Part shown: positions 1 through 54,113 of the stretch, in pieces
Numbering within the stretch: the stretch's first letter is position 1
How the letters are laid out: each line of letters opens with the position of its first letter
DNA from: a virus
Lineage: Duplodnaviria > Caudoviricetes
Length of the DNA: 54,113 bases
Direction: 5' to 3' (one strand)
Virus record (IMG/VR): IMGVR_UViG_3300042868_006771
Coordinates: 1 to 54,113 of that record
Made by a program: the position numbers and the translations under genes
The notes under the pieces: generated by a model
The model's input: only the letters and a program-made list of their open reading frames with translations
What the model was told of the DNA's origin: nothing
The model's database searches: none

Positions 1-2
1 GC

Positions 3-698
3 GACATCCGTGCTATGATTGTGTCAGGTCCTCCCGGAGTTGGCAAATCTTTTGGCGTGGAACAAGAGATCGAAAAAGCCACATTGTTTGACAAATTGGC
101 AGGCAAGCGCCTCCGTGCCGAAGTTGTCAAAGGTAGTGCAACACCCATTGGCTTGTACCAAACCCTGTACAAATACTCAGACGACAACTGTGTGTTGGTG
201 TTTGATGACTGTGACAGCATTTTGCTTGACGACGTGGCCTTGAACTTGCTGAAGGGTGCATTGGACTCCGGCAAGAAGCGTACCATTTCATGGTTGTCAG
301 AATCCAGTGCTCTGCGCCGCGAAGGCATTCCAGATCGTTTCGAGTTCAAAGGTAGTGTAATTTTTATTACCAACTTGAAGTTTGATGGCATGAAGTCGCA
401 AAAATTGCGTGATCACTTGGATGCATTGCAATCACGCTGTCACTATCTTGACTTGACACTTGACACCATGCGTGACAAAGTGTTGCGTATCAAGCAGATT
501 GCCAAGGACGGTGTGTTGTTCCAAGAGTATGACTTTGAACCCTGTGTGCAAGACGAGATTGTTGAGTTCATGGAAGCAAACCAAAATCGCCTGCGTGAGA
601 TGAGCTTGCGTATGGCATTGAAGATCGCAGACTTGCGCAAGAGCTTTGAAGGCAACTGGAAGCGCATGGCTGAGACTACATGCATGAAGAGTGCCTGA
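3..698 (+). CDS. AAA+ ATPase (5' end outside window)
   Basis: Walker A GPPGVGKS, Walker B VLVFDDCD, sensor-like IFITN, ALQSRC arginine finger; frame is open to the window edge. Confidence 0.8.
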   Translation, partial: DIRAMIVSGPPGVGKSFGVEQEIEKATLFDKLAGKRLRAEVVKGSATPIGLYQTLYKYSDDNCVLVFDDCDSILLDDVALNLLKGALDSGKKRTISWLSESSALRREGIPDRFEFKGSVIFITNLKFDGMKSQKLRDHLDALQSRCHYLDLTLDTMRDKVLRIKQIAKDGVLFQEYDFEPCVQDEIVEFMEANQNRLREMSLRMALKIADLRKSFEGNWKRMAETTCMKSA

Positions 699-699
699 C

Positions 700-789
700 A
701 TGGCTTGGCTTATTGTGCTACTGTTAATATTTTTAGGGCACATTGGCTTTGCATTCTTATTAGCATTTCTTATTTTGTTACTTGATTGA
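700..789 (+). CDS. 29-aa hydrophobic membrane peptide
   Basis: MAWLIVLLLIFLGHIGFAFLLAFLILLLD*, begins 1 nt after the upstream stop; not in the ORF track. Confidence 0.5.
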   Translation: MAWLIVLLLIFLGHIGFAFLLAFLILLLD

Positions 790-831
790 GTTTTACCCCG
801 GGGATTGGTTGGCTCCGCCCCGGGTTTTTAT

Positions 832-858
832 AACAGGCTCTTCGGAGCCTGTTTTTTT
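832..858 (+). terminator. Rho-independent terminator
   Basis: aacaggctc-TTCG-gagcctgtt then a T-run; a second GC hairpin lies at 797-824. Confidence 0.85.
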
Positions 859-885
859 GACTTGTGCATTGTAAGAGTATATACT
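857..885 (+). promoter_or_regulatory. sigma70-type promoter, leaderless
   Basis: TTGACT-17nt-TATACT, ATG at 891. Confidence 0.6.
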
Positions 886-890
886 GTGCT

Positions 891-1748
891 ATGTCTCAGC
901 ACCTTGTAATCAAATTAAGCCATGATCTTGAACTACGTTTTCAAATAAGATCAACCCCGTTAGCTGAACTATGGTTGGAACGTATGCATCAACGTCATGC
1001 CTGGACCATGGACAATCCAGATAGATTTTACGGATTTGGCACTGCTCAACAAGAACAACAACGTGCAGTTGACATGATTCAACAATGCATTGCCATAATC
1101 AATGCACATGATCCAATTATTGATCGAGAGTTTGAATACACACAAGATAGTCTCAATTATTTGCACAATATATTTGAACGCTACCACGGTCTACTAGATC
1201 AACAAACATCTGAATATTGGCACTCAGCACCTGACACAGTTAGACAATCATTAGCAAATTTAAATTTAGCAGTACACAGATGCGAAGCAGCCATGGCTGC
1301 ACCTTGCCCAAGGTTTGTTTGCACTTGGTTTGGTATGCCCAAGACCCAACAGTTGGATGTTGACACAATGAAAACTTATGGAGAACTTGAAGTCAAGTTT
1401 GGCACAGTATATCTCAACTACTGTGAGATTGGCAAGACTGTGGAAGACCTTGCGCAGGACAATGATATATACATAAGTGATAGTGCATTTAAGCCATTTG
1501 GTCACTACAGCGCAGATTTCAATGTGGCATTGTATGATTGGGACTTGAATCAAAAACTACCCAGCATGCAACAATACATTCAGCAACATCAAGAATTTTT
1601 TCTTGCTCACAGCATTGAAAATGTGTATAATGTACAAGCACTACCATTGCGATTTCCTGTGGCAGATTTAGAATACACTGGAACTCAACAACAACTAATA
1701 TCCCAAATAAGGTCACGACAACTTGTGCGTGAAGTAAGCATACAATGA
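891..1748 (+). CDS. hypothetical protein
   Basis: long ORF whose stop overlaps the uvsW start (ATGA). Confidence 0.75.
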   Translation: MSQHLVIKLSHDLELRFQIRSTPLAELWLERMHQRHAWTMDNPDRFYGFGTAQQEQQRAVDMIQQCIAIINAHDPIIDREFEYTQDSLNYLHNIFERYHGLLDQQTSEYWHSAPDTVRQSLANLNLAVHRCEAAMAAPCPRFVCTWFGMPKTQQLDVDTMKTYGELEVKFGTVYLNYCEIGKTVEDLAQDNDIYISDSAFKPFGHYSADFNVALYDWDLNQKLPSMQQYIQQHQEFFLAHSIENVYNVQALPLRFPVADLEYTGTQQQLISQIRSRQLVREVSIQ

Positions 1749-3214
1749 AACAATGCATCATACAGATACGTGACGAAGTAAACATCAAGATTGAAGGTCT
1801 GGACCTGGATGTTCGCAAGGCCTTGGTCAATGCATTTAAATATGAAAATCCTGCCGCACGTTATTTGCCGGCAGTGCGTTTAGGACGGTGGGATGGCAAG
1901 GTAGCATACTTCCAACTAGGTGGATCAACTTATGTGAACCTGCTGCCAGAGATCATGCCCATCTTGGAAAAGTTTGACTACGACATTGAACTAGATGATC
2001 AACGTGACTATTCGAACACATTCAATTTTGAGCAAGTGACTGAAACAAGTTTTGAACATGTGAAATGGCCCAAAGCACACCCGGCAGCAGGTGAACCCAT
2101 CATGTTGCGTGACTACCAAGTGGAGATCATCAACAACTTCTTGGCCAACCCACAGTGCATACAAGAAGTGGCCACAGGTGCAGGCAAAACAATCATGACA
2201 GCAGCCTTGAGCAATGCTGTCACACCTTATGGTCGTAGCATTGTTATTGTGCCCAACAAGAGCTTGGTCACTCAAACTGAAGCAGACTATAAGAACATGG
2301 AGCAAGATGTTGGTGTGTATTTTGGCGACCGAAAAGAATACGGACGTCAACACACAATATGCACATGGCAAAGTTTGAACAACCTGCTCAAGAACACCAA
2401 GGCCGGCATAGGCGATTGTACCATAGGTGAGTTTTTGGAAGACGTGGTATGTGTTATTGTGGACGAAGTACACATGGCCAAAGCAGATGCGCTAAAAACC
2501 TTGTTAACGGGTGTGATGGCTAGAGTGCCAATTCGCTGGGGACTGACTGGAACTGTGCCCAAGGAAAAGTTTGAAAGTCAAGCATTGCTTGTGAGTCTTG
2601 GTCCGGTAATTGGTAAACTCAGTGCCAGCGAATTACAACAACAAGGTGTGTTGGCCAACTGCCATGTGAACATTGTGCAACTGATTGATCATGTGGAGTA
2701 CAAAGATTACCAAAGCGAACTTAAATATTTACTGGAAGAATCAGGACGCTTGGATACCATGGCCGACTTGATAAACCGAGTCAATGAAACAGGCAACACA
2801 CTAGTGCTAGTAGATCGCACTGAATGTGGCAGACAACTGGTGGAGCGCCTGGGTGAGCGGGCAGTGTTTGTGTCTGGTGCAACCAAAACAAAAAACAGGC
2901 AAGCAGAATATGACGAAGTGGCCGACGCAACAGACAAAATTATTGTGGCCACATATGGCGTGGCCGCTGTTGGTATTAATATTCCTAGGATTTTTAATCT
3001 GGTTCTTGTAGAACCTGGAAAGAGTTTTGTCCGCGTTATACAAAGCATTGGACGTGGCATACGCAAAGCAGAAGACAAAGATCATGTTCAAATCTGGGAC
3101 ATAACATCAACTTGCAAGTTTGCCAAGCGCCATTTGACCAAGCGCAAACAGTTTTACAAAGAAGCCAACTATCCCTTTACACAAGAGAAACTGGACTGGA
3201 TGAAATTAGGTTGA
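1745..3214 (+). CDS. uvsW: UvsW-like SF2 DNA helicase
   Basis: LRDYQ, ATGAGKT, DEVH, GLTGT, QSIGRGIR motifs; N-terminal WDGK typical of UvsW. Confidence 0.9.
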   Translation: MKQCIIQIRDEVNIKIEGLDLDVRKALVNAFKYENPAARYLPAVRLGRWDGKVAYFQLGGSTYVNLLPEIMPILEKFDYDIELDDQRDYSNTFNFEQVTETSFEHVKWPKAHPAAGEPIMLRDYQVEIINNFLANPQCIQEVATGAGKTIMTAALSNAVTPYGRSIVIVPNKSLVTQTEADYKNMEQDVGVYFGDRKEYGRQHTICTWQSLNNLLKNTKAGIGDCTIGEFLEDVVCVIVDEVHMAKADALKTLLTGVMARVPIRWGLTGTVPKEKFESQALLVSLGPVIGKLSASELQQQGVLANCHVNIVQLIDHVEYKDYQSELKYLLEESGRLDTMADLINRVNETGNTLVLVDRTECGRQLVERLGERAVFVSGATKTKNRQAEYDEVADATDKIIVATYGVAAVGINIPRIFNLVLVEPGKSFVRVIQSIGRGIRKAEDKDHVQIWDITSTCKFAKRHLTKRKQFYKEANYPFTQEKLDWMKLG

Positions 3215-3239
3215 CTTTTGTCACACAAACCTGTATTAT
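3211..3239 (+). promoter_or_regulatory. sigma70-type promoter, leaderless
   Basis: TTGACT-17nt-TATTAT, ATG at 3246. Confidence 0.6.
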
Positions 3240-3245
3240 AACAAC

Positions 3246-3746
3246 ATGCGAATACTAACACTTGACAACATCCATTACGACCTAGATCATTTGCCTGAAG
3301 AAGTAGATGACATGAGGTTTGCCATACTAGACAATTCAAATCCACAAGAGCCAGACTATCATTTCATTCCACTTATCTTTTTAGAAAGTTTCAATGCACC
3401 CGCCTTGGTATTGCGTATTGGAGAGAACACCATAAAGATGCCCATGGACTGGCAAATACTCATTGGCGAACCTGAAGTAGGTGACTTGGAAGTATTGCCC
3501 TTGACATCAATCAATGATCGTGGTTTTAGAGTGTTCCAGTTTAACCCACTCACAAGTTTCCGTCCGTCATTCCCGGATATTGAAATTTTAGATGTTTATC
3601 ATGAAGTGTCATGGTATGCACCCAAGCTAAAGAATGGGCAGTTGTTGGCCGTTCCATTAAACGATGATCCTGATCCTGACTGCGTGTACTTTGTGAAAGA
3701 CATCAGTCGCAACTGTGAGATAGTAGACTACAACAAAAGTTGGTAA
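3246..3746 (+). CDS. hypothetical protein
   Basis: 166-aa ORF directly after the promoter. Confidence 0.75.
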   Translation: MRILTLDNIHYDLDHLPEEVDDMRFAILDNSNPQEPDYHFIPLIFLESFNAPALVLRIGENTIKMPMDWQILIGEPEVGDLEVLPLTSINDRGFRVFQFNPLTSFRPSFPDIEILDVYHEVSWYAPKLKNGQLLAVPLNDDPDPDCVYFVKDISRNCEIVDYNKSW

Positions 3747-3747
3747 C

Positions 3748-3894
3748 ATGCCCTACACTGAACCACAACTGTTTGAAAACTTGACTCGCATGGTAAAAAT
3801 TTACCTGGAAAGTTATCCTGAAGATCAGGAAGGCTTGGAACGATTTCTGCGCTGGGCACACACTCAATATGGCTACCGGTATGGGAACTCTTAA
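3748..3894 (+). CDS. 48-aa hypothetical protein
   Basis: MPYTEPQLFENLTRMVKIYLESYPEDQEGLERFLRWAHTQYGYRYGNS*, fills the gap between neighbours. Confidence 0.6.
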   Translation: MPYTEPQLFENLTRMVKIYLESYPEDQEGLERFLRWAHTQYGYRYGNS

Positions 3895-4180
3895 ACCCGG
3901 CGCCACCTACATCTACGAACGCAACGGCAATGAAGTGTATGCCCGTGAGTCAGGTGCTGACCCCAGCACAAGAGAACTAATGGGCTATGCATATGATCCA
4001 GTAAACGGACATCACATTGATTATGACAGCAGAACATCAGATGGTAGGCCCTTGTTTGATCACCTCCAGGAAAGTAAGATGTGGGGCGAAATTCGGCGCC
4101 TGGCCAAGACCAATCCTGCTTTACAAGATGCCTTGGAACGTGTTATAATGATATACAAGTTGATCAAGGTAGAAAAGTGA
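3881..4180 (+). CDS. hypothetical protein
   Basis: ORF in a tightly packed operon. Confidence 0.7.
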   Translation: MGTLKPGATYIYERNGNEVYARESGADPSTRELMGYAYDPVNGHHIDYDSRTSDGRPLFDHLQESKMWGEIRRLAKTNPALQDALERVIMIYKLIKVEK

Positions 4181-4629
4181 GCGACAAACTAAACATTGCC
4201 AATGAAATGCGACAACTGGATCGCAAAAACAGAAACTTCTATCACGAACTCACAGATGAAGAACGCAAGAAGTTTTCAAACTATCTCATGATTCGTTGGG
4301 CCAGTTGTGTAGAAGGTTCACGGGACCTACAAGAGTTTTACTTGATTTCCACCAACGAACGATTGAACAAACACTTCTTCAACATCAGTCGACACCCTGA
4401 ACTGCAATGGCTGTGTGCCACAACAGTAAGTCCAAACATGGGCACACCCAGACACAACTGGATCTCACCCAAGAAAAAAGAAACAGGTGCAGGCGCCAGC
4501 AGTATCAAAAAACAACTGGCTGAGTTGTTTCCCACATACAAAGAAGATGAAATAGCCATGCTGGCCTCAATGACCACCAAGAAAGAACTTGATCAATACA
4601 TCCGAGACCATGGCCGAGACACTAAGTGA
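4177..4629 (+). CDS. putative clamp-loader small subunit (gp62-like)
   Basis: GTG start overlapping the upstream stop; size and YLMIRW...NE...H...LQW...W..KK pattern recall T4-like gp62. Confidence 0.5.
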   Translation: MSDKLNIANEMRQLDRKNRNFYHELTDEERKKFSNYLMIRWASCVEGSRDLQEFYLISTNERLNKHFFNISRHPELQWLCATTVSPNMGTPRHNWISPKKKETGAGASSIKKQLAELFPTYKEDEIAMLASMTTKKELDQYIRDHGRDTK

Positions 4630-5299
4630 ACTCACTTGCGGCTACTGCAAGAAAACATTTCGTCGTGCAGAAAGTCTTGTGGTGCATTTGTGTGAGCCCA
4701 AACGCCGCAGACAAGAACGCAGTGAACGTGGTGTTGAACTGGGCTTTCAATCCTACTTGCGGTTCTATGAGATTGCACAAGGTTCGGCAAAGCTCAAAAC
4801 ATTTGATGACTTTGCGGACTCACCATACTACCGGGCCTTTGTAAAATTTGGCAGATACTGTGTAGGCACAAAGGCAATCAATCCCAGACAGTTCACAGAG
4901 TGGTTGCTCAAACACAACAAAAAGATTGACAACTGGGGCAGTGACAAAATCTATACTGAGTACCTGTTGGACTATTTGAAAGTGGAAGCAGTGGCAGACG
5001 CACTTGCACGAGCAGTGGAGTTTGGCATAGACTGGAGTGAGACTCACTCAGCACCCGCCAATGATTGTTTGCGTTATGGCAGCACACATGCCATGTGTTA
5101 TGCTGTCACAACAGGGCGCATCAGTCCTTGGGTGATTTACAATTGTGAGTCGGGACAAAAGTTCCTGGGCGAACTCACCGCCGACCAAGTGGCCATGATA
5201 TGGCCTTACATAGATAGTGACATATGGCAAAAGAAATTCGCAGACTATGCCGCAGATGCAGAATACGCTCGAGAAATATTGAAACAAGCAGGATGGTGA
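4610..5299 (+). CDS. C2H-type zinc-finger protein
   Basis: N-terminal CGYCKKTF...HLC. Confidence 0.65.
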   Translation: MAETLSELTCGYCKKTFRRAESLVVHLCEPKRRRQERSERGVELGFQSYLRFYEIAQGSAKLKTFDDFADSPYYRAFVKFGRYCVGTKAINPRQFTEWLLKHNKKIDNWGSDKIYTEYLLDYLKVEAVADALARAVEFGIDWSETHSAPANDCLRYGSTHAMCYAVTTGRISPWVIYNCESGQKFLGELTADQVAMIWPYIDSDIWQKKFADYAADAEYAREILKQAGW

Positions 5300-5300
5300 T

Positions 5301-5642
5301 ATGATCACAAACATTTATTCAACTAATTCATTTGTCACAGCACACAGCACAGTCGGCGGCACTTACATCAATCCTGGTAGTCCCAGTTCGGGTATGCTTA
5401 GATATTACAACAATCAAACGCAGGTATACGATGGGTCATCGTGGTTGCCCCTAGGTGGTACTGCCGCTGTGGGCTTGAGTCCAGAAGCTGAAGAAATCAT
5501 GAACTGGGCACGTAAAAAAATGCAGGAAGAAGCAGAAGCACGGCGTATGGCTGAACAGTATCCTGCTGTGGCAGATGCCTTGAACGCAGTATGGGAATCT
5601 GAACAACAATTAAAAACCATTGTGGCATTGTGTAGAACATGA
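5301..5642 (+). CDS. hypothetical protein
   Basis: ORF coupled to neighbours. Confidence 0.7.
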   Translation: MITNIYSTNSFVTAHSTVGGTYINPGSPSSGMLRYYNNQTQVYDGSSWLPLGGTAAVGLSPEAEEIMNWARKKMQEEAEARRMAEQYPAVADALNAVWESEQQLKTIVALCRT

Positions 5643-6199
5643 GTGCAGACATTGACATTGACTGCCCAGATCGATCTAAGATCCTAGAACTGATTCGTCA
5701 CACACCTGCTAGACAAGTTGTGGATGGAAAGCCGCGTAAACATAACTCGGGTATCTACATCACAGACATTCCGCAAGATCCTGAACATGGCTGTGCTGCC
5801 ATCGATTACGAAACAGCAGAACAGCGTGGCTACTTCAAAATTGACCTGTTGAACATGAGTGTGTATCAGTTGATCCAAGATCCCGCACACTACGAAACCA
5901 TGTTGTCAGCCGCACCTCCATGGTCACGACTGTGGACAGACAGACCCTGGGCCAGTCAGTTGGTACACGTGGGCAACTATGTGGATTTGTTGGCAGCAAT
6001 GCAGCCCGACTCCATACCCAGGATGGCTGCTTTCATCTCAATTATCAGACCAGGCAAAGCACACCTACAGCGACGGCCCTGGGACGAAGTGTTTGCGTCA
6101 GTGTGGGATGGGGATGAATCGCGTGGATATACGTTCAAGAAGAGCCATTCTATTTCCTATGCAGCCTTGGTGGCGTTACATATGAATCTCTTAAACTGA
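5639..6199 (+). CDS. miniature DNA polymerase III alpha (DnaE)-like catalytic fragment
   Basis: DIDID, KHNSG, FKIDLL, IRPG, YTFKKSH..SYA occur in DnaE order within 186 aa. Confidence 0.8.
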   Translation: MSADIDIDCPDRSKILELIRHTPARQVVDGKPRKHNSGIYITDIPQDPEHGCAAIDYETAEQRGYFKIDLLNMSVYQLIQDPAHYETMLSAAPPWSRLWTDRPWASQLVHVGNYVDLLAAMQPDSIPRMAAFISIIRPGKAHLQRRPWDEVFASVWDGDESRGYTFKKSHSISYAALVALHMNLLN

Positions 6200-6577
6200 T
6201 CAGTCTATTCTTCTCACCAAAGTAATGCTCTTTCTTTTGCTCTTTTTGCGAGCTATGTCTATCAAACTGCACACAGGGCCATGTAGTATTTCTAGATCTT
6301 TGTTGGAGAATGTGCGCAGGGTCGAACGAAACTTTTCCCAGTCCCCACGCAGGAATATGTTGATGGGTATGCTACGATTGCTTTCCCACCACCAAGTGTT
6401 GGCCAGTTCCAAAAACTGTAATTTGTCTTGTTGCGTGAGCACAGTACCAAAGTCGTAGATGGTTGTAACAGCGTCATCCTTGTTTTGCACAATACCCACG
6501 TATTCTTGATTGGCATATACACACAAGGTAATGAACGGATATTTTTCTGCTAGTTTCTCAAAAATATTGTTTCCCAT
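6200..6577 (-). CDS. hypothetical protein
   Basis: 125-aa ORF preceded by TAAATA (6588-6593, minus strand). Confidence 0.7.
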   Translation of the reverse strand: MGNNIFEKLAEKYPFITLCVYANQEYVGIVQNKDDAVTTIYDFGTVLTQQDKLQFLELANTWWWESNRSIPINIFLRGDWEKFRSTLRTFSNKDLEILHGPVCSLIDIARKKSKRKSITLVRRID

Positions 6578-6637
6578 AATACGAGAATATTTATGTATTA
6601 GTTTGACCGCTTACCAAAATCATTAAATATTATTATC

Positions 6638-7726
6638 ATGCAAATTACCATAGACACCCGGTCAGTTGAGGTCAAAAACTTTATTACACGCTATCGCGCC
6701 TGGCATACCAGCAAGTTATTTGTAGATCGAACTCGAACACCCGTTATTGATTTTACTGAACAAGGATATAGGATTCCTTGTTTTAAGGACCGAGATATCG
6801 AACAAATCAATGCCTGTCAGTGTCCAATTGTTATGATTGATTCTCTCAACGAAGGCCTGCACTATATTTCTGTATACAACAATTACGATAAAAACAAACA
6901 CTATCTACTGTTTGTTCCGTGGTTTGATCAGACTGAAATCAAGCTACCCATCAATTATACCCCAATTTGGTATTCTCATTTGTTGTTTGATCTATTAGAA
7001 GATTATGTTGACCCAAAGTCTTGGTATTATTACATAAACAGAACATATACATTTGACTACCCCAAACCCTGTTTGTCAACCACCATTGCCGGACATAGAG
7101 GTGAGAGAGAAATAATTAAAAATACCCTGGTTGACAACTTAGAAAAAGACAGTTTTATTTTTAGGTATAATGGTCAAGATTATGGTAGAAGCATCGATGC
7201 AACCGACGTAATAGACACTTCCAGTGCTGATTTCTCTGCTGAAAGACTGCCACAAATATTTGAATCAAAGTTTGCTCATATACGAAAAGAGCCTGGTTTT
7301 GTTTATTGGAAACTAATTAGCATGGCAGCACATAACATGAGTTATTTCAACTTAGTGTTAGAAAGTGATGTAACAATAGATGTGTTTTTTATGACAGAAA
7401 AAACCATAAAACCTTTGTTGATTGGGCAACCATTTGTGATATACGGTAGTAAGGGATTTTTACAGCACGTAAAAAATCTAGGGTTTTGTACCTTTGACAC
7501 GCTATGGGACGAAAGCTATGACCAAGAGCCTGACTACAAAAACCGTGCTGTAATGGTTGCTGAGTTGTGTATCAAGTTAAAAGATTTTGATTGGGTCGGT
7601 AACCGTGATCAACTTCAGGCAATCTGCATGAAAAATCAGATACACATTCACAACTTGAGTGCTGTGGCCCAACAAGAATTTACAGATTTTGAGGCCACAA
7701 TACAAGCACTGTGCCTCGATAAATAG
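6638..7726 (+). CDS. putative glycosyltransferase-like protein (GT10-like TEK motif)
   Basis: LVLE...FMTEKTIKP...GQPF...GF.TF...DESYD; AT-rich; paralog of 49414-50616. Confidence 0.5.
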   Translation: MQITIDTRSVEVKNFITRYRAWHTSKLFVDRTRTPVIDFTEQGYRIPCFKDRDIEQINACQCPIVMIDSLNEGLHYISVYNNYDKNKHYLLFVPWFDQTEIKLPINYTPIWYSHLLFDLLEDYVDPKSWYYYINRTYTFDYPKPCLSTTIAGHRGEREIIKNTLVDNLEKDSFIFRYNGQDYGRSIDATDVIDTSSADFSAERLPQIFESKFAHIRKEPGFVYWKLISMAAHNMSYFNLVLESDVTIDVFFMTEKTIKPLLIGQPFVIYGSKGFLQHVKNLGFCTFDTLWDESYDQEPDYKNRAVMVAELCIKLKDFDWVGNRDQLQAICMKNQIHIHNLSAVAQQEFTDFEATIQALCLDK

Positions 7727-7729
7727 AAC

Positions 7730-8809
7730 ATGTATTCAACTACTGTCTATATCTATCAACAAATCATTCGGGTACTTTTGATTGACACCAGTGGTGGATA
7801 CTTTACTGCGAGGTACGACCCAGTGTACGCAAAAACTTTAACTGTTAACAAAGGTGTAGACAACGTGCTGTTGTTTGAATTCATCAATCAAGACCAAAAA
7901 CCTGTGAACATCACGGGCAGCACATTTCGATTCAGACTGTTGAACCAAACTGGTGATGAATTACTGATCGAAAAAGACATGACTGTGCTCAGTGCCAGTT
8001 TAGGCCGAGTCAAAGTTGTACTGGACACAGCAGACACCATCAATATCCTGGCACAACCCGGCAGTTACAGCATTGAGCGAACACAAGGCAATTACGTACA
8101 AGCCGCATTTACAGACGACAATGCTGGCGCTAGGGCCGACTGTGACATTGTGGACAGTGTGCTGCCCGAGTTCATTGCCAGCCAACCTGTGACTATTCCC
8201 ACGATAAATGGCAAAAATTCGTGGCCACAGCCTGGACCAAGTTCTTACCCAGACTGGGCATTGAACCCACAGCCACTGTCACGCAATTATCTTACAGAAT
8301 ACTACTCAAGTTATATCAACACCACAGGTGCCAGTTTGACCACAATCAAGTATGATCTGGATCATTACACCGGTACACTCAAAGTACAGGCAGCACAGGA
8401 TTACGAAGCTGTCTGGGTAGATGTCACAGAAAGCCGCGAGTATTTTGACGAGTCTGGTACCTTTTACATCAATGTTGTGGGCTTTCATCCCTTGTTAAGA
8501 CTGGCCATCAACAACAGCCAAGGCTATGGTGCAAGTGCAACTGCCACAGTGGTTGATGGAGTTGTAACTGGCATTGCTGTGAACAACGCTGGTTTGGGGT
8601 ACATGGCTGCACCATATGTTCAAATCTTGGGCAACGGTGCTGGTGCCACTGCTGTTGCTGCACCATTCACAGGTCCCAGCGGCATTGGACAAATCACTGT
8701 GACAAACGGCGGATCAGGTTATTTGCCACTTAACTTTGGTGGCACCGAAGCACAGGCTGTTACAGTGTTGATCACAACTGGCTACGTTACCAATATCTTT
8801 TATCGTTAA
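7730..8809 (+). CDS. virion structural protein (baseplate/fibre-associated)
   Basis: TAAATA at 7720; beta-rich; C-terminal GA.ATA...ITVTNGGSGY repeats typical of phage structural proteins. Confidence 0.6.
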   Translation: MYSTTVYIYQQIIRVLLIDTSGGYFTARYDPVYAKTLTVNKGVDNVLLFEFINQDQKPVNITGSTFRFRLLNQTGDELLIEKDMTVLSASLGRVKVVLDTADTINILAQPGSYSIERTQGNYVQAAFTDDNAGARADCDIVDSVLPEFIASQPVTIPTINGKNSWPQPGPSSYPDWALNPQPLSRNYLTEYYSSYINTTGASLTTIKYDLDHYTGTLKVQAAQDYEAVWVDVTESREYFDESGTFYINVVGFHPLLRLAINNSQGYGASATATVVDGVVTGIAVNNAGLGYMAAPYVQILGNGAGATAVAAPFTGPSGIGQITVTNGGSGYLPLNFGGTEAQAVTVLITTGYVTNIFYR

Positions 8810-8812
8810 GCA

Positions 8813-8841
8813 TTGCATTTGCTTGATAAATCTGTTACAAT
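8813..8841 (+). promoter_or_regulatory. sigma70-type promoter, leaderless
   Basis: TTGCAT-17nt-TACAAT, ATG at 8848. Confidence 0.55.
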
Positions 8842-8847
8842 CAACAG

Positions 8848-9834
8848 ATGCTTGATATCCTTGCTTATCTACCTGCAAAAAAGAAACAGACACCTAGTGG
8901 CTGGTTGAGTTTCAATGCAGTGTGTTGTCAGCACAATGGAAGCACACAGGATCGACGAGGACGTGGTGGACTCAAAGCCACTGAGGCGGGCTGGAGTTAT
9001 CACTGTTTCAATTGCGCATACACAGCCAGTTTCATATTAGGTCGTACTGTAAGTTACAAGGCTCGAAAACTCCTGGGCTGGATGAATGTTCCCGAAGTAG
9101 AAATAGAGATGTTGAATCTTGAAAGTCTGCGGCATCGAAGCATCAATGGCATTTTAGAAGATCGGCAACAAATGTGGAACACACTGAGTGGTGTGTCGTT
9201 TAAAGAAAGAGACTTGCCACCTTTTGCTGAACTGCTGACACCCGAACACAAGTTCTATTGGGACTACGTGCGTGGCAGACATGTGCCAGAAGACTTTCCG
9301 GTCATGGTGCAGATACAAAATGATGGAATACACTGGACAAGATTGCATGTGGTCATACCATTCACCTACGACAACAAGATTGTGGGATACACCTGTAGAT
9401 TTTTAGATGACAAACAACCCAAGTTCATCAGTGACAGTCAACCGGGTTATGTGTTTGGGGTAGACTTACAGCACTCAGATTGGCAACATGTCATAGTCAC
9501 AGAAGGCATATTTGATGCACTCAGCATAGGTGGTGTAGCAGTGATGCACAATACCATAAGTGATGCACAAGTTAGATTGATACGCAGTTTAGACAAACAG
9601 ATAACAGTGGTGCCGGATCAAGATCAGGCAGGCGTTGAACTCGTTGATCGCGCACTGGAACTGGGCTGGGCAGTGAGCATACCTGATTGGCCCAACGGCT
9701 GCAAAGATGTTAATGATGCTGTGATAAAGTTGGGCCGATTAGGAGCCCTACTAACTATAATGCAATCGCGAGAGACCAGTAGAATTAAAATTGAACTAAG
9801 GAAAAAAGCACTTGTTAAAAGAATACGGACTTGA
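8848..9834 (+). CDS. DNA primase
   Basis: Zn-binding CC..H/YHCFNC; TOPRIM VTEGIFDA, PDQDQAG, KDVND. Confidence 0.9.
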   Translation: MLDILAYLPAKKKQTPSGWLSFNAVCCQHNGSTQDRRGRGGLKATEAGWSYHCFNCAYTASFILGRTVSYKARKLLGWMNVPEVEIEMLNLESLRHRSINGILEDRQQMWNTLSGVSFKERDLPPFAELLTPEHKFYWDYVRGRHVPEDFPVMVQIQNDGIHWTRLHVVIPFTYDNKIVGYTCRFLDDKQPKFISDSQPGYVFGVDLQHSDWQHVIVTEGIFDALSIGGVAVMHNTISDAQVRLIRSLDKQITVVPDQDQAGVELVDRALELGWAVSIPDWPNGCKDVNDAVIKLGRLGALLTIMQSRETSRIKIELRKKALVKRIRT

Positions 9835-11230
9835 CGTTCAACGATTATTTTTAGAAATGATGTTGGAAGATGCACAGAGTTATGTGCGTGTGCAGAACAT
9901 CTACAACCCGCAGAATTTTGACAAGAGTCTGCGACCTGCGGCCGAGTTCATAAAAGAACACAGTGACAAACACAAGACCTTGCCTGACCGTACGCAGATC
10001 TCTGCCACCACAGGCATTCGACTACAAGCAGTGCCTGACTTAAACGAAGGCCACTTTGATTGGTTCATGGGCGAATTCGAACAGTTTACCAAACGTCAAG
10101 AACTAGAACGTGCAATTCTCAAAGCCGCAGACATGCTGGAAAAGGGTGACTTTGAGCCTGTGGAGAAACTGATCAAAGATGCTGTACAAATATCGTTGAC
10201 CCGGGACATGGGCACAGACTATTTTGCAGATCCAGCAGGCCGTATCAACAAATATTTCAACTCAGGCGGACAAGTGTCAACCGGTTGGCCACAACTGGAT
10301 AGGTTGTTGTACGGTGGATTCAGTCGTGGTGAACTCAACATCTTTGCTGGTGGATCTGGTTCAGGTAAATCACTTGTGATGATGAACATTGCCTTGAACT
10401 GGTTGCAACAGGGGTTGAGCGGTGTGTACATCACACTGGAACTGAGTGAAGAACTAACAAGTTTGCGAACAGATGCTATGTTGACCAACATGAGTACCAA
10501 GGACATTCGCCGGGATATTGATACCACAGAACTCAAGGTCAAGTTAGTTGCAAAGAAGTCAGGCAACTATCAAGTCAAAGGATTACCAGCACAAAGCAAT
10601 ATCAACGACATACGTGCGTACTTGAAAGAGTATCAAATACAAACAGGCAAACGTGTGGACTTTGTGATGATTGATTACTTGGACTTGCTGATGCCTGTTA
10701 GTGCCAAAGTCAGTCCCAACGACTTGTTTGTCAAAGACAAATATGTTTCAGAAGAACTACGTAACCTGGCCAAGGAATTGGGCATACTCATGGTGACTGC
10801 AAGTCAGTTGAATCGATCGGCCGTGGAAGAAATTGAATTTGATCACAGTCACATCTCAGGTGGTATATCCAAAATTAACACAGCAGACAACGTGTTTGGT
10901 ATCTTTACTTCACGTGCCATGAAAGAGCGTGGCAAGTATCAGATACAGTGTATGAAGTCTCGGAGCTCGACCGGCGTTGGTCAAAAAATTGATTTGGAGT
11001 ACAACATTGAAACAATGCGCATTACTGACGAAGGCGGAGAAGATGGCGACACTTATTCAAAGAAGCCATCTGCATCCATTATGGACTCAATCAAAGCCCG
11101 CAGTCAAGTTAGCACGGCTAGTGGCGAGTCAGACACACCTCCATGGGACAGTACGGAGCCTGCCAAGGTCACAGCAGACGTTCAAAGTGCCAAACTAAAA
11201 CAACTATTAGGAAAGATCAAAACATCATGA
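9812..11230 (+). CDS. replicative DnaB/gp41-like helicase
   Basis: STGW..LD..LYGG, GGSGSGKS, ITLELSE, IDYLDL, TASQLNR; TTG start. Confidence 0.92.
   Translation: MLKEYGLDVQRLFLEMMLEDAQSYVRVQNIYNPQNFDKSLRPAAEFIKEHSDKHKTLPDRTQISATTGIRLQAVPDLNEGHFDWFMGEFEQFTKRQELERAILKAADMLEKGDFEPVEKLIKDAVQISLTRDMGTDYFADPAGRINKYFNSGGQVSTGWPQLDRLLYGGFSRGELNIFAGGSGSGKSLVMMNIALNWLQQGLSGVYITLELSEELTSLRTDAMLTNMSTKDIRRDIDTTELKVKLVAKKSGNYQVKGLPAQSNINDIRAYLKEYQIQTGKRVDFVMIDYLDLLMPVSAKVSPNDLFVKDKYVSEELRNLAKELGILMVTASQLNRSAVEEIEFDHSHISGGISKINTADNVFGIFTSRAMKERGKYQIQCMKSRSSTGVGQKIDLEYNIETMRITDEGGEDGDTYSKKPSASIMDSIKARSQVSTASGESDTPPWDSTEPAKVTADVQSAKLKQLLGKIKTS
11169..11223 (+). repeat. direct repeat copy 1 (helicase 3' end)
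   Basis: 55 nt, 51/55 identical to 12759-12813. Confidence 0.95.
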
Positions 11231-12036
11231 AAATTTATTTGGATTTTTTCAGTGGTAGCCATGGACATTTTTTAGAATATGTAATAAACACTTGGTTATT
11301 CAAAGGTCCTCGTGTTAAAAATATCTTTAATACCCTGGGAGCAAGTCATTGCATACGATCAAATTCAAAATATATGTCTAATCGTGTGGTAACAGCAAAA
11401 CATTATAGTGAATTTAATATTGATTCCGATACTCCTAACCAAGTTATTAGAATTTCTATTTTGAATGATTACGCTAAATGGATTTATCAAATTAATATAA
11501 TTGAACGTGCGGGGGATATACCAGCAGAGAAAAAAAACGAAGAAATATCCAATACAATAAAAAACATACCGCATGCGTTTAGAAACAACTGGTATTCTAA
11601 ATTGAACTTTGAAGAAAACGGGTATGCATACCCAGGTAACTGGCGTTGGCAAGAGATTCCTGCGTTTAATTTTCCTATGGAAAGTTTGTTTGATATCGAT
11701 GAATTTTATCATGTATTATACAAACTATCAAACTTTTTAAACACAACATTTGTTCCAGATCACAAATTAGCACTCCTGCTTGAAAGTTTTTTACTAAAAA
11801 ATCAAGGATGGCAATCTTATTGTAAATGTAAAACTATTGTGCATGAAACATTTAAGGGAAATAATATTGAGTTTAATAGCAATATTTGTGAACAAGCATT
11901 GATCAACAGTATGTTGACACAAACCATTGGGGTATTTGACGGAGCATTGTTTGACAGTGACAACTATCCTAGCAACACTTTTCAGTTATGGAATCAGATA
12001 GATCATCATTTGAAAACTTTTGATCAACGGTTTTAA
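11227..12036 (+). CDS. hypothetical protein, AT-rich cassette gene 1
   Basis: ATG overlaps the helicase stop; visibly AT-rich. Confidence 0.75.
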   Translation: MKIYLDFFSGSHGHFLEYVINTWLFKGPRVKNIFNTLGASHCIRSNSKYMSNRVVTAKHYSEFNIDSDTPNQVIRISILNDYAKWIYQINIIERAGDIPAEKKNEEISNTIKNIPHAFRNNWYSKLNFEENGYAYPGNWRWQEIPAFNFPMESLFDIDEFYHVLYKLSNFLNTTFVPDHKLALLLESFLLKNQGWQSYCKCKTIVHETFKGNNIEFNSNICEQALINSMLTQTIGVFDGALFDSDNYPSNTFQLWNQIDHHLKTFDQRF

Positions 12037-12037
12037 T

Positions 12038-12742
12038 ATGAATAAAATTTTTTGTTTTGGGGATGGATTTGCAACCGGTCATATCTGGCCTGAATGGCCT
12101 CAAATTTTACAAGCATTGGCACCGCAATATCAAGTGATCAATACAGCAGGAATTGGTGCTGGCTCTGAATTTTTAGTGTCAGGATTTGTTGATCTAATAA
12201 AAGACATGCAAGACAATATTGTAATTTTTCAATGGCCATATACCGAAAGATTTGATAAAATGTTACAAGATGATTCTTGGCAATCAACTATAAGCAATGA
12301 TCCAGTGTATCATTTTAATGTCAACACTGATCTTGGCAATCGGTCATGGTGGTTGAGCAGTGCAAGTACCAACCAAGAAATAAAAAATTATCATACGCGG
12401 TTGGTACAGTCTCAACAACATGCTCGTAGGCAACAAGTTTATCAAACATTGGTATCGCACACTTGCAACAACGTAAATTGTCGTATAATTCATACTAGCA
12501 CGGTAGAGCAGGACAACTTTAGTCGTAGTACAAGATTTAAATCAACTCGACAGAATCAAGTACAGCCATCACCAATTGTGCATTTTTATTGGTTAATTGA
12601 AGAAATTCTTCCGCATGTCGATATTGTTATTGATCGTCAACGACAAAAAACATTAGAAACAATCATCAATCAAATCACATGGACACCGTATGATCCTGAT
12701 CGAGAAGACACTTGGTCACAGATAAAAAATCAATTGATTTAA
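12038..12742 (+). CDS. SGNH/GDSL-like protein, AT-rich cassette gene 2
   Basis: N-terminal IFCFGDGFATG...WP.IL...VIN..G.G resembles GDSL blocks I-II, but Ser is replaced by Gly. Confidence 0.5.
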   Translation: MNKIFCFGDGFATGHIWPEWPQILQALAPQYQVINTAGIGAGSEFLVSGFVDLIKDMQDNIVIFQWPYTERFDKMLQDDSWQSTISNDPVYHFNVNTDLGNRSWWLSSASTNQEIKNYHTRLVQSQQHARRQQVYQTLVSHTCNNVNCRIIHTSTVEQDNFSRSTRFKSTRQNQVQPSPIVHFYWLIEEILPHVDIVIDRQRQKTLETIINQITWTPYDPDREDTWSQIKNQLI

Positions 12743-12758
12743 AAAGTTAAAGTACTAA

Positions 12759-12820
12759 TCACAGCAGACGTTCAAAGCGCCAAACTAAAACAACTGTTGG
12801 GCAAGATCAAAACTGGTTAA
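12759..12820 (+). repeat. direct repeat copy 2, orphaned helicase 3' end
   Basis: encodes TADVQSAKLKQLLGKIKTG*; the stop overlaps the convergent gene's stop. Confidence 0.95.
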
Positions 12821-14190
12821 GCCGCAGTAATCACAGCAGTCCAAGTTGTTGAACCGTTGATATTGACATACATGCGATTGTTTGTGGTTGAGCCATCGGT
12901 GCGCAAATACAGCGATCCTTGAGCAGCACTCAATGTGGGTACATCAGATCCAAAAAACACCCCAAGATTGGTGGTGCTTGATAATTTGTAACCAGCACCA
13001 GTTGCGCCACCTGCAGGAACAGCAGTACCTGACAGTATGGTAGCATTGCCCACAGCAGATATCACAGCACCTGACAACACGTTGCCACCAGTGACGTTGC
13101 CCACGGCAGATATTGTGGTGCCAGCTGCAATGCTTGAACTAGCATTGAGCGCAGATATTATGTTGCCACTCAGGCTCAATGCTGTGGTGTTTACATTACC
13201 GGTGATGACATTGCCACCTGTGATGTTGCCAGTAACTACTAATCCTTGTTCAACATTTACTCCATCTTCTATTGTGACAAAACTTGAATCATCAGATCTA
13301 ATATTATTGGTTACAATCCTTGGTGTAGTAACCACAGTGACCGCAGTAATATTGCCACCTGTGATATTACTAGTAGCGCTGACTATTCCGCCTGTTAATA
13401 TATTGCCACCTACCACATTACCACCTACCACATTACCCACAGCAGTCACAGTGTTTACAGAGATATCAGTCAGTGTGACATTACCAAATATATCTCCATT
13501 GACATATAAATTGCCCTGAATGCCCACACCGCCGGCCACAGTCAGTGCACCGGACACAGAACTGTTACTCACAGTGTTGGCAGCAATGTTCACACCATTT
13601 GTGTAGTAATTCAACGGACGATTAAAATCAACGATTGTGATGGCATTGCCAGCGTTGGTGGTTGAGAATCCAAACTCATAAGTGCCGGTGTTGGCAAATG
13701 TGATCACATTGCTGGCATATCCTTGTATGCCAACAATGCCGTTGCTGACTGTGTTGGGCAAAGTCAATGTGCGTCCCACTTGATCCACAGTGATTTGCGT
13801 GCGCACCACACCAAGGGTGCCGGCAGTGGGCCAAGTGTTTGATGTAAAACTCAACGCAATGTTGCCAGCCATGTTGATGCTTTGATAAGGCCCAGCACTG
13901 CAATCTATTGTGATTGTGCCCGAAGTGTTGGCAATGGCCACAACTGTGCCCGAAATGCCTTTGACCAGAGCATTGTACACCACGTTGTTGCCAAGATTGT
14001 TGTCCAGGGTGGTGCCTGTGAGTGCAGCCTTGAGCACAACCTTGTTCTGCAGGTCAGTTATTTCATCTGCAGCATATTGAAAATTTGTTCGAGTATTGGT
14101 GAAGTTGTCACGCATGCCCTGAGTGTTGTTGCTCACCCCTGCAATGGGATAATTACCGTCGATATCAGCGGGATTGATTTGGCTAGTCAT
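12817..14190 (-). CDS. tail fibre-like structural protein
   Basis: G/N/T/V-rich with repeated GN(I/V)(T/V)GGN units; RDNF N-terminal motif; C-terminal GSLYLRTDG; TAAATA upstream. Confidence 0.7.
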   Translation of the reverse strand: MTSQINPADIDGNYPIAGVSNNTQGMRDNFTNTRTNFQYAADEITDLQNKVVLKAALTGTTLDNNLGNNVVYNALVKGISGTVVAIANTSGTITIDCSAGPYQSINMAGNIALSFTSNTWPTAGTLGVVRTQITVDQVGRTLTLPNTVSNGIVGIQGYASNVITFANTGTYEFGFSTTNAGNAITIVDFNRPLNYYTNGVNIAANTVSNSSVSGALTVAGGVGIQGNLYVNGDIFGNVTLTDISVNTVTAVGNVVGGNVVGGNILTGGIVSATSNITGGNITAVTVVTTPRIVTNNIRSDDSSFVTIEDGVNVEQGLVVTGNITGGNVITGNVNTTALSLSGNIISALNASSSIAAGTTISAVGNVTGGNVLSGAVISAVGNATILSGTAVPAGGATGAGYKLSSTTNLGVFFGSDVPTLSAAQGSLYLRTDGSTTNNRMYVNINGSTTWTAVITAA

Positions 14191-14209
14191 ACTGTTTCCT
14201 TGTATTAGA

Positions 14210-14239
14210 TATTTATTGCAAAGACGTTTCCACTAAATA
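14210..14239. promoter_or_regulatory. back-to-back putative late promoters (TAAATA)
   Basis: TATTTA 14210-14215 (minus) and TAAATA 14234-14239 (plus) between divergent structural operons. Confidence 0.55.
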
Positions 14240-14259
14240 ATCCAAAGGCCCTTGAGCAA

Positions 14260-14508
14260 ATGCAAAAGAAAACTAGAAGCATATTAGAAGAACTGGACAG
14301 CTTGTACATCGAACGTGATCGCAGAGCCATCATTGAAACTCGCGCCAGCAATCTAATAGAAACAGCCATTCGTTTGCTGGAACAAATTGACGCTGAATTT
14401 TCCGCTGAACAAGCAGAAAATCTTCAGCGCAAACTGCTGAATGCAATACGTCAAAGAGACACCAGCAAATTCTCACGGAGCGTCAGGAGAACCAATGCAG
14501 ATCTTTGA
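14260..14508 (+). CDS. hypothetical protein
   Basis: 82-aa helical ORF. Confidence 0.7.
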   Translation: MQKKTRSILEELDSLYIERDRRAIIETRASNLIETAIRLLEQIDAEFSAEQAENLQRKLLNAIRQRDTSKFSRSVRRTNADL

Positions 14509-15337
14509 AATCACTGCCAAAAAACCCATGCAAGAAGCCGGCTGGTTTTCTCGTGCCACAATTGGTGCGTTGGGCGACAAATTAGATGCTTACAATTTTG
14601 CCCAGGCTGGATTGACCAGACCAGAGGACACAGGCGGCAACAGGCGAGCCAAGGCTGCTGCTGCCGCAGATCCCTTGATCAATCAAATGGCCGCAGACGA
14701 ATTGACTCGATGGAATCAAACACTAACAAATGCCATGAAATCTTCTGGCGTGGATACTCCCGGTGCATTGCCCCCAGTTGTTAAACAATCACTGTCAGAC
14801 AATTTTATGAGTCGTGTTTATGGATATTTCCTAGACAACAAGTTGGGCAATGATCCTGCTCAACTGCCTAAATATGTAGATAACGAAGCACAATCTGAAG
14901 CAAGTATTCAATTGTCTCGATTAAACAGCAGTATTCAGGCTATTCTAAATTTTAATTCACCTTCTTCTACTGCACAAGGGCAATTCCAACAATGGCGAAA
15001 TCTTTCCAAAGTCACATATGATATAAGGTCATTGATGCAGTTTAATTCTGTCAACAAACAGGCCATGCAAAGAATGCCAACGATTGTGGTGGGACCAGGT
15101 GCAACAGGCAGTGTAAAAATTGGCAATACCACATTGAATACCACACCAATACATATTGCAATGGCCAAAATAATTAGATCATTCATGCCAACCCCTACCA
15201 GTCGTGAGCCAGTTATCAACGTAGATGCTGCGGGAGATGTTATAATAAACGGTACCCGACTGAATGGTGCAGCAGACCCAGTACAAGATGAATTAATAAA
15301 GATTATTACCGCAGAATTAAAAAAATTAAACCCATGA
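14495..15337 (+). CDS. putative internal head protein
   Basis: RBS AGGAG; N-terminus MQIFEI. Confidence 0.55.
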   Translation: MQIFEITAKKPMQEAGWFSRATIGALGDKLDAYNFAQAGLTRPEDTGGNRRAKAAAAADPLINQMAADELTRWNQTLTNAMKSSGVDTPGALPPVVKQSLSDNFMSRVYGYFLDNKLGNDPAQLPKYVDNEAQSEASIQLSRLNSSIQAILNFNSPSSTAQGQFQQWRNLSKVTYDIRSLMQFNSVNKQAMQRMPTIVVGPGATGSVKIGNTTLNTTPIHIAMAKIIRSFMPTPTSREPVINVDAAGDVIINGTRLNGAADPVQDELIKIITAELKKLNP

Positions 15338-17250
15338 AAACTCTACGCACACTACTAGAAGGCGGCAATGTGTTCAAGGATGCAGAAGGCAATCCACTCA
15401 CTGGTCGAATCAATCAAAGCGATGTTCCGGCCACTGTGGCCTGGCTTGAACAACTCACCGGCATAGAATTCCCACGTGAACGTTGGCTGGGGTCAACTGG
15501 CAAAGCGCCTACATCAGGAGACATGGACTTGGCAGTGGATGCCAACCAAGTATCAAAAGAGCAATTGGCCGCCAAACTAACACAATGGATTGTGAGCCAC
15601 AAACTGCCTCCAGCAGAGTGGATCAAAAAGGGCGGAGAAGTACACCTGCGCACACCCATACAAGGACGTCCTGACTTGGGCTATGTACAAACAGACTTCA
15701 TGTTCTTTCCCAACTTGGACTGGGGCACATTCTACTACAATCAAGGCGCAGGGTCAGCATACAAAGGCATGAACCGTGCTGTGTTGATGAGCAGTATTGC
15801 CAAACACTACGGACTCAAACTGGGTGCCAATGGCATGTTCAGTAGAACCAGCAATGAATTGTTGACCATGGATCCTGACGAAGCAGCACGTATGATTCTT
15901 GGATCACGAGCCACAAGAGACAATCTCAGCACAGTGGAAACTATATTTGCTGCCTTGGCCAAGGACAAAGACCGAGAAGCCAAGATCAAAGACTTCCGTG
16001 AGTACTTGACCAAAGAAGGTCTACAACAACCTGATGCGGTGACAGAAGATGCAGACACTTACTTCTTGGCACGACTGCGTGATAGAATTGTGAACCAAGG
16101 CATGCAGCCCTTGGTAGAACGTGAAGCAGCCAATCCCTATCAAATTTATGAAGCCGACGAAGGCAATGTGGGTGGTAGAGCCAAGGGCATTGAACACCTG
16201 GAAGATCTGGTGTTTCGCAAAGGATCACGTGGTGCTGCAGAAGCATTGAGCATTCTTGACCAGGCTGCTGCCAGTCCAGGAACCACAACCAGTGTGAAAT
16301 GGGACGGCATGCCTGCTGTGTACTTTGGTCGCAAACCTGACACCGGTGAGTTTGTGCTCACAGATGGATCTGGGTTTGAAGCCAAGGGCTATGACGGCCT
16401 GGCCACAAGTCCCCGAATGATGGCTGATATACAAAACACACGAACAGGGGATAGATCTGCGCTGATACAAACTTACGCTAGATTGTTTCCTGTACTAGAA
16501 GCAGCATTGCCTGCCAACTTTCGTGGTTATGTACAAGGTGATTTGTTGTATCAGACCACACCTCCACTAGAAGCCGGCAACTATGTGTTCAAACCCAACA
16601 CAGTGCAATATCGCATTCCTGCAAAAAGCTCACTGGGTCAACGCATTGGCAACAGCGAAATTGGCATTGCCATGCACACCATGTACTCTGATGCAGGTGA
16701 CCCCAAGCAACCATTGCGGCGAGTGAAGTTCAACGACGTTCCGGGCCTGTTGTTGATTGAGCCTATCTTTGCCAAAGAAATGGTGCCAAACACAGATCTT
16801 GCAAAACAAATCAAAGCACTGGTGCGAGACAAAGGTGCTGCAATTGACATCTTGTTCAACCCTGCTGAACTAAAAAGACAACAACTCACAGATCTAGCAA
16901 AACTGTGTGTGGACTACATCAACTTCAGAATCAAACAACCTGGGGGCAACTTTGACAACTTGCTGTCAGGGTTTGGTGACTGGCTGCAGACCAAGGTAAC
17001 TCCACGCAAATTTGCCAACATTGTGGAATACCTACAGAGCCCTACTTCAAACACAGAAGGCTTGGCAGCGGCATTTACCTTGTTTTTGTTGTTGCACGAC
17101 TTGAAGTTGGATGTACTGCGTCAACTGGATTTGAAAGATCCTGGACACGAAGGTTGGGTCATGGCCACCCCTGCAGGCTACAGCAAAGCGGTAAATAGAT
17201 TTGACTTTACAGCAAGAAATGCGGCTAGAAACAATCCACAACAGGCATAA
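15334..17250 (+). CDS. Pol-beta-type nucleotidyltransferase / ATP-dependent ligase-like fusion protein
   Basis: LGSTG...SGDMDLAVD and VQTDF in the N-half; KWDG, QGDLL, EGWV, SKAV in the C-half. Confidence 0.6.
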   Translation: MKTLRTLLEGGNVFKDAEGNPLTGRINQSDVPATVAWLEQLTGIEFPRERWLGSTGKAPTSGDMDLAVDANQVSKEQLAAKLTQWIVSHKLPPAEWIKKGGEVHLRTPIQGRPDLGYVQTDFMFFPNLDWGTFYYNQGAGSAYKGMNRAVLMSSIAKHYGLKLGANGMFSRTSNELLTMDPDEAARMILGSRATRDNLSTVETIFAALAKDKDREAKIKDFREYLTKEGLQQPDAVTEDADTYFLARLRDRIVNQGMQPLVEREAANPYQIYEADEGNVGGRAKGIEHLEDLVFRKGSRGAAEALSILDQAAASPGTTTSVKWDGMPAVYFGRKPDTGEFVLTDGSGFEAKGYDGLATSPRMMADIQNTRTGDRSALIQTYARLFPVLEAALPANFRGYVQGDLLYQTTPPLEAGNYVFKPNTVQYRIPAKSSLGQRIGNSEIGIAMHTMYSDAGDPKQPLRRVKFNDVPGLLLIEPIFAKEMVPNTDLAKQIKALVRDKGAAIDILFNPAELKRQQLTDLAKLCVDYINFRIKQPGGNFDNLLSGFGDWLQTKVTPRKFANIVEYLQSPTSNTEGLAAAFTLFLLLHDLKLDVLRQLDLKDPGHEGWVMATPAGYSKAVNRFDFTARNAARNNPQQA

Positions 17251-17263
17251 TTTTTACCGATTG

Positions 17264-17271
17264 TATAAATA
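17264..17271 (+). promoter_or_regulatory. T4-type late promoter TATAAATA
   Basis: exact gp55 consensus upstream of a strong RBS (AAGGA). Confidence 0.75.
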
Positions 17272-17315
17272 AAAGCAGGTCCACTGAGACCACTTAACTT
17301 TAAAGGAAATTTATC

Positions 17316-17744
17316 ATGGCACAGTTTACAAAAACAAACGGAACCACACAACCAGTATTTGCACTGGACGTGGCCAACGGTTCAATCTCTGGAACAGCAA
17401 ACGTTGCGGCCCAAGGCCCAGTGATGTTGTCTGGCCCACAACTACAATTCTTCACACTCACAGCAAACGCTGCACTTACCAATGCTGGTAACGTCAACGG
17501 TTACTTGAACAATGTGTTGCAAGCAGTTCAATCAGGTGCTGGCTTGACAGTTCCTGGCGGTACAGTTGCTTTCTATCAAGCAGGTGCCACAGCCGGTACT
17601 ATCAACTTGGCTATCTACCCAGCTGGTGGTTACACAACTGCTCAGTTGGTTGCTGCTGCTCAAACAGCCAACGCCACAGGCGGCTTGAACATTGGTATTC
17701 CAACTGCCAACGTTGCTGCCAGCGCAACATTCACTAACCTGTAA
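17316..17744 (+). CDS. small Ala/Thr/Gly-rich virion protein
   Basis: own late promoter, RBS and terminator; composition of a structural/decoration protein. Confidence 0.65.
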   Translation: MAQFTKTNGTTQPVFALDVANGSISGTANVAAQGPVMLSGPQLQFFTLTANAALTNAGNVNGYLNNVLQAVQSGAGLTVPGGTVAFYQAGATAGTINLAIYPAGGYTTAQLVAAAQTANATGGLNIGIPTANVAASATFTNL

Positions 17745-17761
17745 TCAGTTCGGTCTCAACC

Positions 17762-17796
17762 AAACCCTGGACGTAAAAAATCCAGGGTTTCCTTTT
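17762..17796 (+). terminator. Rho-independent terminator
   Basis: aaaccctgga...tccagggttt then cctttt. Confidence 0.75.
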
Positions 17797-17815
17797 GGCG
17801 TTAAATATGCACATA

Positions 17816-18259
17816 ATGAAAGTCTTGTGCCGCACCCTTTTTGATTGTACCTTTACTGGTGTCACAGGACATCTCCGCCCACAGCAGTTACCATTTACCA
17901 CAAAGACAGGCCTGGTGATCGATACCGCCGAACAATGGAACCGCAGCCGTAATCAGCAACGCAACTGGGAGAGTTTGTTGCAAATAATGAGCCTGCGAAC
18001 ACAGCCCATGAATGTTGTGCCACCTACAAAACACACTGATGGCTGGCATTTTGAATTTGATGTTGAATCTGAAGGTGTGCTTGGCAGCAACTTTGGCAGT
18101 GATGAGTTAGATGGACTTGTTGGTGATTGTGAAGGTGTGCCCATGGTCACAGGCCTAGACGAAGCAGAAGCAGTCACCGCTACCTTGCATGCTCAAGGAA
18201 CCAATCAAAACATTTGGTTCAGCGCCATAAATACGCCATTGGAGCCTGACCATGGTTGA
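17816..18259 (+). CDS. hypothetical protein
   Basis: ORF after TAAATA at 17802. Confidence 0.7.
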   Translation: MKVLCRTLFDCTFTGVTGHLRPQQLPFTTKTGLVIDTAEQWNRSRNQQRNWESLLQIMSLRTQPMNVVPPTKHTDGWHFEFDVESEGVLGSNFGSDELDGLVGDCEGVPMVTGLDEAEAVTATLHAQGTNQNIWFSAINTPLEPDHG

Positions 18260-18518
18260 TACCACTGACATTGAAAAGAAAAGTCTCGAAGCCCACGTTG
18301 AGCTGTGTGCAGAACGTTACCGTATGCTGGAACTCAAGATAGAAACAGTGGAAAATGAAATCTCTGAAGTCAAAAGCATGGTGTCAGAAGTGCATGACAT
18401 TGTGCGCCGAATGGGCGAAAAACGCAACGATCAAATTATTGCCTGGGGCATTGGCATCATCGGCACACTGTTGGCTGTGGTAGGATGGCTCACAGCTCAC
18501 TACATTCGAACACTATGA
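18252..18518 (+). CDS. coiled-coil protein with C-terminal membrane anchor
   Basis: heptad region followed by IIAWGIGIIGTLLAVVGWL. Confidence 0.65.
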   Translation: MVDTTDIEKKSLEAHVELCAERYRMLELKIETVENEISEVKSMVSEVHDIVRRMGEKRNDQIIAWGIGIIGTLLAVVGWLTAHYIRTL

Positions 18519-18967
18519 CCCGTGAACAAAAATTAGAACGCTTTGCCGAGCGTGAACTCAAACGTGTGTACACTGAACTCATCATTGACGATGAACATGG
18601 TGGCTATGTGGCATTTGGACGTTATCATTTAAAACCTGAGTCTGCAGGCTTTGCTGTGTATCACAGTGATGATCTTGTGAGCATGTTCAGCAGTAAAAAG
18701 ACTGCTATGTCATGGTGCGTGGCAGATCACTTGCAACAATATAAATTAGCACAAAACATCCGTATACTAGACAACAAAAAACAATCACTTACGTCTGACA
18801 TCCACTGCCGTAGTGGACAAGCAGAACACAGTACACGCCCTGAGTTCCGTGAAATAGTGCGCACCAAACTTGCACCCAAAATTGAGAACCTTACACTGCT
18901 GAATCAAGAACTTGAAAAATGTTTAAATTCGGCTAAATATCTACAACTAAGAGGATTTGCCAAATGA
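18515..18967 (+). CDS. hypothetical protein
   Basis: coupled ORF. Confidence 0.7.
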   Translation: MTREQKLERFAERELKRVYTELIIDDEHGGYVAFGRYHLKPESAGFAVYHSDDLVSMFSSKKTAMSWCVADHLQQYKLAQNIRILDNKKQSLTSDIHCRSGQAEHSTRPEFREIVRTKLAPKIENLTLLNQELEKCLNSAKYLQLRGFAK

Positions 18968-19860
18968 AATTAACCGAACTGGCCACACCAAAAAAGAGCC
19001 GCCAAGTAGCCCAAGTATTTGAAAGTTACTTTGGTACCAAGATGCCTGTGAACCGACTCACAATGCGAGAAGCACATACCATGCTCAAACGTGTGCGTGG
19101 TGTGATTGCTGAACATCAGCGTAGCCCCAGCCGTCATACCAGTGAGCGCAACCCTGCTTACTTGAAACTTGTGATGATGGAACAAGCATTGACCAGTCGC
19201 ATCCGGGAAGAACAAGTTCCCATACAGCCTACTACTTCTAGCAGTGCCCCTACTACCGCTGCTACGACATCCAGTGTTAAGCCCGCAGTGGATGTCAAGG
19301 ATCCCAAATTGGCAGCAGCAATAAAGAAAAGTACAACTGGCCAAAATCTCACACCTGACGAACAAAAAATGGTTGCTGGTGCTGCGTTGATGACTGCCGA
19401 AAGCCGTTTGCGTAGAGCCTACAGCATGTTGAAAGAATCTGAAGTTCAGCAAGCACAAGTTGTGTTGGCTGCACAAGACATGGTAGACAAAATGCAATCA
19501 ATGTTGGAAGACACCACAGAGATGCAATTCAAAGAACTGCCTGCTCTAGTAGATTCAATCCGCAATCAAATTGGCATGGAACAAGCCACACAATTCAACA
19601 GTGATGTCACTGGTGCATTACAAGGTCTTGTGCAAAACTTACAAGGTGCCAAACAACAACTGGAAACCGCACTGGGTGTGGTCACAGGACAACCAGCTGC
19701 ACTAGACACCAGCATGGCTGCCAGTGGCATGCCAGGCGCAGTACCTCCACCAATGCCTGGTGCTGAGATGGGTGCAGATATAGGTGCAGATATAGGTGCT
19801 GAAATGGATGCTGAAGAACCTGCACCAGCAGGAGCCGCACTGGGCCGAGCACGTAGATAA
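18964..19860 (+). CDS. putative head core/scaffold-like protein
   Basis: MKLTEL N-terminus, internal (L/I)xE sites, acidic low-complexity tail ending LGRARR. Confidence 0.5.
   Translation: MKLTELATPKKSRQVAQVFESYFGTKMPVNRLTMREAHTMLKRVRGVIAEHQRSPSRHTSERNPAYLKLVMMEQALTSRIREEQVPIQPTTSSSAPTTAATTSSVKPAVDVKDPKLAAAIKKSTTGQNLTPDEQKMVAGAALMTAESRLRRAYSMLKESEVQQAQVVLAAQDMVDKMQSMLEDTTEMQFKELPALVDSIRNQIGMEQATQFNSDVTGALQGLVQNLQGAKQQLETALGVVTGQPAALDTSMAASGMPGAVPPPMPGAEMGADIGADIGAEMDAEEPAPAGAALGRARR
19759..19806 (+). repeat. in-frame 12-nt tandem repeat x4
   Basis: GAEM-GADI-GADI-GAEM. Confidence 0.85.
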
Positions 19861-20216
19861 TGAGAATCGACGAAGTCGAATCCGGGGGTGCACCAGATCC
19901 AAAAAAATTATTGGGTCTAGTGAACTTTCTTTCTGGCCGGGCCGATGACGAAAACGCACAAAAACAGATCAGCACCGATGCATTTATTTCTGCTGCTCGT
20001 AGTTTAGGATTTCCAGTTAATGAAAAAAACATTGTGAGCATTGTGAGTCAGCCTCCTTTGGACAGTGTGCTGGAACCCATGGATTCCCAAAATCCCCGAA
20101 TAATCCGATACAAAGGTTCAGCACCTGAAGGACCCACCAAAATGCCAGTAAACAAAGCACAAGACATTGTGGCTGCCTCAGCCAAATCAGCTGCTGCCAA
20201 AGACCGCGGCTTGTAA
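19860..20216 (+). CDS. hypothetical protein (possible head protein)
   Basis: MRIDEV N-terminus. Confidence 0.6.
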   Translation: MRIDEVESGGAPDPKKLLGLVNFLSGRADDENAQKQISTDAFISAARSLGFPVNEKNIVSIVSQPPLDSVLEPMDSQNPRIIRYKGSAPEGPTKMPVNKAQDIVAASAKSAAAKDRGL

Positions 20217-20225
20217 CCAATCTAA

Positions 20226-20254
20226 TTGACAAACATCAGTAAATACGCTATAAT
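20226..20254 (+). promoter_or_regulatory. consensus sigma70 promoter with embedded TAAATA
   Basis: TTGACA-17nt-TATAAT; TAAATA at 20240-20245. Confidence 0.8.
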
Positions 20255-20271
20255 CAGCGAAGGAATATCAC

Positions 20272-20655
20272 ATGGCCTATTCAGAAAAAGTAATTGATCA
20301 CTATGAAAATCCACGTAATGTGGGCAAGTTTGAAATAGACGATAGCATTGGCACAGGCATGGTAGGAGCACCTGCTTGTGGTGATGTGATGAAATTGCAA
20401 ATCAAAGTTCAAGATGGAATTATAACAGATGCCAGGTTCAAAACATACGGATGCGGCAGTGCGATTGCCTCATCCTCTCTTGTTACCGAGTGGGTTAAAG
20501 GACGAACGCTTGACCAAGCGGCATCTCTTAAAAATTCAGAGATTGCTCAGGAACTCGCATTGCCACCAGTCAAGATTCATTGTTCTATTCTTGCTGAAGA
20601 TGCAATACGAGCAGCCGTAGAGGACTATCGTAAAAAGCATGATCTCACTCACTGA
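20272..20655 (+). CDS. iscU: Fe-S cluster scaffold IscU
   Basis: MAYSEKVIDHYENPRNVG, GAPACGD, GCGSAIAS, LPPVKIHC. Confidence 0.97.
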   Translation: MAYSEKVIDHYENPRNVGKFEIDDSIGTGMVGAPACGDVMKLQIKVQDGIITDARFKTYGCGSAIASSSLVTEWVKGRTLDQAASLKNSEIAQELALPPVKIHCSILAEDAIRAAVEDYRKKHDLTH

Positions 20656-20962
20656 CACTGCTAAAAACAAAGTACAAAAACTAGTTGAACTCAAAGGCTA
20701 TGCTGGCATACGCCTGGCAGTAAAAACCACAGGTTGCTCAGGGCTTGCTTATGTGCTAGAATATGTAAAACAATATGAGCCCGACCCCAGCACTATAAAT
20801 TATGCTCAGAACAATTTCTGTGTGCTGGTTGACAAAAAACATGATGTGTATTTGTCGGGCACACAAGTAGACTATGTACGCCAAGGCCTTAATGAAGGCT
20901 TTGAATTCACCAACCCCAATGAACGTGACCGCTGTGGTTGCGGAGAAAGTTTTAGAGTTTAA
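20639..20962 (+). CDS. iscA: Fe-S assembly A-type carrier IscA
   Basis: TTGCSGLAY, F.F.NPN...CGCGESF. Confidence 0.95.
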   Translation: MISLTDTAKNKVQKLVELKGYAGIRLAVKTTGCSGLAYVLEYVKQYEPDPSTINYAQNNFCVLVDKKHDVYLSGTQVDYVRQGLNEGFEFTNPNERDRCGCGESFRV

Positions 20963-20963
20963 T

Positions 20964-21680
20964 TTGTTAAACCCCCGATTTGATTACCAACCAGTTCCTC
21001 GTGTGACCATCGAAGGCAAGAGATATTATTCCACACCCGATGGCAACAAGTTACCCAGTGTAACAACCATACTTGACAAAACCAAAAGCGAGGAAAGCAA
21101 ACGGGCCTTGCAAAACTGGCGAGCCAGGGTAGGTACGGAACAAGCACAAGCCATCACAACAGAAGCAGCTAACCGTGGCACCCGCATGCACACTTACCTT
21201 GAACAGTATGTTCGAGATGGGGTGATCAAAGACCGTGGCACAAATCCATTCTCCTGGGCAAGCCATGCCATGGCACACAAAGTTGTAGAACACGGCCTAA
21301 AGAATGTAAGTGAATTCTGGGGCATCGAAGTTCCGCTGTATTTCCCCCAGGTGTATGCAGGTACTACAGATGGTGCGGGTATACACTTGAATGAAGAAAC
21401 CATCTTGGACTACAAACAAACCAACAAGCCCAAAAAGCGTGAATGGATTGACGATTACTTTGTGCAGTTGTGCGCCTACGCAGAAGCACACAACGAATTG
21501 CACGGCACAAAAATCCGAAAAGGTGTAGTTTTGATGTGTGTGAAACCTCAGCTAGACGAACAAATGAACATGCTCACACAGCCCGAATACCAAGAATTTG
21601 TGCTGGAAGGCAGCGAGTTTGACCGGTACCGGGACCTATGGTGGAAAAAGGTTGAACAGTATTACTTGCTAAATATGTGA
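20964..21680 (+). CDS. PD-(D/E)xK exonuclease
   Basis: LPSVTTIL, RGT.MH, E..LY, YAGTTD, LDYKQ, QLCAY; probable TTG start. Confidence 0.8.
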   Translation: MLNPRFDYQPVPRVTIEGKRYYSTPDGNKLPSVTTILDKTKSEESKRALQNWRARVGTEQAQAITTEAANRGTRMHTYLEQYVRDGVIKDRGTNPFSWASHAMAHKVVEHGLKNVSEFWGIEVPLYFPQVYAGTTDGAGIHLNEETILDYKQTNKPKKREWIDDYFVQLCAYAEAHNELHGTKIRKGVVLMCVKPQLDEQMNMLTQPEYQEFVLEGSEFDRYRDLWWKKVEQYYLLNM

Positions 21681-21699
21681 TACCCGAAGGAATCACACT

Positions 21700-23445
21700 G
21701 TGGCAATTGTACAAATATCACGAATCACCGCCCGCAAGGGTTTGCAAGTAGATTTACCCCAACCCTTGGCTGGTGCTGAACTGGGCTGGGCAGTGGATGA
21801 CCGTAGACTGTTCATTGGCAACGGCACACTGGAAGAAGGTGCTCCTGCAGTGGGCAACACTGAAATTCTCACAGAATATTCAGATATATTAGGTTTTGCT
21901 GACCAGTACACCTACCAAGGTGAAGCAGCCGGATACACCGTACAAACTGGTGCCACACCCAGCACACCTATTTCACAAAGCATACAAAGCAGGCTGGACA
22001 GTTATGCTGTGGTCACAGATTTTGGTGCCGTGGGCGATGGATCCACCGACGACACTGACGCTATCAATCGTGCGTTGTTCCAACTGTATTGTGTGCAAAA
22101 CAACACACAGGTGCGTAGAAGTTTGTTTTTCCCTGCTGGCACCTACATTGTTACAGACAGTGTTGTAATACCTAGTTTTGCCAGGCTGTATGGTGAAGGG
22201 GCCAACAGTAGCATAATCAGTTTCAACGTACAAAACTGGGCAGCCAATACTGCCTATGCTCAAGGAGTGCTGGTATATTATGTGACAAATGGCCTGTACT
22301 ATCGCAGCATAGCACCAGTACCTGTGGGGCTGGTCGGATTTCCGCCAGCATTGACTCTTTACTGGGCAGCGGAAGCATTGCCTAGTTATATTGCACAAAC
22401 TGCTGATGCACAAGGTAACACTGGAGTCAACATTCTCACAGCACCACAAAATATTGAAGTTACAGGCATGGCTTTTGAAACCAACCAACTCAACACAGGT
22501 ATCTTGATTGAGAAAGCCAAGAACTGCTCGTTCAACAATGTTGATGTGTTTGGGCCATTGACCACTGCTGACCTCACAACCGCAATTGACAATACCAAGG
22601 CCATTGACTGGAGCAGCACTTCTAGTTTGCCCTGCTCACAAATTGTGTTTGACAATTGTAGATTTTCAGGCTTTACCTATGCCGTCAACACAGCACAACA
22701 AATCAACGGTGCAGTGATCAGTAATGGACAATTTGATACCTTGTATCAAGGTGTGATCTTGGGTGGTGTGACACCGGTCAACGGTGGAGCCACTGGTGTG
22801 CGTGTGATGCACAATGTGTTTGACGATATCTATGAAGAAGGTATCTACATCAATGGTGTGAGTTTGAACGCTTCGGGATACAACATCTTTTATGATGTGG
22901 GCAACCACTTCAACAGCACCACCAGTCCTGCAGCACCTGTGATCACAATTGATGCCATCAACAATGTCAGCATTGGCGATATGTTTCAGCGTACCACTGC
23001 CTACAGCAGCACCTATCCTAGAATCAAAATCTATGCCACTGCCACTGCCACCATACCTGCCAGCATAGGCATAGACAGTGCAGCTCAGATACAAATGGGC
23101 AGTTTCATTAGAGAAACTGGACAACAGGCCACAATCACAGCCGGTGCCACCAATACCACATTGTTCACAGTGAGCACTACATTTATCAAAGCATTCAAAA
23201 TGGATTATACTATAATTGTGGAAACCAGTGCTAGAACCGGCACCATGACCATTGCCAATGATGCTGATGACTCAGCTGGTGATGGACTTAGTTACACTGA
23301 TGACTATGTGGAAAATTCCACTACCGGTGTCACACTCAATGTCACAGATGTTGGTGGAACAGTCACAGTTTCTTATGCGTCTGATTCCGGCAGGGCCGCT
23401 GGTACTATGTATTACAGTCTGACACACCTGGGCCGTAGCTATTAA
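21700..23445 (+). CDS. tail fibre/spike protein with pectate-lyase-like beta-helix
   Basis: ISRI..RKG...L..AELGW.VD.RRLFIG head; DFGAVGDGSTDDT.AINRA...FFPAGTY. Confidence 0.75.
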   Translation: MAIVQISRITARKGLQVDLPQPLAGAELGWAVDDRRLFIGNGTLEEGAPAVGNTEILTEYSDILGFADQYTYQGEAAGYTVQTGATPSTPISQSIQSRLDSYAVVTDFGAVGDGSTDDTDAINRALFQLYCVQNNTQVRRSLFFPAGTYIVTDSVVIPSFARLYGEGANSSIISFNVQNWAANTAYAQGVLVYYVTNGLYYRSIAPVPVGLVGFPPALTLYWAAEALPSYIAQTADAQGNTGVNILTAPQNIEVTGMAFETNQLNTGILIEKAKNCSFNNVDVFGPLTTADLTTAIDNTKAIDWSSTSSLPCSQIVFDNCRFSGFTYAVNTAQQINGAVISNGQFDTLYQGVILGGVTPVNGGATGVRVMHNVFDDIYEEGIYINGVSLNASGYNIFYDVGNHFNSTTSPAAPVITIDAINNVSIGDMFQRTTAYSSTYPRIKIYATATATIPASIGIDSAAQIQMGSFIRETGQQATITAGATNTTLFTVSTTFIKAFKMDYTIIVETSARTGTMTIANDADDSAGDGLSYTDDYVENSTTGVTLNVTDVGGTVTVSYASDSGRAAGTMYYSLTHLGRSY

Positions 23446-23450
23446 AAACA

Positions 23451-23876
23451 ATGTGGCCTAGAGACTTCAGTGAGCGGCTGGAGAGTTGGGCACAGTTAAG
23501 ACAGCAATGTTGTCAACTGGACTCAGAGCCTGCTTTGATCAAAATCAATTCTTGGTGGTTCCAAACTCCTTGGACCGCCTATCATTTGCACTGGGATGAC
23601 CAACAGGATTGGCCCGATCCTTGGCAGTTGTTGAGTGATAACCAGTACTGTCCGGTTGCAAGAGGCTTGGGAATCATGTATACTATAGCTATGTTAGACC
23701 GTGAAGACCTGCAAGATTGCCAGATGATTGAGTATCAAAGCGACAATTTAGTCCTGGTCAACAAAGAGAAATATATACTGAATTGGGATCCTGATCAAGT
23801 CGTAAATATCAGCCTGGGGCGGTCAAAACCCCGGCGGCAAGTCAGTCAAGAACAAGTAAAACAAAAAATTCGTTAG
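23451..23876 (+). CDS. hypothetical protein
   Basis: 141-aa Trp-rich ORF. Confidence 0.7.
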   Translation: MWPRDFSERLESWAQLRQQCCQLDSEPALIKINSWWFQTPWTAYHLHWDDQQDWPDPWQLLSDNQYCPVARGLGIMYTIAMLDREDLQDCQMIEYQSDNLVLVNKEKYILNWDPDQVVNISLGRSKPRRQVSQEQVKQKIR

Positions 23877-23882
23877 GATAAA

Positions 23883-26204
23883 ATGAAAAGCATCACAGTT
23901 GTAAAGCGCAGTGGGCATAGAGAACCGCTCGCCTTGGAAAAATGGCAAACCCAAATTGCCAAAGTATGTGCAGGCATAGCAGACGTTAGCCAAAGCATGG
24001 TAGAGATCAAAGCACAGTTGCACTTTTATGACGGTATTACCACCAAAGAAATTGACGGTATCACCTTACGTGCCATTGTGGATCTAATTGACGTGGAGTC
24101 CAACCCTGATGTTGGGCACACCAACTATCAGTACGTGGCAGGCAAGCAACGACTCAGCATGCTACGCAAAGATGTATACGGTTCCTACGATCCTCCCCAC
24201 TTGTATGAGATCGTGAAGACCAACGTGGCCACTGGCCTGTACACTCCCGAACTCCTAGAATGGTACTCAGAGGACGACTGGAACCGTATGCATGACATGA
24301 TTGATCATGCCAAAGATGAATCATACAGTTATGCCGCAGTAGAACAACTGATCGAAAAATATCTAGTAAAGAATCGTAGCACAGGACAAACATATGAAAC
24401 TCCGCAAGTTAGATACATGGTGGCTGCTGCCACTGTATTCCATAAAGAAGAGCCTAACACAGCTCGCATGCGCTATATCAAAGAATACTACACAGCAGCC
24501 AGCGACGGACTCTTCACTCTGGCCACACCTGTGCTGGCTGGGCTTGGTACTCCTACTAAGCAGTTTAGCAGTTGTGTTCTTATTAGATCAGACGATGACT
24601 TGGATAGTATATTTGCCAGCGGTGAGATGATGGCCAAGTATGCCAGCAAACGTGCTGGCATTGGCCTAGAGATTGGGCGACTACGCCCATTGGGTTCACC
24701 AATTCGCGGTGGCGAAATCATGCACACCGGCATGATACCTTTCCTTAAGAAATGGTTTGGCGACTTACGCAGTTGCAGTCAAGGTGGTATCCGCAATGCG
24801 TCAGCCACGGTGTTCTATCCCATTTGGCATCTGCAGTTTGATGATCTCATTGTGCTGAAAAACAATCAAGGCACAGAAGAAACTCGTGTGCGACACATGG
24901 ATTATGGTGTTGTGCTGAGTGCATTCTTTTGGAGACGATTCAAGAACAAAGAAAACATCACATTCTTTGACCCCAATCAAGTACCTGACCTTTATGAAGC
25001 ATTTTATCAAGACACCGCTCGCTTTGAAGAACTTTATATCAAATATGAAAAAACGCCCGGCCTCCGTAAGAAAACGATGGCTGCGGAGGAAGTTTTCAAA
25101 AGTGGTATTCTCAAGGAACGAACCGATACTGGACGTATCTATCTAGTGTTCATTGACAATGTCATGGACCAAGGACCATTTGATCCTGAGTACCATACCA
25201 TTTACCAAAGCAATCTCTGCTGTGAAATCCTGTTGCCCACCAAGCCATTCAAACGTCTGGACGATGAGGAAGGTCGTATTGCGCTGTGTACCTTGGGTTC
25301 GATCAACTGGGGTGCGTTCCGCCATCCTGAAGACATGCGCAGAGCCTGTCGTGTACTTCAACGCAGCCTTTGCAACATCTTGGACTACCAAGACTTCTTG
25401 AGTATTCAAAGTCAACTCAGCAATGATGAAATCCAGCCCTTAGGCATTGGTATTACAAATCTGGCTTACTGGCACGCCAAACGTGGACTAGAGTATGGCG
25501 AAAAGGATGCCTTGGCAGAAGTTAAGTCATGGATGGAACATCAAGCCTACTACTTGACCGAAGCCACTGTAGAACTGGCCCGAGAACGTGGTCGTTGCAA
25601 GGATAGCGACAAGACACGGTATGGTCGTGGAGAGTTTCCCTGGGAACGTAGAGCCAAAGGTGTCAACGAACTCACCGACTTCACACCTGATCCTGCGCTA
25701 GACTGGAACACCCTGCGTGGCAACATGCGAGCATACGGTGTGCGCAACGCCACCTTGATGGCAGTGGCGCCTGTGGAGTCTAGCTCAGTTGTTATCAACT
25801 CAACCAATGGCATTGAAATGCCCATGAGTTTGATCTCAGTCAAAGAATCAAAAGCAGGTAGTTTGACACAAGTTGTACCTGAGTACCATAGACTCAAAAA
25901 CAAATATCAAATGATGTGGGCGCAAAAAGATTGTGTGGGCTATTTAAAAACTGCCGCAGTACTAGCAGCATACATTGATCAGTCAATCAGCACCAACACA
26001 TTTTACAATCCTGCACACTTTGCAGACCGCAAAGTACCTACCACATTGATTGCTAAAAATCTAATGCAAGCACATCACTGGGGTATCAAGACATTTTACT
26101 ACAGTCTAATCAACAAGCAAGGTGCTAAAGCTGCCAAGGAAGAAGCACCCTTGGAAGTGATTGACTTTGATGATGTAGAAGACTGTGAAAGTTGCAAATT
26201 ATGA
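23883..26204 (+). CDS. nrdA: ribonucleotide reductase class Ia alpha subunit
   Basis: ATP cone VVKRSG, FSSC, SNLCCEI, KTFYY, C-terminal CESC. Confidence 0.97.
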   Translation: MKSITVVKRSGHREPLALEKWQTQIAKVCAGIADVSQSMVEIKAQLHFYDGITTKEIDGITLRAIVDLIDVESNPDVGHTNYQYVAGKQRLSMLRKDVYGSYDPPHLYEIVKTNVATGLYTPELLEWYSEDDWNRMHDMIDHAKDESYSYAAVEQLIEKYLVKNRSTGQTYETPQVRYMVAAATVFHKEEPNTARMRYIKEYYTAASDGLFTLATPVLAGLGTPTKQFSSCVLIRSDDDLDSIFASGEMMAKYASKRAGIGLEIGRLRPLGSPIRGGEIMHTGMIPFLKKWFGDLRSCSQGGIRNASATVFYPIWHLQFDDLIVLKNNQGTEETRVRHMDYGVVLSAFFWRRFKNKENITFFDPNQVPDLYEAFYQDTARFEELYIKYEKTPGLRKKTMAAEEVFKSGILKERTDTGRIYLVFIDNVMDQGPFDPEYHTIYQSNLCCEILLPTKPFKRLDDEEGRIALCTLGSINWGAFRHPEDMRRACRVLQRSLCNILDYQDFLSIQSQLSNDEIQPLGIGITNLAYWHAKRGLEYGEKDALAEVKSWMEHQAYYLTEATVELARERGRCKDSDKTRYGRGEFPWERRAKGVNELTDFTPDPALDWNTLRGNMRAYGVRNATLMAVAPVESSSVVINSTNGIEMPMSLISVKESKAGSLTQVVPEYHRLKNKYQMMWAQKDCVGYLKTAAVLAAYIDQSISTNTFYNPAHFADRKVPTTLIAKNLMQAHHWGIKTFYYSLINKQGAKAAKEEAPLEVIDFDDVEDCESCKL

Positions 26205-27313
26205 GCCAAGCACAATACAACCTATCAACAAAAACAGACTATTTAAGTCGCAAGATGTTCTTGGACCCAGCAGGCCCTGTTACAATTCAACGCTTTGAAG
26301 AAGTCAAGTACAACAAACTTGTGAAGTTTGAACAAGAGGCACGTGGCTTCTTTTGGATTCCCGAAGAAGTGTCCTTGACCAAAGATGCCAATGACTTCAA
26401 GGAAGCCAGTGACACTGTGAAACATATCTTTACATCAAATCTGTTGCGTCAAACAGCCTTGGATAGTTTGCAAGGTCGTGGTCCTGCACAGGTGTTTACT
26501 CCTGTTGTGAGCATACCTGAACTGGAAGCCTTGATGTACAACTGGAGTTTCTTCGAAACCAACATTCACAGTAGAAGTTACAGTCACATCATTCGCAACA
26601 TCTACAACGTGCCCAAGGAAGTGTTCAACACCATTCACGACACCAAAGAGATTGTGGACATGGCGTCAAGTGTGGGCAAGTACTACGATGAATTGCACAG
26701 AATAAATTGCCATAAAGAACTCAGCAGTGAAATGACAGGTATGGTTCTTGAACAAGAACATATCAAGGCTATCTGGTTGGCACTCAACGCCAGCTATGCA
26801 CTAGAAGCATTCCGCTTCATGGTCAGCTTTGCCACTAGTCTGGCCATGGTTGAGAACCGTATCTTTATTGGCAACGGCAACATCATTAGCCTGATCCTGC
26901 AAGATGAAATCCTGCACAAGGACTGGACTGCTTGGATTATCAATCAGGTTGTGAAAGAAGATCCTCGCTTTGCTGCTGCCAAGGCAGAATGTGAAGCCGA
27001 AGTGTATCAGTTGTACCTGGATGTGATTCGCGAAGAAAAGGCCTGGGCCGACTACTTGTTCAAGCTAGGTCCGGTGATTGGACTCAACGCCAACATTCTC
27101 AAAGACTTTGTGGACTACACAGCAGTGGGCGCACTCAAAGAGATTGGTATCAAGTATCTGGAACCTGCACCACGTAGCACACCCATTCCTTGGTTCATGA
27201 AGCATGTGGACACCAGCAAAAAGCAGACGGCCTTGCAAGAAAATGAGAGTACCAATTATGTTTTGGGAGTTATGTCAGACTCTCTTGACTACGACGAATT
27301 ACCAGATTTATAA
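26201..27313 (+). CDS. nrdB: ribonucleotide reductase class Ia beta subunit
   Basis: FFW.PEE, LDS.QG, ETNIHSRSY (radical Tyr), DEILH. Confidence 0.97.
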   Translation: MSQAQYNLSTKTDYLSRKMFLDPAGPVTIQRFEEVKYNKLVKFEQEARGFFWIPEEVSLTKDANDFKEASDTVKHIFTSNLLRQTALDSLQGRGPAQVFTPVVSIPELEALMYNWSFFETNIHSRSYSHIIRNIYNVPKEVFNTIHDTKEIVDMASSVGKYYDELHRINCHKELSSEMTGMVLEQEHIKAIWLALNASYALEAFRFMVSFATSLAMVENRIFIGNGNIISLILQDEILHKDWTAWIINQVVKEDPRFAAAKAECEAEVYQLYLDVIREEKAWADYLFKLGPVIGLNANILKDFVDYTAVGALKEIGIKYLEPAPRSTPIPWFMKHVDTSKKQTALQENESTNYVLGVMSDSLDYDELPDL

Positions 27314-27323
27314 AAGGAAAAAT

Positions 27324-27551
27324 ATGTATAAACCTAATCCTGCAATACGAGATTCTGAAGACTTCCAGAATATTCGCAACGTGATGAGCAAGTTTGAACG
27401 GATTGAAGAAAAGAATCGCTGCTTGCGAGTGCAATTTTTAGACTGGTTGTCAGTTAAGATGCATGCCTGGGCAGATGGTGTCAAAGCCATGTCGGATCGT
27501 ATTGATTCACCATGCATTATTAAAGTAGAGCCCAAAAGGAAAATAATATGA
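27324..27551 (+). CDS. hypothetical protein
   Basis: RBS AAGGA; 75 aa. Confidence 0.55.
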   Translation: MYKPNPAIRDSEDFQNIRNVMSKFERIEEKNRCLRVQFLDWLSVKMHAWADGVKAMSDRIDSPCIIKVEPKRKII

Positions 27552-27769
27552 AAGCAATAGTATGGTCCAAGGACCAATGCGCCTTCTGCGAACAAGCCAA
27601 AAGCCTGTTGGAAATGAAAGGCATCGAATATGAAGTGCGCAACATCAGTCAAGACTGGACACGTGAACAATTATTAGAGTCAGTACCCACTGCTAGATCA
27701 GTGCCACAAATCTTCTTGGATAAAGAGTATGTGGGCGGATTTCAGGAACTGCGTCAAAGGTTGATGTAA
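27548..27769 (+). CDS. glutaredoxin
   Basis: CAFC, SVPQIF, YVGGF. Confidence 0.92.
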   Translation: MKAIVWSKDQCAFCEQAKSLLEMKGIEYEVRNISQDWTREQLLESVPTARSVPQIFLDKEYVGGFQELRQRLM

Positions 27770-28374
27770 TGCCACAATTCTCATCTGACTGGTTCAGCAA
27801 TGCACTGGTCAATTTTGATTATATCACCAACTACTTACAAAAACAAAAAACAGTTGATAGCATATTAGAAATAGGCAGCCATGAAGGTCGTAGCACCTGC
27901 TGGATGTTGGAAAACATGCTGTCAGACACAGGCACAATTACCTGTATAGATCCATTTGCTGATCGCCCTGTCACAGCATTCAGTAGTGATTCAATACCTG
28001 AGGATCGTTCAATCGAACAAATCTTCCGTGCCAACACAGCAGAAGTCAAGAAGCCAGAACAAAAATTAGAAGTCCATGCCAACATGAGTTTTCCTGCACT
28101 GGCACAACTGATTGTGGATCAACGTCAATACGACTTCGTCTATGTTGATGGCAGTCACAATGCAGATGATGCCTTGGCTGATGCTGTGATGTGCTTTGGA
28201 TTGTTGCGCCCAGGTGGCGTGATGTTGTTTGATGACTATCTCTGGGAAGATGACCAACATTACCTGGGTCGTTGTAAGCAAAGTATTGATGCCTTTGTGA
28301 ATATGTTTTATCACAGGCTCAAGTTGGGCCTGGTAAATTATCAGTTGGCAATAGTTAAAAAGGAACTAGAATGA
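27769..28374 (+). CDS. class I SAM-dependent methyltransferase (Methyltransf_24-like)
   Basis: LEIGSHEGRS, YVDGSH, LRPGG...DDY. Confidence 0.85.
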   Translation: MPQFSSDWFSNALVNFDYITNYLQKQKTVDSILEIGSHEGRSTCWMLENMLSDTGTITCIDPFADRPVTAFSSDSIPEDRSIEQIFRANTAEVKKPEQKLEVHANMSFPALAQLIVDQRQYDFVYVDGSHNADDALADAVMCFGLLRPGGVMLFDDYLWEDDQHYLGRCKQSIDAFVNMFYHRLKLGLVNYQLAIVKKELE

Positions 28375-28670
28375 GCGTCGAAATAGGAAAAACATACACC
28401 ATGCGCATGGGCTATGGTGAAGAAATTGTGGCAAAAATCACAGCATTAGACAGCAGTACTTACACCATCAGCAAACCTGTGGCAGTGGTGCCCGGACAGC
28501 AGGGCATACAATTGATGAACTCATTGTTCACCGCAGATCCTGAGGCAGAAGTCACGGTAAATATATCTAGCGTGGCCATGATCGCTCCTGTGCGTGAAGA
28601 CGTTGGGGACAGTTATTTGGAAGCCACAACAGGCATCAAGCCTGTGCGCAGTAAAATCTTAATGGGATAA
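28371..28670 (+). CDS. hypothetical protein
   Basis: coupled ORF. Confidence 0.7.
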   Translation: MSVEIGKTYTMRMGYGEEIVAKITALDSSTYTISKPVAVVPGQQGIQLMNSLFTADPEAEVTVNISSVAMIAPVREDVGDSYLEATTGIKPVRSKILMG

Positions 28671-28671
28671 C

Positions 28672-28956
28672 ATGCCAGCAGTACAACGACAAGGTGATCC
28701 AAACAGTTCAGGAGGCATCAACACCTCAGGAGTGGCATCTGTGCGAGTAAACGGTCGTCCCATTGTTGTGCCTGGCATATCAGTAACACCACATCCCTGT
28801 TGTGGACAAGATGGATGTGGCATACATTGTAGTGCAATCACCACCGGGGGGTCCGGCTCAGTGCGTGCTGGCAACCGCTCTGTGATCCGCGATGGTGATA
28901 GTGACACCTGTGGACATCCACGCACAGCAGGATCTGCTTCCGTGAGGGCAGCATAA
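28672..28956 (+). CDS. PAAR-repeat baseplate spike tip (gp5.4-like)
   Basis: MPAVQRQGD, V.VNGRP, H/C Zn ligands, RDGD...CGH. Confidence 0.85.
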   Translation: MPAVQRQGDPNSSGGINTSGVASVRVNGRPIVVPGISVTPHPCCGQDGCGIHCSAITTGGSGSVRAGNRSVIRDGDSDTCGHPRTAGSASVRAA

Positions 28957-30110
28957 TGGCTGACTCAATTGCAACGCCACTACAACTGTGGGCCGGCGTG
29001 GGCATGTACTCAGGCAATGTTATTACGGCCAACACACAACTGGCCAACAATGTGGCTGCTTACAATGCCTTAACACCCATAGCCAGTTTGATCTACACCA
29101 TTGGACAAGCGTCCGGCAATGTCAGTCTTAACATCAGTGCTGGTACGTTGGCCAGCCTCAAAGCAATTGGTGCAAGTGTATCAGGTAGTTATTGTCCAGC
29201 CCTGGGCGACAGTGTGCCCAGCAATGTTTCATGGACTGTGGGCAATGCTGGTTATGCCTCTAGCATAACCACAGCAGCCAGTACCTATCTAGGCGGCGGT
29301 GACTTTGGAAAATTTGCAATGGCTTTTGGTGCGGCACAAGGTTATATCAGTCTTACCAATGGTATCATCAACAGTGCAGTCAATGTCAACAGCGATGATT
29401 TCCTTGGTCCTACTTACTCTGGTATGGACAACTTGATATCTGGTGACTTAGGCAAAGTTAACTTGGCCTTTCCGGCGTTTGGTGCCGATCTGGCCAACAT
29501 TGGTGGTGCTGTAAAATTTGCACGAGCGGATCAAATTGGAACACCAGCCAGTTTGCTGCAAAATCTTGCCGAGGCTGGCAACATGATCAATGGATCTACA
29601 CCGTGTGTGACCACGGCATTGCAAGCACAAGGACTGTCAGATCGAAACATTGCCGATCTTGTGAACAACAATGTGCAAAGTTTGTTCAACCCCAATGGAC
29701 TAACTGCAAATCAATTTGATGTACTGCAAAAAGCAGCCTACCCAGCCTTGGTCAATGTCACTGGTGATTGTTTGACCGAAGTGTTGGAAATTTTGGATTG
29801 TAGCACACCCAACATTGTGACCATGGCAGATCTGCTGAATCCTGTAAAACTGTACCCCACAAGTTTTAGCAGTTTGACATTGCCCACCCCTGATGGGCCT
29901 GTGTTGATCTACAATACCGATGGCAGTGTCAACAGTGCGATTGAACCCATATTGAATTCTGGCACAGTGAGTCCCAAGGGCTGTGATGATTTGGCCAAGA
30001 TAGTTCCGCCAGCACAGGCACAGGCCAACCGCGCACTGCAAATTGCCTATCAACAGGTCAAAGGCATAGGTGGCACTACCACACAACAACTAGCGGCGAT
30101 ACTACAATGA
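28956..30110 (+). CDS. putative structural protein
   Basis: A/G/N/S-rich, coupled to the PAAR gene. Confidence 0.6.
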   Translation: MADSIATPLQLWAGVGMYSGNVITANTQLANNVAAYNALTPIASLIYTIGQASGNVSLNISAGTLASLKAIGASVSGSYCPALGDSVPSNVSWTVGNAGYASSITTAASTYLGGGDFGKFAMAFGAAQGYISLTNGIINSAVNVNSDDFLGPTYSGMDNLISGDLGKVNLAFPAFGADLANIGGAVKFARADQIGTPASLLQNLAEAGNMINGSTPCVTTALQAQGLSDRNIADLVNNNVQSLFNPNGLTANQFDVLQKAAYPALVNVTGDCLTEVLEILDCSTPNIVTMADLLNPVKLYPTSFSSLTLPTPDGPVLIYNTDGSVNSAIEPILNSGTVSPKGCDDLAKIVPPAQAQANRALQIAYQQVKGIGGTTTQQLAAILQ

Positions 30111-30964
30111 CCACACTCACACAAACAGCGGCCGAAACAGCAGCTTATACAAAGAAGTTGAGCACACTCAAGGGACTTGATCTAATCAATGGACCGTCAA
30201 CAACACCTGTACCGGCAGCAGTGCCTACATTTTATTTTAATTATTTGGCCAAAGGATCAGGTCCCAATGGCACGTATCTGACCACAGACTTTTTTGGCTC
30301 AACAATTGGATTCCCTTACAATGAGTATTTGCCCACAGTGACTTCGACCATTTCTGCTCAATTCACTGCTGGAAATCTCAGCGCACTCAGCACCATATAC
30401 TCACAAATGGTCAGCCTGGTCACAAGTGTGTTTGGTGTGCCGCCTACTATCACAATACCCAGTGGACCGGCTGCAGGAGTGTATGCCACATATGATGATG
30501 CCTTGGCTGCCTTGGTCACAGCAGCCAATGCAGCCGTTGGTGCAGCCATCACTGCCATGGGTGCCACAACCACTGCCAGTTTGAACACTGCATGGTACAC
30601 TATGACCTCGCACAGCGCCAACGAAGCAGCATTTCAAGCCAAAGCCAGCATCAACTATGCCACAATGACTGCTGGTGCTGAATTGCCTATCACTGCTTTT
30701 ATTCCTTCCTTGGCCGGTTATGGTCAAGAAACACAAACAGGTATGGCAGCACAGTTCTTGGAAAGCGTTGCCAACACTGCCAATCAGTATGGTCAGGCCA
30801 TGGTGGGTGCGCTACGCGAGGGACGCAACACCGCAGGTATCAATGCAGTGAACTTGAAAATTGACAATGCAGTGCCCAGTTTGCCCAATGCTGTGCCACC
30901 ACAGGCCACGCTGAGTAGCAGTGAATACACACCCGCAGAAGCCCGAGCACAAGTGCAAACCTAA
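30107..30964 (+). CDS. putative structural protein
   Basis: A/T-rich amino-acid composition, coupled. Confidence 0.6.
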   Translation: MTTLTQTAAETAAYTKKLSTLKGLDLINGPSTTPVPAAVPTFYFNYLAKGSGPNGTYLTTDFFGSTIGFPYNEYLPTVTSTISAQFTAGNLSALSTIYSQMVSLVTSVFGVPPTITIPSGPAAGVYATYDDALAALVTAANAAVGAAITAMGATTTASLNTAWYTMTSHSANEAAFQAKASINYATMTAGAELPITAFIPSLAGYGQETQTGMAAQFLESVANTANQYGQAMVGALREGRNTAGINAVNLKIDNAVPSLPNAVPPQATLSSSEYTPAEARAQVQT

Positions 30965-30985
30965 AAAGTAATACTTTTTTGCTAC

Positions 30986-31014
30986 TTGACCAATAATTCC
31001 CAATTTGCTATAAT
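30986..31014 (+). promoter_or_regulatory. early sigma70 promoter (repeat module 1)
   Basis: TTGACC-aataattcccaatttgc-TATAAT. Confidence 0.85.
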
Positions 31015-31044
31015 ATTGACATAGAGTAGCAAAAAGGAGCCAAG

Positions 31045-31317
31045 ATGACTGCACTAGTTGAATACACATTGGAACTGTACAAATCTGACAAACGTGTCAA
31101 AGGCGGTAAGCGTCTTGTTGCAAAAGAAGAATTTGCTCCTGTAACCAGAGCCTATATCCGGGCTGTGATTGAATCCAAAACTAAATTGGGTTTTATTGTG
31201 GAACCCCATGAGACTTGGGTTACCAAACGCAACATGATGACTGGTAAGACATACCAGGAACGTTATGACACACCGTACTTCTGCTCGCCCAGCTCAGAAT
31301 CATTCTGGGCAATGTAA
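31045..31317 (+). CDS. early hypothetical protein
   Basis: RBS AAGGAG. Confidence 0.8.
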   Translation: MTALVEYTLELYKSDKRVKGGKRLVAKEEFAPVTRAYIRAVIESKTKLGFIVEPHETWVTKRNMMTGKTYQERYDTPYFCSPSSESFWAM

Positions 31318-31371
31318 TACTTGAGTATTACAATTTTGGCGGTTGACCAATAATTGCCAAAATGCTATAAT
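31313..31371 (+). promoter_or_regulatory. early sigma70 promoter (repeat module 2) with upstream palindrome
   Basis: TGTAATACT-tg-AGTATTACA then TTGACC-aataattgccaaaatgc-TATAAT. Confidence 0.85.
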
Positions 31372-31401
31372 ATGGACATATTGTAACAAAAGGAGCCTGA
31401 A

Positions 31402-31683
31402 ATGACATACGCAACAATCCAAGAAGTTAACACTTCGATCATGTTTAGCAATTTCTCAAACGAACAGCTGGACTCAATTACCAGTGCTGTACAGTATGCT
31501 CGTGCTCAACTTCGTGCAGTAAAAATTCGTGAGTTTACCAAAGGTGACACAGTGAAGTTTCACAGCACCAAACGTGGTGTCACAGTAAAGGGCACAGTCA
31601 CAAAGGTTGCCATCAAGTATGTCACAGTCAAAGACGGTGCCACACTGTGGAAAGTTCCTGCCAACATGTTGGAGGCCGCATAA
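31402..31683 (+). CDS. early hypothetical protein (SH3/KOW-like C-terminus)
   Basis: RBS AAGGAG; GD.V.F...G.V.KV...V.V...WKVP. Confidence 0.75.
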   Translation: MTYATIQEVNTSIMFSNFSNEQLDSITSAVQYARAQLRAVKIREFTKGDTVKFHSTKRGVTVKGTVTKVAIKYVTVKDGATLWKVPANMLEAA

Positions 31684-31901
31684 TGAATGAATGGATTTTA
31701 CTTGTGGCCTTTATCAGCCCCGGCGGCAACTTCATGGACAAAGTGCCTGTGACCATGCCCACCAAAATTGCATGCGAACGAGCAATCAAAACACTGCCCA
31801 AAAAAGGTGAGCACCCAATGGGTGTACAGTACCAAGGCGTGTGTGTCACACAGGCACACTGGAATGGCACTGAGCCAATGAAAAATGTACCACTTGATTA
31901 A
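31683..31901 (+). CDS. small two-Cys protein
   Basis: MNEWILLVAF...C...C. Confidence 0.6.
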   Translation: MNEWILLVAFISPGGNFMDKVPVTMPTKIACERAIKTLPKKGEHPMGVQYQGVCVTQAHWNGTEPMKNVPLD

Positions 31902-31912
31902 CGGAGAAAAAC

Positions 31913-32338
31913 ATGGGACTTGACATGTACGCATACGTGGCTGCTCGAGCAGGCCAGCAAGATGAATTTTACGAAGGTGCCGAGTATGATGCAGACGCTG
32001 GCGAATTTGTAAACCCCAATGTCAATCGGCCACGCCAAATTTGTTACTGGCGCAAACATCCCAACCTGCATGGCTGGATGGCTCGTTTGTGGTTGACACG
32101 GGAAGGTAATCAACTACGTGAAGCAGACAACTTCAATGGCATTGAACTAGAGCTCACCGCCGAGGACTTGGATGAACTAGAAGCAGTAGTAAAAGCACGT
32201 GAACTTCCGGCAACGTCAGGATTCTTTTTTGGTAGTGACGCCGACACACACTATTACAACGATGACTTGAAATTTATCCAAGAAGCCCGTGCAGAAATGT
32301 TCTTGGGTTTGAAAGTATTCTATAACTCATCATGGTAA
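31913..32338 (+). CDS. conserved-type phage hypothetical protein
   Basis: MGLDMY...YWRKHP.LHGWM...GFFFG...YNSSW. Confidence 0.8.
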   Translation: MGLDMYAYVAARAGQQDEFYEGAEYDADAGEFVNPNVNRPRQICYWRKHPNLHGWMARLWLTREGNQLREADNFNGIELELTAEDLDELEAVVKARELPATSGFFFGSDADTHYYNDDLKFIQEARAEMFLGLKVFYNSSW

Positions 32339-32350
32339 CACTGTAAATAT

Positions 32351-33739
32351 ATGAATGACATTGACTTCTCACACAAACAATTCAACGGTATCACTGTGGC
32401 AGCCGATTGGATAAGGGACCTTGAAGCATCTGACAGTCGCTTGCACAAAGAACGAGTGATTGAAAAAGCCTTGATGGCCTCAAAGTTGGGCAGTGCCAAC
32501 GCTCAGTGTTTTTTGTTCAACTGCTACCAAGCATACAATCCTTACTATACATTCCATGTGAAACAAGTGCCCGAGAGCGAAGGCATTGAACATGCTGAAA
32601 ATCCCTGGCCTGTGTTCTGGGGCTTGCTGGAAGGCCTGCGCACACGATCATTCTCTGGACATCGCGCTAGAGATGCTATCCTGGAAACAATGAAACGTTT
32701 TGATAGCCTAGAGTGGAACAATCTTTGTAGACGTGTTATTACCAAAGACCTGCGATGCGGCATTTCAGAGAAAACACTTAACAAGGTGTTGGGCAAGACA
32801 GAGTGGAAAATTCCTGTGTTTACTTGCCAACTGGCACAAGACAGCACAGACCAGCCCAAGAAGTTAAAAGGCATCAAACGCCTGGAGTGCAAACTGGACG
32901 GTGTGCGTGTGTTGGCAGTGATTGAAGATGGCGATGTCACACTGTACAGCCGCAATGGCAAGGTGTTTGAAAATTTTCCTGAAATTGAAGAGGCCATCAA
33001 GCAACACAGCACCAAGTTCATGCTGGGCGACGGCGGCGGTCACAGGGTGCATCAACGTGTAGTGCTGGATGGCGAGATTGTGGGCGAGAGTTTTCAGAAG
33101 TTGATGAAGCAAGCACATCGCAAAAGCAATGCAGTGACCACAGGCATGACCTATCATATCTTTGACATGTTGCCCTTGGCTGCATTCCAAGAAGGTCACT
33201 TCAACGCACAACAACACAAACGAATCGAGTCCTTGGAACGTGCTCGAGTGAAACTGCCCGAAGATGGTCCTATCCAGATCATGAACGGCCTGGATGTGGA
33301 CTTGGACACAGCCGAAGGACATGACATCATGCAACGCTATGCCGAAGCTGCCGTGGAAGGTGGTTTTGAAGGCATCATGATCAAAAGCATGGACGCCCCG
33401 TACCTGTGCAAACGCACCGATTACTGGATGAAATGGAAACCCACAATCACAGTTGATTTGAAAATTGTGGGTTTCGAACAAGGTACTGGTCGCAATGCTG
33501 ACCGGTTGGGTGCTATAATATGTGAAGGAGATGACAATGGAAGACATATCTGTGTTAATGTTGGTAGTGGCCTGTCTGATGGCGACAGGAATGAGTATTG
33601 GCGTAGCCGGGATCTTCTTCTTGGTCATTTGGTTGAGATCCAGGCTGATGCAGTTACGCAAAACCAAGACGGATCATACAGCCTGAGATTCCCAAGGTTT
33701 TTGCGTTTTAGAGATTTTGAAGCAGGAGAAAAAATATGA
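32351..33739 (+). CDS. ATP-dependent DNA ligase
   Basis: KLDGVR, SRNGK, LDGEI, FD, EGIMIK, KWK, SLRFPRF. Confidence 0.95.
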   Translation: MNDIDFSHKQFNGITVAADWIRDLEASDSRLHKERVIEKALMASKLGSANAQCFLFNCYQAYNPYYTFHVKQVPESEGIEHAENPWPVFWGLLEGLRTRSFSGHRARDAILETMKRFDSLEWNNLCRRVITKDLRCGISEKTLNKVLGKTEWKIPVFTCQLAQDSTDQPKKLKGIKRLECKLDGVRVLAVIEDGDVTLYSRNGKVFENFPEIEEAIKQHSTKFMLGDGGGHRVHQRVVLDGEIVGESFQKLMKQAHRKSNAVTTGMTYHIFDMLPLAAFQEGHFNAQQHKRIESLERARVKLPEDGPIQIMNGLDVDLDTAEGHDIMQRYAEAAVEGGFEGIMIKSMDAPYLCKRTDYWMKWKPTITVDLKIVGFEQGTGRNADRLGAIICEGDDNGRHICVNVGSGLSDGDRNEYWRSRDLLLGHLVEIQADAVTQNQDGSYSLRFPRFLRFRDFEAGEKI

Positions 33740-33897
33740 TATTATTGTATTTGTTCGTTGGTGCAGTCATGATGTTTGCAGCCGGTGAGTTGTATGCAAA
33801 ATACCGTGTGTCGGGAGATCGCAGAGACTTTTGGTTTGCAGTCACCGGTGTATTGCTTGGTGTGTTTAATTTACTTTGGGTCGCTCAGTTGACATAA
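33736..33897 (+). CDS. 53-aa two-TM membrane protein
   Basis: MILLYLFVGAVMMFAAG...FWFAVTGVLLGVFNLLWV; ATGA overlap with the ligase stop. Confidence 0.6.
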   Translation: MILLYLFVGAVMMFAAGELYAKYRVSGDRRDFWFAVTGVLLGVFNLLWVAQLT

Positions 33898-33901
33898 ATT
33901 G

Positions 33902-34309
33902 ATGAAATATTTTGCTTATGGTATGAACACTAACTTGGATCAAATGGCTGCCCGATGCCCGGGTGCTGTTTGTCTGGGTCCAGCATGGATTGAAGGCTAT
34001 GCTTTAGTATTCCGCCATTTTGCAGACATTGAGCCTGCGATAGAAAACTATTGTGATGGTGTGCTGTGGGAAATCACAGAAGACAACCTGGCGGCTCTGG
34101 ACCAACTGGAAGGCTATCCTTATCACTACACTCGTTTTTCGGTCATGGTGCATACTGACCGTGGATCAGACACTGCGTTGGTGTATCAAATGACTGACCA
34201 ATCCTACGAACAGCCGCCCAGTGGCCACTATTTCCGCATGGTGGCAGAGGGCTATGTGCAAAACAGTGTGCCTACCGATCAACTGGTTGCAAACTTGGAG
34301 TTGTCATGA
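33902..34309 (+). CDS. gamma-glutamylcyclotransferase family protein
   Basis: YFAYGMN, GVLWEI, LDQLEGYP. Confidence 0.85.
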   Translation: MKYFAYGMNTNLDQMAARCPGAVCLGPAWIEGYALVFRHFADIEPAIENYCDGVLWEITEDNLAALDQLEGYPYHYTRFSVMVHTDRGSDTALVYQMTDQSYEQPPSGHYFRMVAEGYVQNSVPTDQLVANLELS

Positions 34310-34578
34310 TTTATCTTGGTTTTAGTATGAGCAATCCTTGGGGTCGGCCCTTTGAGAATCTGTGGAATCGATCTGGGCTGATTACCAACCACAAGGCCTG
34401 GGAAATAGAACTACTGCAAACCCGTCAAGTAATTGGATTCGAATTCCGTTATACTCGACGACAAAGTCATGCTGGGTTGACCGTAGAACTGGCCGTGTTT
34501 GGTCGTAGCATATCATTCCAAATCTACGACACCCGTCATTGGAATCAGGAAACAGGTGCCTGGGAAGTGCATCTATGA
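34306..34578 (+). CDS. hypothetical protein
   Basis: coupled ORF. Confidence 0.65.
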   Translation: MIYLGFSMSNPWGRPFENLWNRSGLITNHKAWEIELLQTRQVIGFEFRYTRRQSHAGLTVELAVFGRSISFQIYDTRHWNQETGAWEVHL

Positions 34579-35042
34579 CCAAGAAAATCTACTACGAAAA
34601 ACGTGGACGTAGGTATTATCCAGTAATGGAACATGACTATGAACTCATGGATGCCATGCCCCGAGGCAATCATTTGATCATGTGTTATCCTGGCGGACGT
34701 AGCACTCGCTACAACATTAATCCTGCACTAGCACCTATGATTGCGGCTGGCCGTGTGGCAGAAGATCGAATCAGTGAGGCTGTGCGTAAGGCCGGCGAAT
34801 GGCGTCCACGCCGTAAAGAACTCACAGTTGAACAACAACAGGCTTGGCAACGCTTGAACAAAGCCATGGGTGATGACGTCTACACCATTGAAATTGCCAG
34901 TGCCAGAGAAGTGGCCGAAGCCGGCTTAAAGGCCATGCAACAGGAAGCAGAACAATTATTAACCAATCCTGCTGTGCGACTGGCCTACGAGCAGTTTCTC
35001 TTTGTGTGTGAATTAACCAAGAAAAACATTGACAACGCCTGA
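34575..35042 (+). CDS. hypothetical protein
   Basis: coupled ORF. Confidence 0.7.
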   Translation: MTKKIYYEKRGRRYYPVMEHDYELMDAMPRGNHLIMCYPGGRSTRYNINPALAPMIAAGRVAEDRISEAVRKAGEWRPRRKELTVEQQQAWQRLNKAMGDDVYTIEIASAREVAEAGLKAMQQEAEQLLTNPAVRLAYEQFLFVCELTKKNIDNA

Positions 35043-35057
35043 TTTGTGCAGTATAAT
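35029..35057 (+). promoter_or_regulatory. consensus sigma70 promoter
   Basis: TTGACA-17nt-TATAAT. Confidence 0.8.
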
Positions 35058-35063
35058 AACTGT

Positions 35064-35224
35064 GCATGACCAGGGAGGTGGGTTGTTTAATGGGCACTGT
35101 AGGAATAGATCTGCAACCGGTCCTGCTGTGCGCCGTGGCATCAGAAACATAAATCCCGTAGGATGAGACACTGGCTAGACCTGGCAACAGGTCAAAACCC
35201 AGGCTGGTACCCTGGGGAGTATGC
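35064..35224 (+). ncRNA. candidate structured ncRNA or leader
   Basis: starts at the predicted TSS; 5'/3' end complementarity; GNRA hairpin. Confidence 0.4.
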
Positions 35225-35255
35225 CTTGTAGATAAAAACAGTGAGAAGGATAGCA

Positions 35256-35573
35256 ATGTCTGTCGAAATTGAAACCTCTGCGTTGAGTATGTTTGAATCC
35301 CTTGACTCTCTTAGAGCAACGCCCTTGGTCATGCACCGTATTCAGATCGAGTTGCGTGATATTGCCACATGGTATGCAGTAATACGTGAACTCAATCAAA
35401 TCGTTGGTGCCAACAACTGGCGAGGCCAAAATCATGTTCGACGACGATTGGAAAACCTGATCTGGGACGACAGCAAGACCATATGGGTTTGGTTTGATGT
35501 GCCTGATCAAAAGATTGCCACATGGTTGGCAGTTAAACTAGCCGTCACAGTCCGTATAACACCCAATAAATAA
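35256..35573 (+). CDS. hypothetical protein
   Basis: RBS AAGGA before the ATG. Confidence 0.65.
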   Translation: MSVEIETSALSMFESLDSLRATPLVMHRIQIELRDIATWYAVIRELNQIVGANNWRGQNHVRRRLENLIWDDSKTIWVWFDVPDQKIATWLAVKLAVTVRITPNK

Positions 35574-35577
35574 ATCT

Positions 35578-37053
35578 ATGTTCCTCAGTTATTTTACATT
35601 GTTTACTGCTCTATCATTGAGCGTGGTCGCAGCCTGGTACAGTATACTGGGACTTACTGCTATTTTTGCTTCAGCAGTGATTCCCATCATAATCATGGGT
35701 GGTATACTAGAAGTGGCCAAGGTCACTGTCACAGTATGGTTGCACGAATACTGGCACCGTTGTAGACTACTGATGAAGTGTTATTTGGTACCGGCAGTGT
35801 GCATGCTCATGGTTATTACATCAATGGGCATCTTTGGCTTTTTGAGCAAAGCACACAGTGATCAAAATTTAATTAGCGGTGATGCACAAAGCAAGATTGC
35901 AATATATGATGAAAAAATCAAAACCCAAAAGGAAAATATTGAAGCAAACCGCAAGGCACTTAAACAGATGGATGAGGGAGTGGACCAGGTATTGGGCCGC
36001 TCAGCAGATGAAAAAGGTGCCGACAAGGCTGTGGCTCTGCGAAGAGCCCAGCAGAAAGAGCGTGTTAGACTTCAAAATGAAATACTTCAGTCGCAGAAGT
36101 CCATTGCAGAACTTAACGATGCCCGTGCGCCTATTGCCGCCGAGGTACGTAAGATCGAAGCAGAGGTTGGGCCAATTAAGTATATTGCGGCGTTCATCTA
36201 CGGTGACAACCCAGATGCCAACTTGTTAGAACGTGCTGTGCGTTGGGTTATCATTATATTGGTTGTGGTGTTTGATCCCTTGGCCATCATGATGGTGTTG
36301 GCATCAACAGAGAGCATGAAGTGGGAACGAGAACGGCGACTTCGCCCTGCTTACGAACCTGATGATGGTCCGCTAACTGATGCACAAGTTGCACAACTGC
36401 GTGAGACAGTCGAACCAGAATTGCCCAAGGGCAAGGTTGTTGAGACCAGCAAGTTGTTTGAGGATCCGCATCCGCCAGGGTGGATGTATGACGAACTGCA
36501 ATCAAATCCTCTCAACGAAGCAGAAGTAGAAGAAGTGATTGCTGAGTTCGACCAGGCACGTCACACCGAACCTGTGGTGTTCACTCCAGAATACTTAGAT
36601 GCATTGGCACAAGATGATGATCATGATGATCACGAGGATCCTAGAATACGAGCGGCCGTTAAACAATGGAAGAGTGAGAATCCTGATCGAACTATCAAAG
36701 AAGAACGTGCCAAACTTGCCCGAGGAAAAATTGACCAACTGCCCTGGATGCAATTGATAGCAGACAATGACCTAGGCAGAGAACCCACGTCAGGATTTGG
36801 TATCAGTTTTCCTGCCAATCCAGTCAAAGGCGACACATTCATGCGTGTGGATTCCATGCCCAACGTGCTGTACAAGTTCAATGGGCATCACTGGATTATT
36901 GTGGACAAAAACTTAACCGATAACTACACATACGACGATGCGTATATCGAGCATTTGATTGCCAAACTCACCAGCGGTGAATACGACCCAGACATGTTGA
37001 GTGACGCAGAAGCTGATGCTATTGCTCGTCGTGTACGACCCATCAACACATGA
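35578..37053 (+). CDS. multi-pass membrane protein with long coiled coil
   Basis: three N-terminal hydrophobic helices, a coiled coil, then a fourth TM (VIIILVVVFDPLAI). Confidence 0.75.
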   Translation: MFLSYFTLFTALSLSVVAAWYSILGLTAIFASAVIPIIIMGGILEVAKVTVTVWLHEYWHRCRLLMKCYLVPAVCMLMVITSMGIFGFLSKAHSDQNLISGDAQSKIAIYDEKIKTQKENIEANRKALKQMDEGVDQVLGRSADEKGADKAVALRRAQQKERVRLQNEILQSQKSIAELNDARAPIAAEVRKIEAEVGPIKYIAAFIYGDNPDANLLERAVRWVIIILVVVFDPLAIMMVLASTESMKWERERRLRPAYEPDDGPLTDAQVAQLRETVEPELPKGKVVETSKLFEDPHPPGWMYDELQSNPLNEAEVEEVIAEFDQARHTEPVVFTPEYLDALAQDDDHDDHEDPRIRAAVKQWKSENPDRTIKEERAKLARGKIDQLPWMQLIADNDLGREPTSGFGISFPANPVKGDTFMRVDSMPNVLYKFNGHHWIIVDKNLTDNYTYDDAYIEHLIAKLTSGEYDPDMLSDAEADAIARRVRPINT

Positions 37054-37907
37054 TCCTAGTAACCGGCGACCGCGGCTTTATCGGCAGCGAACTTAAACAG
37101 TATCTCATCCAGGCAGGACACGATGTACATGGTCTTGACTGGGACACACGTGGACGCACATACACAGCACAAACACCAGTAGAATGGATATTTCACATGG
37201 GTGCCATCAGCGAAACCAATGCTGACAACTGGGCGGATATTGTACGTAAGAACATAAAAGACACACAGGATTGGATAACAACTGCTGAACGGTGGCGATG
37301 TGGTATCACCTATGCGTCTAGTGCCAGTGTGTATGGTCCTTGGTCAAACAGTCCCGAATGGGGTCCAGTACAACCACAGCACATGTATGGTGTCAGCAAG
37401 TTGGCTATTGACAACTGGGTGGCCACGCAGAACTTTACAGTGCCTGTGCAGGGCATGAGATTCTTCAATGTATATGGGTGTAACGAAGGACATAAGGCAC
37501 AGCCCAGTCCTATACGTACATATATGAAACGAGCCATTGCAGGGCAACCACTCACTGTGTGGAATCACAATGGCCGCTTGGGCACAAGAGATTTTGTCAG
37601 CGTAGACGATTGTATCTCGGCTATGATGCAGTTGAAAGCGGCCAAGGTAAGTGGAGTATACAACATTGGCACCGGGCGACAACTTACGTTTGAGGACATT
37701 GCACACAGCGTACAACGCCGGTTTGACAATATACCAGTGGTATCAGAACCCATGCCCGAGCACATGGTAGAGAAATATCAGTGGGAAAGTTGTGCGGATT
37801 TAAATAAACTGCAATCCACAATATCTTGGAATCCACAGTCGGTGGATCAGTGGCTAGACAAAAACTTTGACACCCTTTATAATAAGATCATAAATGAAAA
37901 CACCTGA
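37050..37907 (+). CDS. NAD-dependent epimerase (ADP-heptose 6-epimerase HldD-like)
   Basis: VTGDRGFIGS, FHMGAIS.T, YASSASVYG, YGVSK, RFFNVYG..E.HK. Confidence 0.8.
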   Translation: MILVTGDRGFIGSELKQYLIQAGHDVHGLDWDTRGRTYTAQTPVEWIFHMGAISETNADNWADIVRKNIKDTQDWITTAERWRCGITYASSASVYGPWSNSPEWGPVQPQHMYGVSKLAIDNWVATQNFTVPVQGMRFFNVYGCNEGHKAQPSPIRTYMKRAIAGQPLTVWNHNGRLGTRDFVSVDDCISAMMQLKAAKVSGVYNIGTGRQLTFEDIAHSVQRRFDNIPVVSEPMPEHMVEKYQWESCADLNKLQSTISWNPQSVDQWLDKNFDTLYNKIINENT

Positions 37908-39105
37908 AACCTTAGACAACTGTAGTTTCTGCGGCAAGCACAAAGATAGTGTAGCCAAACTCATAGTAGGCAATGAAGTAAGCATCTGCAATGAGTGTGT
38001 GGACTTGTGTCAGACCTTGCTCAAAGACGAACTGCCTGAAAAATCAAAAGACATCACAAATGACACCTTGGATCCTAGATCCATTAAAGATCATTTGGAT
38101 CAATACGTAATTGGACAAGATCATGCCAAAATGGTGTTGAGCGTGGCCATTGCCAATCACTACAAACGCATAGCCAATGCAGATCCTGACACTGAAATTG
38201 AAAAAGCCAACATTCTCATGCTTGGGCCCACAGGCTCAGGTAAAACATTGTTGGCACGTACTGTGGCACGTTATTTGGATGTGCCATTTGTTATTGCAGA
38301 TGCCACTAGCTTGACCGAAGCAGGATATGTGGGCGACGATGTGGAAAGTTTGATCACAAGACTGTACACAGCCGCTGGTGGTGATGTGGCAAAAACACAG
38401 CGCGGCATTGTGTTCATTGATGAAATTGACAAGATCAGCCGACGTAGCGAGAGTGCCAGTATCACCCGAGATGTGAGTGGAGAGGGCGTACAACAAGCCT
38501 TGCTCAAATTGGTAGAAGGCACCAAGTGCAGAATCACACCACAAGGTGGTCGCAAGCATCCAGCAGGTGAAACTGTGGAAATTGACACCGCCAACATACT
38601 ATTCATTGCCGGTGGTGCGTTTGTGGGCCTGGACAACATTGTAAAGAGCCGTGTGAAAGGTACATCAATTGGATTCTCTGCACAGGTTGTGGCAGACAGC
38701 ACCAGTGTGACCTTGGACAAAACCACACCTGAAGACCTGATCAAGTTTGGCATGATCCCAGAGTTTGTGGGACGTTTCCCCAGTTGGGTTGCACTGGCAG
38801 AACTCAGCAAAGCAGACTTGGTACGCATCTTGCAAGACGTCAAACACAGTTATGTCAGCCAGTATCAATGGATATTCAACCGTGATCAAGTTGAATTAGA
38901 ATTCAGCGCAGACAGCTTGGATTTGATTGCCGAGCGTACTATCGCCAACAAAACTGGTGCCCGTGGCTTGCACAGTGAACTTGAACGTGTGCTGTTGCCA
39001 CACATGTACAATTTAACACGCTATCGCAAAGGCGGAATACAGACTCTAAATATCAACACTGACCTGGTAAATAATCCTGAATCACTTCGGGAAATAAATG
39101 AATAA
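37894..39105 (+). CDS. clpX: ClpX ATPase
   Basis: CSFCGK/CNEC Zn domain, GPTGSGKT, GYVG, RDVSGEGVQ, RKH, IGF loop. Confidence 0.96.
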   Translation: MKTPETLDNCSFCGKHKDSVAKLIVGNEVSICNECVDLCQTLLKDELPEKSKDITNDTLDPRSIKDHLDQYVIGQDHAKMVLSVAIANHYKRIANADPDTEIEKANILMLGPTGSGKTLLARTVARYLDVPFVIADATSLTEAGYVGDDVESLITRLYTAAGGDVAKTQRGIVFIDEIDKISRRSESASITRDVSGEGVQQALLKLVEGTKCRITPQGGRKHPAGETVEIDTANILFIAGGAFVGLDNIVKSRVKGTSIGFSAQVVADSTSVTLDKTTPEDLIKFGMIPEFVGRFPSWVALAELSKADLVRILQDVKHSYVSQYQWIFNRDQVELEFSADSLDLIAERTIANKTGARGLHSELERVLLPHMYNLTRYRKGGIQTLNINTDLVNNPESLREINE

Positions 39106-39322
39106 ACCACACGCTAGATCAGTATTAGTCCAAGACGGTAACATTGAAAAGGCCCTGCGCAAGTTCAAGAAAAAAGTACAGAATTCTGGCATACTAAATG
39201 ATCTCCGCGAACGTGAATTTTACATCAAGCCCACTACAGCCCGCAAACTCAAACGCAGTGCAGCCAAGAATCGCTGGCGCAAACAACTAGAAGCCCAACA
39301 ACTCCCGCCACGCACCTACTGA
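39098..39322 (+). CDS. rpsU: ribosomal protein bS21
   Basis: IEKALRKFKKKV...G.L..LREREFY.KPT..RK. Confidence 0.92.
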   Translation: MNKPHARSVLVQDGNIEKALRKFKKKVQNSGILNDLREREFYIKPTTARKLKRSAAKNRWRKQLEAQQLPPRTY

Positions 39323-39567
39323 TGTACATTGAGTTTGGTTTGCAAAATCAAGGCTATTATCATGATCGAGAACTCATCGAAACATCTATGAAAATGTGGT
39401 ACGAACAATACCACATCGAATATCGTACAAAACCAGCAAGACTAAAGTTGAGAGTCACCTTTGATCATGATGAGTCCTATACATTTTGGGCCATGACTTG
39501 GAACCCCAAACAGCACAAGATTCTTGCTCGATATCGCATTGTGTCTGATCTAAATAACAAAATATAA
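39322..39567 (+). CDS. hypothetical protein
   Basis: coupled ORF. Confidence 0.65.
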   Translation: MYIEFGLQNQGYYHDRELIETSMKMWYEQYHIEYRTKPARLKLRVTFDHDESYTFWAMTWNPKQHKILARYRIVSDLNNKI

Positions 39568-39594
39568 TTCTGGTTTGTGTTATAATAAATACTG

Positions 39595-39658
39595 TTGTAG
39601 TGCCCATGGTGGGGCTACAATTCAAAGTCATCTTGCTTAATAAAGGAGAAAACAAATG
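39595..39658 (+). promoter_or_regulatory. ROSE-like RNA thermometer in the hsp20 5' UTR
   Basis: TCTTGCT (39631-37) pairs with SD AGGAGA (39644-49) with a bulged G; 5' hairpin at 39595-39620. Confidence 0.6.
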
Positions 39659-40114
39659 ACAAAAACTCTAACCCTTCGCACATTCGATCTTCCCGCAATT
39701 CACAAATTTGGTATCGGTTTCGATAACTTGTTTGATGATCTCATGCGTGTCAACGCCCAACAAGGCAACACCAACTATCCACCTTATGACATTGTGCAAA
39801 TCAATGATGATGAGTACATGATTAGTTTGGCTGTGGCTGGCTTTGGTCATGACAACCTAAATATAACCAAGGACAAAAAGACCTTGGTCATTGAAGGCAA
39901 ACACAGCCGTGAGACTGTGGACAGCGAAGACAGCACTGCAAAATACTTGCACAAAGGCATCAGCGAACGAAGTTTCCGCAGGGAATTTCAACTGGCTGAT
40001 CACGTGGAAATCAGCAATGCACATCTTGAACTTGGTATCTTGAATGTTCACTTGAAACGTGAAGTTCCTGAAGAAGCCAAACCAAAGACCATTGCGATCT
40101 CTTACAAAGAGTAA
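39656..40114 (+). CDS. ibpA: small heat-shock protein (IbpA-like)
   Basis: IGFD, NYPPYDI, AVAGF, YLHKGI..R.F.R.F.L, G.L. Confidence 0.93.
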   Translation: MTKTLTLRTFDLPAIHKFGIGFDNLFDDLMRVNAQQGNTNYPPYDIVQINDDEYMISLAVAGFGHDNLNITKDKKTLVIEGKHSRETVDSEDSTAKYLHKGISERSFRREFQLADHVEISNAHLELGILNVHLKREVPEEAKPKTIAISYKE

Positions 40115-40127
40115 TATAATGTAAATA

Positions 40128-40153
40128 CAGTGACAGCAATCCTGCTGTCACTG
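40128..40153 (+). terminator. stem-loop after hsp20
   Basis: cagtgacagca-atcc-tgctgtcactg perfect 11-bp stem; weak U-tract. Confidence 0.55.
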
Positions 40154-40179
40154 ATTGAGCAACAATGCAAGGAATAGAA

Positions 40180-40491
40180 ATGGCACAGAGCGACGTTCGC
40201 ACACGAATCAAACCATCAGAGGCTGTGAAAGAGCCACCTATGTTCAAAGTTATCTATCTCAATGATAACCAAACCACAATGGACTTCGTAGTAGACAGTT
40301 TGATTGAATATTTTGACTACACTGCCGAGACTGCAGAACAAATTACAGTGGATATTCATCAAGCAGGGCAAGCCACAGTGGCCGTATTACCTTATGAAAT
40401 TGCCGAACAAAAAGGCATTGAAGTAACACTTAGCGCACGGTCACAGAGCTATCCACTGCAAATTAAGCTGGAACCCGAAACAGTGAATTAA
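40180..40491 (+). CDS. clpS: ClpS adaptor
   Basis: PPMFKVIYLNDNQTTMDFVV, IH..G.A, EIAEQK, YPL. Confidence 0.92.
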   Translation: MAQSDVRTRIKPSEAVKEPPMFKVIYLNDNQTTMDFVVDSLIEYFDYTAETAEQITVDIHQAGQATVAVLPYEIAEQKGIEVTLSARSQSYPLQIKLEPETVN

Positions 40492-41276
40492 TCGTCTATG
40501 ACAATACGCAGGGGGTGATACACATACTGGCGCCATTCAGTGTCGCCCCTACCCCTGCAATTGTTGACAAATCTTATCCCTTGACGTATTTGATCCACAC
40601 TCCCATGGTAATGACCAAAGCACCAGGTGTGCAATTTGTTTTCTGTGTCGGCGCTCAATGCCTGCATCATGAATCCATTGCCCATGGTGTTGAATCGCAA
40701 GGTGTCAGCAATGCCAATGTCGTGAGCAATTAAACTTGAATTAGGTACAGTGTGTGTTACACAAACAATTTTTTTGACATCTGCATGAGTTTGCAATCGC
40801 TTGATGCTGCTGATCATGTACTTGGCATCTGTTGTGGCCAATCGACCCACAGTTTTGGCAACCAACGCAGAAACTTGACACTGATCTTGAAACCACAATG
40901 AAGTCTGTTCAGCATCTATTGACGGATCTAAATCATAAGTCCACCAGCCATTGGTTCCCAGTATGGCCACACCGTCTACTACCACAACATTGTCTTGCAA
41001 AAATACCACGTTGGGAATTTTTTTTATGCGGCGAACTAGATCGGCGTAGCTGGCATTCAGATCATCATAGTAATATCGATGTTCATCATTGCCATCAACA
41101 TAAAACACTGCTTGATAGCATGTGGCAAGATGACGCAATGTATTGATCACCACTTCGCGATCACGTGCAAGGTCACCGGCCACAACACAATGGGCACTGG
41201 TCGCCAGTCCAGTCCAGTCAAATTCAGGCCAAGTTTCGGCGTGAAGGTCAGAAATTAAATCAAATGCAAAACTCAT
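40488..41276 (-). CDS. calcineurin-like metallophosphoesterase
   Basis: SDLH, AGD, GNDE, THT.P, FGHYH. Confidence 0.85.
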   Translation of the reverse strand: MSFAFDLISDLHAETWPEFDWTGLATSAHCVVAGDLARDREVVINTLRHLATCYQAVFYVDGNDEHRYYYDDLNASYADLVRRIKKIPNVVFLQDNVVVVDGVAILGTNGWWTYDLDPSIDAEQTSLWFQDQCQVSALVAKTVGRLATTDAKYMISSIKRLQTHADVKKIVCVTHTVPNSSLIAHDIGIADTLRFNTMGNGFMMQALSADTENKLHTWCFGHYHGSVDQIRQGIRFVNNCRGRGDTEWRQYVYHPLRIVIDD

Positions 41277-41300
41277 GATACATATTTAAAAGGATCGCAC

Positions 41301-41657
41301 ATGAACATTATATTTGGAGACGCACTGGAAACTTTGCCTGACAACTACACTGTGTTGGAATTAGACACATTTGTGTTTCCGCCTGACAGCCAGAAACGCA
41401 CCAGTTATTGTGTGGTTGAAAAAGTGCCCTTGACAGATTTTCCCATGATGGAATCCTACATCAAAGTACATGCTGACATGATGCAGGCCTATAGGGACCA
41501 AAACTGGGACTATTGTTTGCACGCCATCAAAGGCCTAACAGGACGCTGGAACGGCGAGTTAGACAGTTTTTACTCTAATTTGTTGCAACGTGTAGAGCAG
41601 TATCAAGCCAATCCGCCAGGTGACTACTGGACTGGTTATATTGATCGAACTGTTTAA
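41301..41657 (+). CDS. hypothetical protein
   Basis: RBS AAGGA. Confidence 0.7.
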   Translation: MNIIFGDALETLPDNYTVLELDTFVFPPDSQKRTSYCVVEKVPLTDFPMMESYIKVHADMMQAYRDQNWDYCLHAIKGLTGRWNGELDSFYSNLLQRVEQYQANPPGDYWTGYIDRTV

Positions 41658-41950
41658 ATTTCAGGACTGCTACCGGTCTTGTCCTCGCCGGCACCCAACA
41701 CACATGCCAATCTAGTATCATATTCTATCATGGTCCAACTACGTGTTTCTTTGTTGACCAACAACGTTATATGAGTGTTGTGTACTGATTTTCCAACCCA
41801 GACTGGTATTTCTTTGTGTGTGTCTACAAAATAGTTCATGACTATTTGTGCATCTGAACATTTTAAAGATTTTTGTAAATCTATAATTTCCTGGGCGTGG
41901 GCTATAGAGCTGATTAGGCAGAATAGGAACGCCATTGTTGTGTTACGCAT
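41654..41950 (-). CDS. secreted hypothetical protein
   Basis: signal peptide ending AHA; RBS AAGGAG. Confidence 0.7.
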   Translation of the reverse strand: MRNTTMAFLFCLISSIAHAQEIIDLQKSLKCSDAQIVMNYFVDTHKEIPVWVGKSVHNTHITLLVNKETRSWTMIEYDTRLACVLGAGEDKTGSSPEI

Positions 41951-41977
41951 GATGGCTCCTTAAACGATTATTTATTG

Positions 41978-42313
41978 TCAGGGTGCGAATGTATCACTCA
42001 TGATATACACAGTAACACCAACACGCTGCCGTTCATTGAAGATATCTCGCCAGGCAGGCATTTTGCGAAATCCATTGGTCACCCGATCGTACACAAAGTC
42101 AGGTTGGTAGCTGGAAGATTTGAGTTTGGGTGCCTTGCCAGGATACGCACTGTTGCCGTGGCAATGTCGACACTGACCGTCCCATACCTGCTGACCTAAC
42201 GCAATCAAAGAGGTATCCTTCATCACAGTGTCTGTGAATGCTGGTGCCGATTCTTGGCAGTAGGCAGCATGACTAAAGATATAAAATAACAACACCACTG
42301 CCGCGTTTTTCAT
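41978..42313 (-). CDS. monoheme class I cytochrome c
   Basis: signal peptide, G..VW...CRHCHG, P.L, distal MPAW; RBS AGGAGA. Confidence 0.85.
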   Translation of the reverse strand: MKNAAVVLLFYIFSHAAYCQESAPAFTDTVMKDTSLIALGQQVWDGQCRHCHGNSAYPGKAPKLKSSSYQPDFVYDRVTNGFRKMPAWRDIFNERQRVGVTVYIMSDTFAP

Positions 42314-42338
42314 AGTGGCTTCTCCTGTGTAATATTTA

Positions 42339-43337
42339 TTACACAACAGGCACTAAATTATTTCGAAATATTTCCCAGGCAGTTTGCCATGACCAACGCT
42401 GACTGCCGTCCCAAACTCGATGTCTGGGCAAGAACAAACAATCTGTTACTGCTTGTTTCAAGTAAGGATTCATACATCCTGTGATGCCTTCGTCTATGAC
42501 ATCCAATGGCCCAGTAGCAGGATATGCAGCCACCGGAGTTCCGCAGGCCATGGCTTCGATCATCACAATGCCAAATGTTTCCCACTGACTGGGAAACACA
42601 AACACATCTGCCAGGTTGTAGTAGTAGGCTAGATCAGCACCAGTTTTGAATCCCACAAACTCCACGTCAGGATAACGTGACTGTAACTCTGCACGATAAG
42701 GACCATCGCCTACTAAAATCTTGCGTGAGTTGGGATAACTCATGCCACAAAAGTCATCCAAGTTCTTTTCTTTGCTGACTCTACTTACACATACCAAGGT
42801 GGTCTTGGCATTGGGCCGGCGTTCTCTGGGATAAAATATCTCTCTATCCACACCACGTGTCCATGGTATGATGTCACCGTCGAACCCATGCTCGCGCAAC
42901 TCCTGTACCATGGTTTCAGTCGTGGTCAGCACTTTTCCTGAGTGTTTGTGAAACCAACGCACTAGAGGCCAAGTAATGGCTTCAGGTATGCCAAACAGTT
43001 TTCTAAGTCCTTCTGGAAATTTAGTATGATAAGCAGTGTTGTAGCGATAATGATGTTTGTCAAGATATTGTCTAACACGCAAACCCACAGGACCCTCGGT
43101 GGCGATGTGGATATGATCCGGACGGATCTCCTCAAGTATCGCGCCCACATTCCGGGGAAGGGCAATCTTGACTTGGTTGTAGCCAGGGCAATCAAAGTAG
43201 CGGAACCGCCCGGGATCAAGATATACAACACGATAGTTGTCGCGAATCGCATGCGCCTCAATATTTTTGTAAGTGGTAACCACGCCATTGATCTGATCCG
43301 GTAAGTTGTCTGTGACTATTAAGATTGTTTTTGACAT
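42339..43337 (-). CDS. GT4 glycosyltransferase, Agt-like glycolipid synthase
   Basis: IVTD..P.QINGVV.T, HIATEGP.G, TAYHT.FPE, RVSKEKN, VFPS..ETFG.V.IEAMACGTPV. Confidence 0.8.
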   Translation of the reverse strand: MSKTILIVTDNLPDQINGVVTTYKNIEAHAIRDNYRVVYLDPGRFRYFDCPGYNQVKIALPRNVGAILEEIRPDHIHIATEGPVGLRVRQYLDKHHYRYNTAYHTKFPEGLRKLFGIPEAITWPLVRWFHKHSGKVLTTTETMVQELREHGFDGDIIPWTRGVDREIFYPRERRPNAKTTLVCVSRVSKEKNLDDFCGMSYPNSRKILVGDGPYRAELQSRYPDVEFVGFKTGADLAYYYNLADVFVFPSQWETFGIVMIEAMACGTPVAAYPATGPLDVIDEGITGCMNPYLKQAVTDCLFLPRHRVWDGSQRWSWQTAWEIFRNNLVPVV

Positions 43338-43492
43338 TGCCCCGTTACCTTGAATGTTTTAAACTTTAAATCATATCGCATGGTCGCCAACACCTGTTCG
43401 CAACTGAGCTGATTTGGGAAAACTAATTCTATTCTTCCGGGTTGATCTTGCGGATTCGTGCTGTGTACTGCTATCAATATCATCAACCACAT
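43319..43492 (-). CDS. 57-aa two-Cys protein overlapping the plcP 3' end
   Basis: RBS AGGAG; MWLMILIAVH...SCEQ...GQCQKQS*. Confidence 0.55.
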   Translation of the reverse strand: MWLMILIAVHSTNPQDQPGRIELVFPNQLSCEQVLATMRYDLKFKTFKVTGQCQKQS

Positions 43493-44243
43493 TGTCAGTC
43501 TCCTGTGTCCAAGTTACAATTTCCCATGTGCCATCATGGCGTTCTACCAAGGCTGTGCATGACTCTACCCAGTCGCCATCATTCATGTATGCAACGCCAT
43601 CTATATCTTTGATCTCTGCGTGATGTATGTGTCCGCAGATCACACCGTCGAATCCGCGTTTCCGGCAGTAGTCAGCAAGATTACGTTCAAAGTGAAATAT
43701 AAAGTCTACTGCTTTTTTGACCCGGTGTTTAAGGAACAGGCTAAGGCTAAAGTACCCAAAACCCATGCGATGACGAATCCAATTAATCCTAGTATTGAGC
43801 CCAAGAATGAAATCATATGCTTTGTCTCCCAACATTGCCAACCATGGCGCCAGTCTAGTGATGCCGTCAAACATGTCACCATGTACCACAAGATAATGCC
43901 GACCGTCTGCACCTATGTGTTCTGTTTGATTTACCAATTCAATTATGCCGAATCCAATGCCATACTGCATGAAGGGTCTTAGAAACTCGTCGTGATTACC
44001 AGCTACATATACAACCCTAGTACCACGCTTGCTATGACCCAGCACACGGCGAATAACATTAGTGTGCGACTGTTTCCATCGCCATTTGTTTTGTTTGATT
44101 TTCCATGCATCTATGATGTCTCCCACAAGATACAGCGTTTCGCAAGTGTTGTGTTTGAGAAAGTTGTTGAGTTTGTCAGCCTGGCTGTCTTTGGTGCCAA
44201 GATGAACATCGCTGATGAATATACTGCGATAAGTTTTTTGCAT
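43371..44243 (-). CDS. plcP: PlcP-like phospholipase C (LpxH2-type metallophosphoesterase)
   Basis: SDVHLG, LVGDIID.W, GNHDE (His, not the LpxH Arg), HGD.FD, CGHIH, N.GDWVES; next to an Agt-like GT. Confidence 0.75.
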   Translation of the reverse strand: MQKTYRSIFISDVHLGTKDSQADKLNNFLKHNTCETLYLVGDIIDAWKIKQNKWRWKQSHTNVIRRVLGHSKRGTRVVYVAGNHDEFLRPFMQYGIGFGIIELVNQTEHIGADGRHYLVVHGDMFDGITRLAPWLAMLGDKAYDFILGLNTRINWIRHRMGFGYFSLSLFLKHRVKKAVDFIFHFERNLADYCRKRGFDGVICGHIHHAEIKDIDGVAYMNDGDWVESCTALVERHDGTWEIVTWTQETDNVVDDIDSSTQHESARSTRKNRISFPKSAQLRTGVGDHAI

Positions 44244-44264
44244 CTAGTATTTACAACCAGATGT

Positions 44265-44293
44265 GTTACATTAGCGTTACAGTTTTATGTAAG
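44265..44293 (-). promoter_or_regulatory. Pho-box-like triple repeat upstream of plcP
   Basis: minus strand CTTACAT-aaaa-CTGTAAC-gcta-ATGTAAC, 11-nt period. Confidence 0.65.
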
Positions 44294-44294
44294 T

Positions 44295-44453
44295 CTAAAT
44301 TCTAACCAAGGTCCATTTAGTTGTAAATGACTTGCCCTCGGCTCGGCGTTTAGCAATCTTCTGGAACTCCTGCATGCGTAGTTCCCGAATAGTTTTCTCG
44401 TCGTGGTCGAAGCAAGCCCGATACAACTTGGAAATCAATTTCCGTTGTTTCAT
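44295..44453 (-). CDS. 52-aa basic protein
   Basis: RBS GGAGG; MKQRKLISKLYRACFDHDEK...KWTLVRI*. Confidence 0.6.
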   Translation of the reverse strand: MKQRKLISKLYRACFDHDEKTIRELRMQEFQKIAKRRAEGKSFTTKWTLVRI

Positions 44454-44507
44454 AACCCACCCTCCATTAGTGTACAGATACTTATACTACATCACACAAT
44501 TTGTGAT

Positions 44508-44828
44508 CTAATTCTGCAATGTTTCTTGCCTGGCTGCTTGCAATTCTTTGCGTAGAGTATTGTAATCTTCTAGTGTAGCAACGGAAGGCACAGTAGACTT
44601 CATATAGGCAGGCGGTACAGTCTGCCATTCAGATTCACTCACACCGGCCACAATCATGGCAGTGTATTCGTGTCCGTCGCTGGTGTGCAGTTTTACTCGT
44701 TCAAATCCTTGTGGAGTCTTTGCTGCGTTCATACAGGCCTGTGCCAGTGCTCTAAGAGCCGCTGGGTCTGCTATGATGTGCAAATCTTGTTGGGGTTCAC
44801 TGTGAGGGTATATGTGTAGTCTAGCCAT
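44508..44828 (-). CDS. hypothetical protein coupled to the DnaE-like gene
   Basis: TAATG overlap with the upstream stop. Confidence 0.7.
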   Translation of the reverse strand: MARLHIYPHSEPQQDLHIIADPAALRALAQACMNAAKTPQGFERVKLHTSDGHEYTAMIVAGVSESEWQTVPPAYMKSTVPSVATLEDYNTLRKELQAARQETLQN

Positions 44829-46504
44829 TATGTTATGTGCTCAATGTCCTTTAGTTTCATACGTTTGCTTTTGTACACTTTAACACATTCACTACTGTTT
44901 GTATAGTCTAAACGGCCTTTGCCCCACAAGATTGGTTGATCGCTAAAGGACATGGCATGTGGCACTATCACATCTAGATAACGACCGTTGCCGGTGCCCA
45001 GGGTGGCAAAGGTTATGTAGTCTTTGGCGCCGCTTTTAAACACACGATAATTGGCCACCAATCCCAAAAACTCCACTTCGCCGGGACGTCTTATTTCAGT
45101 ACAGGCAGGAATAAAATTACTGCTGCTCCAACGACCAGTTCTTGCTAGTTCAGCACACTCTCCACCTTGGCTGGGCGAAGGCACAGCTCCGGCCAGTTTG
45201 GCTTCTTGATAATACACCCAACTGCTGTAACTGCCTTCGCAGTGTTTCAAACAGGCTCGCCAGAAAGCCTCAGGGTTATGTGCCTTTTGATAGGCCAAGG
45301 CCCAGATCAATCTGCCCAGATTGGTGGCATGAGCTCGACACAGTCCAAAATGACTGAGTTCACGTAGTGACGCCAACACACTATCACGTTTGGGATGATC
45401 ACCAATCAATTGCATAAACTCATAGATCTTTTCCTCATTGCGTTTGGCAAATGCTCTGCGCCACATGTCGGCAGTGTACATGTCACAACCCAGGATATCA
45501 GCAATCATGGTGATAGCATCATCCTCAAACACCACTGTGTCTTGCTGTATGGTATCAGCACTCCAGTCTTGGAACGCACTGGCTTTGCGTCTGCCTTGTG
45601 TGGCCACTGGACGGATCAAGGCAGTGGCCAATGTACAGTCACTTTTGCTCTTGACTTTTAAAGCGCGAAACAGTCTTTTCATAGCTGGTGATTCGCCTTG
45701 AGTCACACCCAACACATCACCACGACCCAGCAAGTCACTGGTCTTTTCATCATGTTCAGGATAGTCTGTTAGTGGACGCTGATCTATTTCCCACAACTGG
45801 CTCAGTCCACGATTGGCCAAGATATCTATTTTGAAATGTTCAAGATCTTCTGTTTCGTATTTGTCTAACAAGATTTGATTGTTGCCATTGATCAGGCTTT
45901 TGGGCACAGCACGATCAAAAATTAAGATGCCACCACAGTGTTTTGATATACAGCGTTTTTTGCCCATAAGTTTGGCTGTGACTCGTTCTGCTTCCTGTAT
46001 CTCTTCTGGAGGCAATACTTGGCTGAATTCAAAGCCACGTTTGAGTGTGCCTTTGGCTCCTAGCCTTTTGGCGGCTTCTCTCTTGGCAGACTTTTCTTTG
46101 TACATTACATAGTTGCTGACCCTGGCACTTTGTCCCGGCCAACGACGGAATATGCGATTCATCACAGTGGCCTGTTGCCAGTGTGGAAAGTCAAGATCAA
46201 TATCGGGCAGATCGTCACGTTTGGGATTCATGAAACGTGCTATGGGGATATTCTCTGCCACTGGGTCAAGATCGCTGATGCCCATGAGCCAGCACACAAG
46301 ACTTGAGCCTGCTGATCCTCGAGTGATGTGTGGTATGTCTGTGGTTAAATCTAATATTTCTCTCACACGCAAGAAGTGTCGAGAAAAATTTTGATCTCTA
46401 ATTAGTTCTAGTTCTTCTGCCAGTCTGTGTGCGTATTTGGGATCTTGGGGTAATTCTCTTCTAAATTGTTTTACTAGTTGTTCAAGTTCTCGATATCTAT
46501 CCAT
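44828..46504 (-). CDS. dnaE: PHP-less compact DNA polymerase III alpha-like protein
   Basis: RL.EEL..I, RGSAGSSLV, DLDP, RFMNP.R...PDIDLDF, KHCGG, KIDIL, IRP, AYQKAH. Confidence 0.85.
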   Translation of the reverse strand: MDRYRELEQLVKQFRRELPQDPKYAHRLAEELELIRDQNFSRHFLRVREILDLTTDIPHITRGSAGSSLVCWLMGISDLDPVAENIPIARFMNPKRDDLPDIDLDFPHWQQATVMNRIFRRWPGQSARVSNYVMYKEKSAKREAAKRLGAKGTLKRGFEFSQVLPPEEIQEAERVTAKLMGKKRCISKHCGGILIFDRAVPKSLINGNNQILLDKYETEDLEHFKIDILANRGLSQLWEIDQRPLTDYPEHDEKTSDLLGRGDVLGVTQGESPAMKRLFRALKVKSKSDCTLATALIRPVATQGRRKASAFQDWSADTIQQDTVVFEDDAITMIADILGCDMYTADMWRRAFAKRNEEKIYEFMQLIGDHPKRDSVLASLRELSHFGLCRAHATNLGRLIWALAYQKAHNPEAFWRACLKHCEGSYSSWVYYQEAKLAGAVPSPSQGGECAELARTGRWSSSNFIPACTEIRRPGEVEFLGLVANYRVFKSGAKDYITFATLGTGNGRYLDVIVPHAMSFSDQPILWGKGRLDYTNSSECVKVYKSKRMKLKDIEHIT

Positions 46505-46593
46505 TAATTTGCTGCCTTAGTTTGTTTTAGGAAAATACTTATGGTATGATATGCTACCATAGAAAGATTTTGGCTACCAACTCATGCAGTCGT

Positions 46594-46617
46594 AAAAAAA
46601 GGCCCTTCTGGGCCTTT
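46594..46617 (-). terminator. Rho-independent terminator after the porin gene
   Basis: aaaggccc-ttct-gggccttt with a U-tract on the minus strand. Confidence 0.8.
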
Positions 46618-46667
46618 AGTACTGGTTACGAGTTCCAGCGCCGCTCAATCGTTGCGGTCGGTTTTAA

Positions 46668-48050
46668 TTAAAAGTTGATTTGTGTGCGAACACTGACCAC
46701 ATTTTCTTTAGTGGTTGTGCCCATGTCAGTGGTGTCCAATGGTGCAATTGCTGTGTCAAATTTGGTGGTAGCATAGTTGGCCATGATTCTAGCATTGCTG
46801 TTAAGAATCCAGTTTACACCGTAGGTCACAGTTCTAGCACCAGTTGAGTTTTGTGTGCGGTTGCCTGTCACAGCACCGTCAACACTGTTGCTGCCAGCGG
46901 CTGAATATTCAGAAACACGCACACCCACTTGCCATGCACCGTGACCATTGCCCACAACACCGCCGTAGTCTTTCATGAACACCGACGATGGGGTGATGCC
47001 ACCGAATGCACCACCTTTGTAACTCTTGGCAAAGTCTTCACCAGTGATGTTGTACATGGCTTCTACATACTTGGCCTGAACACGAACATCTTGTGTGGCC
47101 ACACAAGCAGTGGTCACGCAACTGGTAGCACCTGTAACATAGTTATAGGTGTTGGCCGAAGCTGAGTAGTTGCTGTCAAAGTTTTCTGCTTGCAGTTTAA
47201 ATGGACCATGTGCCAGGGCCAGTTCAATACCGTTCATGGTACGCTGAATGCTCACTGCATTGTTGGCAGTGGCACCATAGGCTGCTGTGTCAATCTTGTC
47301 ACCACCAATCTGGGCACGATAAACATTGCTCATACCACGTGCTTCTGAACGCATGGACACAATGGTACCGCGTGTGGTTGTGCTGGGAGCATCCACAGTG
47401 TTGCCTGAAGTTGTGGGCACCAACTGTGACCGTCCACCAGTACGTGCCACACCCAAGTGCAACACAGTGTTGGGTCTAGCAATCAATTGACCAAAGTTCA
47501 CAGCCACACGTGCCGCATACTGTGAGCCCAAGGTGTTGTCGTTGTTACTTTCAGTGAAGTCACCTTGAAATGCTGACAATCCATACACTAAACCAGCACT
47601 TGGTTCGCCGTGTAGCATCACGCCCAAACGTTTACCTGGTACCAATTGATTGCCATATGAACGTTCCATAAAGCCAATGTTGTTAGAGCTAGTTTGCTCT
47701 TCCAAGCTGAAAGGCTGTTTGAATCTACCTGTGCGTAACTGTGCTGACTTATTAAAGCCATAATTGACAAACGCAGTGTCAATAAAGTTAGTAGTACCGC
47801 CAACAGCATTGCCCACCAACTCATAGTTGATCTGCTTGTTGATACTGCCATTGATACCAATTCTAGCTCTACGCAGTTCAAAGTTGTCGCCCACGCTGGC
47901 ACTGTCACGGTCCACAGAGTCTGTTAGATCTGTTTGGAATGCTCGTGTGTCAAAATGCACACGGCCTGTGACCTTGGCATCCACCTGTGCCATTGCTGGC
48001 GATGTCAGGGCCACAAATACTGCAGCCAAGACTAATTTCGTAAATTTCAT
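46668..48050 (-). CDS. phosphate-selective porin OprO/OprP family
   Basis: signal peptide, FELRRARIG, GRFKQPFSLE..TSS....FMER, Y...TGE, GVNW.LN, C-terminal Phe. Confidence 0.85.
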   Translation of the reverse strand: MKFTKLVLAAVFVALTSPAMAQVDAKVTGRVHFDTRAFQTDLTDSVDRDSASVGDNFELRRARIGINGSINKQINYELVGNAVGGTTNFIDTAFVNYGFNKSAQLRTGRFKQPFSLEEQTSSNNIGFMERSYGNQLVPGKRLGVMLHGEPSAGLVYGLSAFQGDFTESNNDNTLGSQYAARVAVNFGQLIARPNTVLHLGVARTGGRSQLVPTTSGNTVDAPSTTTRGTIVSMRSEARGMSNVYRAQIGGDKIDTAAYGATANNAVSIQRTMNGIELALAHGPFKLQAENFDSNYSASANTYNYVTGATSCVTTACVATQDVRVQAKYVEAMYNITGEDFAKSYKGGAFGGITPSSVFMKDYGGVVGNGHGAWQVGVRVSEYSAAGSNSVDGAVTGNRTQNSTGARTVTYGVNWILNSNARIMANYATTKFDTAIAPLDTTDMGTTTKENVVSVRTQINF

Positions 48051-48076
48051 AGTTTCTCCTTTAGATTTACTTTTGT

Positions 48077-48104
48077 ATTATAACATATTATGTAGTGTTG
48101 TCAA
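48077..48104 (-). promoter_or_regulatory. sigma70 promoter for the porin gene
   Basis: TTGACA-16nt-TATAAT with extended TG. Confidence 0.7.
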
Positions 48105-48115
48105 TACCACAGCAG

Positions 48116-49135
48116 TTATTTTTTGATCTGTGACCAAACACGGTCACGAATCTGTTGAGTCAGAACATCTGGCAACGGCACGTAGTCTAGATCCAGTGCG
48201 GCCTTTTGTCCATTCTTAAATGCCCAGTCAAAGAATTTCAATGCTTCGGCACTTTGTTTACGATCTGTGGGATCCTTGTACATGAGAATAAAACTAGCAG
48301 TGCTCACTGGCCACACTGCGTCGCCCTTTTGATCCACAATGCTCAGGCCCATACCAGGCACACTGAACCAATCTGCACCAGCAGCCGCGGCAGCAAAGGT
48401 GGTGTCATCTGGTGATACCCAGCGACCATTGCGGTTCTGCATCTGCATGAACACCAGTTTGTTTTTCTTCACATACGCATACTCAACATAGCCGATGCTA
48501 CCTTTAATACGTGCCACATTGGCAGCAACACCTTCATTGCCTTTGCCACCCACAGAACTTGGTGCAGGCCATTTTACAGCAGCACCACGACCCACACGTT
48601 CCAACCAGGCAGGACTGGCTGTGCTGAGATAGTCAGTCCAGTTAAATGTGGTACCTGAACCATCAGCACGATGTACAACGGTAATGGTTTGATCTGGCAA
48701 CACCTTGCCGGGATTGAGGGCCTGAAGTCGAGCATCATTCCACTTGGAGATGTCGCCCAAGAAAATTTCTGCCAGCACTGGACCGGTGACTCTGAGTTCA
48801 CCAGGTTTAAATCCCTGTAGATTCACAATGGGCACAGTGCCGCCAATGATGGCAGGAAACTGTACCATGCCTTCTTTTTCTAAATCTGCACCTGACATGG
48901 GTGCATCTGTAGCACCAAATATCACAGTCTTGGCTTTGATCTGTCTGATGCCACCTGAACTGCCGATACTTTGGTAGTTCAATTGAACATCGTGTTTTTC
49001 GCTGTAGATTTCAGCCCACTTGCTATAAATGGGAAAGGGGAAAGTTGCGCCTGCCCCAGTGATGGTGTTTTGAGCATTTGCTGACGGACTCAGCAAATAT
49101 AGTGTTGCGGCCAACAAGGCCAAGATTTTTTTCAT
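48116..49135 (-). CDS. pstS: phosphate ABC transporter substrate-binding protein PstS
   Basis: GAGATFP.P.Y.KW, YQSIGSSGG, FGATD, HRADGSGTT, GKGNEGV, IGYVEY. Confidence 0.96.
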   Translation of the reverse strand: MKKILALLAATLYLLSPSANAQNTITGAGATFPFPIYSKWAEIYSEKHDVQLNYQSIGSSGGIRQIKAKTVIFGATDAPMSGADLEKEGMVQFPAIIGGTVPIVNLQGFKPGELRVTGPVLAEIFLGDISKWNDARLQALNPGKVLPDQTITVVHRADGSGTTFNWTDYLSTASPAWLERVGRGAAVKWPAPSSVGGKGNEGVAANVARIKGSIGYVEYAYVKKNKLVFMQMQNRNGRWVSPDDTTFAAAAAGADWFSVPGMGLSIVDQKGDAVWPVSTASFILMYKDPTDRKQSAEALKFFDWAFKNGQKAALDLDYVPLPDVLTQQIRDRVWSQIKK

Positions 49136-49189
49136 GTGTTTTCCTTTGTGAATTTGTGCGATTGCACAATAATATTTAAACACAAAGAT

Positions 49190-49218
49190 ATTACAGTAGT
49201 GTTACAGTTTCTTGACTG
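49190..49218 (-). promoter_or_regulatory. Pho-box-like triple repeat upstream of pstS
   Basis: minus strand CAGTCAA-gaaa-CTGTAAC-acta-CTGTAAT, 11-nt period. Confidence 0.7.
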
Positions 49219-49354
49219 ATTTGTTCTTTTCGCTGGGACCGGCTGCTTTGGCTTCTTCCAGCATGCGCTCTGTGGCAGGGGTGTTTTGGGGAGGATGATA
49301 CACGTGATGTTTCGGGGGTTCGTGTCGTCGTGGGGCTCGTTTAAACCAACTCAT
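49202..49354 (-). CDS. 50-aa hypothetical protein
   Basis: RBS AAGGA; MSWFKRAPRRHEPPKHHVYHPP... Confidence 0.5.
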   Translation of the reverse strand: MSWFKRAPRRHEPPKHHVYHPPQNTPATERMLEEAKAAGPSEKNKSVKKL

Positions 49355-49413
49355 AGGCGGGTCCTTTGTAGGTTAAAATACTTATTGTGTGGGTTTGAAA
49401 CATAAACTCCAGT

Positions 49414-50616
49414 TTAATTTTGTTCTAGAAGTTGCTGAATTGCAGAGCGATGTTTATAAGTACAATGCTGTTGCATGACAACCATGGCTTGATTCAAATT
49501 AATTTTGTATTCTTCTATCACTTGATCAAATAATCCATTGAAAAAACGCTGTTTGTTACGTTGTGCAATCTCATGCAATTTTGTGTACAATATTTGTTTA
49601 GCGTCCGCATCAAGTGCAGCAATTCTTTTCATTTCTTGAATAATTGCATCTAATCTTTCTTGGCTGTCAGTGATAGTATCATATGTCTCATCAATCAATT
49701 CTGAAAATGTTTCAAATCCATAGTTCCGCAAATATTGCAAACTATCTGGTGTGGCTGCTAGTATAAAAGGCTTACCGCATGCAATAGGCCTAAGTGTTTT
49801 TTCTGTAAGGTGCCAACGTGTGTCGTCAAACAAGGTTTCCAACACAATTTCAATCTCGCATGCAGCATAATCTGAGCTACAGTAATCTGCACTGCTGTCT
49901 GAATTAGCAGTGTTAGCTGGATAAATTTGTTCTAAATTGTGCAAGTGAATTTGAAATTTTTTGTTTGCAAACACATGATTTGTATAGTGTGTGTTATTGT
50001 CAACGGTAGCAAATGATATTTCAGTGTTAGGAATCAAGCCATGCAATACTAGTTGTTGCGCAAAATACAGCCTATATTCTCTAGTGCCGCACCATGCACG
50101 GTTGTAAATCAAGAACGGTTTTTTTATATGTGTTGGGGCATAACTTAATGCAGGATCATGTTGAGCATATCTAAACCAGTCCAGTGCAATTATTGCGTGG
50201 CTCCAAATATATACTGGTACAAAATCGTTTTTTTGATAAATTGTCAAATTTTTGCTGCGGTATTCTGAGTGCAACAGCAAAGTTTTATCAAAACAGTTAT
50301 GAATCATTAATACTGATCTTAAATTAAAGTTGGCTTGATATTCTAACAACTTCGGTTGAGTCAACGCAGGAAATTTTTCTAACAAATTTCGTGTAGATTG
50401 TATTATGTCGCTGCGGGAATAAAATTGCCAATTCAGAGGTTCTTGGTCGTGACATACCATTTGTGCCTTGCTGTTAGATTCCTGGGTAGTGTATTCCAAT
50501 AGAGGTTTAAGATCCTCTATTTTTCTTGAGCCATGTGGCCACCAGCGATAAATTACTAGATCATGGTTGACACAGTCGGCCAAATAGTGATATAATCTGT
50601 CTAAAGGAACACTCAT
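49414..50616 (-). CDS. putative glycosyltransferase-like protein (GT10-like TEK motif)
   Basis: IVLETL...HLTEKTLRP...GKPF...GFETF...DETYD; paralog of 6638-7726. Confidence 0.55.
   Translation of the reverse strand: MSVPLDRLYHYLADCVNHDLVIYRWWPHGSRKIEDLKPLLEYTTQESNSKAQMVCHDQEPLNWQFYSRSDIIQSTRNLLEKFPALTQPKLLEYQANFNLRSVLMIHNCFDKTLLLHSEYRSKNLTIYQKNDFVPVYIWSHAIIALDWFRYAQHDPALSYAPTHIKKPFLIYNRAWCGTREYRLYFAQQLVLHGLIPNTEISFATVDNNTHYTNHVFANKKFQIHLHNLEQIYPANTANSDSSADYCSSDYAACEIEIVLETLFDDTRWHLTEKTLRPIACGKPFILAATPDSLQYLRNYGFETFSELIDETYDTITDSQERLDAIIQEMKRIAALDADAKQILYTKLHEIAQRNKQRFFNGLFDQVIEEYKINLNQAMVVMQQHCTYKHRSAIQQLLEQN
50567..50596 (+). promoter_or_regulatory. sigma70 promoter embedded in the opposite-strand CDS
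   Basis: TTGACA-18nt-TATAAT with TG extension; RBS AAGGA at 50604. Confidence 0.65.
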
Positions 50617-51858
50617 ATGAAAAAAATTGGTTTTATTGGGATCGGCAAACTGGGTCTCGATTGTGCAGAAGTCATGGCTGAGAAGCATGAAGTGCGGGGT
50701 TACGATATTTACCCACGTGAAAGCGACTCAGTAAAAGTTTGTGACATTGCGGAGTTGGTTGACGAAAGCGAATGGATCTTTATTGCGGTGCCCACACCAC
50801 ATGCCCAAGGATATGATGGATCAGTGCCCAGCAGCCACATGGAGCCCAGAGACTTTGGACATGATGCAGTGATTGATGCAATCAAGAATGTTAACCGATA
50901 TGCAACCACACCTAAAAAGGTTGTGTTGATCAGCACAGTGTTGCCCGGCACCACACGTAAACACTTTTATCCTCTATTAGACAGCAAGCATCAGTTCTTG
51001 TACAACCCTTACTTGATTGCCATGGGTAGTGTAAAGTGGGATATGGTCAATCCAGAAATGGTCATGATTGGTACAGAAGACGGAAACCCCAATGCACTAG
51101 CAGGTGAACTGATTGACTTGTACAAAACCATCATGGCAAACGATCCACGCTATGAGATTGGCACCTGGGATGAATGCGAAGCCATCAAGATCTTCTACAA
51201 CACATTTATTTCAGCCAAGGTTGGTCTTGTGAACATGATTCAAGACTTTGCCCTGCGCATTGGCAACATCAATGTAGACGTTGTAACAGATGCCTTGGCA
51301 CGTAGCACCATGCGCATCATGGGACCCAAGTACATGACAGCAGGCATGGGCGATGCAGGTGCTTGCCACCCCCGAGATAACATTGCCCTGCGTTGGTTGG
51401 CCAAAGAATACAACATTGGCTATGACTTGTTTGATACAGTAATGCATGCACGTGAAGTACAGGCCAAGAACTTGGCCATGTACTTGTTGGACCTGAGTGT
51501 GATGCATGACAACATGCCTATTGTGATTCATGGCAAAGCCTACAAACCCGATGTGGAATACTGTATTGGCTCATACTCAACCTTGGTGGGCCACTACATT
51601 GAACAAGAAGGTCGTAAAGTGGTGTACGTTGATCCATTGGCAGATGATCCCGCCAATGTTGTGGCTACAGTGGACACACCTGCAATCTTTTTGTGGGCAC
51701 ACAACCGCAAGATCACTTATGAGTACACCGGTGATCAGCTGGACACACTGCCTTATTGCGACATCCGACCTGGCAGTATCATTGTTGACCCATGGCGCAA
51801 ACTTACATCAACTCCTGAGGTCGAAGTTGTCCACTATGGCAACACAAGAGCTCATTAA
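50617..51858 (+). CDS. UDP-glucose/GDP-mannose dehydrogenase family
   Basis: GIGKLG, IAVPTP, STV.PGTT, E.IK...N, G.G.GACHPRD (catalytic Cys), G.AYKP. Confidence 0.88.
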   Translation: MKKIGFIGIGKLGLDCAEVMAEKHEVRGYDIYPRESDSVKVCDIAELVDESEWIFIAVPTPHAQGYDGSVPSSHMEPRDFGHDAVIDAIKNVNRYATTPKKVVLISTVLPGTTRKHFYPLLDSKHQFLYNPYLIAMGSVKWDMVNPEMVMIGTEDGNPNALAGELIDLYKTIMANDPRYEIGTWDECEAIKIFYNTFISAKVGLVNMIQDFALRIGNINVDVVTDALARSTMRIMGPKYMTAGMGDAGACHPRDNIALRWLAKEYNIGYDLFDTVMHAREVQAKNLAMYLLDLSVMHDNMPIVIHGKAYKPDVEYCIGSYSTLVGHYIEQEGRKVVYVDPLADDPANVVATVDTPAIFLWAHNRKITYEYTGDQLDTLPYCDIRPGSIIVDPWRKLTSTPEVEVVHYGNTRAH

Positions 51859-52354
51859 GTATCATATCCCAATGTTTTGGGATGATGAATACAAACGTTT
51901 GGACTATACCAATGAGTTGTTCAACGATCCTGCCAGTGTTGAACTATGGACCAGTCAAGGCTATGCCAATCAATTCACTGGTGACATGTGTGACATGCGT
52001 GGTCAACAACCCAGTTGGAATAAGACATTCATTGATATCTACACAGAAATGGGCTGGAAAGACATTGGCACCAGTTATTACAGAATGAGCACTGGCACTA
52101 TTTTGCCAGTTCACAGTGACCTATATGTTCGATATATTGACTTGTTTGGTTTAGCCGGGCAAGAACATCGTATACGTAGAGCAGTGGTGTTTTTAGAAGA
52201 TTGGCAATCAGGGCATTACTTTGAAGGTGCAGAAAAACCTGTAGTTAACTGGCAAGCTGGAGATGTGGTTGAATGGATTTATGACTTGCCACACATGGCA
52301 GCAAATGTGGGACTAGACCCTAGATATACACTGCAAATAACAGGATGGGTATGA
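51836..52354 (+). CDS. 2OG-Fe(II) oxygenase-like protein
   Basis: LPVHSD ... H..AN.G...RY.LQ.T (HxD...H...R). Confidence 0.7.
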   Translation: MATQELIKYHIPMFWDDEYKRLDYTNELFNDPASVELWTSQGYANQFTGDMCDMRGQQPSWNKTFIDIYTEMGWKDIGTSYYRMSTGTILPVHSDLYVRYIDLFGLAGQEHRIRRAVVFLEDWQSGHYFEGAEKPVVNWQAGDVVEWIYDLPHMAANVGLDPRYTLQITGWV

Positions 52355-53268
52355 TATCAACATACAACGAATGGGATTCACTCCGACGCATCGTGGTAGG
52401 TCGTGCCAACACAGCCAACTGGCCTGTGAACGATCCTGTGTTCAAAAATGAAGGCGAGAAAACCACTTGGAAAGAAACACCAGTTCCTTCAGGTGCTGTA
52501 GCACAGTGGATAATTGATGAAGCCAACGAAGATCTTGAGATATTGTCCCAAACATTGCAAGACTTGGGTGTGGTAGTGGAACGTCCTGATCCCTGCCTAA
52601 ACTTTCAAACACACGACGGTCTCAGTGCCTACTGCCCCAGAGACCGATTGTTGGTGTATGGTAGTACCATTGTGAATCCTGTGATGATGTATCCCTGCAG
52701 AGACATGGAAGCACAGTGCTACTATAACATCATTGACGAAGCTGAACACTACTTGCACATGCCCAGAAACGAAGGCATGATCTTGGAAGCAGCCAATGTT
52801 TGCAGGCTCAATGACTCATGGTTGGTGTTGGAATCAGCAGGCGGCAATAGAGCCGCATTGAACTGGCTGCGTGAGCAGTTTCCTGCGGTCAACATTGAAA
52901 TGTGCAACTTCTATGCTGGCGTGCATATTGACTCAACCATTGTGCCCATACGTGAAGGCCTGGTGCTGCTGAATGGTACCAGAGTGAATGACACCAATTG
53001 CCCCCGAGTGTTTGAAAATTGGGACAAGATCTACGTGGATGATGTGGTGGCACAGGGCTTTTACCAATATCCTTATGCGTCAAAATGGGTGGGAATGAAC
53101 ATGCTGGCTGTGAATTCAACCACAGTGATCATGGACAAGAACCAACCAGACCTGATTGCCCAACTGGAGCAACGCAAGTTTACAGTGATTCCGTTGGAAT
53201 TACGCCACAGTCGTACACTAGGTGGTGGATTTCACTGTGTTACACTGGATTTGGAACGGGTAAACTAG
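52351..53268 (+). CDS. amidinotransferase (glycine/inosamine-phosphate amidinotransferase family)
   Basis: NEWD.LR...VG, CPRD, HIDST, GGGFHC.TLD. Confidence 0.88.
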   Translation: MISTYNEWDSLRRIVVGRANTANWPVNDPVFKNEGEKTTWKETPVPSGAVAQWIIDEANEDLEILSQTLQDLGVVVERPDPCLNFQTHDGLSAYCPRDRLLVYGSTIVNPVMMYPCRDMEAQCYYNIIDEAEHYLHMPRNEGMILEAANVCRLNDSWLVLESAGGNRAALNWLREQFPAVNIEMCNFYAGVHIDSTIVPIREGLVLLNGTRVNDTNCPRVFENWDKIYVDDVVAQGFYQYPYASKWVGMNMLAVNSTTVIMDKNQPDLIAQLEQRKFTVIPLELRHSRTLGGGFHCVTLDLERVN

Positions 53269-53297
53269 TTGACCAATAAAGGCAACTCATGTATAAT
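53269..53297 (+). promoter_or_regulatory. early sigma70 promoter, leaderless
   Basis: TTGACC-aataaaggcaactcatg-TATAAT, ATG at 53304. Confidence 0.8.
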
Positions 53298-53303
53298 ACA
53301 CAC

Positions 53304-54113
53304 ATGAATACACCTAGAATTGGCTTTGCTTGCAAGTGGCTCAATGATCCCAGTGAATGCGGGGGCATGAAGGTCAATGCAAAGGACCGTGACCTAAACG
53401 GCAGATCAACTACCATGCGATGGCTGCGCGAACATGCGGCGGAAGCCGAGCAACGTCAGTGGGACATCATGAACCACAACGCTGCCGCGGCTGTGCGGCT
53501 GATTGAGCGTGTGGGCACATTGCCGCCTGAACGCAGAATGGTACGTCTGGGCAGTGAAATGCTACAGGGCTACACTGAGAAAGATTGGATTACCTGGTGG
53601 CAACGAGCTGAGGTGCAGGCGCATTGTGAAAAGATCTTTGCACCCATTGGCGAAACTGCTAGACGACTAGATGTACGACTCAGCTTCCATCCTGGACAGT
53701 TCTGTGTGTTGGCTAGTGAGTCGGACGAAATTGTAGAACGCAGTATTTTAGAATTTGAATATCATGCAGACATGGCTCGTTGGATGGGCTATGGCGCTGG
53801 CTGGCATGATCATGGTTTTAAAATTAATGTGCATTTGTCGGGCAAAGGCGGGCCTGCCAAGTTCTTGAAAACTCTGGGCAGACTCACTCCCGAGGCCAGG
53901 AATCTAATCGCTATTGAGAATGATGAGATGTCAAATGGTTTGGACGTTACTCTTGCTGTGGCTGATAGTGTGGCTCTTACTTTGGACATTCATCACCATT
54001 GGATCAACACCGGTGAGTATATTGAACCCATGGATCCACGTGCTCAACGGGTTGTTGAGTCTTGGCGTGGTACTCGCCCTGTTTGTCACTACAGTGTTAG
54101 CCGTGAAGATGTT
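53304..54113 (+). CDS. uvsE: UV-damage endonuclease UvsE/UvdE (runs off window)
   Basis: manual translation: RIGFAC, RLSFHPGQFCVLAS, EFEYH, INVH, IENDE, LDIHHHW. Confidence 0.88.
   Translation, partial: MNTPRIGFACKWLNDPSECGGMKVNAKDRDLNGRSTTMRWLREHAAEAEQRQWDIMNHNAAAAVRLIERVGTLPPERRMVRLGSEMLQGYTEKDWITWWQRAEVQAHCEKIFAPIGETARRLDVRLSFHPGQFCVLASESDEIVERSILEFEYHADMARWMGYGAGWHDHGFKINVHLSGKGGPAKFLKTLGRLTPEARNLIAIENDEMSNGLDVTLAVADSVALTLDIHHHWINTGEYIEPMDPRAQRVVESWRGTRPVCHYSVSREDV

Follow-up and report, generated by a model that had tools for sequence, protein, structure and literature searches.

What can be the function of a phage protein in which the catalytic signature of bacterial DNA polymerase III alpha (DnaE) is compressed into only 186 residues? 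This question is raised by a gene on the plus strand at positions 5639..6199 (ATG start, TGA stop; PHROG 11778) of a 54,113-nt stretch of DNA, hereafter the window, taken from the virus record IMGVR_UViG_3300042868_006771. The source is an uncultured lake-water jumbo phage, and the window covers about 11% of its genome as estimated by CheckV. The original prediction, made from the DNA letters, considered the product a minimal C-family polymerase core and proposed that it was either one half of a split polymerase, the RGS part of which is encoded elsewhere, or a repurposed primer-handling nucleotidyltransferase. A split minimal Pol III alpha has been described computationally in group 2.2 jumbo phages; in it, NTP is bound by the N-terminal unit and Mg2+ and the template by the C-terminal one, and the genes of the two lie far apart (Iyer et al. 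2021, Viruses 13:63, PMC7824862). The analysis presented here makes it quite probable that the gene at 5639..6199 encodes the C-terminal unit of this split enzyme of group 2.2 (T4-like) jumbo phages, and we call its product the C-half. Since this kind of enzyme was published in 2021, the gene is a further example of it and not a discovery. The label of a minimal core has to be corrected: the C-half is half of a catalytic core, not a complete core on its own.

The C-half has the sequence MSADIDIDCPD...KHNSG...FKIDLLN...IIRPGK...GYTFKKSHSISYAAL, and all motifs that had been ascribed to it (DxD, H.xG, KxD, RPG and Y.F.KSH..Y) are there in the order expected of DnaE. DIDID occupies residues 4-8, H35-x-x-G38 lies within KHNSG, K67-I-D69 belongs to KIDLL, and R137-P-G139 is followed by Y164-x-F-K-K-S-H170-x-x-x-Y174. 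The length is indeed about one-sixth of that of a cellular DnaE (186 aa versus 1160 residues in the E. coli chain), and the predicted absence of PHP, thumb, OB and RGS was borne out, as none of the Pfam models for the three domains matched the C-half and neither RGS nor GRGS occurs in its 186 aa. The Pfam search of the entire protein gave no match even at E<=10, save a chance row for E1A, so that the C-half is recognized by neither PF07733 (DNA_pol3_alpha) nor PF17657 (DNA_pol3_finger), and a phmmer search of the PDB with the single sequence returned only chance rows with E>1. The motifs were assessed in an alignment composed of the window sequence and 79 cluster representatives, 27-63% identical, selected from 82 C-half representatives. 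Three were left out, namely P0335, in which DxD is missing from the start, and P0380 and P0385, matched only from residue 32-33 onward. D4, D6, K67, D69 and P138 turned out to be invariant in 80/80 sequences, all three presumed catalytic aspartates thus being preserved, and D8, A24, H35, G38, P45, W95, P123, A130, I136, R137, K140, K167, H170 and A175 were conserved in at least 90% of them. Conservation on this scale means that the motif matches are not a product of chance.

Much more than the single sequence could tell was obtained with the profile built from the 80 C-halves. Searched against the PDB, it retrieved nine Pol III alpha chains with E-values from 3e-6 to 7e-5 and no further match with E under 0.9. 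Profile positions 55-140 correspond to residues 539-641 of E. coli Pol III alpha and positions 151-180 to residues 739-769, with KID placed on VKFDF, RPG on LFRPG and FKKSH on FNKSH; the E. coli residues aligned in this way we take to be those that bind dNTP and metal ions. The alignment skips the region from the DxD strand to residue 539 as well as residues 641-739, and nothing is aligned past approximately residue 770. Three parts of DnaE, consequently, have a counterpart in the C-half: the strand bearing DxD, that bearing the third aspartate, and the fingers in a shortened form, RPG and FKKSH being about 25 residues apart versus about 100 in E. coli. The thumb, about 100 residues of the fingers and everything beyond residue ~770 are absent. 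The AlphaFold2 model calculated from the C-half's own alignment was highly confident (pLDDT 96.5, pTM 0.88), and its Foldseek comparison with the PDB, proposed as a test of the Pol III palm assignment, agreed with it: the 17 top rows were all C-family polymerases, with probability up to 1.00 and with Pol III alpha of Taq, E. coli and M. tuberculosis and PolC among the targets. The scores themselves were modest (best E 2.7e-3, none at E<=0.001, query-normalised TM 0.34-0.49), as one may expect when a small query is compared with targets bearing long insertions. In BFVD, four matches had E<=1e-3, and all 13 named proteins among the top 22 were designated as DNA polymerase or DnaE. The C-half is homologous to the palm and fingers of Pol III alpha, and what it lacks as a single chain is a complete palm accompanied by PHP, thumb, clamp-binding and OB parts.

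The family to which the C-half belongs is large and confined, among phage records, to a particular kind of viruses. The 'DNA polymerase' profile phrog_11778 matched with E 9e-51 (C-half residues 3-185 on profile positions 7-191 of 197), and long DnaE-type PHROGs gave weak matches. By tblastn, relatives were found in 96 phage records, in 95 of them at >=80% coverage, with identity up to 41.5%. All 96 are jumbo phages of PA5oct/MIJ3, Atu_ph07, Phosso and PBECO4/121Q-like kinds, one of them being Escherichia phage Sharanji, a phage of E. coli K-12 MG1655, and the relatives are annotated as 'hypothetical protein', 'DNA polymerase' or 'DNA polymerase III alpha'. At the nucleotide level, megablast of the first 20 kb of the window against phage records gave no match. 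In metagenomic collections the word-indexed search with a limit of E<=1e-3 yielded 7424 C-half-like proteins, 102-326 aa in length; the 120 top-ranking ones have 186-201 aa. An exhaustive search of representatives of 50%-identity clusters gave 367 matches with E<=1e-3, of which 215 had E<=1e-10; among the best 150 representatives, 82 fell within 179-216 aa and the rest were mostly shorter and located on short contigs. At 90% identity the family comprises thousands of clusters, and the same holds for the family of its presumed partner described below. A word-based search for longer forms produced a single row of 397 aa, which was spurious and covered 15% of the query.

The genomic stretch with this gene was found in many lake-water sequencing runs. 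In two metatranscriptome runs, short contigs aligned with parts of positions 4589-6577, mostly with less than 95% identity, and carry-over of DNA is possible there. From 80 IMG/VR loci with 81-96% identity the C-half gene was taken in 75 cases, five being skipped by the motif-based extraction. Together with the window copy, 44 of these proteins are 192 aa long, 15 have 189 aa, 11 have 186, three have 190, two have 193 and one has 174; that is, 75/76 close copies fall within 186-193 aa, and the 174-aa copy ends at a contig edge. The Nei-Gojobori ratio dN/dS relative to the window gene had a median of 0.079 (range 0.056-0.136, 49 distinct sequences), and among the 1194 pairs whose dS lay within 0.1-2 the median was 0.087, the highest value being 0.196. 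The C-half is kept, therefore, by strong purifying selection with dN/dS of about 0.08. Variable length without selective constraint, by which a disintegrating fragment could be recognized, was not found, and the gene is intact.

If the C-half is one part of a split polymerase, the missing nucleotide-binding loop has to be encoded by another gene, and the original prediction suggested a search for a small GRGS-containing ORF. No such gene was found in the 54,113-nt window, which is uninformative, since the window is only a fragment of the genome. In relatives the search was successful. In the isolates Phosso and PAC2, PF07733 detects a small ORF (177 and 169 aa, respectively) by its profile positions 21-97 only; both products, which we call N-halves, end with ...WGVGRGSSVASYVLFLIG...EFL(N/K)-stop, and both genes lie upstream of a GroES gene, far from that for the C-half. 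Among the contigs of four relatives chosen by their C-half, the N-half was present only in the largest one, that of the closest large relative, G001 (212 kb, 61% complete, C-half 92% identical to that of the window), the other three being 13-29% complete. It is 170 aa long from a conserved ATG, is separated from the C-half by about 99 kb and is followed by a GroES-like gene. At least 8000 members of the N-half family were matched, almost all of 170 aa; 39/41 diverse IMG/VR N-halves terminate with EFL[RK]-stop, the ends of the remaining two having been clipped by extraction coordinates, and R139-G-S-S142 is invariant among the aligned sequences.

The co-occurrence of both genes was then evaluated in large genomes. 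Five genomes chosen by the N-half (89-100% complete) contain exactly one C-half each (5/5), 95-119 kb off, where for one record with terminal repeats the shorter way round was taken, and in these genomes the N-half is the sole match to PF07733. With two further genomes chosen by another polymerase, the 558-aa DnaE considered below, both halves are present in 7/7 near-complete relatives, approximately 100 kb apart. There is also a protein of 375 aa, P0290, in which both halves are fused in the order of DnaE through a linker of 10 residues. It is a single observation, a singleton cluster on a contig of 2415 bp, and no relatives of it were found in IMG/VR.

To model the pair, the N-half of G001 (alignment of 38 sequences) was co-folded with the C-half of the window (alignment of 80), the N-half being, therefore, that of a relative with a 92% identical C-half and not of the window's own phage. 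In three runs ipSAE was 0.92, versus 0.00 for the best control; the mark applied to this score is reached by 58/80 solved complexes and by 2/110 mismatched pairs, which is a rough guide here, where own alignments were used. At least 97% of contacts were common to the runs, and pLDDT of the partner was >=92. Residues 131-144 of the N-half touch residues 2-10 of the C-half, and the closest contacts are formed by residues 134-136 (in IWGVG) with residues 7-8 (in DIDID). In the model the GRGS loop is thereby predicted to come beside the acidic strand, as in an active site of the Pol-beta type. Co-folding of the C-half with a GRGS-containing ORF had been suggested together with the search for the latter, and the outcome agrees with a split enzyme. 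It shows, however, likeness rather than binding, since the two chains are halves of a fold for which structures have been solved, and the high score may reflect resemblance to these Pol III structures.

How the two chains could be brought together is restricted by their ends. Only three residues precede DIDID in the C-half, and nothing follows EFLR in the N-half, which terminates with EFL[RK]-stop, so that no halves of a split intein are found at the break; split inteins are thus excluded, and the assembly would have to be non-covalent. Based on these data one can assume the following arrangement. The C-half would supply the metal-binding aspartates D4 and D6 on a beta-strand, the third aspartate D69 together with K67, and the shortened fingers segment with R137-P-G and K167-K-S-H170. 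From the N-half of ~170 aa, whose gene is found next to a GroES gene at a distance of about 100 kb, would come the initial half of the palm, including the GRGS loop for nucleotide binding. Most likely the two associate without a covalent bond, the strand IWGVGRGSS of the N-half presumably pairing with the DIDID strand of the C-half to create one Pol-beta-like nucleotidyltransferase site. We infer that such a complex is formed in cells and operates as a templated DNA polymerase. Of the two possibilities offered by the original prediction it is the split polymerase, with its RGS part elsewhere, that is supported, by the presence of the N-half in all seven near-complete relatives and by the co-fold.

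The genes surrounding the C-half are those of a replication and recombination module. It is opened on the plus strand by a gene for a UvsW-like DNA helicase at 1745..3214 (ResIII, DEAD, Helicase_C and UvsW_N), and downstream of the C-half gene, on the same strand, there are genes for a DnaG-type Toprim primase at 8848..9834 (phrog_47, Toprim_2) and a DnaB-like replicative helicase at 9812..11230 (DnaB_C, E 1.3e-21). Judged by gene content, the window would belong to group 2.2 by its UvsW-like helicase, primase and DnaB, a family B polymerase being found in near-complete relatives. Immediately upstream, also on the plus strand, are a gene for a protein with a C2H2 zinc finger and a helical part at 4589..5299 (phrog_11058, E 1.5e-51; zf-C2H2 weak and below cut-off; likely start at the ATG at 4610) and an ORF of 113 aa at 5301..5642 that belongs to no family. 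The stop codon of the latter overlaps the start of the C-half gene in the tetranucleotide ATGA at 5639-5642, where the ATG shares two bases with TGA. The original prediction spoke of translational coupling within a replication operon: the replication context is confirmed, and coupling of the two ORFs is plausible, judging from this overlap alone. The 113-aa ORF occurs only in close relatives and is not kept in more distant ones; by this distribution it is apparently a variable passenger. On the other side, the stop codon of the C-half gene abuts, with zero spacer, that of a convergent gene of 125 aa on the minus strand at 6200..6577 (phrog_11637, E 1.2e-32). Scanning of positions 1-12000 for promoters and terminators gave counts equal to those in shuffled sequences (28 vs 24.7 and 10 vs 9.8, respectively).

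Genes of phrog_11058 and phrog_11637 flank the C-half in 10/10 loci checked, and PAC2 and Phosso show the same gene order: UvsW helicase, small genes, C2H2-type protein, C-half, a small gene on the minus strand, primase and DnaB. Both conserved neighbours are candidates for the parts which this polymerase is missing. For the zinc-finger protein, the Atlas search gave only unnamed viral clusters, and the AF2 model from nine sequences (pLDDT 66, pTM 0.46) had a best Foldseek E-value of 1.2.

The window encodes another C-family polymerase, a single-chain DnaE-type protein of 558 aa without PHP (44828..46504, minus strand; PF07733 E 2.1e-37, PF17657 E 1.5e-11). It has its own RGSAGSS, DIDLD and KID motifs and is a paralogous second enzyme, not a part of the split one. 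Together with an ORF of 105 aa it occupies a 2.3-kb stretch (44281-46576) that is absent from G001, where the flanks are colinear with 71-86% identity, and the split halves occur without it in Phosso, PAC2, G001 and five near-complete genomes. In IMG/VR we found 88 relatives of this DnaE; the best match among GenBank phage records, LR756508.1, has the single-chain form only. Two near-complete genomes chosen via the 558-aa protein, G010 (320 kb) and G011 (337 kb, with terminal repeats), each contain the single-chain DnaE, the N-half, the C-half at a distance of about 100 kb from the latter, and an ORF of ~890 aa for a family B polymerase. A family B polymerase was found in 3/3 near-complete relatives and neither in the window (~11% complete) nor in G001 (61% complete). 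The sub-lineage including the window, G010 and G011 appears, by gene content, to keep three systems: family B, single-chain DnaE and the split mini Pol III.

Strong purifying selection acting on the split enzyme beside other polymerases argues that it is not redundant. We infer an accessory role for it, such as primer extension or gap filling and repair, beside the family B replicase, and processive synthesis is unlikely, since the thumb and the clamp-binding part are missing from the split enzyme. A candidate job, in view of the location of the C-half gene, is extension of primase products within the primase-helicase module. One can go further and suppose that in a phage with three systems the mini Pol III has a dedicated, non-redundant job, its active site coming together only upon co-expression of the distant, GroES-linked N-half, so that subunit assembly would switch the polymerase on, but this we put forward only tentatively, as a rather doubtful extension.

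The most serious objection to a polymerase concerns the product of assembly and not the assembly itself. The halves may associate, and yet give a template-independent nucleotidyltransferase or a non-catalytic component of the replisome. Such an outcome would agree with the absence of the thumb, HhH/clamp-binding and OB parts, with about 25 residues remaining between RPG and FKKSH out of the ~100 found in E. coli, and with the other polymerases of these phages, complete relatives having a family B replicase and this lineage a full single-chain DnaE as well. Against it speaks the pattern of conservation. The three aspartates, K67, R137, K167 and H170 of the C-half are invariant or conserved in at least 90% of sequences and the N-half never varies in R139-G-S-S142, which argues for catalysis; the fingers motifs that have been retained are those common to DnaE-type polymerases. 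We regard a non-polymerase product, therefore, as unlikely, although it is the best surviving of the alternatives.

Considerably less probable is the second possibility offered by the original prediction, that the C-half, whether alone or paired with a protein different from the N-half, is a repurposed primer-handling protein. One could come to it from the place of the gene within the primase/helicase module, next to two conserved genes, from the remoteness of the N-half, whose gene is part of a different module about 100 kb off, and from the confident model obtained for the C-half alone. An active site of the Pol-beta type, however, needs a GS loop, which the C-half does not have; the two halves occur together in 7/7 near-complete genomes and their families are of similar size, and the strong co-fold and the fused form P0290 also tie them to each other. 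Still harder to accept is a role of the C-half in complementing or regulating the 558-aa DnaE, the gene of which lies 39 kb downstream. Both genes are on one contig and there is weak homology between the proteins, but the 558-aa chain has RGS, DxD and KxD of its own, and it is absent from G001, from 5/5 other near-complete relatives, from Phosso and from PAC2, all of which keep the C-half. Finally, a decaying fragment of DnaE, to which the length of about one-sixth and the lack of a Pfam match might point, is ruled out by dN/dS of ~0.08, stable length and invariant catalytic residues.

The C-terminal unit of a split minimal Pol III alpha remains, thus, the preferred assignment, and it is of interest beyond this phage. 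If active, the ~355 residues in two chains would make up the smallest C-family polymerase core known, and the split enzyme can be viewed as nature's own experiment on what parts of DnaE catalysis requires. The window adds to this family a well-supported member, and retention of the split enzyme beside a complete DnaE-type polymerase argues against simple redundancy. A search of the literature returned no bench test of the split enzyme, the 2021 paper being the sole return from 2021 onward. A term search of the main text of the PA5oct omics paper (PMC7318152) gave nothing on the C-half homologue, the words Pol III, DnaE and split do not occur in a 2026 jumbo-phage review (PMC13282480), nor does 'phage' in Timinskas et al. 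2014 (PMC3919608).

Compared with bacterial DnaE (E. coli 2HNH, T. aquaticus 2HPI/4IQJ), the C-half has a homologous palm and fingers and shares the acidic triad and KSH. The bacterial proteins, however, consist of ~1160-1220 residues with PHP, thumb, clamp-binding and OB parts, whereas the C-half has 186 residues and none of these; the GS loop of the split enzyme, unlike that of bacterial DnaE, is on a separate chain, and the stretch from RPG to KSH is much shorter. The single-chain PHP-less phage polymerases (the 558-aa protein, LR756508.1 and PB1-like Pseudomonas phages, e.g. F8) resemble the C-half in having a C-family palm and fingers without PHP. The 558-aa DnaE can be weakly aligned to the C-half over residues 29-140, but, being one chain, it possesses an RGS motif itself and passes Pfam cut-offs, and the spacing from DxD to KH(C/N)xG is about 80 residues in it versus about 25 in the C-half. 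A division of DnaE between genes is known in cyanobacteria, where DnaE-n and DnaE-c are encoded by two distant genes and split inteins ligate the halves into the full-length enzyme. The mini Pol III resembles this system in the two distant genes and differs from it in that there is no room for intein halves. The closest counterpart is the split enzyme of group 2.2 jumbo phages, for which synthesis of one strand or repair has been suggested and which has been proposed as a model of an ancestral Pol III module (PMC7824862). The family is the same, and so, most likely, are the split and the type of phage, with UvsW helicase, DnaB and family B polymerase in relatives; nothing essential appears to be different, the C-half of the window being at most 41.5% identical to the copies of cultured phages. 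What the lineage of the window adds is the single-chain PHP-less DnaE, which the consulted passages of that paper do not mention for group 2.2.

The gene for the 186-aa C-terminal half of the split minimal Pol III alpha (5639..6199, plus strand) lies between genes of two families, phrog_11058 and phrog_11637, and the same pair was registered on either side of it in all 10 related loci checked, as well as in the phage isolates PAC2 and Phosso. In the window the phrog_11058 protein, which carries an N-terminal C2H2 zinc finger, is encoded at 4589..5299 (plus strand), and the phrog_11637 protein at 6200..6577 (minus strand). Products of both genes are candidate extra subunits; the fold of the phrog_11058 protein was predicted poorly (pLDDT 66).

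The gene of the N-terminal half is followed by one small ORF and then by a gene for a GroES-type co-chaperonin in 3/3 genomes inspected, namely in G001, the closest large relative (L088:1950-2342), PAC2 (L006:3712-4038) and Phosso (L007:3742-4092). In both annotated isolates, PAC2 and Phosso, an AAA ATPase gene was found further downstream. The only N-plus-C fusion of the two halves seen was P0290, a 375-aa protein from one 2415-bp metagenome contig, which forms a singleton cluster and for which no relatives were found in IMG/VR.

Relative to G001, the window contains a 2.3-kb insertion (44281-46576) made up of a 558-aa single-chain PHP-less DnaE gene (44828..46504, minus strand) and an overlapping 105-aa ORF (44508..44828, minus strand), whose weak match to Imm32 (E 8.5e-5) is below the cut-off. 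The 558-aa protein has 88 relatives in IMG/VR, and two near-complete genomes combine the single-chain DnaE with a family B polymerase and the two halves of the mini Pol III.

Host-like genes were also registered by Pfam search. Those for Hsp20, a ClpS adaptor, a cbb3-type cytochrome c domain protein, a GT4 glycosyltransferase and a calcineurin-like metallophosphoesterase stand in a row at 39656..44243. Two host-like phosphate-uptake genes adjoin each other on the minus strand, encoding a PstS-like periplasmic binding protein (48116..49183; PBP_like_2, E 1.8e-35) and a phosphate-selective porin O/P (46668..48050; PF07396, E 1.4e-39). It is unusual for a phage to encode an outer-membrane porin.

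Follow-up and report, generated by a model that had tools for sequence, protein, structure and literature searches.

The window analysed here is the whole 54,113-nt stretch of the IMG/VR virus record IMGVR_UViG_3300042868_006771, and its minus strand carries four co-oriented genes related to phosphate or lipid metabolism. PstS is encoded at 48116-49183; it matches the NCBIfam PstS equivalog NF008171 with 393 bits against a cut-off of 339, and phrog_5385 at 7.7e-65. Its likely real start is the ATG at 49135, which gives 339 aa and lies in front of a signal peptide (...SPSANA|Q). The gene at 46668-48050 encodes a 460-aa OprO/OprP-type phosphate-selective outer-membrane porin (Pfam Porin_O_P, PF07396, 1.4e-39), whose PDB matches are OprP (2o4v, 3.1e-11) and OprO (1.9e-10); the protein has a signal peptide and a C-terminal Phe, and its atlas neighbours are all OprO/P clusters. 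A conserved hairpin, CTGGAACTCGTAACCAG, followed by a GC stem and a T-run, forms a terminator-like element after the porin gene (46594-46638, minus strand) and recurs after porin genes in related loci. A metallophosphoesterase of 290 aa (43371-44243; Pfam Metallophos 5e-11), which reads AGNHDEF, lies next to a GT4 glycosyltransferase of 332 aa (42339-43337; Pfam Glyco_trans_1_4 7.8e-23 and Glyco_transf_4 4.6e-13), with a gap of 33 nt between them.

The initial annotation, which had described these four genes as a phosphate-scavenging and lipid-remodelling system and had assigned GNHD to PlcP and GNRD to LpxH, is thus confirmed as to gene content, although it did not state that the genes are not contiguous. 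Two minus-strand genes lie between PlcP and the porin: a 106-aa ORF of unknown function (44508-44828), which gives only a weak Imm32 hit below cut-off, and a 558-aa DnaE-like palm and fingers piece (44828-46504; PF07733 2.1e-37, PF17657 1.5e-11), which is not part of the phosphorus module. No PHP domain is found anywhere in the window. The DnaE-like piece is 92-99% identical in four related loci (L004, L005, L054 and L056), in which the small ORF is conserved next to it. Moreover, the end coordinate of 49218 given by the initial annotation lies beyond the PstS start, but it does take in its promoter. Directly downstream of the GT4, and possibly in the same transcript, a gene at 41978-42346 (minus strand) encodes a periplasmic monohaem cytochrome c (PF13442 1.7e-13) with a signal peptide and a CRHCH motif; homologues follow the GT4 in the related loci L055-L057, but no link to the phosphorus module is shown. 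A divergent neighbour at 50617-51858 (plus strand) resembles UDP-glucose 6-dehydrogenase (phrog_9148 3.2e-88; PF00984 and PF03721) and is 96-98% identical in L054-L057. It could supply UDP-glucuronate for a glucuronosyl-DAG lipid, though this link is speculative.

The window is phage DNA. It is collinear over its whole length with positions 65.6-124.8 kb of a 212.6 kb IMG/VR contig (39,018 of 54,113 bases align, and most ORFs are 75-98% identical) that has a large terminase (TerL, phrog_36964, 2.4e-114), a tail tube, a gp32-like SSB and UvsX. The PF03237 terminase was found in 3 of 5 relatives, including both records that CheckV rates 100% complete, of 367 and 360 kb. DNA contigs of two lake-water runs cover all 30 bins of 38000-53000. 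Interestingly, a minor variant in run X1 lacks 42336-44516, that is, PlcP plus GT4 (depth 2.5, against about 12-41 in the bins over PlcP and GT4); the module is therefore dispensable. RNA-library contigs that lie on the genes are 90-95% alike and do not prove transcription.

Several lines of evidence identify the esterase as PlcP rather than LpxH. In BLASTP, it is 56.3% identical (E 3e-95) to the P. aeruginosa protein that is followed by a GT and an adenylate/guanylate cyclase-domain gene (probably cyaB, PA3217), that is, the PA3219 type, and 50.6% identical (E 2e-88) to the S. meliloti protein that lies 2.8 kb from, and divergent to, genes annotated as a LuxR-type regulator and an acyl-homoserine-lactone synthase. 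The latter are presumably sinR/sinI, which would make this protein the SMc00171 type. The two references are 46.6% identical to each other, matching the 46% published for PA3219 against S. meliloti PlcP (PMC8528852). In the tree, both references and the window sit inside a 66-row group that is split from 30 LpxH by a branch of length 2.48 with SH-aLRT 100. The protein fails both LpxH equivalog models, with 46.5 bits against a cut-off of 134 and 37.6 against 190. On LpxH model NF003743 the window scores 45-46.5 bits, true LpxH in 29 of 31 sampled gammaproteobacterial genomes scores 207-328 bits, and a second paralogue in 8 of those genomes scores 30-49 bits. All metal ligands are kept; GNHD is present in 64 of 64 PlcP-like rows and in both reference-species PlcPs, and GNRD is present in 28 of 30 LpxH rows, the other 2 having H. 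The protein has no signal peptide and is considered cytoplasmic, and its C-terminal 40 residues are disordered. Its AF2 model (pLDDT 76.6) has a predicted LpxH-like fold with a helical insert, and the top 10 PDB hits are all LpxH, at 18-22% identity.

The GT4 is Agt-like and is a putative diacylglycerol glycosyltransferase. It is 38.3% identical over 324 residues (E 3e-72) to the P. aeruginosa Agt1-type protein; the UDP-sugar motifs are present, and His104, Thr160-Arg161 and Trp317 match the DAG-site residues His104, Thr162, Arg163 and Trp320 of GTcp. However, it has Glu253 where GTcp has its catalytic Asp256, and GTcp D256E lost over 90% of its activity. Among phage GT4s, 26 of 39 have Glu and 13 have Asp, whereas among cellular plcP-linked GT4s 23 of 28 have Asp.

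The pairing of the two genes recurs in both bacteria and phages. In 35 of 46 cellular loci (L006-L051), the GT4 homologue (32-44% identical) lies downstream of the plcP homologue on the same strand. At least 593 IMG/VR stretches encode this PlcP, and in 75 of the best 80 a GT4 (39) or a GT2/GT21 (36), never both, lies within 3.5 kb downstream of it. PstS is present in 20 of these 80 loci and a porin in 11 of 80. In particular, the four genes are contiguous in loci L086 and L124 (PstS-Porin-PlcP-GT4) and in L088 and L111 (PlcP-GT4-PstS-Porin). Among 80 viral porin loci, PstS is adjacent in 74 and PlcP is present in 21.

PstS and PlcP are each preceded by a promoter-like element. That of PstS (49171-49207, minus strand) has a Pho-box-like direct repeat, CTGTAAC-ACTA-CTGTAAT (49190-49207), followed after 10 nt by TTAAATATT as a -10-like box. 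That of PlcP (44246-44282, minus strand) has the repeat CTGTAAC-GCTA-ATGTAAC (44265-44282), followed after 11 nt by TAAATACT, which ends 2 nt before the ATG, so that the mRNA is probably leaderless or nearly so. The composite motif TGTNAY-N5-TGTNAY-N8-16-TAAAT, which was first read from the window itself, occurs only at these two sites in the window and 0 times in 200 shuffles. In 1.24 Mb of related loci, 39 of 46 hits lie upstream of PlcP or PstS, although the motif precedes only 29 of 80 PlcP and 10 of 18 PstS genes. A search for the repeat alone hits the known E. coli pstS Pho box once in 8 kb, and the nearest cellular PlcP (L013) has TTGTAAT-CGAA-TTGTAAT between pstS and plcP. However, the same search found a box near plcP in only 7 of 43 non-jumbo-phage loci (41 cellular plus Mosig and S-SRM01; the 7 are all cellular), five of those on the opposite strand, and it missed the published P. 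aeruginosa box, for which the consensus in front of plcP-agt is CTGTCATNNNNCTGTCAT. The motif could be a phage-specific promoter rather than a PhoB site.

These results support the interpretation put forward in the initial annotation, namely that the phage both imports phosphate and mines host phospholipids as a phosphorus source, and each in-silico test that it named came out in its favour. The window is probably a 54 kb piece of a jumbo phage of roughly 350 kb from lake water, carrying a small copy of part of the bacterial Pho regulon built from two modules, which in the window are separated by a replication-type gene. PstS and the porin, exported to the periplasm and outer membrane, would raise phosphate capture through the host's own PstCAB. 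PlcP, a cytoplasmic Mn-type metallophospholipase C, would cut the phospho-head groups off host phospholipids and leave diacylglycerol, which the Agt-like GT4 would glycosylate to a phosphorus-free glycolipid. As each module has its own promoter with a Pho-box-like direct repeat in place of a -35 box, the PhoB of the as yet unidentified host would switch them on only under phosphate starvation. The enzyme activities, PhoB control and use of the freed phosphorus are inferred from sequence, and no phosphatase that would free Pi from phosphoethanolamine or similar head groups was identified.

It is possible, though unlikely, that the PlcP-GT pair remodels the host envelope for another purpose, such as blocking superinfection by changing membrane or receptor properties, stabilising the membrane during a long jumbo-phage infection, or timing lysis. 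Membrane lipid make-up affects phage attachment in Ruegeria (PMC9938194), lipid renovation has been discussed as affecting phage receptors in P. aeruginosa (PMC9804370), a fatty-acid desaturase sits near PlcP in 11 of 80 related loci, and the module is dispensable in the minor variant. Nevertheless, PlcP shares its promoter type with PstS and with nothing else in the window, it is repeatedly fused into one block with PstS and the porin, and PhoH lies nearby in 10 of 80 loci. A similarly doubtful alternative is that PlcP alone degrades phospholipid and the GT4 glycosylates another acceptor (LPS or capsule sugar, a protein, or phage DNA). The Glu253 substitution and the fact that every NCBIfam hit of the GT4 is far below its cut-off favour this view, and the UGDH and a sugar epimerase in the window could serve any glycan pathway. 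On the other hand, the similarity to the Agt1-type MGDG synthase, the conserved DAG-site residues and the position after plcP, conserved as in bacteria, argue against it, and the alternative partner in 36 of 80 loci is a GT2/GT21, the family of the processive DAG glycosyltransferases (PMC8231724).

That the cassette is host chromosome joined to phage DNA by misassembly, or that the contig is cellular, is very unlikely. The four genes are of host type, the two closest records among genome contigs are filed in a Haliscomenobacter MAG, and the window itself holds no capsid or terminase gene. However, phage genes flank the cassette on both sides in the same order as in the terminase-bearing contig, the same gene is found on IMG/VR stretches that include two records rated complete, the MAG contigs share the DnaE piece and UGDH of the phage at 80-94%, the nearest clearly cellular PlcP is only 57-60% identical, and two independent lake runs cover the junctions at similar depth. 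The least likely reading is that the esterase is an LpxH acting in lipid A synthesis, as JGI and GenBank name it and its relatives (LpxH or UDP-2,3-diacylglucosamine diphosphatase) and as the nearest solved folds might suggest, since, in addition to the evidence above, genomes with a true LpxH carry this type as a second paralogue, and 109 of 301 sampled genomes of the class of a Rhodobacterales MAG (G011) have it (the tally includes one genome flagged unpublished, G255), while Alphaproteobacteria appear to use LpxI rather than LpxH.

No paper describing phage plcP-agt was found, and surveys list the gene as viral "lpxH"; the parts, however, are not wholly unseen. The cultured Pelagibacter phage Mosig EXVC030M has pstS (Mosig_00119) next to a 46%-identical homologue (Mosig_00120) that falls in the PlcP group of the tree; this gene is annotated as a putative UDP-2,3-diacylglucosamine hydrolase, is not discussed in the two papers searched, and has no glycosyltransferase beside it and no porin. 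A 2026 preprint (bioRxiv 10.64898/2026.06.18.733297) reports oprP in freshwater amoC-phages, large phages (155-338 kb) of lake bacteria, but it uses oprP as a host marker and does not mention pstS, lipid, LpxH, glycosyltransferase or phosphorus. LpxH, the closest solved structure, shares the calcineurin-like fold with a helical lipid-binding insert but is a separate paralogue family with a different substrate and pathway. Cyanophages appear to carry pstS/phoA auxiliary genes under host PhoB control, and the cyanophage PstS is the subject of a bioRxiv preprint; the PstS described here is likewise expected to plug into the host PstCAB and to be switched on by the host's phosphate-starvation regulator. 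This cassette, in contrast, adds an outer-membrane porin and an internal phosphorus source (membrane lipid), and the phage is a jumbo phage of a heterotrophic lake bacterium.

The closest counterpart is the bacterial PlcP-Agt lipid-remodelling pathway (S. meliloti SMc00171; Phaeobacter MED193; SAR11 HTCC7211; P. aeruginosa PA3219/PA3218), with which the phage pair shares the enzymes, the gene order (plcP, then a GT4), the GNHDEF and CGHIHH motifs and a Pho-box-type promoter. Here, however, the pair is encoded by a phage and joined to pstS and a porin. With the phospholipids replaced by glycolipid, the membrane would hold until lysis while the freed phosphorus feeds the synthesis of a very large DNA genome, and the likely purpose is the supply of phosphorus for virion DNA rather than survival of the cell.

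The minus strand between 42.3 and 49.2 kb of the window holds, in order of transcription, genes for PstS (48116-49183), a porin (46668-48050), a 558-aa DnaE-like piece (44828-46504), a 106-aa ORF (44508-44828), a metallophosphoesterase (43371-44243), a GT4 glycosyltransferase (42339-43337), and a small cytochrome c (41978-42346). PstS passes the curated NCBI equivalog model NF008171 at 393 bits against a cut-off of 339 and TIGR00975 at 363.5 bits against 205, and it has a Sec-type signal peptide (after M17) if translation starts at the ATG at 49135. The porin matches the Pfam Porin_O_P domain over its whole length (PF07396, 1.4e-39, 136.9 bits against 20.9, covering residues 26-460); its only PDB matches are OprP and OprO, and it carries a signal peptide and ends in Phe. 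The esterase reads AGNHDEF. The co-oriented genes for PstS, an OprO/P-type porin, a GNHD-type metallophosphoesterase, and a GT4 enzyme described in the initial annotation are therefore confirmed, with the correction that the four genes are not contiguous. The intervening DnaE-like protein contains only the palm (PF07733) and finger (PF17657) domains, and no PHP domain exists anywhere in the window. It is 92-99% identical in four related loci (L004, L005, L054, and L056) but found no match covering at least 60% of its length in G003, a 212.6 kb relative of the window; it may be a split or mobile polymerase piece. The cytochrome c, directly after the GT4, is a periplasmic monohaem protein (signal peptide, CRHCH motif), and homologues follow the GT4 in the related loci L055-L057. 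Porin genes are followed by a conserved hairpin, CTGGAAC(Y)CGTAACCAG (46622-46638, minus strand, in the window; also in related loci such as L086, L108, L116, and L128), which in other loci is preceded by a second conserved hairpin (GGTCAC...GTGACT); their function is unknown.

The window is itself a whole IMG/VR virus record, rated 11% complete. It holds replication and nucleotide genes (helicases, primase, DnaB, RNR alpha and beta, and a ligase) but no capsid or terminase gene and no tRNA genes. A protein-quality-control cluster is also present on the plus strand (37894-40491), comprising a ClpX-like ATPase with a zinc finger (37894-39105), Hsp20 (39656-40114), and the ClpS adaptor (40165-40491). 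The window is collinear with G003:65.6-124.8 kb: most ORFs are 75-98% identical, and 39,018 of 54,113 bases align. Outside that stretch, G003 encodes a large terminase (phrog_36964, 2.4e-114), a tail tube protein, a gp32-like SSB, and a UvsX-like recombinase. Terminase PF03237 was found in 3 of 5 relatives, including both records that CheckV rates complete (367 and 360 kb), whereas tail sheath PF04984 was found in 0 of 5, from which no conclusion on morphology is drawn; amoC (PF04896) was likewise not found in 5 relatives, although the control was negative throughout, so this absence is uninformative. The two best hits among genome contigs (L004 and L005) are filed under a Haliscomenobacter sp. 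MAG. They are syntenic with the phage (UGDH, DnaE piece, PlcP, and GT4) and share its DnaE piece (92-94%) and UGDH (80-88%), so they are most simply phage contigs binned with a MAG, though alternatively they hint at the host. Moreover, twenty-one lake-water metagenome runs hold 36-86% of the sampled words of the cassette, and contigs of two of them cover every bin of 38000-53000. Host contamination is regarded as very unlikely.

Several independent lines of evidence indicate that the esterase belongs with PlcP, the intracellular metallophospholipase C of the lipid-remodelling pathway, and not with LpxH. It is a calcineurin-like metallophosphoesterase (PF00149, 5e-11) that scores 46.5 and 37.6 bits against the two LpxH equivalog models, whose cut-offs are 134 and 190. 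Of 31 sampled gammaproteobacterial genomes, 29 have an LpxH at 207-328 bits, and eight of these also have a second paralogue at 30-49 bits, which is the range of the window protein. Reference proteins were identified by gene neighbourhood in other strains of the two species, from PLSDB records that are in fact chromosomes or chromosome pieces. In S. meliloti, the single homologue lies 2.8 kb from, and divergent to, genes annotated as a LuxR-type regulator and an acyl-homoserine-lactone synthase; these are probably sinR/sinI, which would make the homologue the SMc00171 position. In P. aeruginosa, the homologue is followed by a glycosyltransferase and an adenylate/guanylate cyclase-domain gene, presumably cyaB (PA3217), and Jones et al. 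place Agt1 (PA3218) immediately downstream of PlcP (PA3219) (PMC8528852). The window protein is 56.3% identical to the P. aeruginosa protein and 50.6% to the S. meliloti protein, and the two references are 46.6% identical to each other, the figure given in that paper.

In a 98-row tree, both references and the window protein sit inside a 66-row group that is cut off from 30 LpxH by a branch of length 2.48 with SH-aLRT 100. The 18 jumbo-phage rows form one clade (98), whose sister in a first tree was a Competibacteraceae MAG protein. These were quick IQ-TREE searches with some long branches; however, the PlcP/LpxH split does not depend on those branches. All seven metal ligands (D12, H14, D42, N83, H121, H205, and H207) are present in the window protein and invariant in 63-64 of 64 PlcP-like rows. 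GNHD is found in 64 of 64 PlcP-like rows, and GNHDEF in both reference-species proteins, against GNRD in 28 of 30 LpxH rows, and further PlcP-specific positions (G16, D45, E86, D126, C203, and N221) are shared by the window. An AlphaFold2 model (pLDDT 76.6) has the calcineurin-like core, a lower-confidence helical insert at about 124-196, and a disordered tail at 250-290. The ten best PDB matches are all LpxH at 18-22% identity; the predicted fold is therefore that of a lipid-handling relative. A second metallophosphoesterase (40488-41276, minus strand; phrog_1649 1.3e-24, TIGR03729 below cut-off) is 70-90% identical in six related loci (L053-L057 and L062). It is a candidate for the unidentified head-group phosphatase, but it has no informative PDB match and nothing supports that role.

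The glycosyltransferase starts 33 nt after PlcP and is 332 aa long, compared with 334 aa for the characterised SAR11 enzyme GTcp. GTcp has a His104-Asp256 dyad, the motifs GRVAxEKN and FPSxTDTFG, and the DAG-site residues His104, Thr162, Arg163, and Trp320 (PMC8231724). An alignment of 39 phage and 28 cellular plcP-linked GT4s showed that the window protein has His104, Thr160-Arg161, and Trp317, which are conserved in 39 of 39 phage GT4s, and reads SRVSKEKN at the UDP-sugar motif, where R, V, E, K, and N are kept and G/A are replaced by S. In contrast, it reads FPSQWETFG at the second motif, with Glu253 in place of the catalytic Asp. Among the phage proteins, 26 have Glu and 13 have Asp; among the cellular proteins, 23 have Asp, 4 Glu, and 1 Val. 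As GTcp D256E lost over 90% of its activity, this is a real reservation about donor, rate, or acceptor. Nevertheless, the protein is 38.3% identical over 324 residues (E 3e-72) to the P. aeruginosa Agt1-type protein, an MGDG synthase, whereas other GT4s are under 25% identical to this clade (PMC8231724). It is therefore called Agt-like and is not filed as a strict GTcp-type member. The window also holds a UDP-glucose dehydrogenase-like gene (50617-51858, plus strand) and an NAD-dependent sugar epimerase (37050-37907, plus strand), which could supply UDP-glucuronate or UDP-galactose to the glycosyltransferase or serve another glycan pathway.

In 35 of the 46 cellular loci examined (L006-L051), the GT4 homologue (32-44% identical) lies downstream of the plcP homologue on the same strand, which is the 'type 2' neighbourhood of Sebastián et al. 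(PMC4796936). The best 80 related viral loci from IMG/VR are 74-96% identical. In these, a GT4 follows PlcP in 39 and a 238-aa GT2/GT21 enzyme (e.g., L107:10907-11623) in 36, never both, and of the five with neither, three end at the PlcP gene. GT21 is the family of the processive diacylglycerol glycosyltransferases (PMC8231724), and bacterial plcP is also found next to such genes (PMC4796936). PstS lies within 10 kb in 20 of 80 and a porin in 11 of 80, and the four genes are contiguous as PstS-Porin-PlcP-GT4 in two loci (L086 and L124) or as PlcP-GT4-PstS-Porin in two others (L088 and L111). A scan of IMG/VR with the single porin sequence found only one relative, but an alignment-based scan found 134 stretches that encode one; in the best 80, PstS is adjacent in 74 and PlcP is present in 21, with a GT2 in 15 and a GT4 in 5. 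Among INPHARED phages, no porin homologue was found at E 1e-5, and the best GT4 match is 30% identical. The picture is of two two-gene modules that are shuffled and often fused, with a fatty-acid desaturase (11 loci) and PhoH (10 loci) as further frequent neighbours.

Upstream of PstS, the sequence reads CTGTAAC-ACTA-CTGTAAT, then 10 nt, then TTAAATATT; upstream of PlcP, it reads CTGTAAC-GCTA-ATGTAAC, then 11 nt, then TAAATACT, which ends 2 nt before the ATG. This is the layout of a Pho-regulon promoter, with two 7-bp direct repeats 11 bp apart in place of a -35 box, and it resembles the consensus CTGTCATNNNNCTGTCAT quoted for the P. aeruginosa plcP-agt promoter (PMC8528852), although PhoB binding and induction under phosphate starvation remain inferences. 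Even with two mismatches allowed, the pattern has only these two matches in 54 kb, and a looser composite motif also hits only these two sites and none in 200 shuffles. In 1.24 Mb of the 80 related loci, the composite motif hits 46 times, 39 of them upstream of PlcP (29 of 80) or PstS (10 of 18). Five of the other seven hits precede further genes downstream of PlcP; in two related phage loci (L121 and L122), the motif at 11626 stands before a 218-aa ORF (11707-12363) with no Pfam family, which may be a further member of the phage's phosphate-stress set. As a positive control, the repeat pattern hits the 8 kb E. coli pst region once, at the pstS Pho box. However, the motif was derived from the window itself, and the pattern is narrow: it misses the degenerate P. 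aeruginosa box and found a box near plcP in only 7 of 43 non-jumbo-phage loci (41 cellular plus the phages Mosig and S-SRM01), all 7 of them cellular. The closest cellular relative (L013) has TTGTAAT-CGAA-TTGTAAT between pstS and plcP. In Pelagibacter phage Mosig (L001), where the repeat pattern has no match, the divergent pstS / plcP-like intergenic region (7841-7992) holds several TTAACA repeats about 11 bp apart, which may be a SAR11-type phosphate-control site. In the window, a 52-codon ORF (44295-44453, minus strand) ends 12 nt before the PlcP repeat; the DNA here is conserved in 11 of 80 related loci, which does not show that a peptide is conserved.

Natural variation was also observed. 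In one sequencing run (X1), a low-depth contig (2.5) joins 42335 to 44517 with 37 other letters between and thus represents a minor population variant without PlcP and the GT4 (42336-44516). In a metatranscriptomic library (X22), contigs 90-95% alike lie on the GT4, PlcP, the porin, PstS, and UGDH; being assembled contigs, they give no transcript ends, strands, or levels, and bins without such cover carry no meaning. This is compatible with expression of relatives but is not proof, because DNA can be present in such libraries. In an RNA-library run, joints also skip the porin gene.

No paper on phage-encoded plcP or agt was found, although supplements, including Supplementary Table S2 of PMC4796936 and that of the preprint mentioned below, lay outside the search and could bear on novelty. 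Sebastián et al. (PMC4796936) contains no mention of phage or virus, and two papers on Mosig do not mention its gene. A June 2026 preprint reports oprP in lake amoC-phages as a host-like gene. The esterase gene is named LpxH by IMG and GenBank, an annotation that is corrected here, and two surveys list viral lpxH under lipopolysaccharide synthesis. The interpretation in the initial annotation, that this phage both imports phosphate and mines host phospholipids while refilling the membrane with glycolipid, stands on every test that sequence analysis allows, though function remains inferred. To it are added the placement with named PlcPs, the Pho-box-like promoters on both modules, the scale (hundreds of viral contigs), the alternative GT2/GT21 partner, and the caveat on the GT4's catalytic acid.

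A broader reading, which is about as likely as not, is that a widespread lineage of lake jumbo phages carries a modular, host-PhoB-wired mini Pho regulon, in which the [pstS-oprP] and [plcP-GT4 or GT2/GT21] modules are shuffled between genomes and which turns the infected cell's own membrane phospholipid into phosphorus for phage DNA and refills the membrane with glycolipid. The 'lpxH' genes that viral AMG surveys of lakes and oceans file under lipopolysaccharide synthesis would then really be plcP. Phage genes that ease phosphate stress (pstS, phoA, phoH) are a textbook case of viral metabolic reprogramming, but all the known ones act on external phosphorus or have no known function. A phage-borne PlcP with a diacylglycerol glycosyltransferase would be the first case of a phage tapping an internal store, the host's membrane. 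A genome of about 350 kb needs about 7x10^5 phosphorus atoms per copy; if an E. coli-sized cell contains roughly 2x10^7 phospholipid molecules, the store would be worth tens of genomes, though far fewer in small lake bacteria.

Follow-up and report, generated by a model that had tools for sequence, protein, structure and literature searches.

Conserved Pho box-TAAATA promoters of phosphate-related genes in a lineage of lake jumbo phages, and their possible activation by host PhoB

Background

The best described phosphate-starvation promoters are those at which the response regulator PhoB acts together with sigma-70. At pstS and phoA of E. coli, and at pstS of the Burkholderiales, two 7-bp repeats with an 11-bp period occupy the place of the -35 element, about one helical turn from the -10 element (as summarized in PMC4971064), and the genes downstream serve Pho-regulon functions; the phage promoters described below resemble them in each of these features. 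A Pho box also lies 5' of non-sigma-70 promoters of Pseudomonas aeruginosa, where promoters dependent on the alternative sigma factor VreI require PhoB (PMC4971064), providing a precedent for the arrangement considered here. Bacterial plcP-agt operons, in which plcP is followed by a glycosyltransferase gene, have a predicted Pho box upstream (PMC4796936), as does their phage counterpart in this study; the main text of that article does not contain the word 'phage'. A search of the literature returned no description of a phage plcP or of the Pho box-TAAATA architecture reported here.

The phosphate genes of cyanophages are reportedly under the control of host PhoBR, according to work on P-SSM2. 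Cyanophage pstS and phoA offer a parallel to the present case as phage phosphate genes with putative Pho boxes, induced in the phosphate-starved host (PMC10976474).

The late transcription system of bacteriophage T4 (gp55, gp33 and gp45) is a further point of comparison, because a sigma factor of the gp55 family is encoded by relatives of the phage studied here. The consensus of T4 late promoters is the 8-bp sequence TATAAATA. This '8-base pair TATA box' is A/T-rich and occupies the -10 position, and no -35 element is conserved (PMC2988020, PMC7892883), features that recur at TAAATA; gp55 itself is without the region-4 part of a sigma factor, a role that is filled by gp33 (PMC2988020).

The source phage and its relatives

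The window (the whole 54,113-nucleotide stretch of DNA that was analysed) represents approximately 11% of a lake-water jumbo phage, PA5oct/RaK2-like and roughly 350 kb in size. The nearest matches of its PstS are PstS proteins of the Burkholderiales (Comamonadaceae), at 70-78% identity; Burkholderiales pstS promoters, with a Pho box in 75 of 80 cellular loci, served as the cellular comparison. The viral comparison comprised 160 related loci and a complete relative of 359,563 bp, G002. Relatives of PstS were found on 343 viral stretches and relatives of PlcP on at least 593; contigs related to the window in RNA runs were only 90-95% similar. The composite architecture described below is widespread in lakes.

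Two promoters with the same layout

A preliminary description of this DNA had proposed that plcP and pstS are preceded by identical hybrid promoters, each composed of a triple Pho box, 11 nt and TAAATA. The shared layout was confirmed, with both promoters on the minus strand and exactly 11 nt between box and TAAATA, and the boxes do precede a PstS that passes the NCBIfam cut-offs and a PlcP-like/GT4 gene pair. 'Triple' is too strong a word, since each promoter has two strong repeats and a third, distal one that is weak (only 4 of 6 core positions matched). An in-phase third repeat with a score of 4 of 6 or better occurs in 48% of the pstS and 28% of the plcP promoters of relatives, versus 10% at out-of-phase control positions.

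At pstS (48116-49135, minus strand; NCBIfam PstS score 392 bits, cut-off 339), the Pho box at 49190-49207 consists of the direct repeats CTGTAAC (49207-49201) and CTGTAAT (49196-49190), separated by acta. On its distal side, across the spacer gaaa, the sequence reads CAGTCAA (49212-49218), the weak in-phase heptamer; on its proximal side, 11 nt (49189-49179) lead to TAAATA (49173-49178). The ATG (49135) follows TAAATA after 37 nt, with an AAGGA of its own in between. The predicted pstS leader contains an inverted repeat, TTGTGC aatc GCACAA (49154-49169); the leaders of relatives carry TGTGC..GCACA or TGTGT..ACACA, with a folding energy of -4 kcal/mol or lower in 9 of 37. On the same strand lie a gene of the Phosphate-selective porin O/P family (46668-48050; Pfam Porin_O_P, E=1.4e-39) and, between it and pstS, a perfect sigma-70-type promoter (TTGACA, 16 nt, TATAAT, with TG; 48077-48104).

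The corresponding order at plcP, also on the minus strand, is CTTACAT (the weak in-phase heptamer, 44287-44293), aaaa, a Pho box at 44265-44282 made up of CTGTAAC (44282-44276), gcta and ATGTAAC (44271-44265), 11 nt (44264-44254), TAAATA (44248-44253), ctag and the ATG (44243). TAAATA stands 4 nt from the ATG, and in the absence of a Shine-Dalgarno element the plcP mRNA is probably leaderless. The gene (43371-44243) encodes an LpxH-related, PlcP-like metallophosphoesterase (Pfam Metallophos, E=5e-11) that falls below the LpxH cut-offs (46.5 and 37.6 bits in the NCBIfam models, versus 134 and 190). It is followed on the same strand by an agt-like GT4 glycosyltransferase gene (42339-43337; Pfam Glyco_trans_1_4, E=8e-23), 3' of which lies a cytochrome c-like ORF (41978-42346, minus strand; Pfam Cytochrome_CBB3, E=1.7e-13) with its own TAAATA at 42338. 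The combination of predicted Metallophos and GT4 enzymes with an upstream Pho box is that of a putative PlcP-Agt lipid-remodelling operon.

Both boxes have the 7-bp direct repeats and 11-bp period of PhoB promoters, which place the box approximately 10 nt from the -10 element (11 nt here). A promoter scan found no TTGACA-like -35 element at either site, where the box occupies the -35 place, and neither has a sigma-70-type TAnnnT -10 element, TAAATA being present instead. Exact matches to TGTMAY-N5-TGTMAY occur in the window only at 44265-44281 and 49190-49206. The box alone, at up to one mismatch, is not over-represented (3 in the window versus 8.2 expected), so that what makes the finding significant is that the two boxes are exact, form a composite, stand where they do and are conserved. 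The full composite, TGTMAY-N5-TGTMAY-N11-TAAATA, has two matches at up to one mismatch, both exact and both upstream of phosphate-related operons, and none in 100 shuffles, which counts in favour of the mechanism proposed below.

Conservation in phages and absence from likely hosts

Among distinct viral upstream regions, 42 of 55 for pstS and 36 of 70 for plcP keep the Pho box, and the offsets between box and TAAATA are quantised. Across these 78 promoters, TAAATA lies at offset 11 in 60 (33 of the 42 pstS and 27 of the 36 plcP promoters), at offset 21 in 15 and at offset 10 in one, and is absent from two. Conservation of the spacing in related phages had been suggested as a check, and it is borne out by all 91 distinct exact boxes in the 160 loci: TAAATA follows at offset 11 in 70, at offset 21 in 10 and at offsets 0, 10 and 32 in one each, and 8 have no TAAATA. 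Clustering at 70% identity leaves 38 clusters with offset 11 and 4 with offset 21. In G002 there are exactly two exact boxes, before pstS and plcP, both with TAAATA at offset 11; the two genes are 170 kb apart, yet they share the same composite.

The 75 box-bearing Burkholderiales pstS promoters are organized differently: all of them lack TAAATA, and TAnnnT stands at offset 10 in 74. In the phages, TAnnnT at offset 10 occurs in 8 of 42 pstS and 0 of 36 plcP promoters, and those eight combine it with TAAATA at offset 21, indicating that a PhoB/sigma-70 promoter and TAAATA can be separate elements, which speaks against the proposal. Seven plcP promoters have TAAATA at offset 21, with the box one helical turn farther away, and lack TAnnnT in the offset-10 position. 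The repeats also differ, being TGTAAC in phages versus TGTCAC in hosts (73 to 74 of the 74 cellular boxes scored), a further point against the proposal, and an information profile shows them to be the most conserved columns, with variable spacers. Because 80 of 91 viral boxes have TAAATA at offset 11 or 21, versus 0 of 75 cellular ones, the composite is phage-specific and conserved, and 'hybrid' was an apt word for it, given that likely hosts differ in both -10 element and spacing. A layout common to related phages and absent from their likely hosts suggests that the phage may tie gene expression to the phosphate hunger of its host.

TAAATA as a promoter-like class, and the phage sigma factor

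To judge by its sequence context, TAAATA is a real, strand-specific, -35-less promoter-like class of this lineage. It is the most enriched upstream hexamer, and strand-specific, both in the window (16 seen versus 1.0 expected; 1 antisense) and in G002 (91 versus 10.8; 17 antisense); in PA5oct the enrichment reaches no more than 3.6-fold (67 sites versus 18.8 expected; 27 antisense), which weighs against the proposal. Base frequencies around 74 G002 sites reveal no upstream conservation of the kind a -35 partner would leave. Near-perfect TTGACA/TATAAT promoters (5 in the window, 28 in G002) form a separate class, so that TAAATA is not simply the lineage's sigma-70 -10 element. The T4 consensus TATAAATA occurs once in the whole window, and at neither of the two box promoters.

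The hexamer had initially been described as a phage late element preceding many structural genes. As an upstream motif it is real, but the window bears out the 'late/structural' label only in part: 17 of 77 ORFs have TAAATA in the 60 nt on their 5' side, just three of them structural-like (7730-8809, 18964-19860 and 21700-23445), the others encoding a ligase, S21, ClpS, phosphoesterases and unknowns. Portal and baseplate genes are among those preceded by TAAATA in G002, and non-structural genes have it too.

Distances from TAAATA to the start codon at 108 G002 sites form two peaks, one of 4-7 nt (29 sites, with 5 such sites in the window) and one of 16-21 nt (33 sites), a Shine-Dalgarno element lying between TAAATA and ATG in the latter. 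At sigma-70 promoters of the leaderless type, TATAAT is placed exactly 6 nt from the ATG (5 of 28 cases), and TAAATA lies 4-5 nt before the ATG at 21 sites; from this comparison, the extra spacer base (11 versus 10 nt) would keep the distance from box to start site approximately as it is in hosts. The base before TAAATA at box-linked sites is T in 37 of 60 and A in 5 of 60, whereas A is preferred at generic sites (41 of 74), so that box-linked sites are atypical of the class, a point against the proposal; the two window sites read gTAAATA and tTAAATA.

The gp55-like phage sigma invoked in the preliminary description was found in G002, G003, G006, G007 and G008, which include all four near-complete relatives; none was found in the fragments G001, G004, G005 and G009, and the 54-kb window (11% complete) contains no sigma gene. 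The latter counts against the proposal, as does the lack of a region-4 part in T4 gp55. The protein is 42% identical to the annotated late sigma of PA5oct and comprises approximately 300 aa, with an N-terminal extension of some 170 aa. The gp33 and gp45 families (phrog_254 and phrog_223) were each detected in 0 of 5 related records, using profiles that had no positive control.

Proposed mechanism and alternative readings

Our preferred reading, to which we give a probability of roughly 0.45, is that these are phosphate-starvation promoters built by jumbo phages on their own -35-less TAAATA element and activated by PhoB~P, with a leaning towards the gp55-like sigma. Host PhoB~P would bind the two direct repeats at the -35 position, the proximal repeat ending some 22-23 nt before the start site, and would activate an RNA polymerase placed at TAAATA; late in infection at least, this polymerase may carry the lineage's gp55-like sigma. 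The pstS and plcP-agt lipid-remodelling genes would thereby be switched on under phosphate shortage in the infected cell, with the plcP mRNA made leaderless or nearly so. The binding of PhoB, the dependence on phosphate, the position of the start and the identity of the sigma are all things that we infer. The most specific form of this reading is more tentative: PhoB~P may directly activate polymerase carrying a gp55-like sigma without a region 4, from the -35 position or one turn upstream (offsets 11 and 21), replacing the sliding clamp and gp33 of T4. Were that true, 'late' transcription of phage phosphate genes would be conditional on host phosphate status, and the plcP mRNA would be leaderless.

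Somewhat less likely, but a serious alternative, is that two promoters overlap, PhoB~P working only with host sigma-70, which would read TTAAAT/TAAATA as a weak -10 element early in the infection of a phosphate-starved cell, and the gp55-like sigma using TAAATA later and independently of PhoB; the spacing would then be fixed only for the reason that a single A/T-rich stretch serves both. This would agree with the established mechanism of PhoB, the recruitment of sigma-70 (PMC4971064, citing Makino 1996 and Blanco 2011), which tells against our preferred reading, and with the unfused pstS promoters, in which TAnnnT and TAAATA occupy offsets 10 and 21. The T that precedes TAAATA at most box-linked sites produces TTAAAT at the host register, offset 10, and some boxless plcP upstream regions (for example L091, L139 and L140) have TAAATA near the ATG. 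Nevertheless, TTAAAT has no A at the second position of the -10 hexamer and TAAATA no T at the sixth, and hosts keep both bases in 74 of 75 promoters; the seven offset-21 plcP promoters have no host-register TAnnnT to be read; and the lineage has perfect TATAAT hexamers elsewhere. A simpler version, in which host sigma-70 uses TAAATA as an A/T-rich -10 element at all times and the gp55-like sigma recognizes a different sequence, is unlikely. The box position and a spacing near 10 nt do recall classical Pho promoters (PMC4971064), and the promoter set in the main text of the PA5oct publication consists only of TATAATA/TTGAC motifs (PMC7318152), but such a version must contend with the lack of TAAATA in cellular promoters, the missing -35 signal, the portal and baseplate genes of G002 and the distinct near-consensus sigma-70 class.

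The difference between phage TGTAAC and cellular TGTCAC could mean that the repeats are bound by another OmpR/PhoB-family or phage-encoded protein, or that they are non-functional relics of captured genes. Either is improbable, given that the repeats are better conserved than their spacers and retained across the 38 offset-11 clusters, that boxes in the window and G002 stand solely before phosphate-related genes, and that no response-regulator gene is present among the scanned window ORFs. Least credible of all is the idea that TAAATA replaces the Shine-Dalgarno element as a translation-initiation signal and is not a promoter element. The sharp 4-7 nt peak would fit, but the second peak has its own Shine-Dalgarno element, the TAAATA of pstS stands 37 nt before the start codon and is accompanied by a separate AAGGA, and the fixed register with the Pho box would be left unexplained.

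Comparison with known systems

The composites define a small phage 'Pho regulon' of pstS and plcP-agt. One unknown gene additionally belongs to it in some relatives. Its relevance is to infection in phosphorus-limited lakes. The promoters may represent a regulator site joined in a constant register to a minimal promoter that belongs to the phage, and would then provide a natural test of how a -35-replacing activator works with a sigma that has no -35-reading part; alternatively, they illustrate the compression of two promoters into one.

Each of the systems introduced at the outset differs from this one in definable ways. Classical and Burkholderiales promoters have a spacer of 10 rather than 11 nt, TGTCAC rather than TGTAAC repeats and a TAnnnT core, with TAAATA in 0 of 75 versus 60 of 78 phage promoters (at offset 11), and bacterial plcP-agt operons differ from that of the window in that the latter is phage-borne, with TAAATA as its core element and a start of the leaderless type. 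In the case of VreI, the sigma is of the ECF kind and possesses a region 4, and there is a -35 element, which the Pho box precedes rather than replaces. T4 conserves an 8-bp box where only TAAATA is conserved here; no homologue of its gp33 or gp45 was found in the five related records of this lineage, whose sigma is a protein of about 300 aa with the N-terminal extension of about 170 aa; and it operates without a DNA-bound host response regulator upstream. Cyanophage boxes are 8-bp repeats of PyTTAAPyPy(T/A), which the window repeats CTGTAAC and CTGTAAT do not match, and that account (PMC10976474) reports none fused at a set distance to a core element of the late type; the hosts belong to another class, and plcP-agt and a porin are among the genes here. 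For cyanophages, control of phage phosphate genes by host PhoB is already known, and what these jumbo phages display is a different solution.

Composite promoters upstream of pstS and plcP

Every gene between 40.5 and 50.7 kb of the window lies on the minus strand, and two of them, plcP (ATG at 44243) and pstS (ATG at 49135), are preceded by promoters of the same design. The plcP promoter reads CTTACAT-aaaa-CTGTAAC-gcta-ATGTAAC, then 11 nt, TAAATA, ctag and the ATG; that of pstS reads CAGTCAA-gaaa-CTGTAAC-acta-CTGTAAT, then 11 nt, TAAATA and, before the ATG, a 37-nt leader that contains an inverted repeat and AAGGA. The coordinates and the 11-nt spacing given in the preliminary description were correct on re-reading of the minus strand; of the three heptamers it reported, two are exact repeats (the ‘Pho box’ below), but the distal third is weak, with four of six core positions. 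A chance origin of the composite of box and TAAATA is rejected, as it occurs twice in the window and in none of 100 shuffles. The box alone, at up to one mismatch, is not enriched in the window (3 seen, 8.2 expected), so that the case depends on two exact boxes that are fused to TAAATA, on where these stand and on how well they are conserved.

The pstS product (339 aa) scores above both NCBIfam PstS equivalog cut-offs, while the plcP product (290 aa) is an LpxH-related metallophosphoesterase under the LpxH cut-offs, and its gene is followed by that of a GT4 glycosyltransferase. Directly after pstS lies a gene for a phosphate-selective porin (46668-48050, minus strand; Porin_O_P, E = 1.4e-39), which has a perfect sigma-70 type promoter of its own (TTGACA-16-TATAAT; 48104-48077, minus strand) and no Pho box, and for which the complete relative G002 yielded no match. 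A second metallophosphoesterase gene (40488-41276, minus strand) has TAAATA (41288) 6 nt ahead of its ATG, again with no Pho box.

The phage lineage and its probable host

The window constitutes a whole record with a completeness rating of 11%, and G002, a viral record of 359,563 bp rated 100% complete, has matches, arranged in syntenic blocks, to 42 of the 78 window ORFs. G002 has a major head protein with 65-68% identity to its counterparts in Vibrio phage 2.275.O, Pseudomonas phage PA5oct and Escherichia phages of roughly 350 kb. The window stretch was found in 24 sequencing runs, mostly of lake-water DNA (at least 21 from lake water); the three RNA or possible-RNA runs examined contained only contigs 90-95% alike to it, and a search of the phage collection found no near-identical DNA. 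The nearest cellular PstS proteins (70-78% identity) belong to Limnohabitans, Acidovorax, Hydrogenophaga, Polaromonas and other Burkholderiales. With only 36-38% identity to cyanophage PstS, as against 70-78% for Comamonadaceae, an origin from T4-like cyanophages is rejected.

Host-like auxiliary genes in the window encode ribosomal protein S21 (39098-39322), ClpX (37894-39105), ClpS (40165-40491), Hsp20 (39656-40114) and an IscU plus IscA-like pair for Fe-S assembly (20272-20962). Between the two phosphate operons lies a DnaE (Pol III alpha) fragment of 558 aa (44828-46504, minus strand) that comprises the polymerase core and finger domains only and is unmatched in G002. A small separate ORF (5639-6199, plus strand) matches a PHROG ‘DNA polymerase’ family, and the two may represent a split or mobile polymerase piece.

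Conservation of the spacing

Regions upstream of the start codon were extracted for 80 viral pstS and 80 viral plcP loci (among the matches listed) and for 80 cellular pstS loci, and in each the anchor was the best TGT[AC]A[CT] pair repeating every 11 nt; offsets were counted from this box to TAAATA or TAnnnT. Among 55 distinct viral pstS regions, 42 had a box, with TAAATA at offset 11 in 33, at 21 in eight and at 10 in one, and with TAnnnT at offset 10 in eight. The 70 distinct viral plcP regions yielded 36 boxes, with TAAATA at offset 11 in 27, at 21 in seven and absent from two, and TAnnnT at offset 10 in none. For cellular pstS (80 distinct, 75 with a box) the corresponding counts were zero at offsets 11 and 21, with no TAAATA within 34 nt, and 74 for TAnnnT at offset 10. 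The -10 hexamer of these Burkholderiales promoters is very uniform, TA(A/G/C)A(G/T)T (position 5 being G or T), and in 74 of the 75 it stands exactly 10 nt beyond the Pho box.

A scan at every base of the 160 viral loci returned 91 distinct exact boxes. The preliminary description had proposed examining whether the spacing is conserved in related phages, and it is: TAAATA stands at offset 11 in 70 of the 91, with a further 10 at offset 21, one each at offsets 0, 10 and 32, and eight without TAAATA. Single-linkage clustering at 70% identity gave 38 clusters at offset 11 and four at offset 21, and the information-rich columns are the repeats and TAAATA, with variable spacers. The composite is therefore both phage-specific and conserved, and its offsets are quantised, falling on two values that differ by one helical turn. 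In G002 there are exactly two exact boxes, before pstS and plcP, which are 170 kb apart, and both have TAAATA at offset 11. The phage repeats are mostly TGTAAC/T, in contrast to the cellular TGTCAC/T, where core position 4 is C in 74/74 distal and 73/74 proximal hexamers. Among the 61 genomes sampled from the family, 39 encode a plcP homologue (47-54% identity); these ORFs reach far upstream or follow another gene, so that the cellular comparison covers pstS.

TAAATA sites and a candidate sigma factor

In 45-nt upstream regions, TAAATA is the most enriched of all hexamers in the window (16 seen against 1.0 expected, 1 antisense); in G002, with 91 against 10.8 and 17 antisense, it leads all hexamers that are not ribosome-binding motifs. 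The 60 nt ahead of an ORF contain it in 17/77 cases in the window and in 103/432 in G002, and a search for -35-like conservation upstream of the sites found none visible. Measured to the start codon, distances form two peaks: 29 of the 108 sites lie 4-7 nt away and 33 lie 16-21 nt away, and in the second group a Shine-Dalgarno sequence intervenes. The claim that the hexamer precedes many structural genes here was too strong, since only three TAAATA-preceded window genes look structural; in G002 it stands ahead of portal, baseplate-wedge and other virion genes. Near-perfect sigma-70 promoters form a distinct class (five in the window, 28 in G002), and in five of the 28 TATAAT is exactly 6 nt from the ATG. 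TAAATA sites followed by a start codon within 1-7 nt, with no Shine-Dalgarno sequence, include those at window positions 32344, 35567, 41288, 7720 and 44253, and occur genome-wide in G002; such spacing from TAAATA or TATAAT suggests that leaderless mRNAs are common in the lineage. In PA5oct, TAAATA is only 3.6-fold enriched (67 seen, 18.8 expected, 27 antisense) and the leaderless peak is absent, which gives weak support for a lineage-wide rule; the promoter set in the accessible part of its published description contains only TATAATA and TTGAC motifs (PMC7318152).

No sigma gene is present among the window genes. Five related records (G002, G003, G006, G007 and G008), among them all four near-complete relatives, encode a gp55-like protein of some 300 aa, which was not found in the four fragment records searched. 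It matches phrog_12791 (E = 4e-71 to 2e-74) and phrog_234 (about 1e-22), and is 42% identical to a PA5oct protein annotated as late sigma. A Pfam search of the G002 protein returned no family, and sigma-70 region 2 (PF04542) gave one sub-threshold match, interrupted by stop codons, in five related records. A search of five related records for gp33 or gp45 family members, run without a positive control, found none.

Geometry and the identity of the holoenzyme

If a start codon 6 nt beyond TATAAT, or 4-5 nt beyond TAAATA, indicates a leaderless start, TAAATA would lie 1-2 nt closer to the start site than the sigma-70 hexamer. With a spacer of 11 rather than 10 nt, the distance from box to start would then be about that of host promoters, the box ending near -22/-23. 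In T4, according to the portions available of PMC2988020 and PMC7892883, the late box takes the place of the -10, a -35 element being absent, and gp33 sits at the flap site that sigma region 4 uses.

Our leading, still tentative reading (probability roughly 0.45) is that phosphorylated PhoB would act on polymerase carrying the gp55-like late sigma. This is favoured because 60 of the 78 promoters no longer have the host-type -10 yet keep their boxes, because seven plcP promoters with the box at offset 21 have no TAnnnT at offset 10, and because the lineage makes perfect TATAAT hexamers where sigma-70 is wanted. A purely sigma-70 reading of both promoters we consider improbable. A further argument for the late-sigma reading is that VreI, an alternative sigma, requires PhoB, as stated in the part of PMC4971064 consulted. 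The same portion of that paper describes recruitment of sigma-70 by PhoB, with which an overlapping dual use of the promoters, PhoB acting on sigma-70 only, would agree. We hold such dual use somewhat less likely than the late-sigma reading, and further points count in its favour: a gp55-type sigma is without region 4; wherever a pstS promoter has TAAATA at offset 21 (eight cases), a host-like TAnnnT stands at offset 10, which looks like an unfused form; and T precedes TAAATA in 37/60 box-linked sites, giving TTAAAT in the host register, whereas generic sites prefer A (41/74). At the level of sequence, the original observation is confirmed and extends to the whole phage lineage. The hybrid-promoter interpretation is partly supported; the mechanism behind these promoters is a testable question.

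Leaders and other elements

Just downstream of the pstS TAAATA is an inverted repeat (49154-49169, minus strand; TTGTGCaatcGCACAA). Its counterparts in relatives (L001-L080) read TGTGC..GCACA or TGTGT..ACACA, variants that look compensatory. Only some relatives have the hairpin (mean z-score -0.74), and with 9/37 folding at -4 kcal/mol or below it was rejected as a defining part of the promoter; the repeat may serve as an operator or as a hairpin that stabilises the 5' end. Another viral plcP group has, in place of Pho box and TAAATA, a different conserved leader just upstream of plcP, GGTCAC..GGTGAC then CTGGAnCCGTAACCAG (loci L112, L115, L117, L120, L125, L126, L129, L132, L134, L137, L145, L146, L151, L152 and L155). 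An Rfam search of the window and four of these loci gave no family, and the leader may be an RNA element of a new type or an operator. In L108, L114, L131 and L144 a third gene family follows a Pho box that has TAAATA at offset 11, and in L153 it follows a box with no TAAATA; its product (about 214 aa, acidic, Ala/Val/Glu-rich) has no assigned function and no homologue in the window or G002.

Comparison with known systems

Cyanophage genes carry cyanobacterial-type Pho boxes, and PhoB gel shifts have been performed, according to the sections available of PMC10976474, which also warn that predicted phage Pho boxes are unreliable. The order of plcP and the GT4 gene in the window is that of the bacterial plcP-agt arrangement, reported with predicted Pho boxes in the available part of Sebastian et al. 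(PMC4796936). Our literature search found no description of plcP as a phage auxiliary metabolic gene, nor, among the papers listed under phage Pho boxes, Limnohabitans jumbo phages and viral PlcP lipid remodelling, of the present architecture. Control of phage phosphate genes by host PhoB is known, and the promoters described here would be a new version of it.
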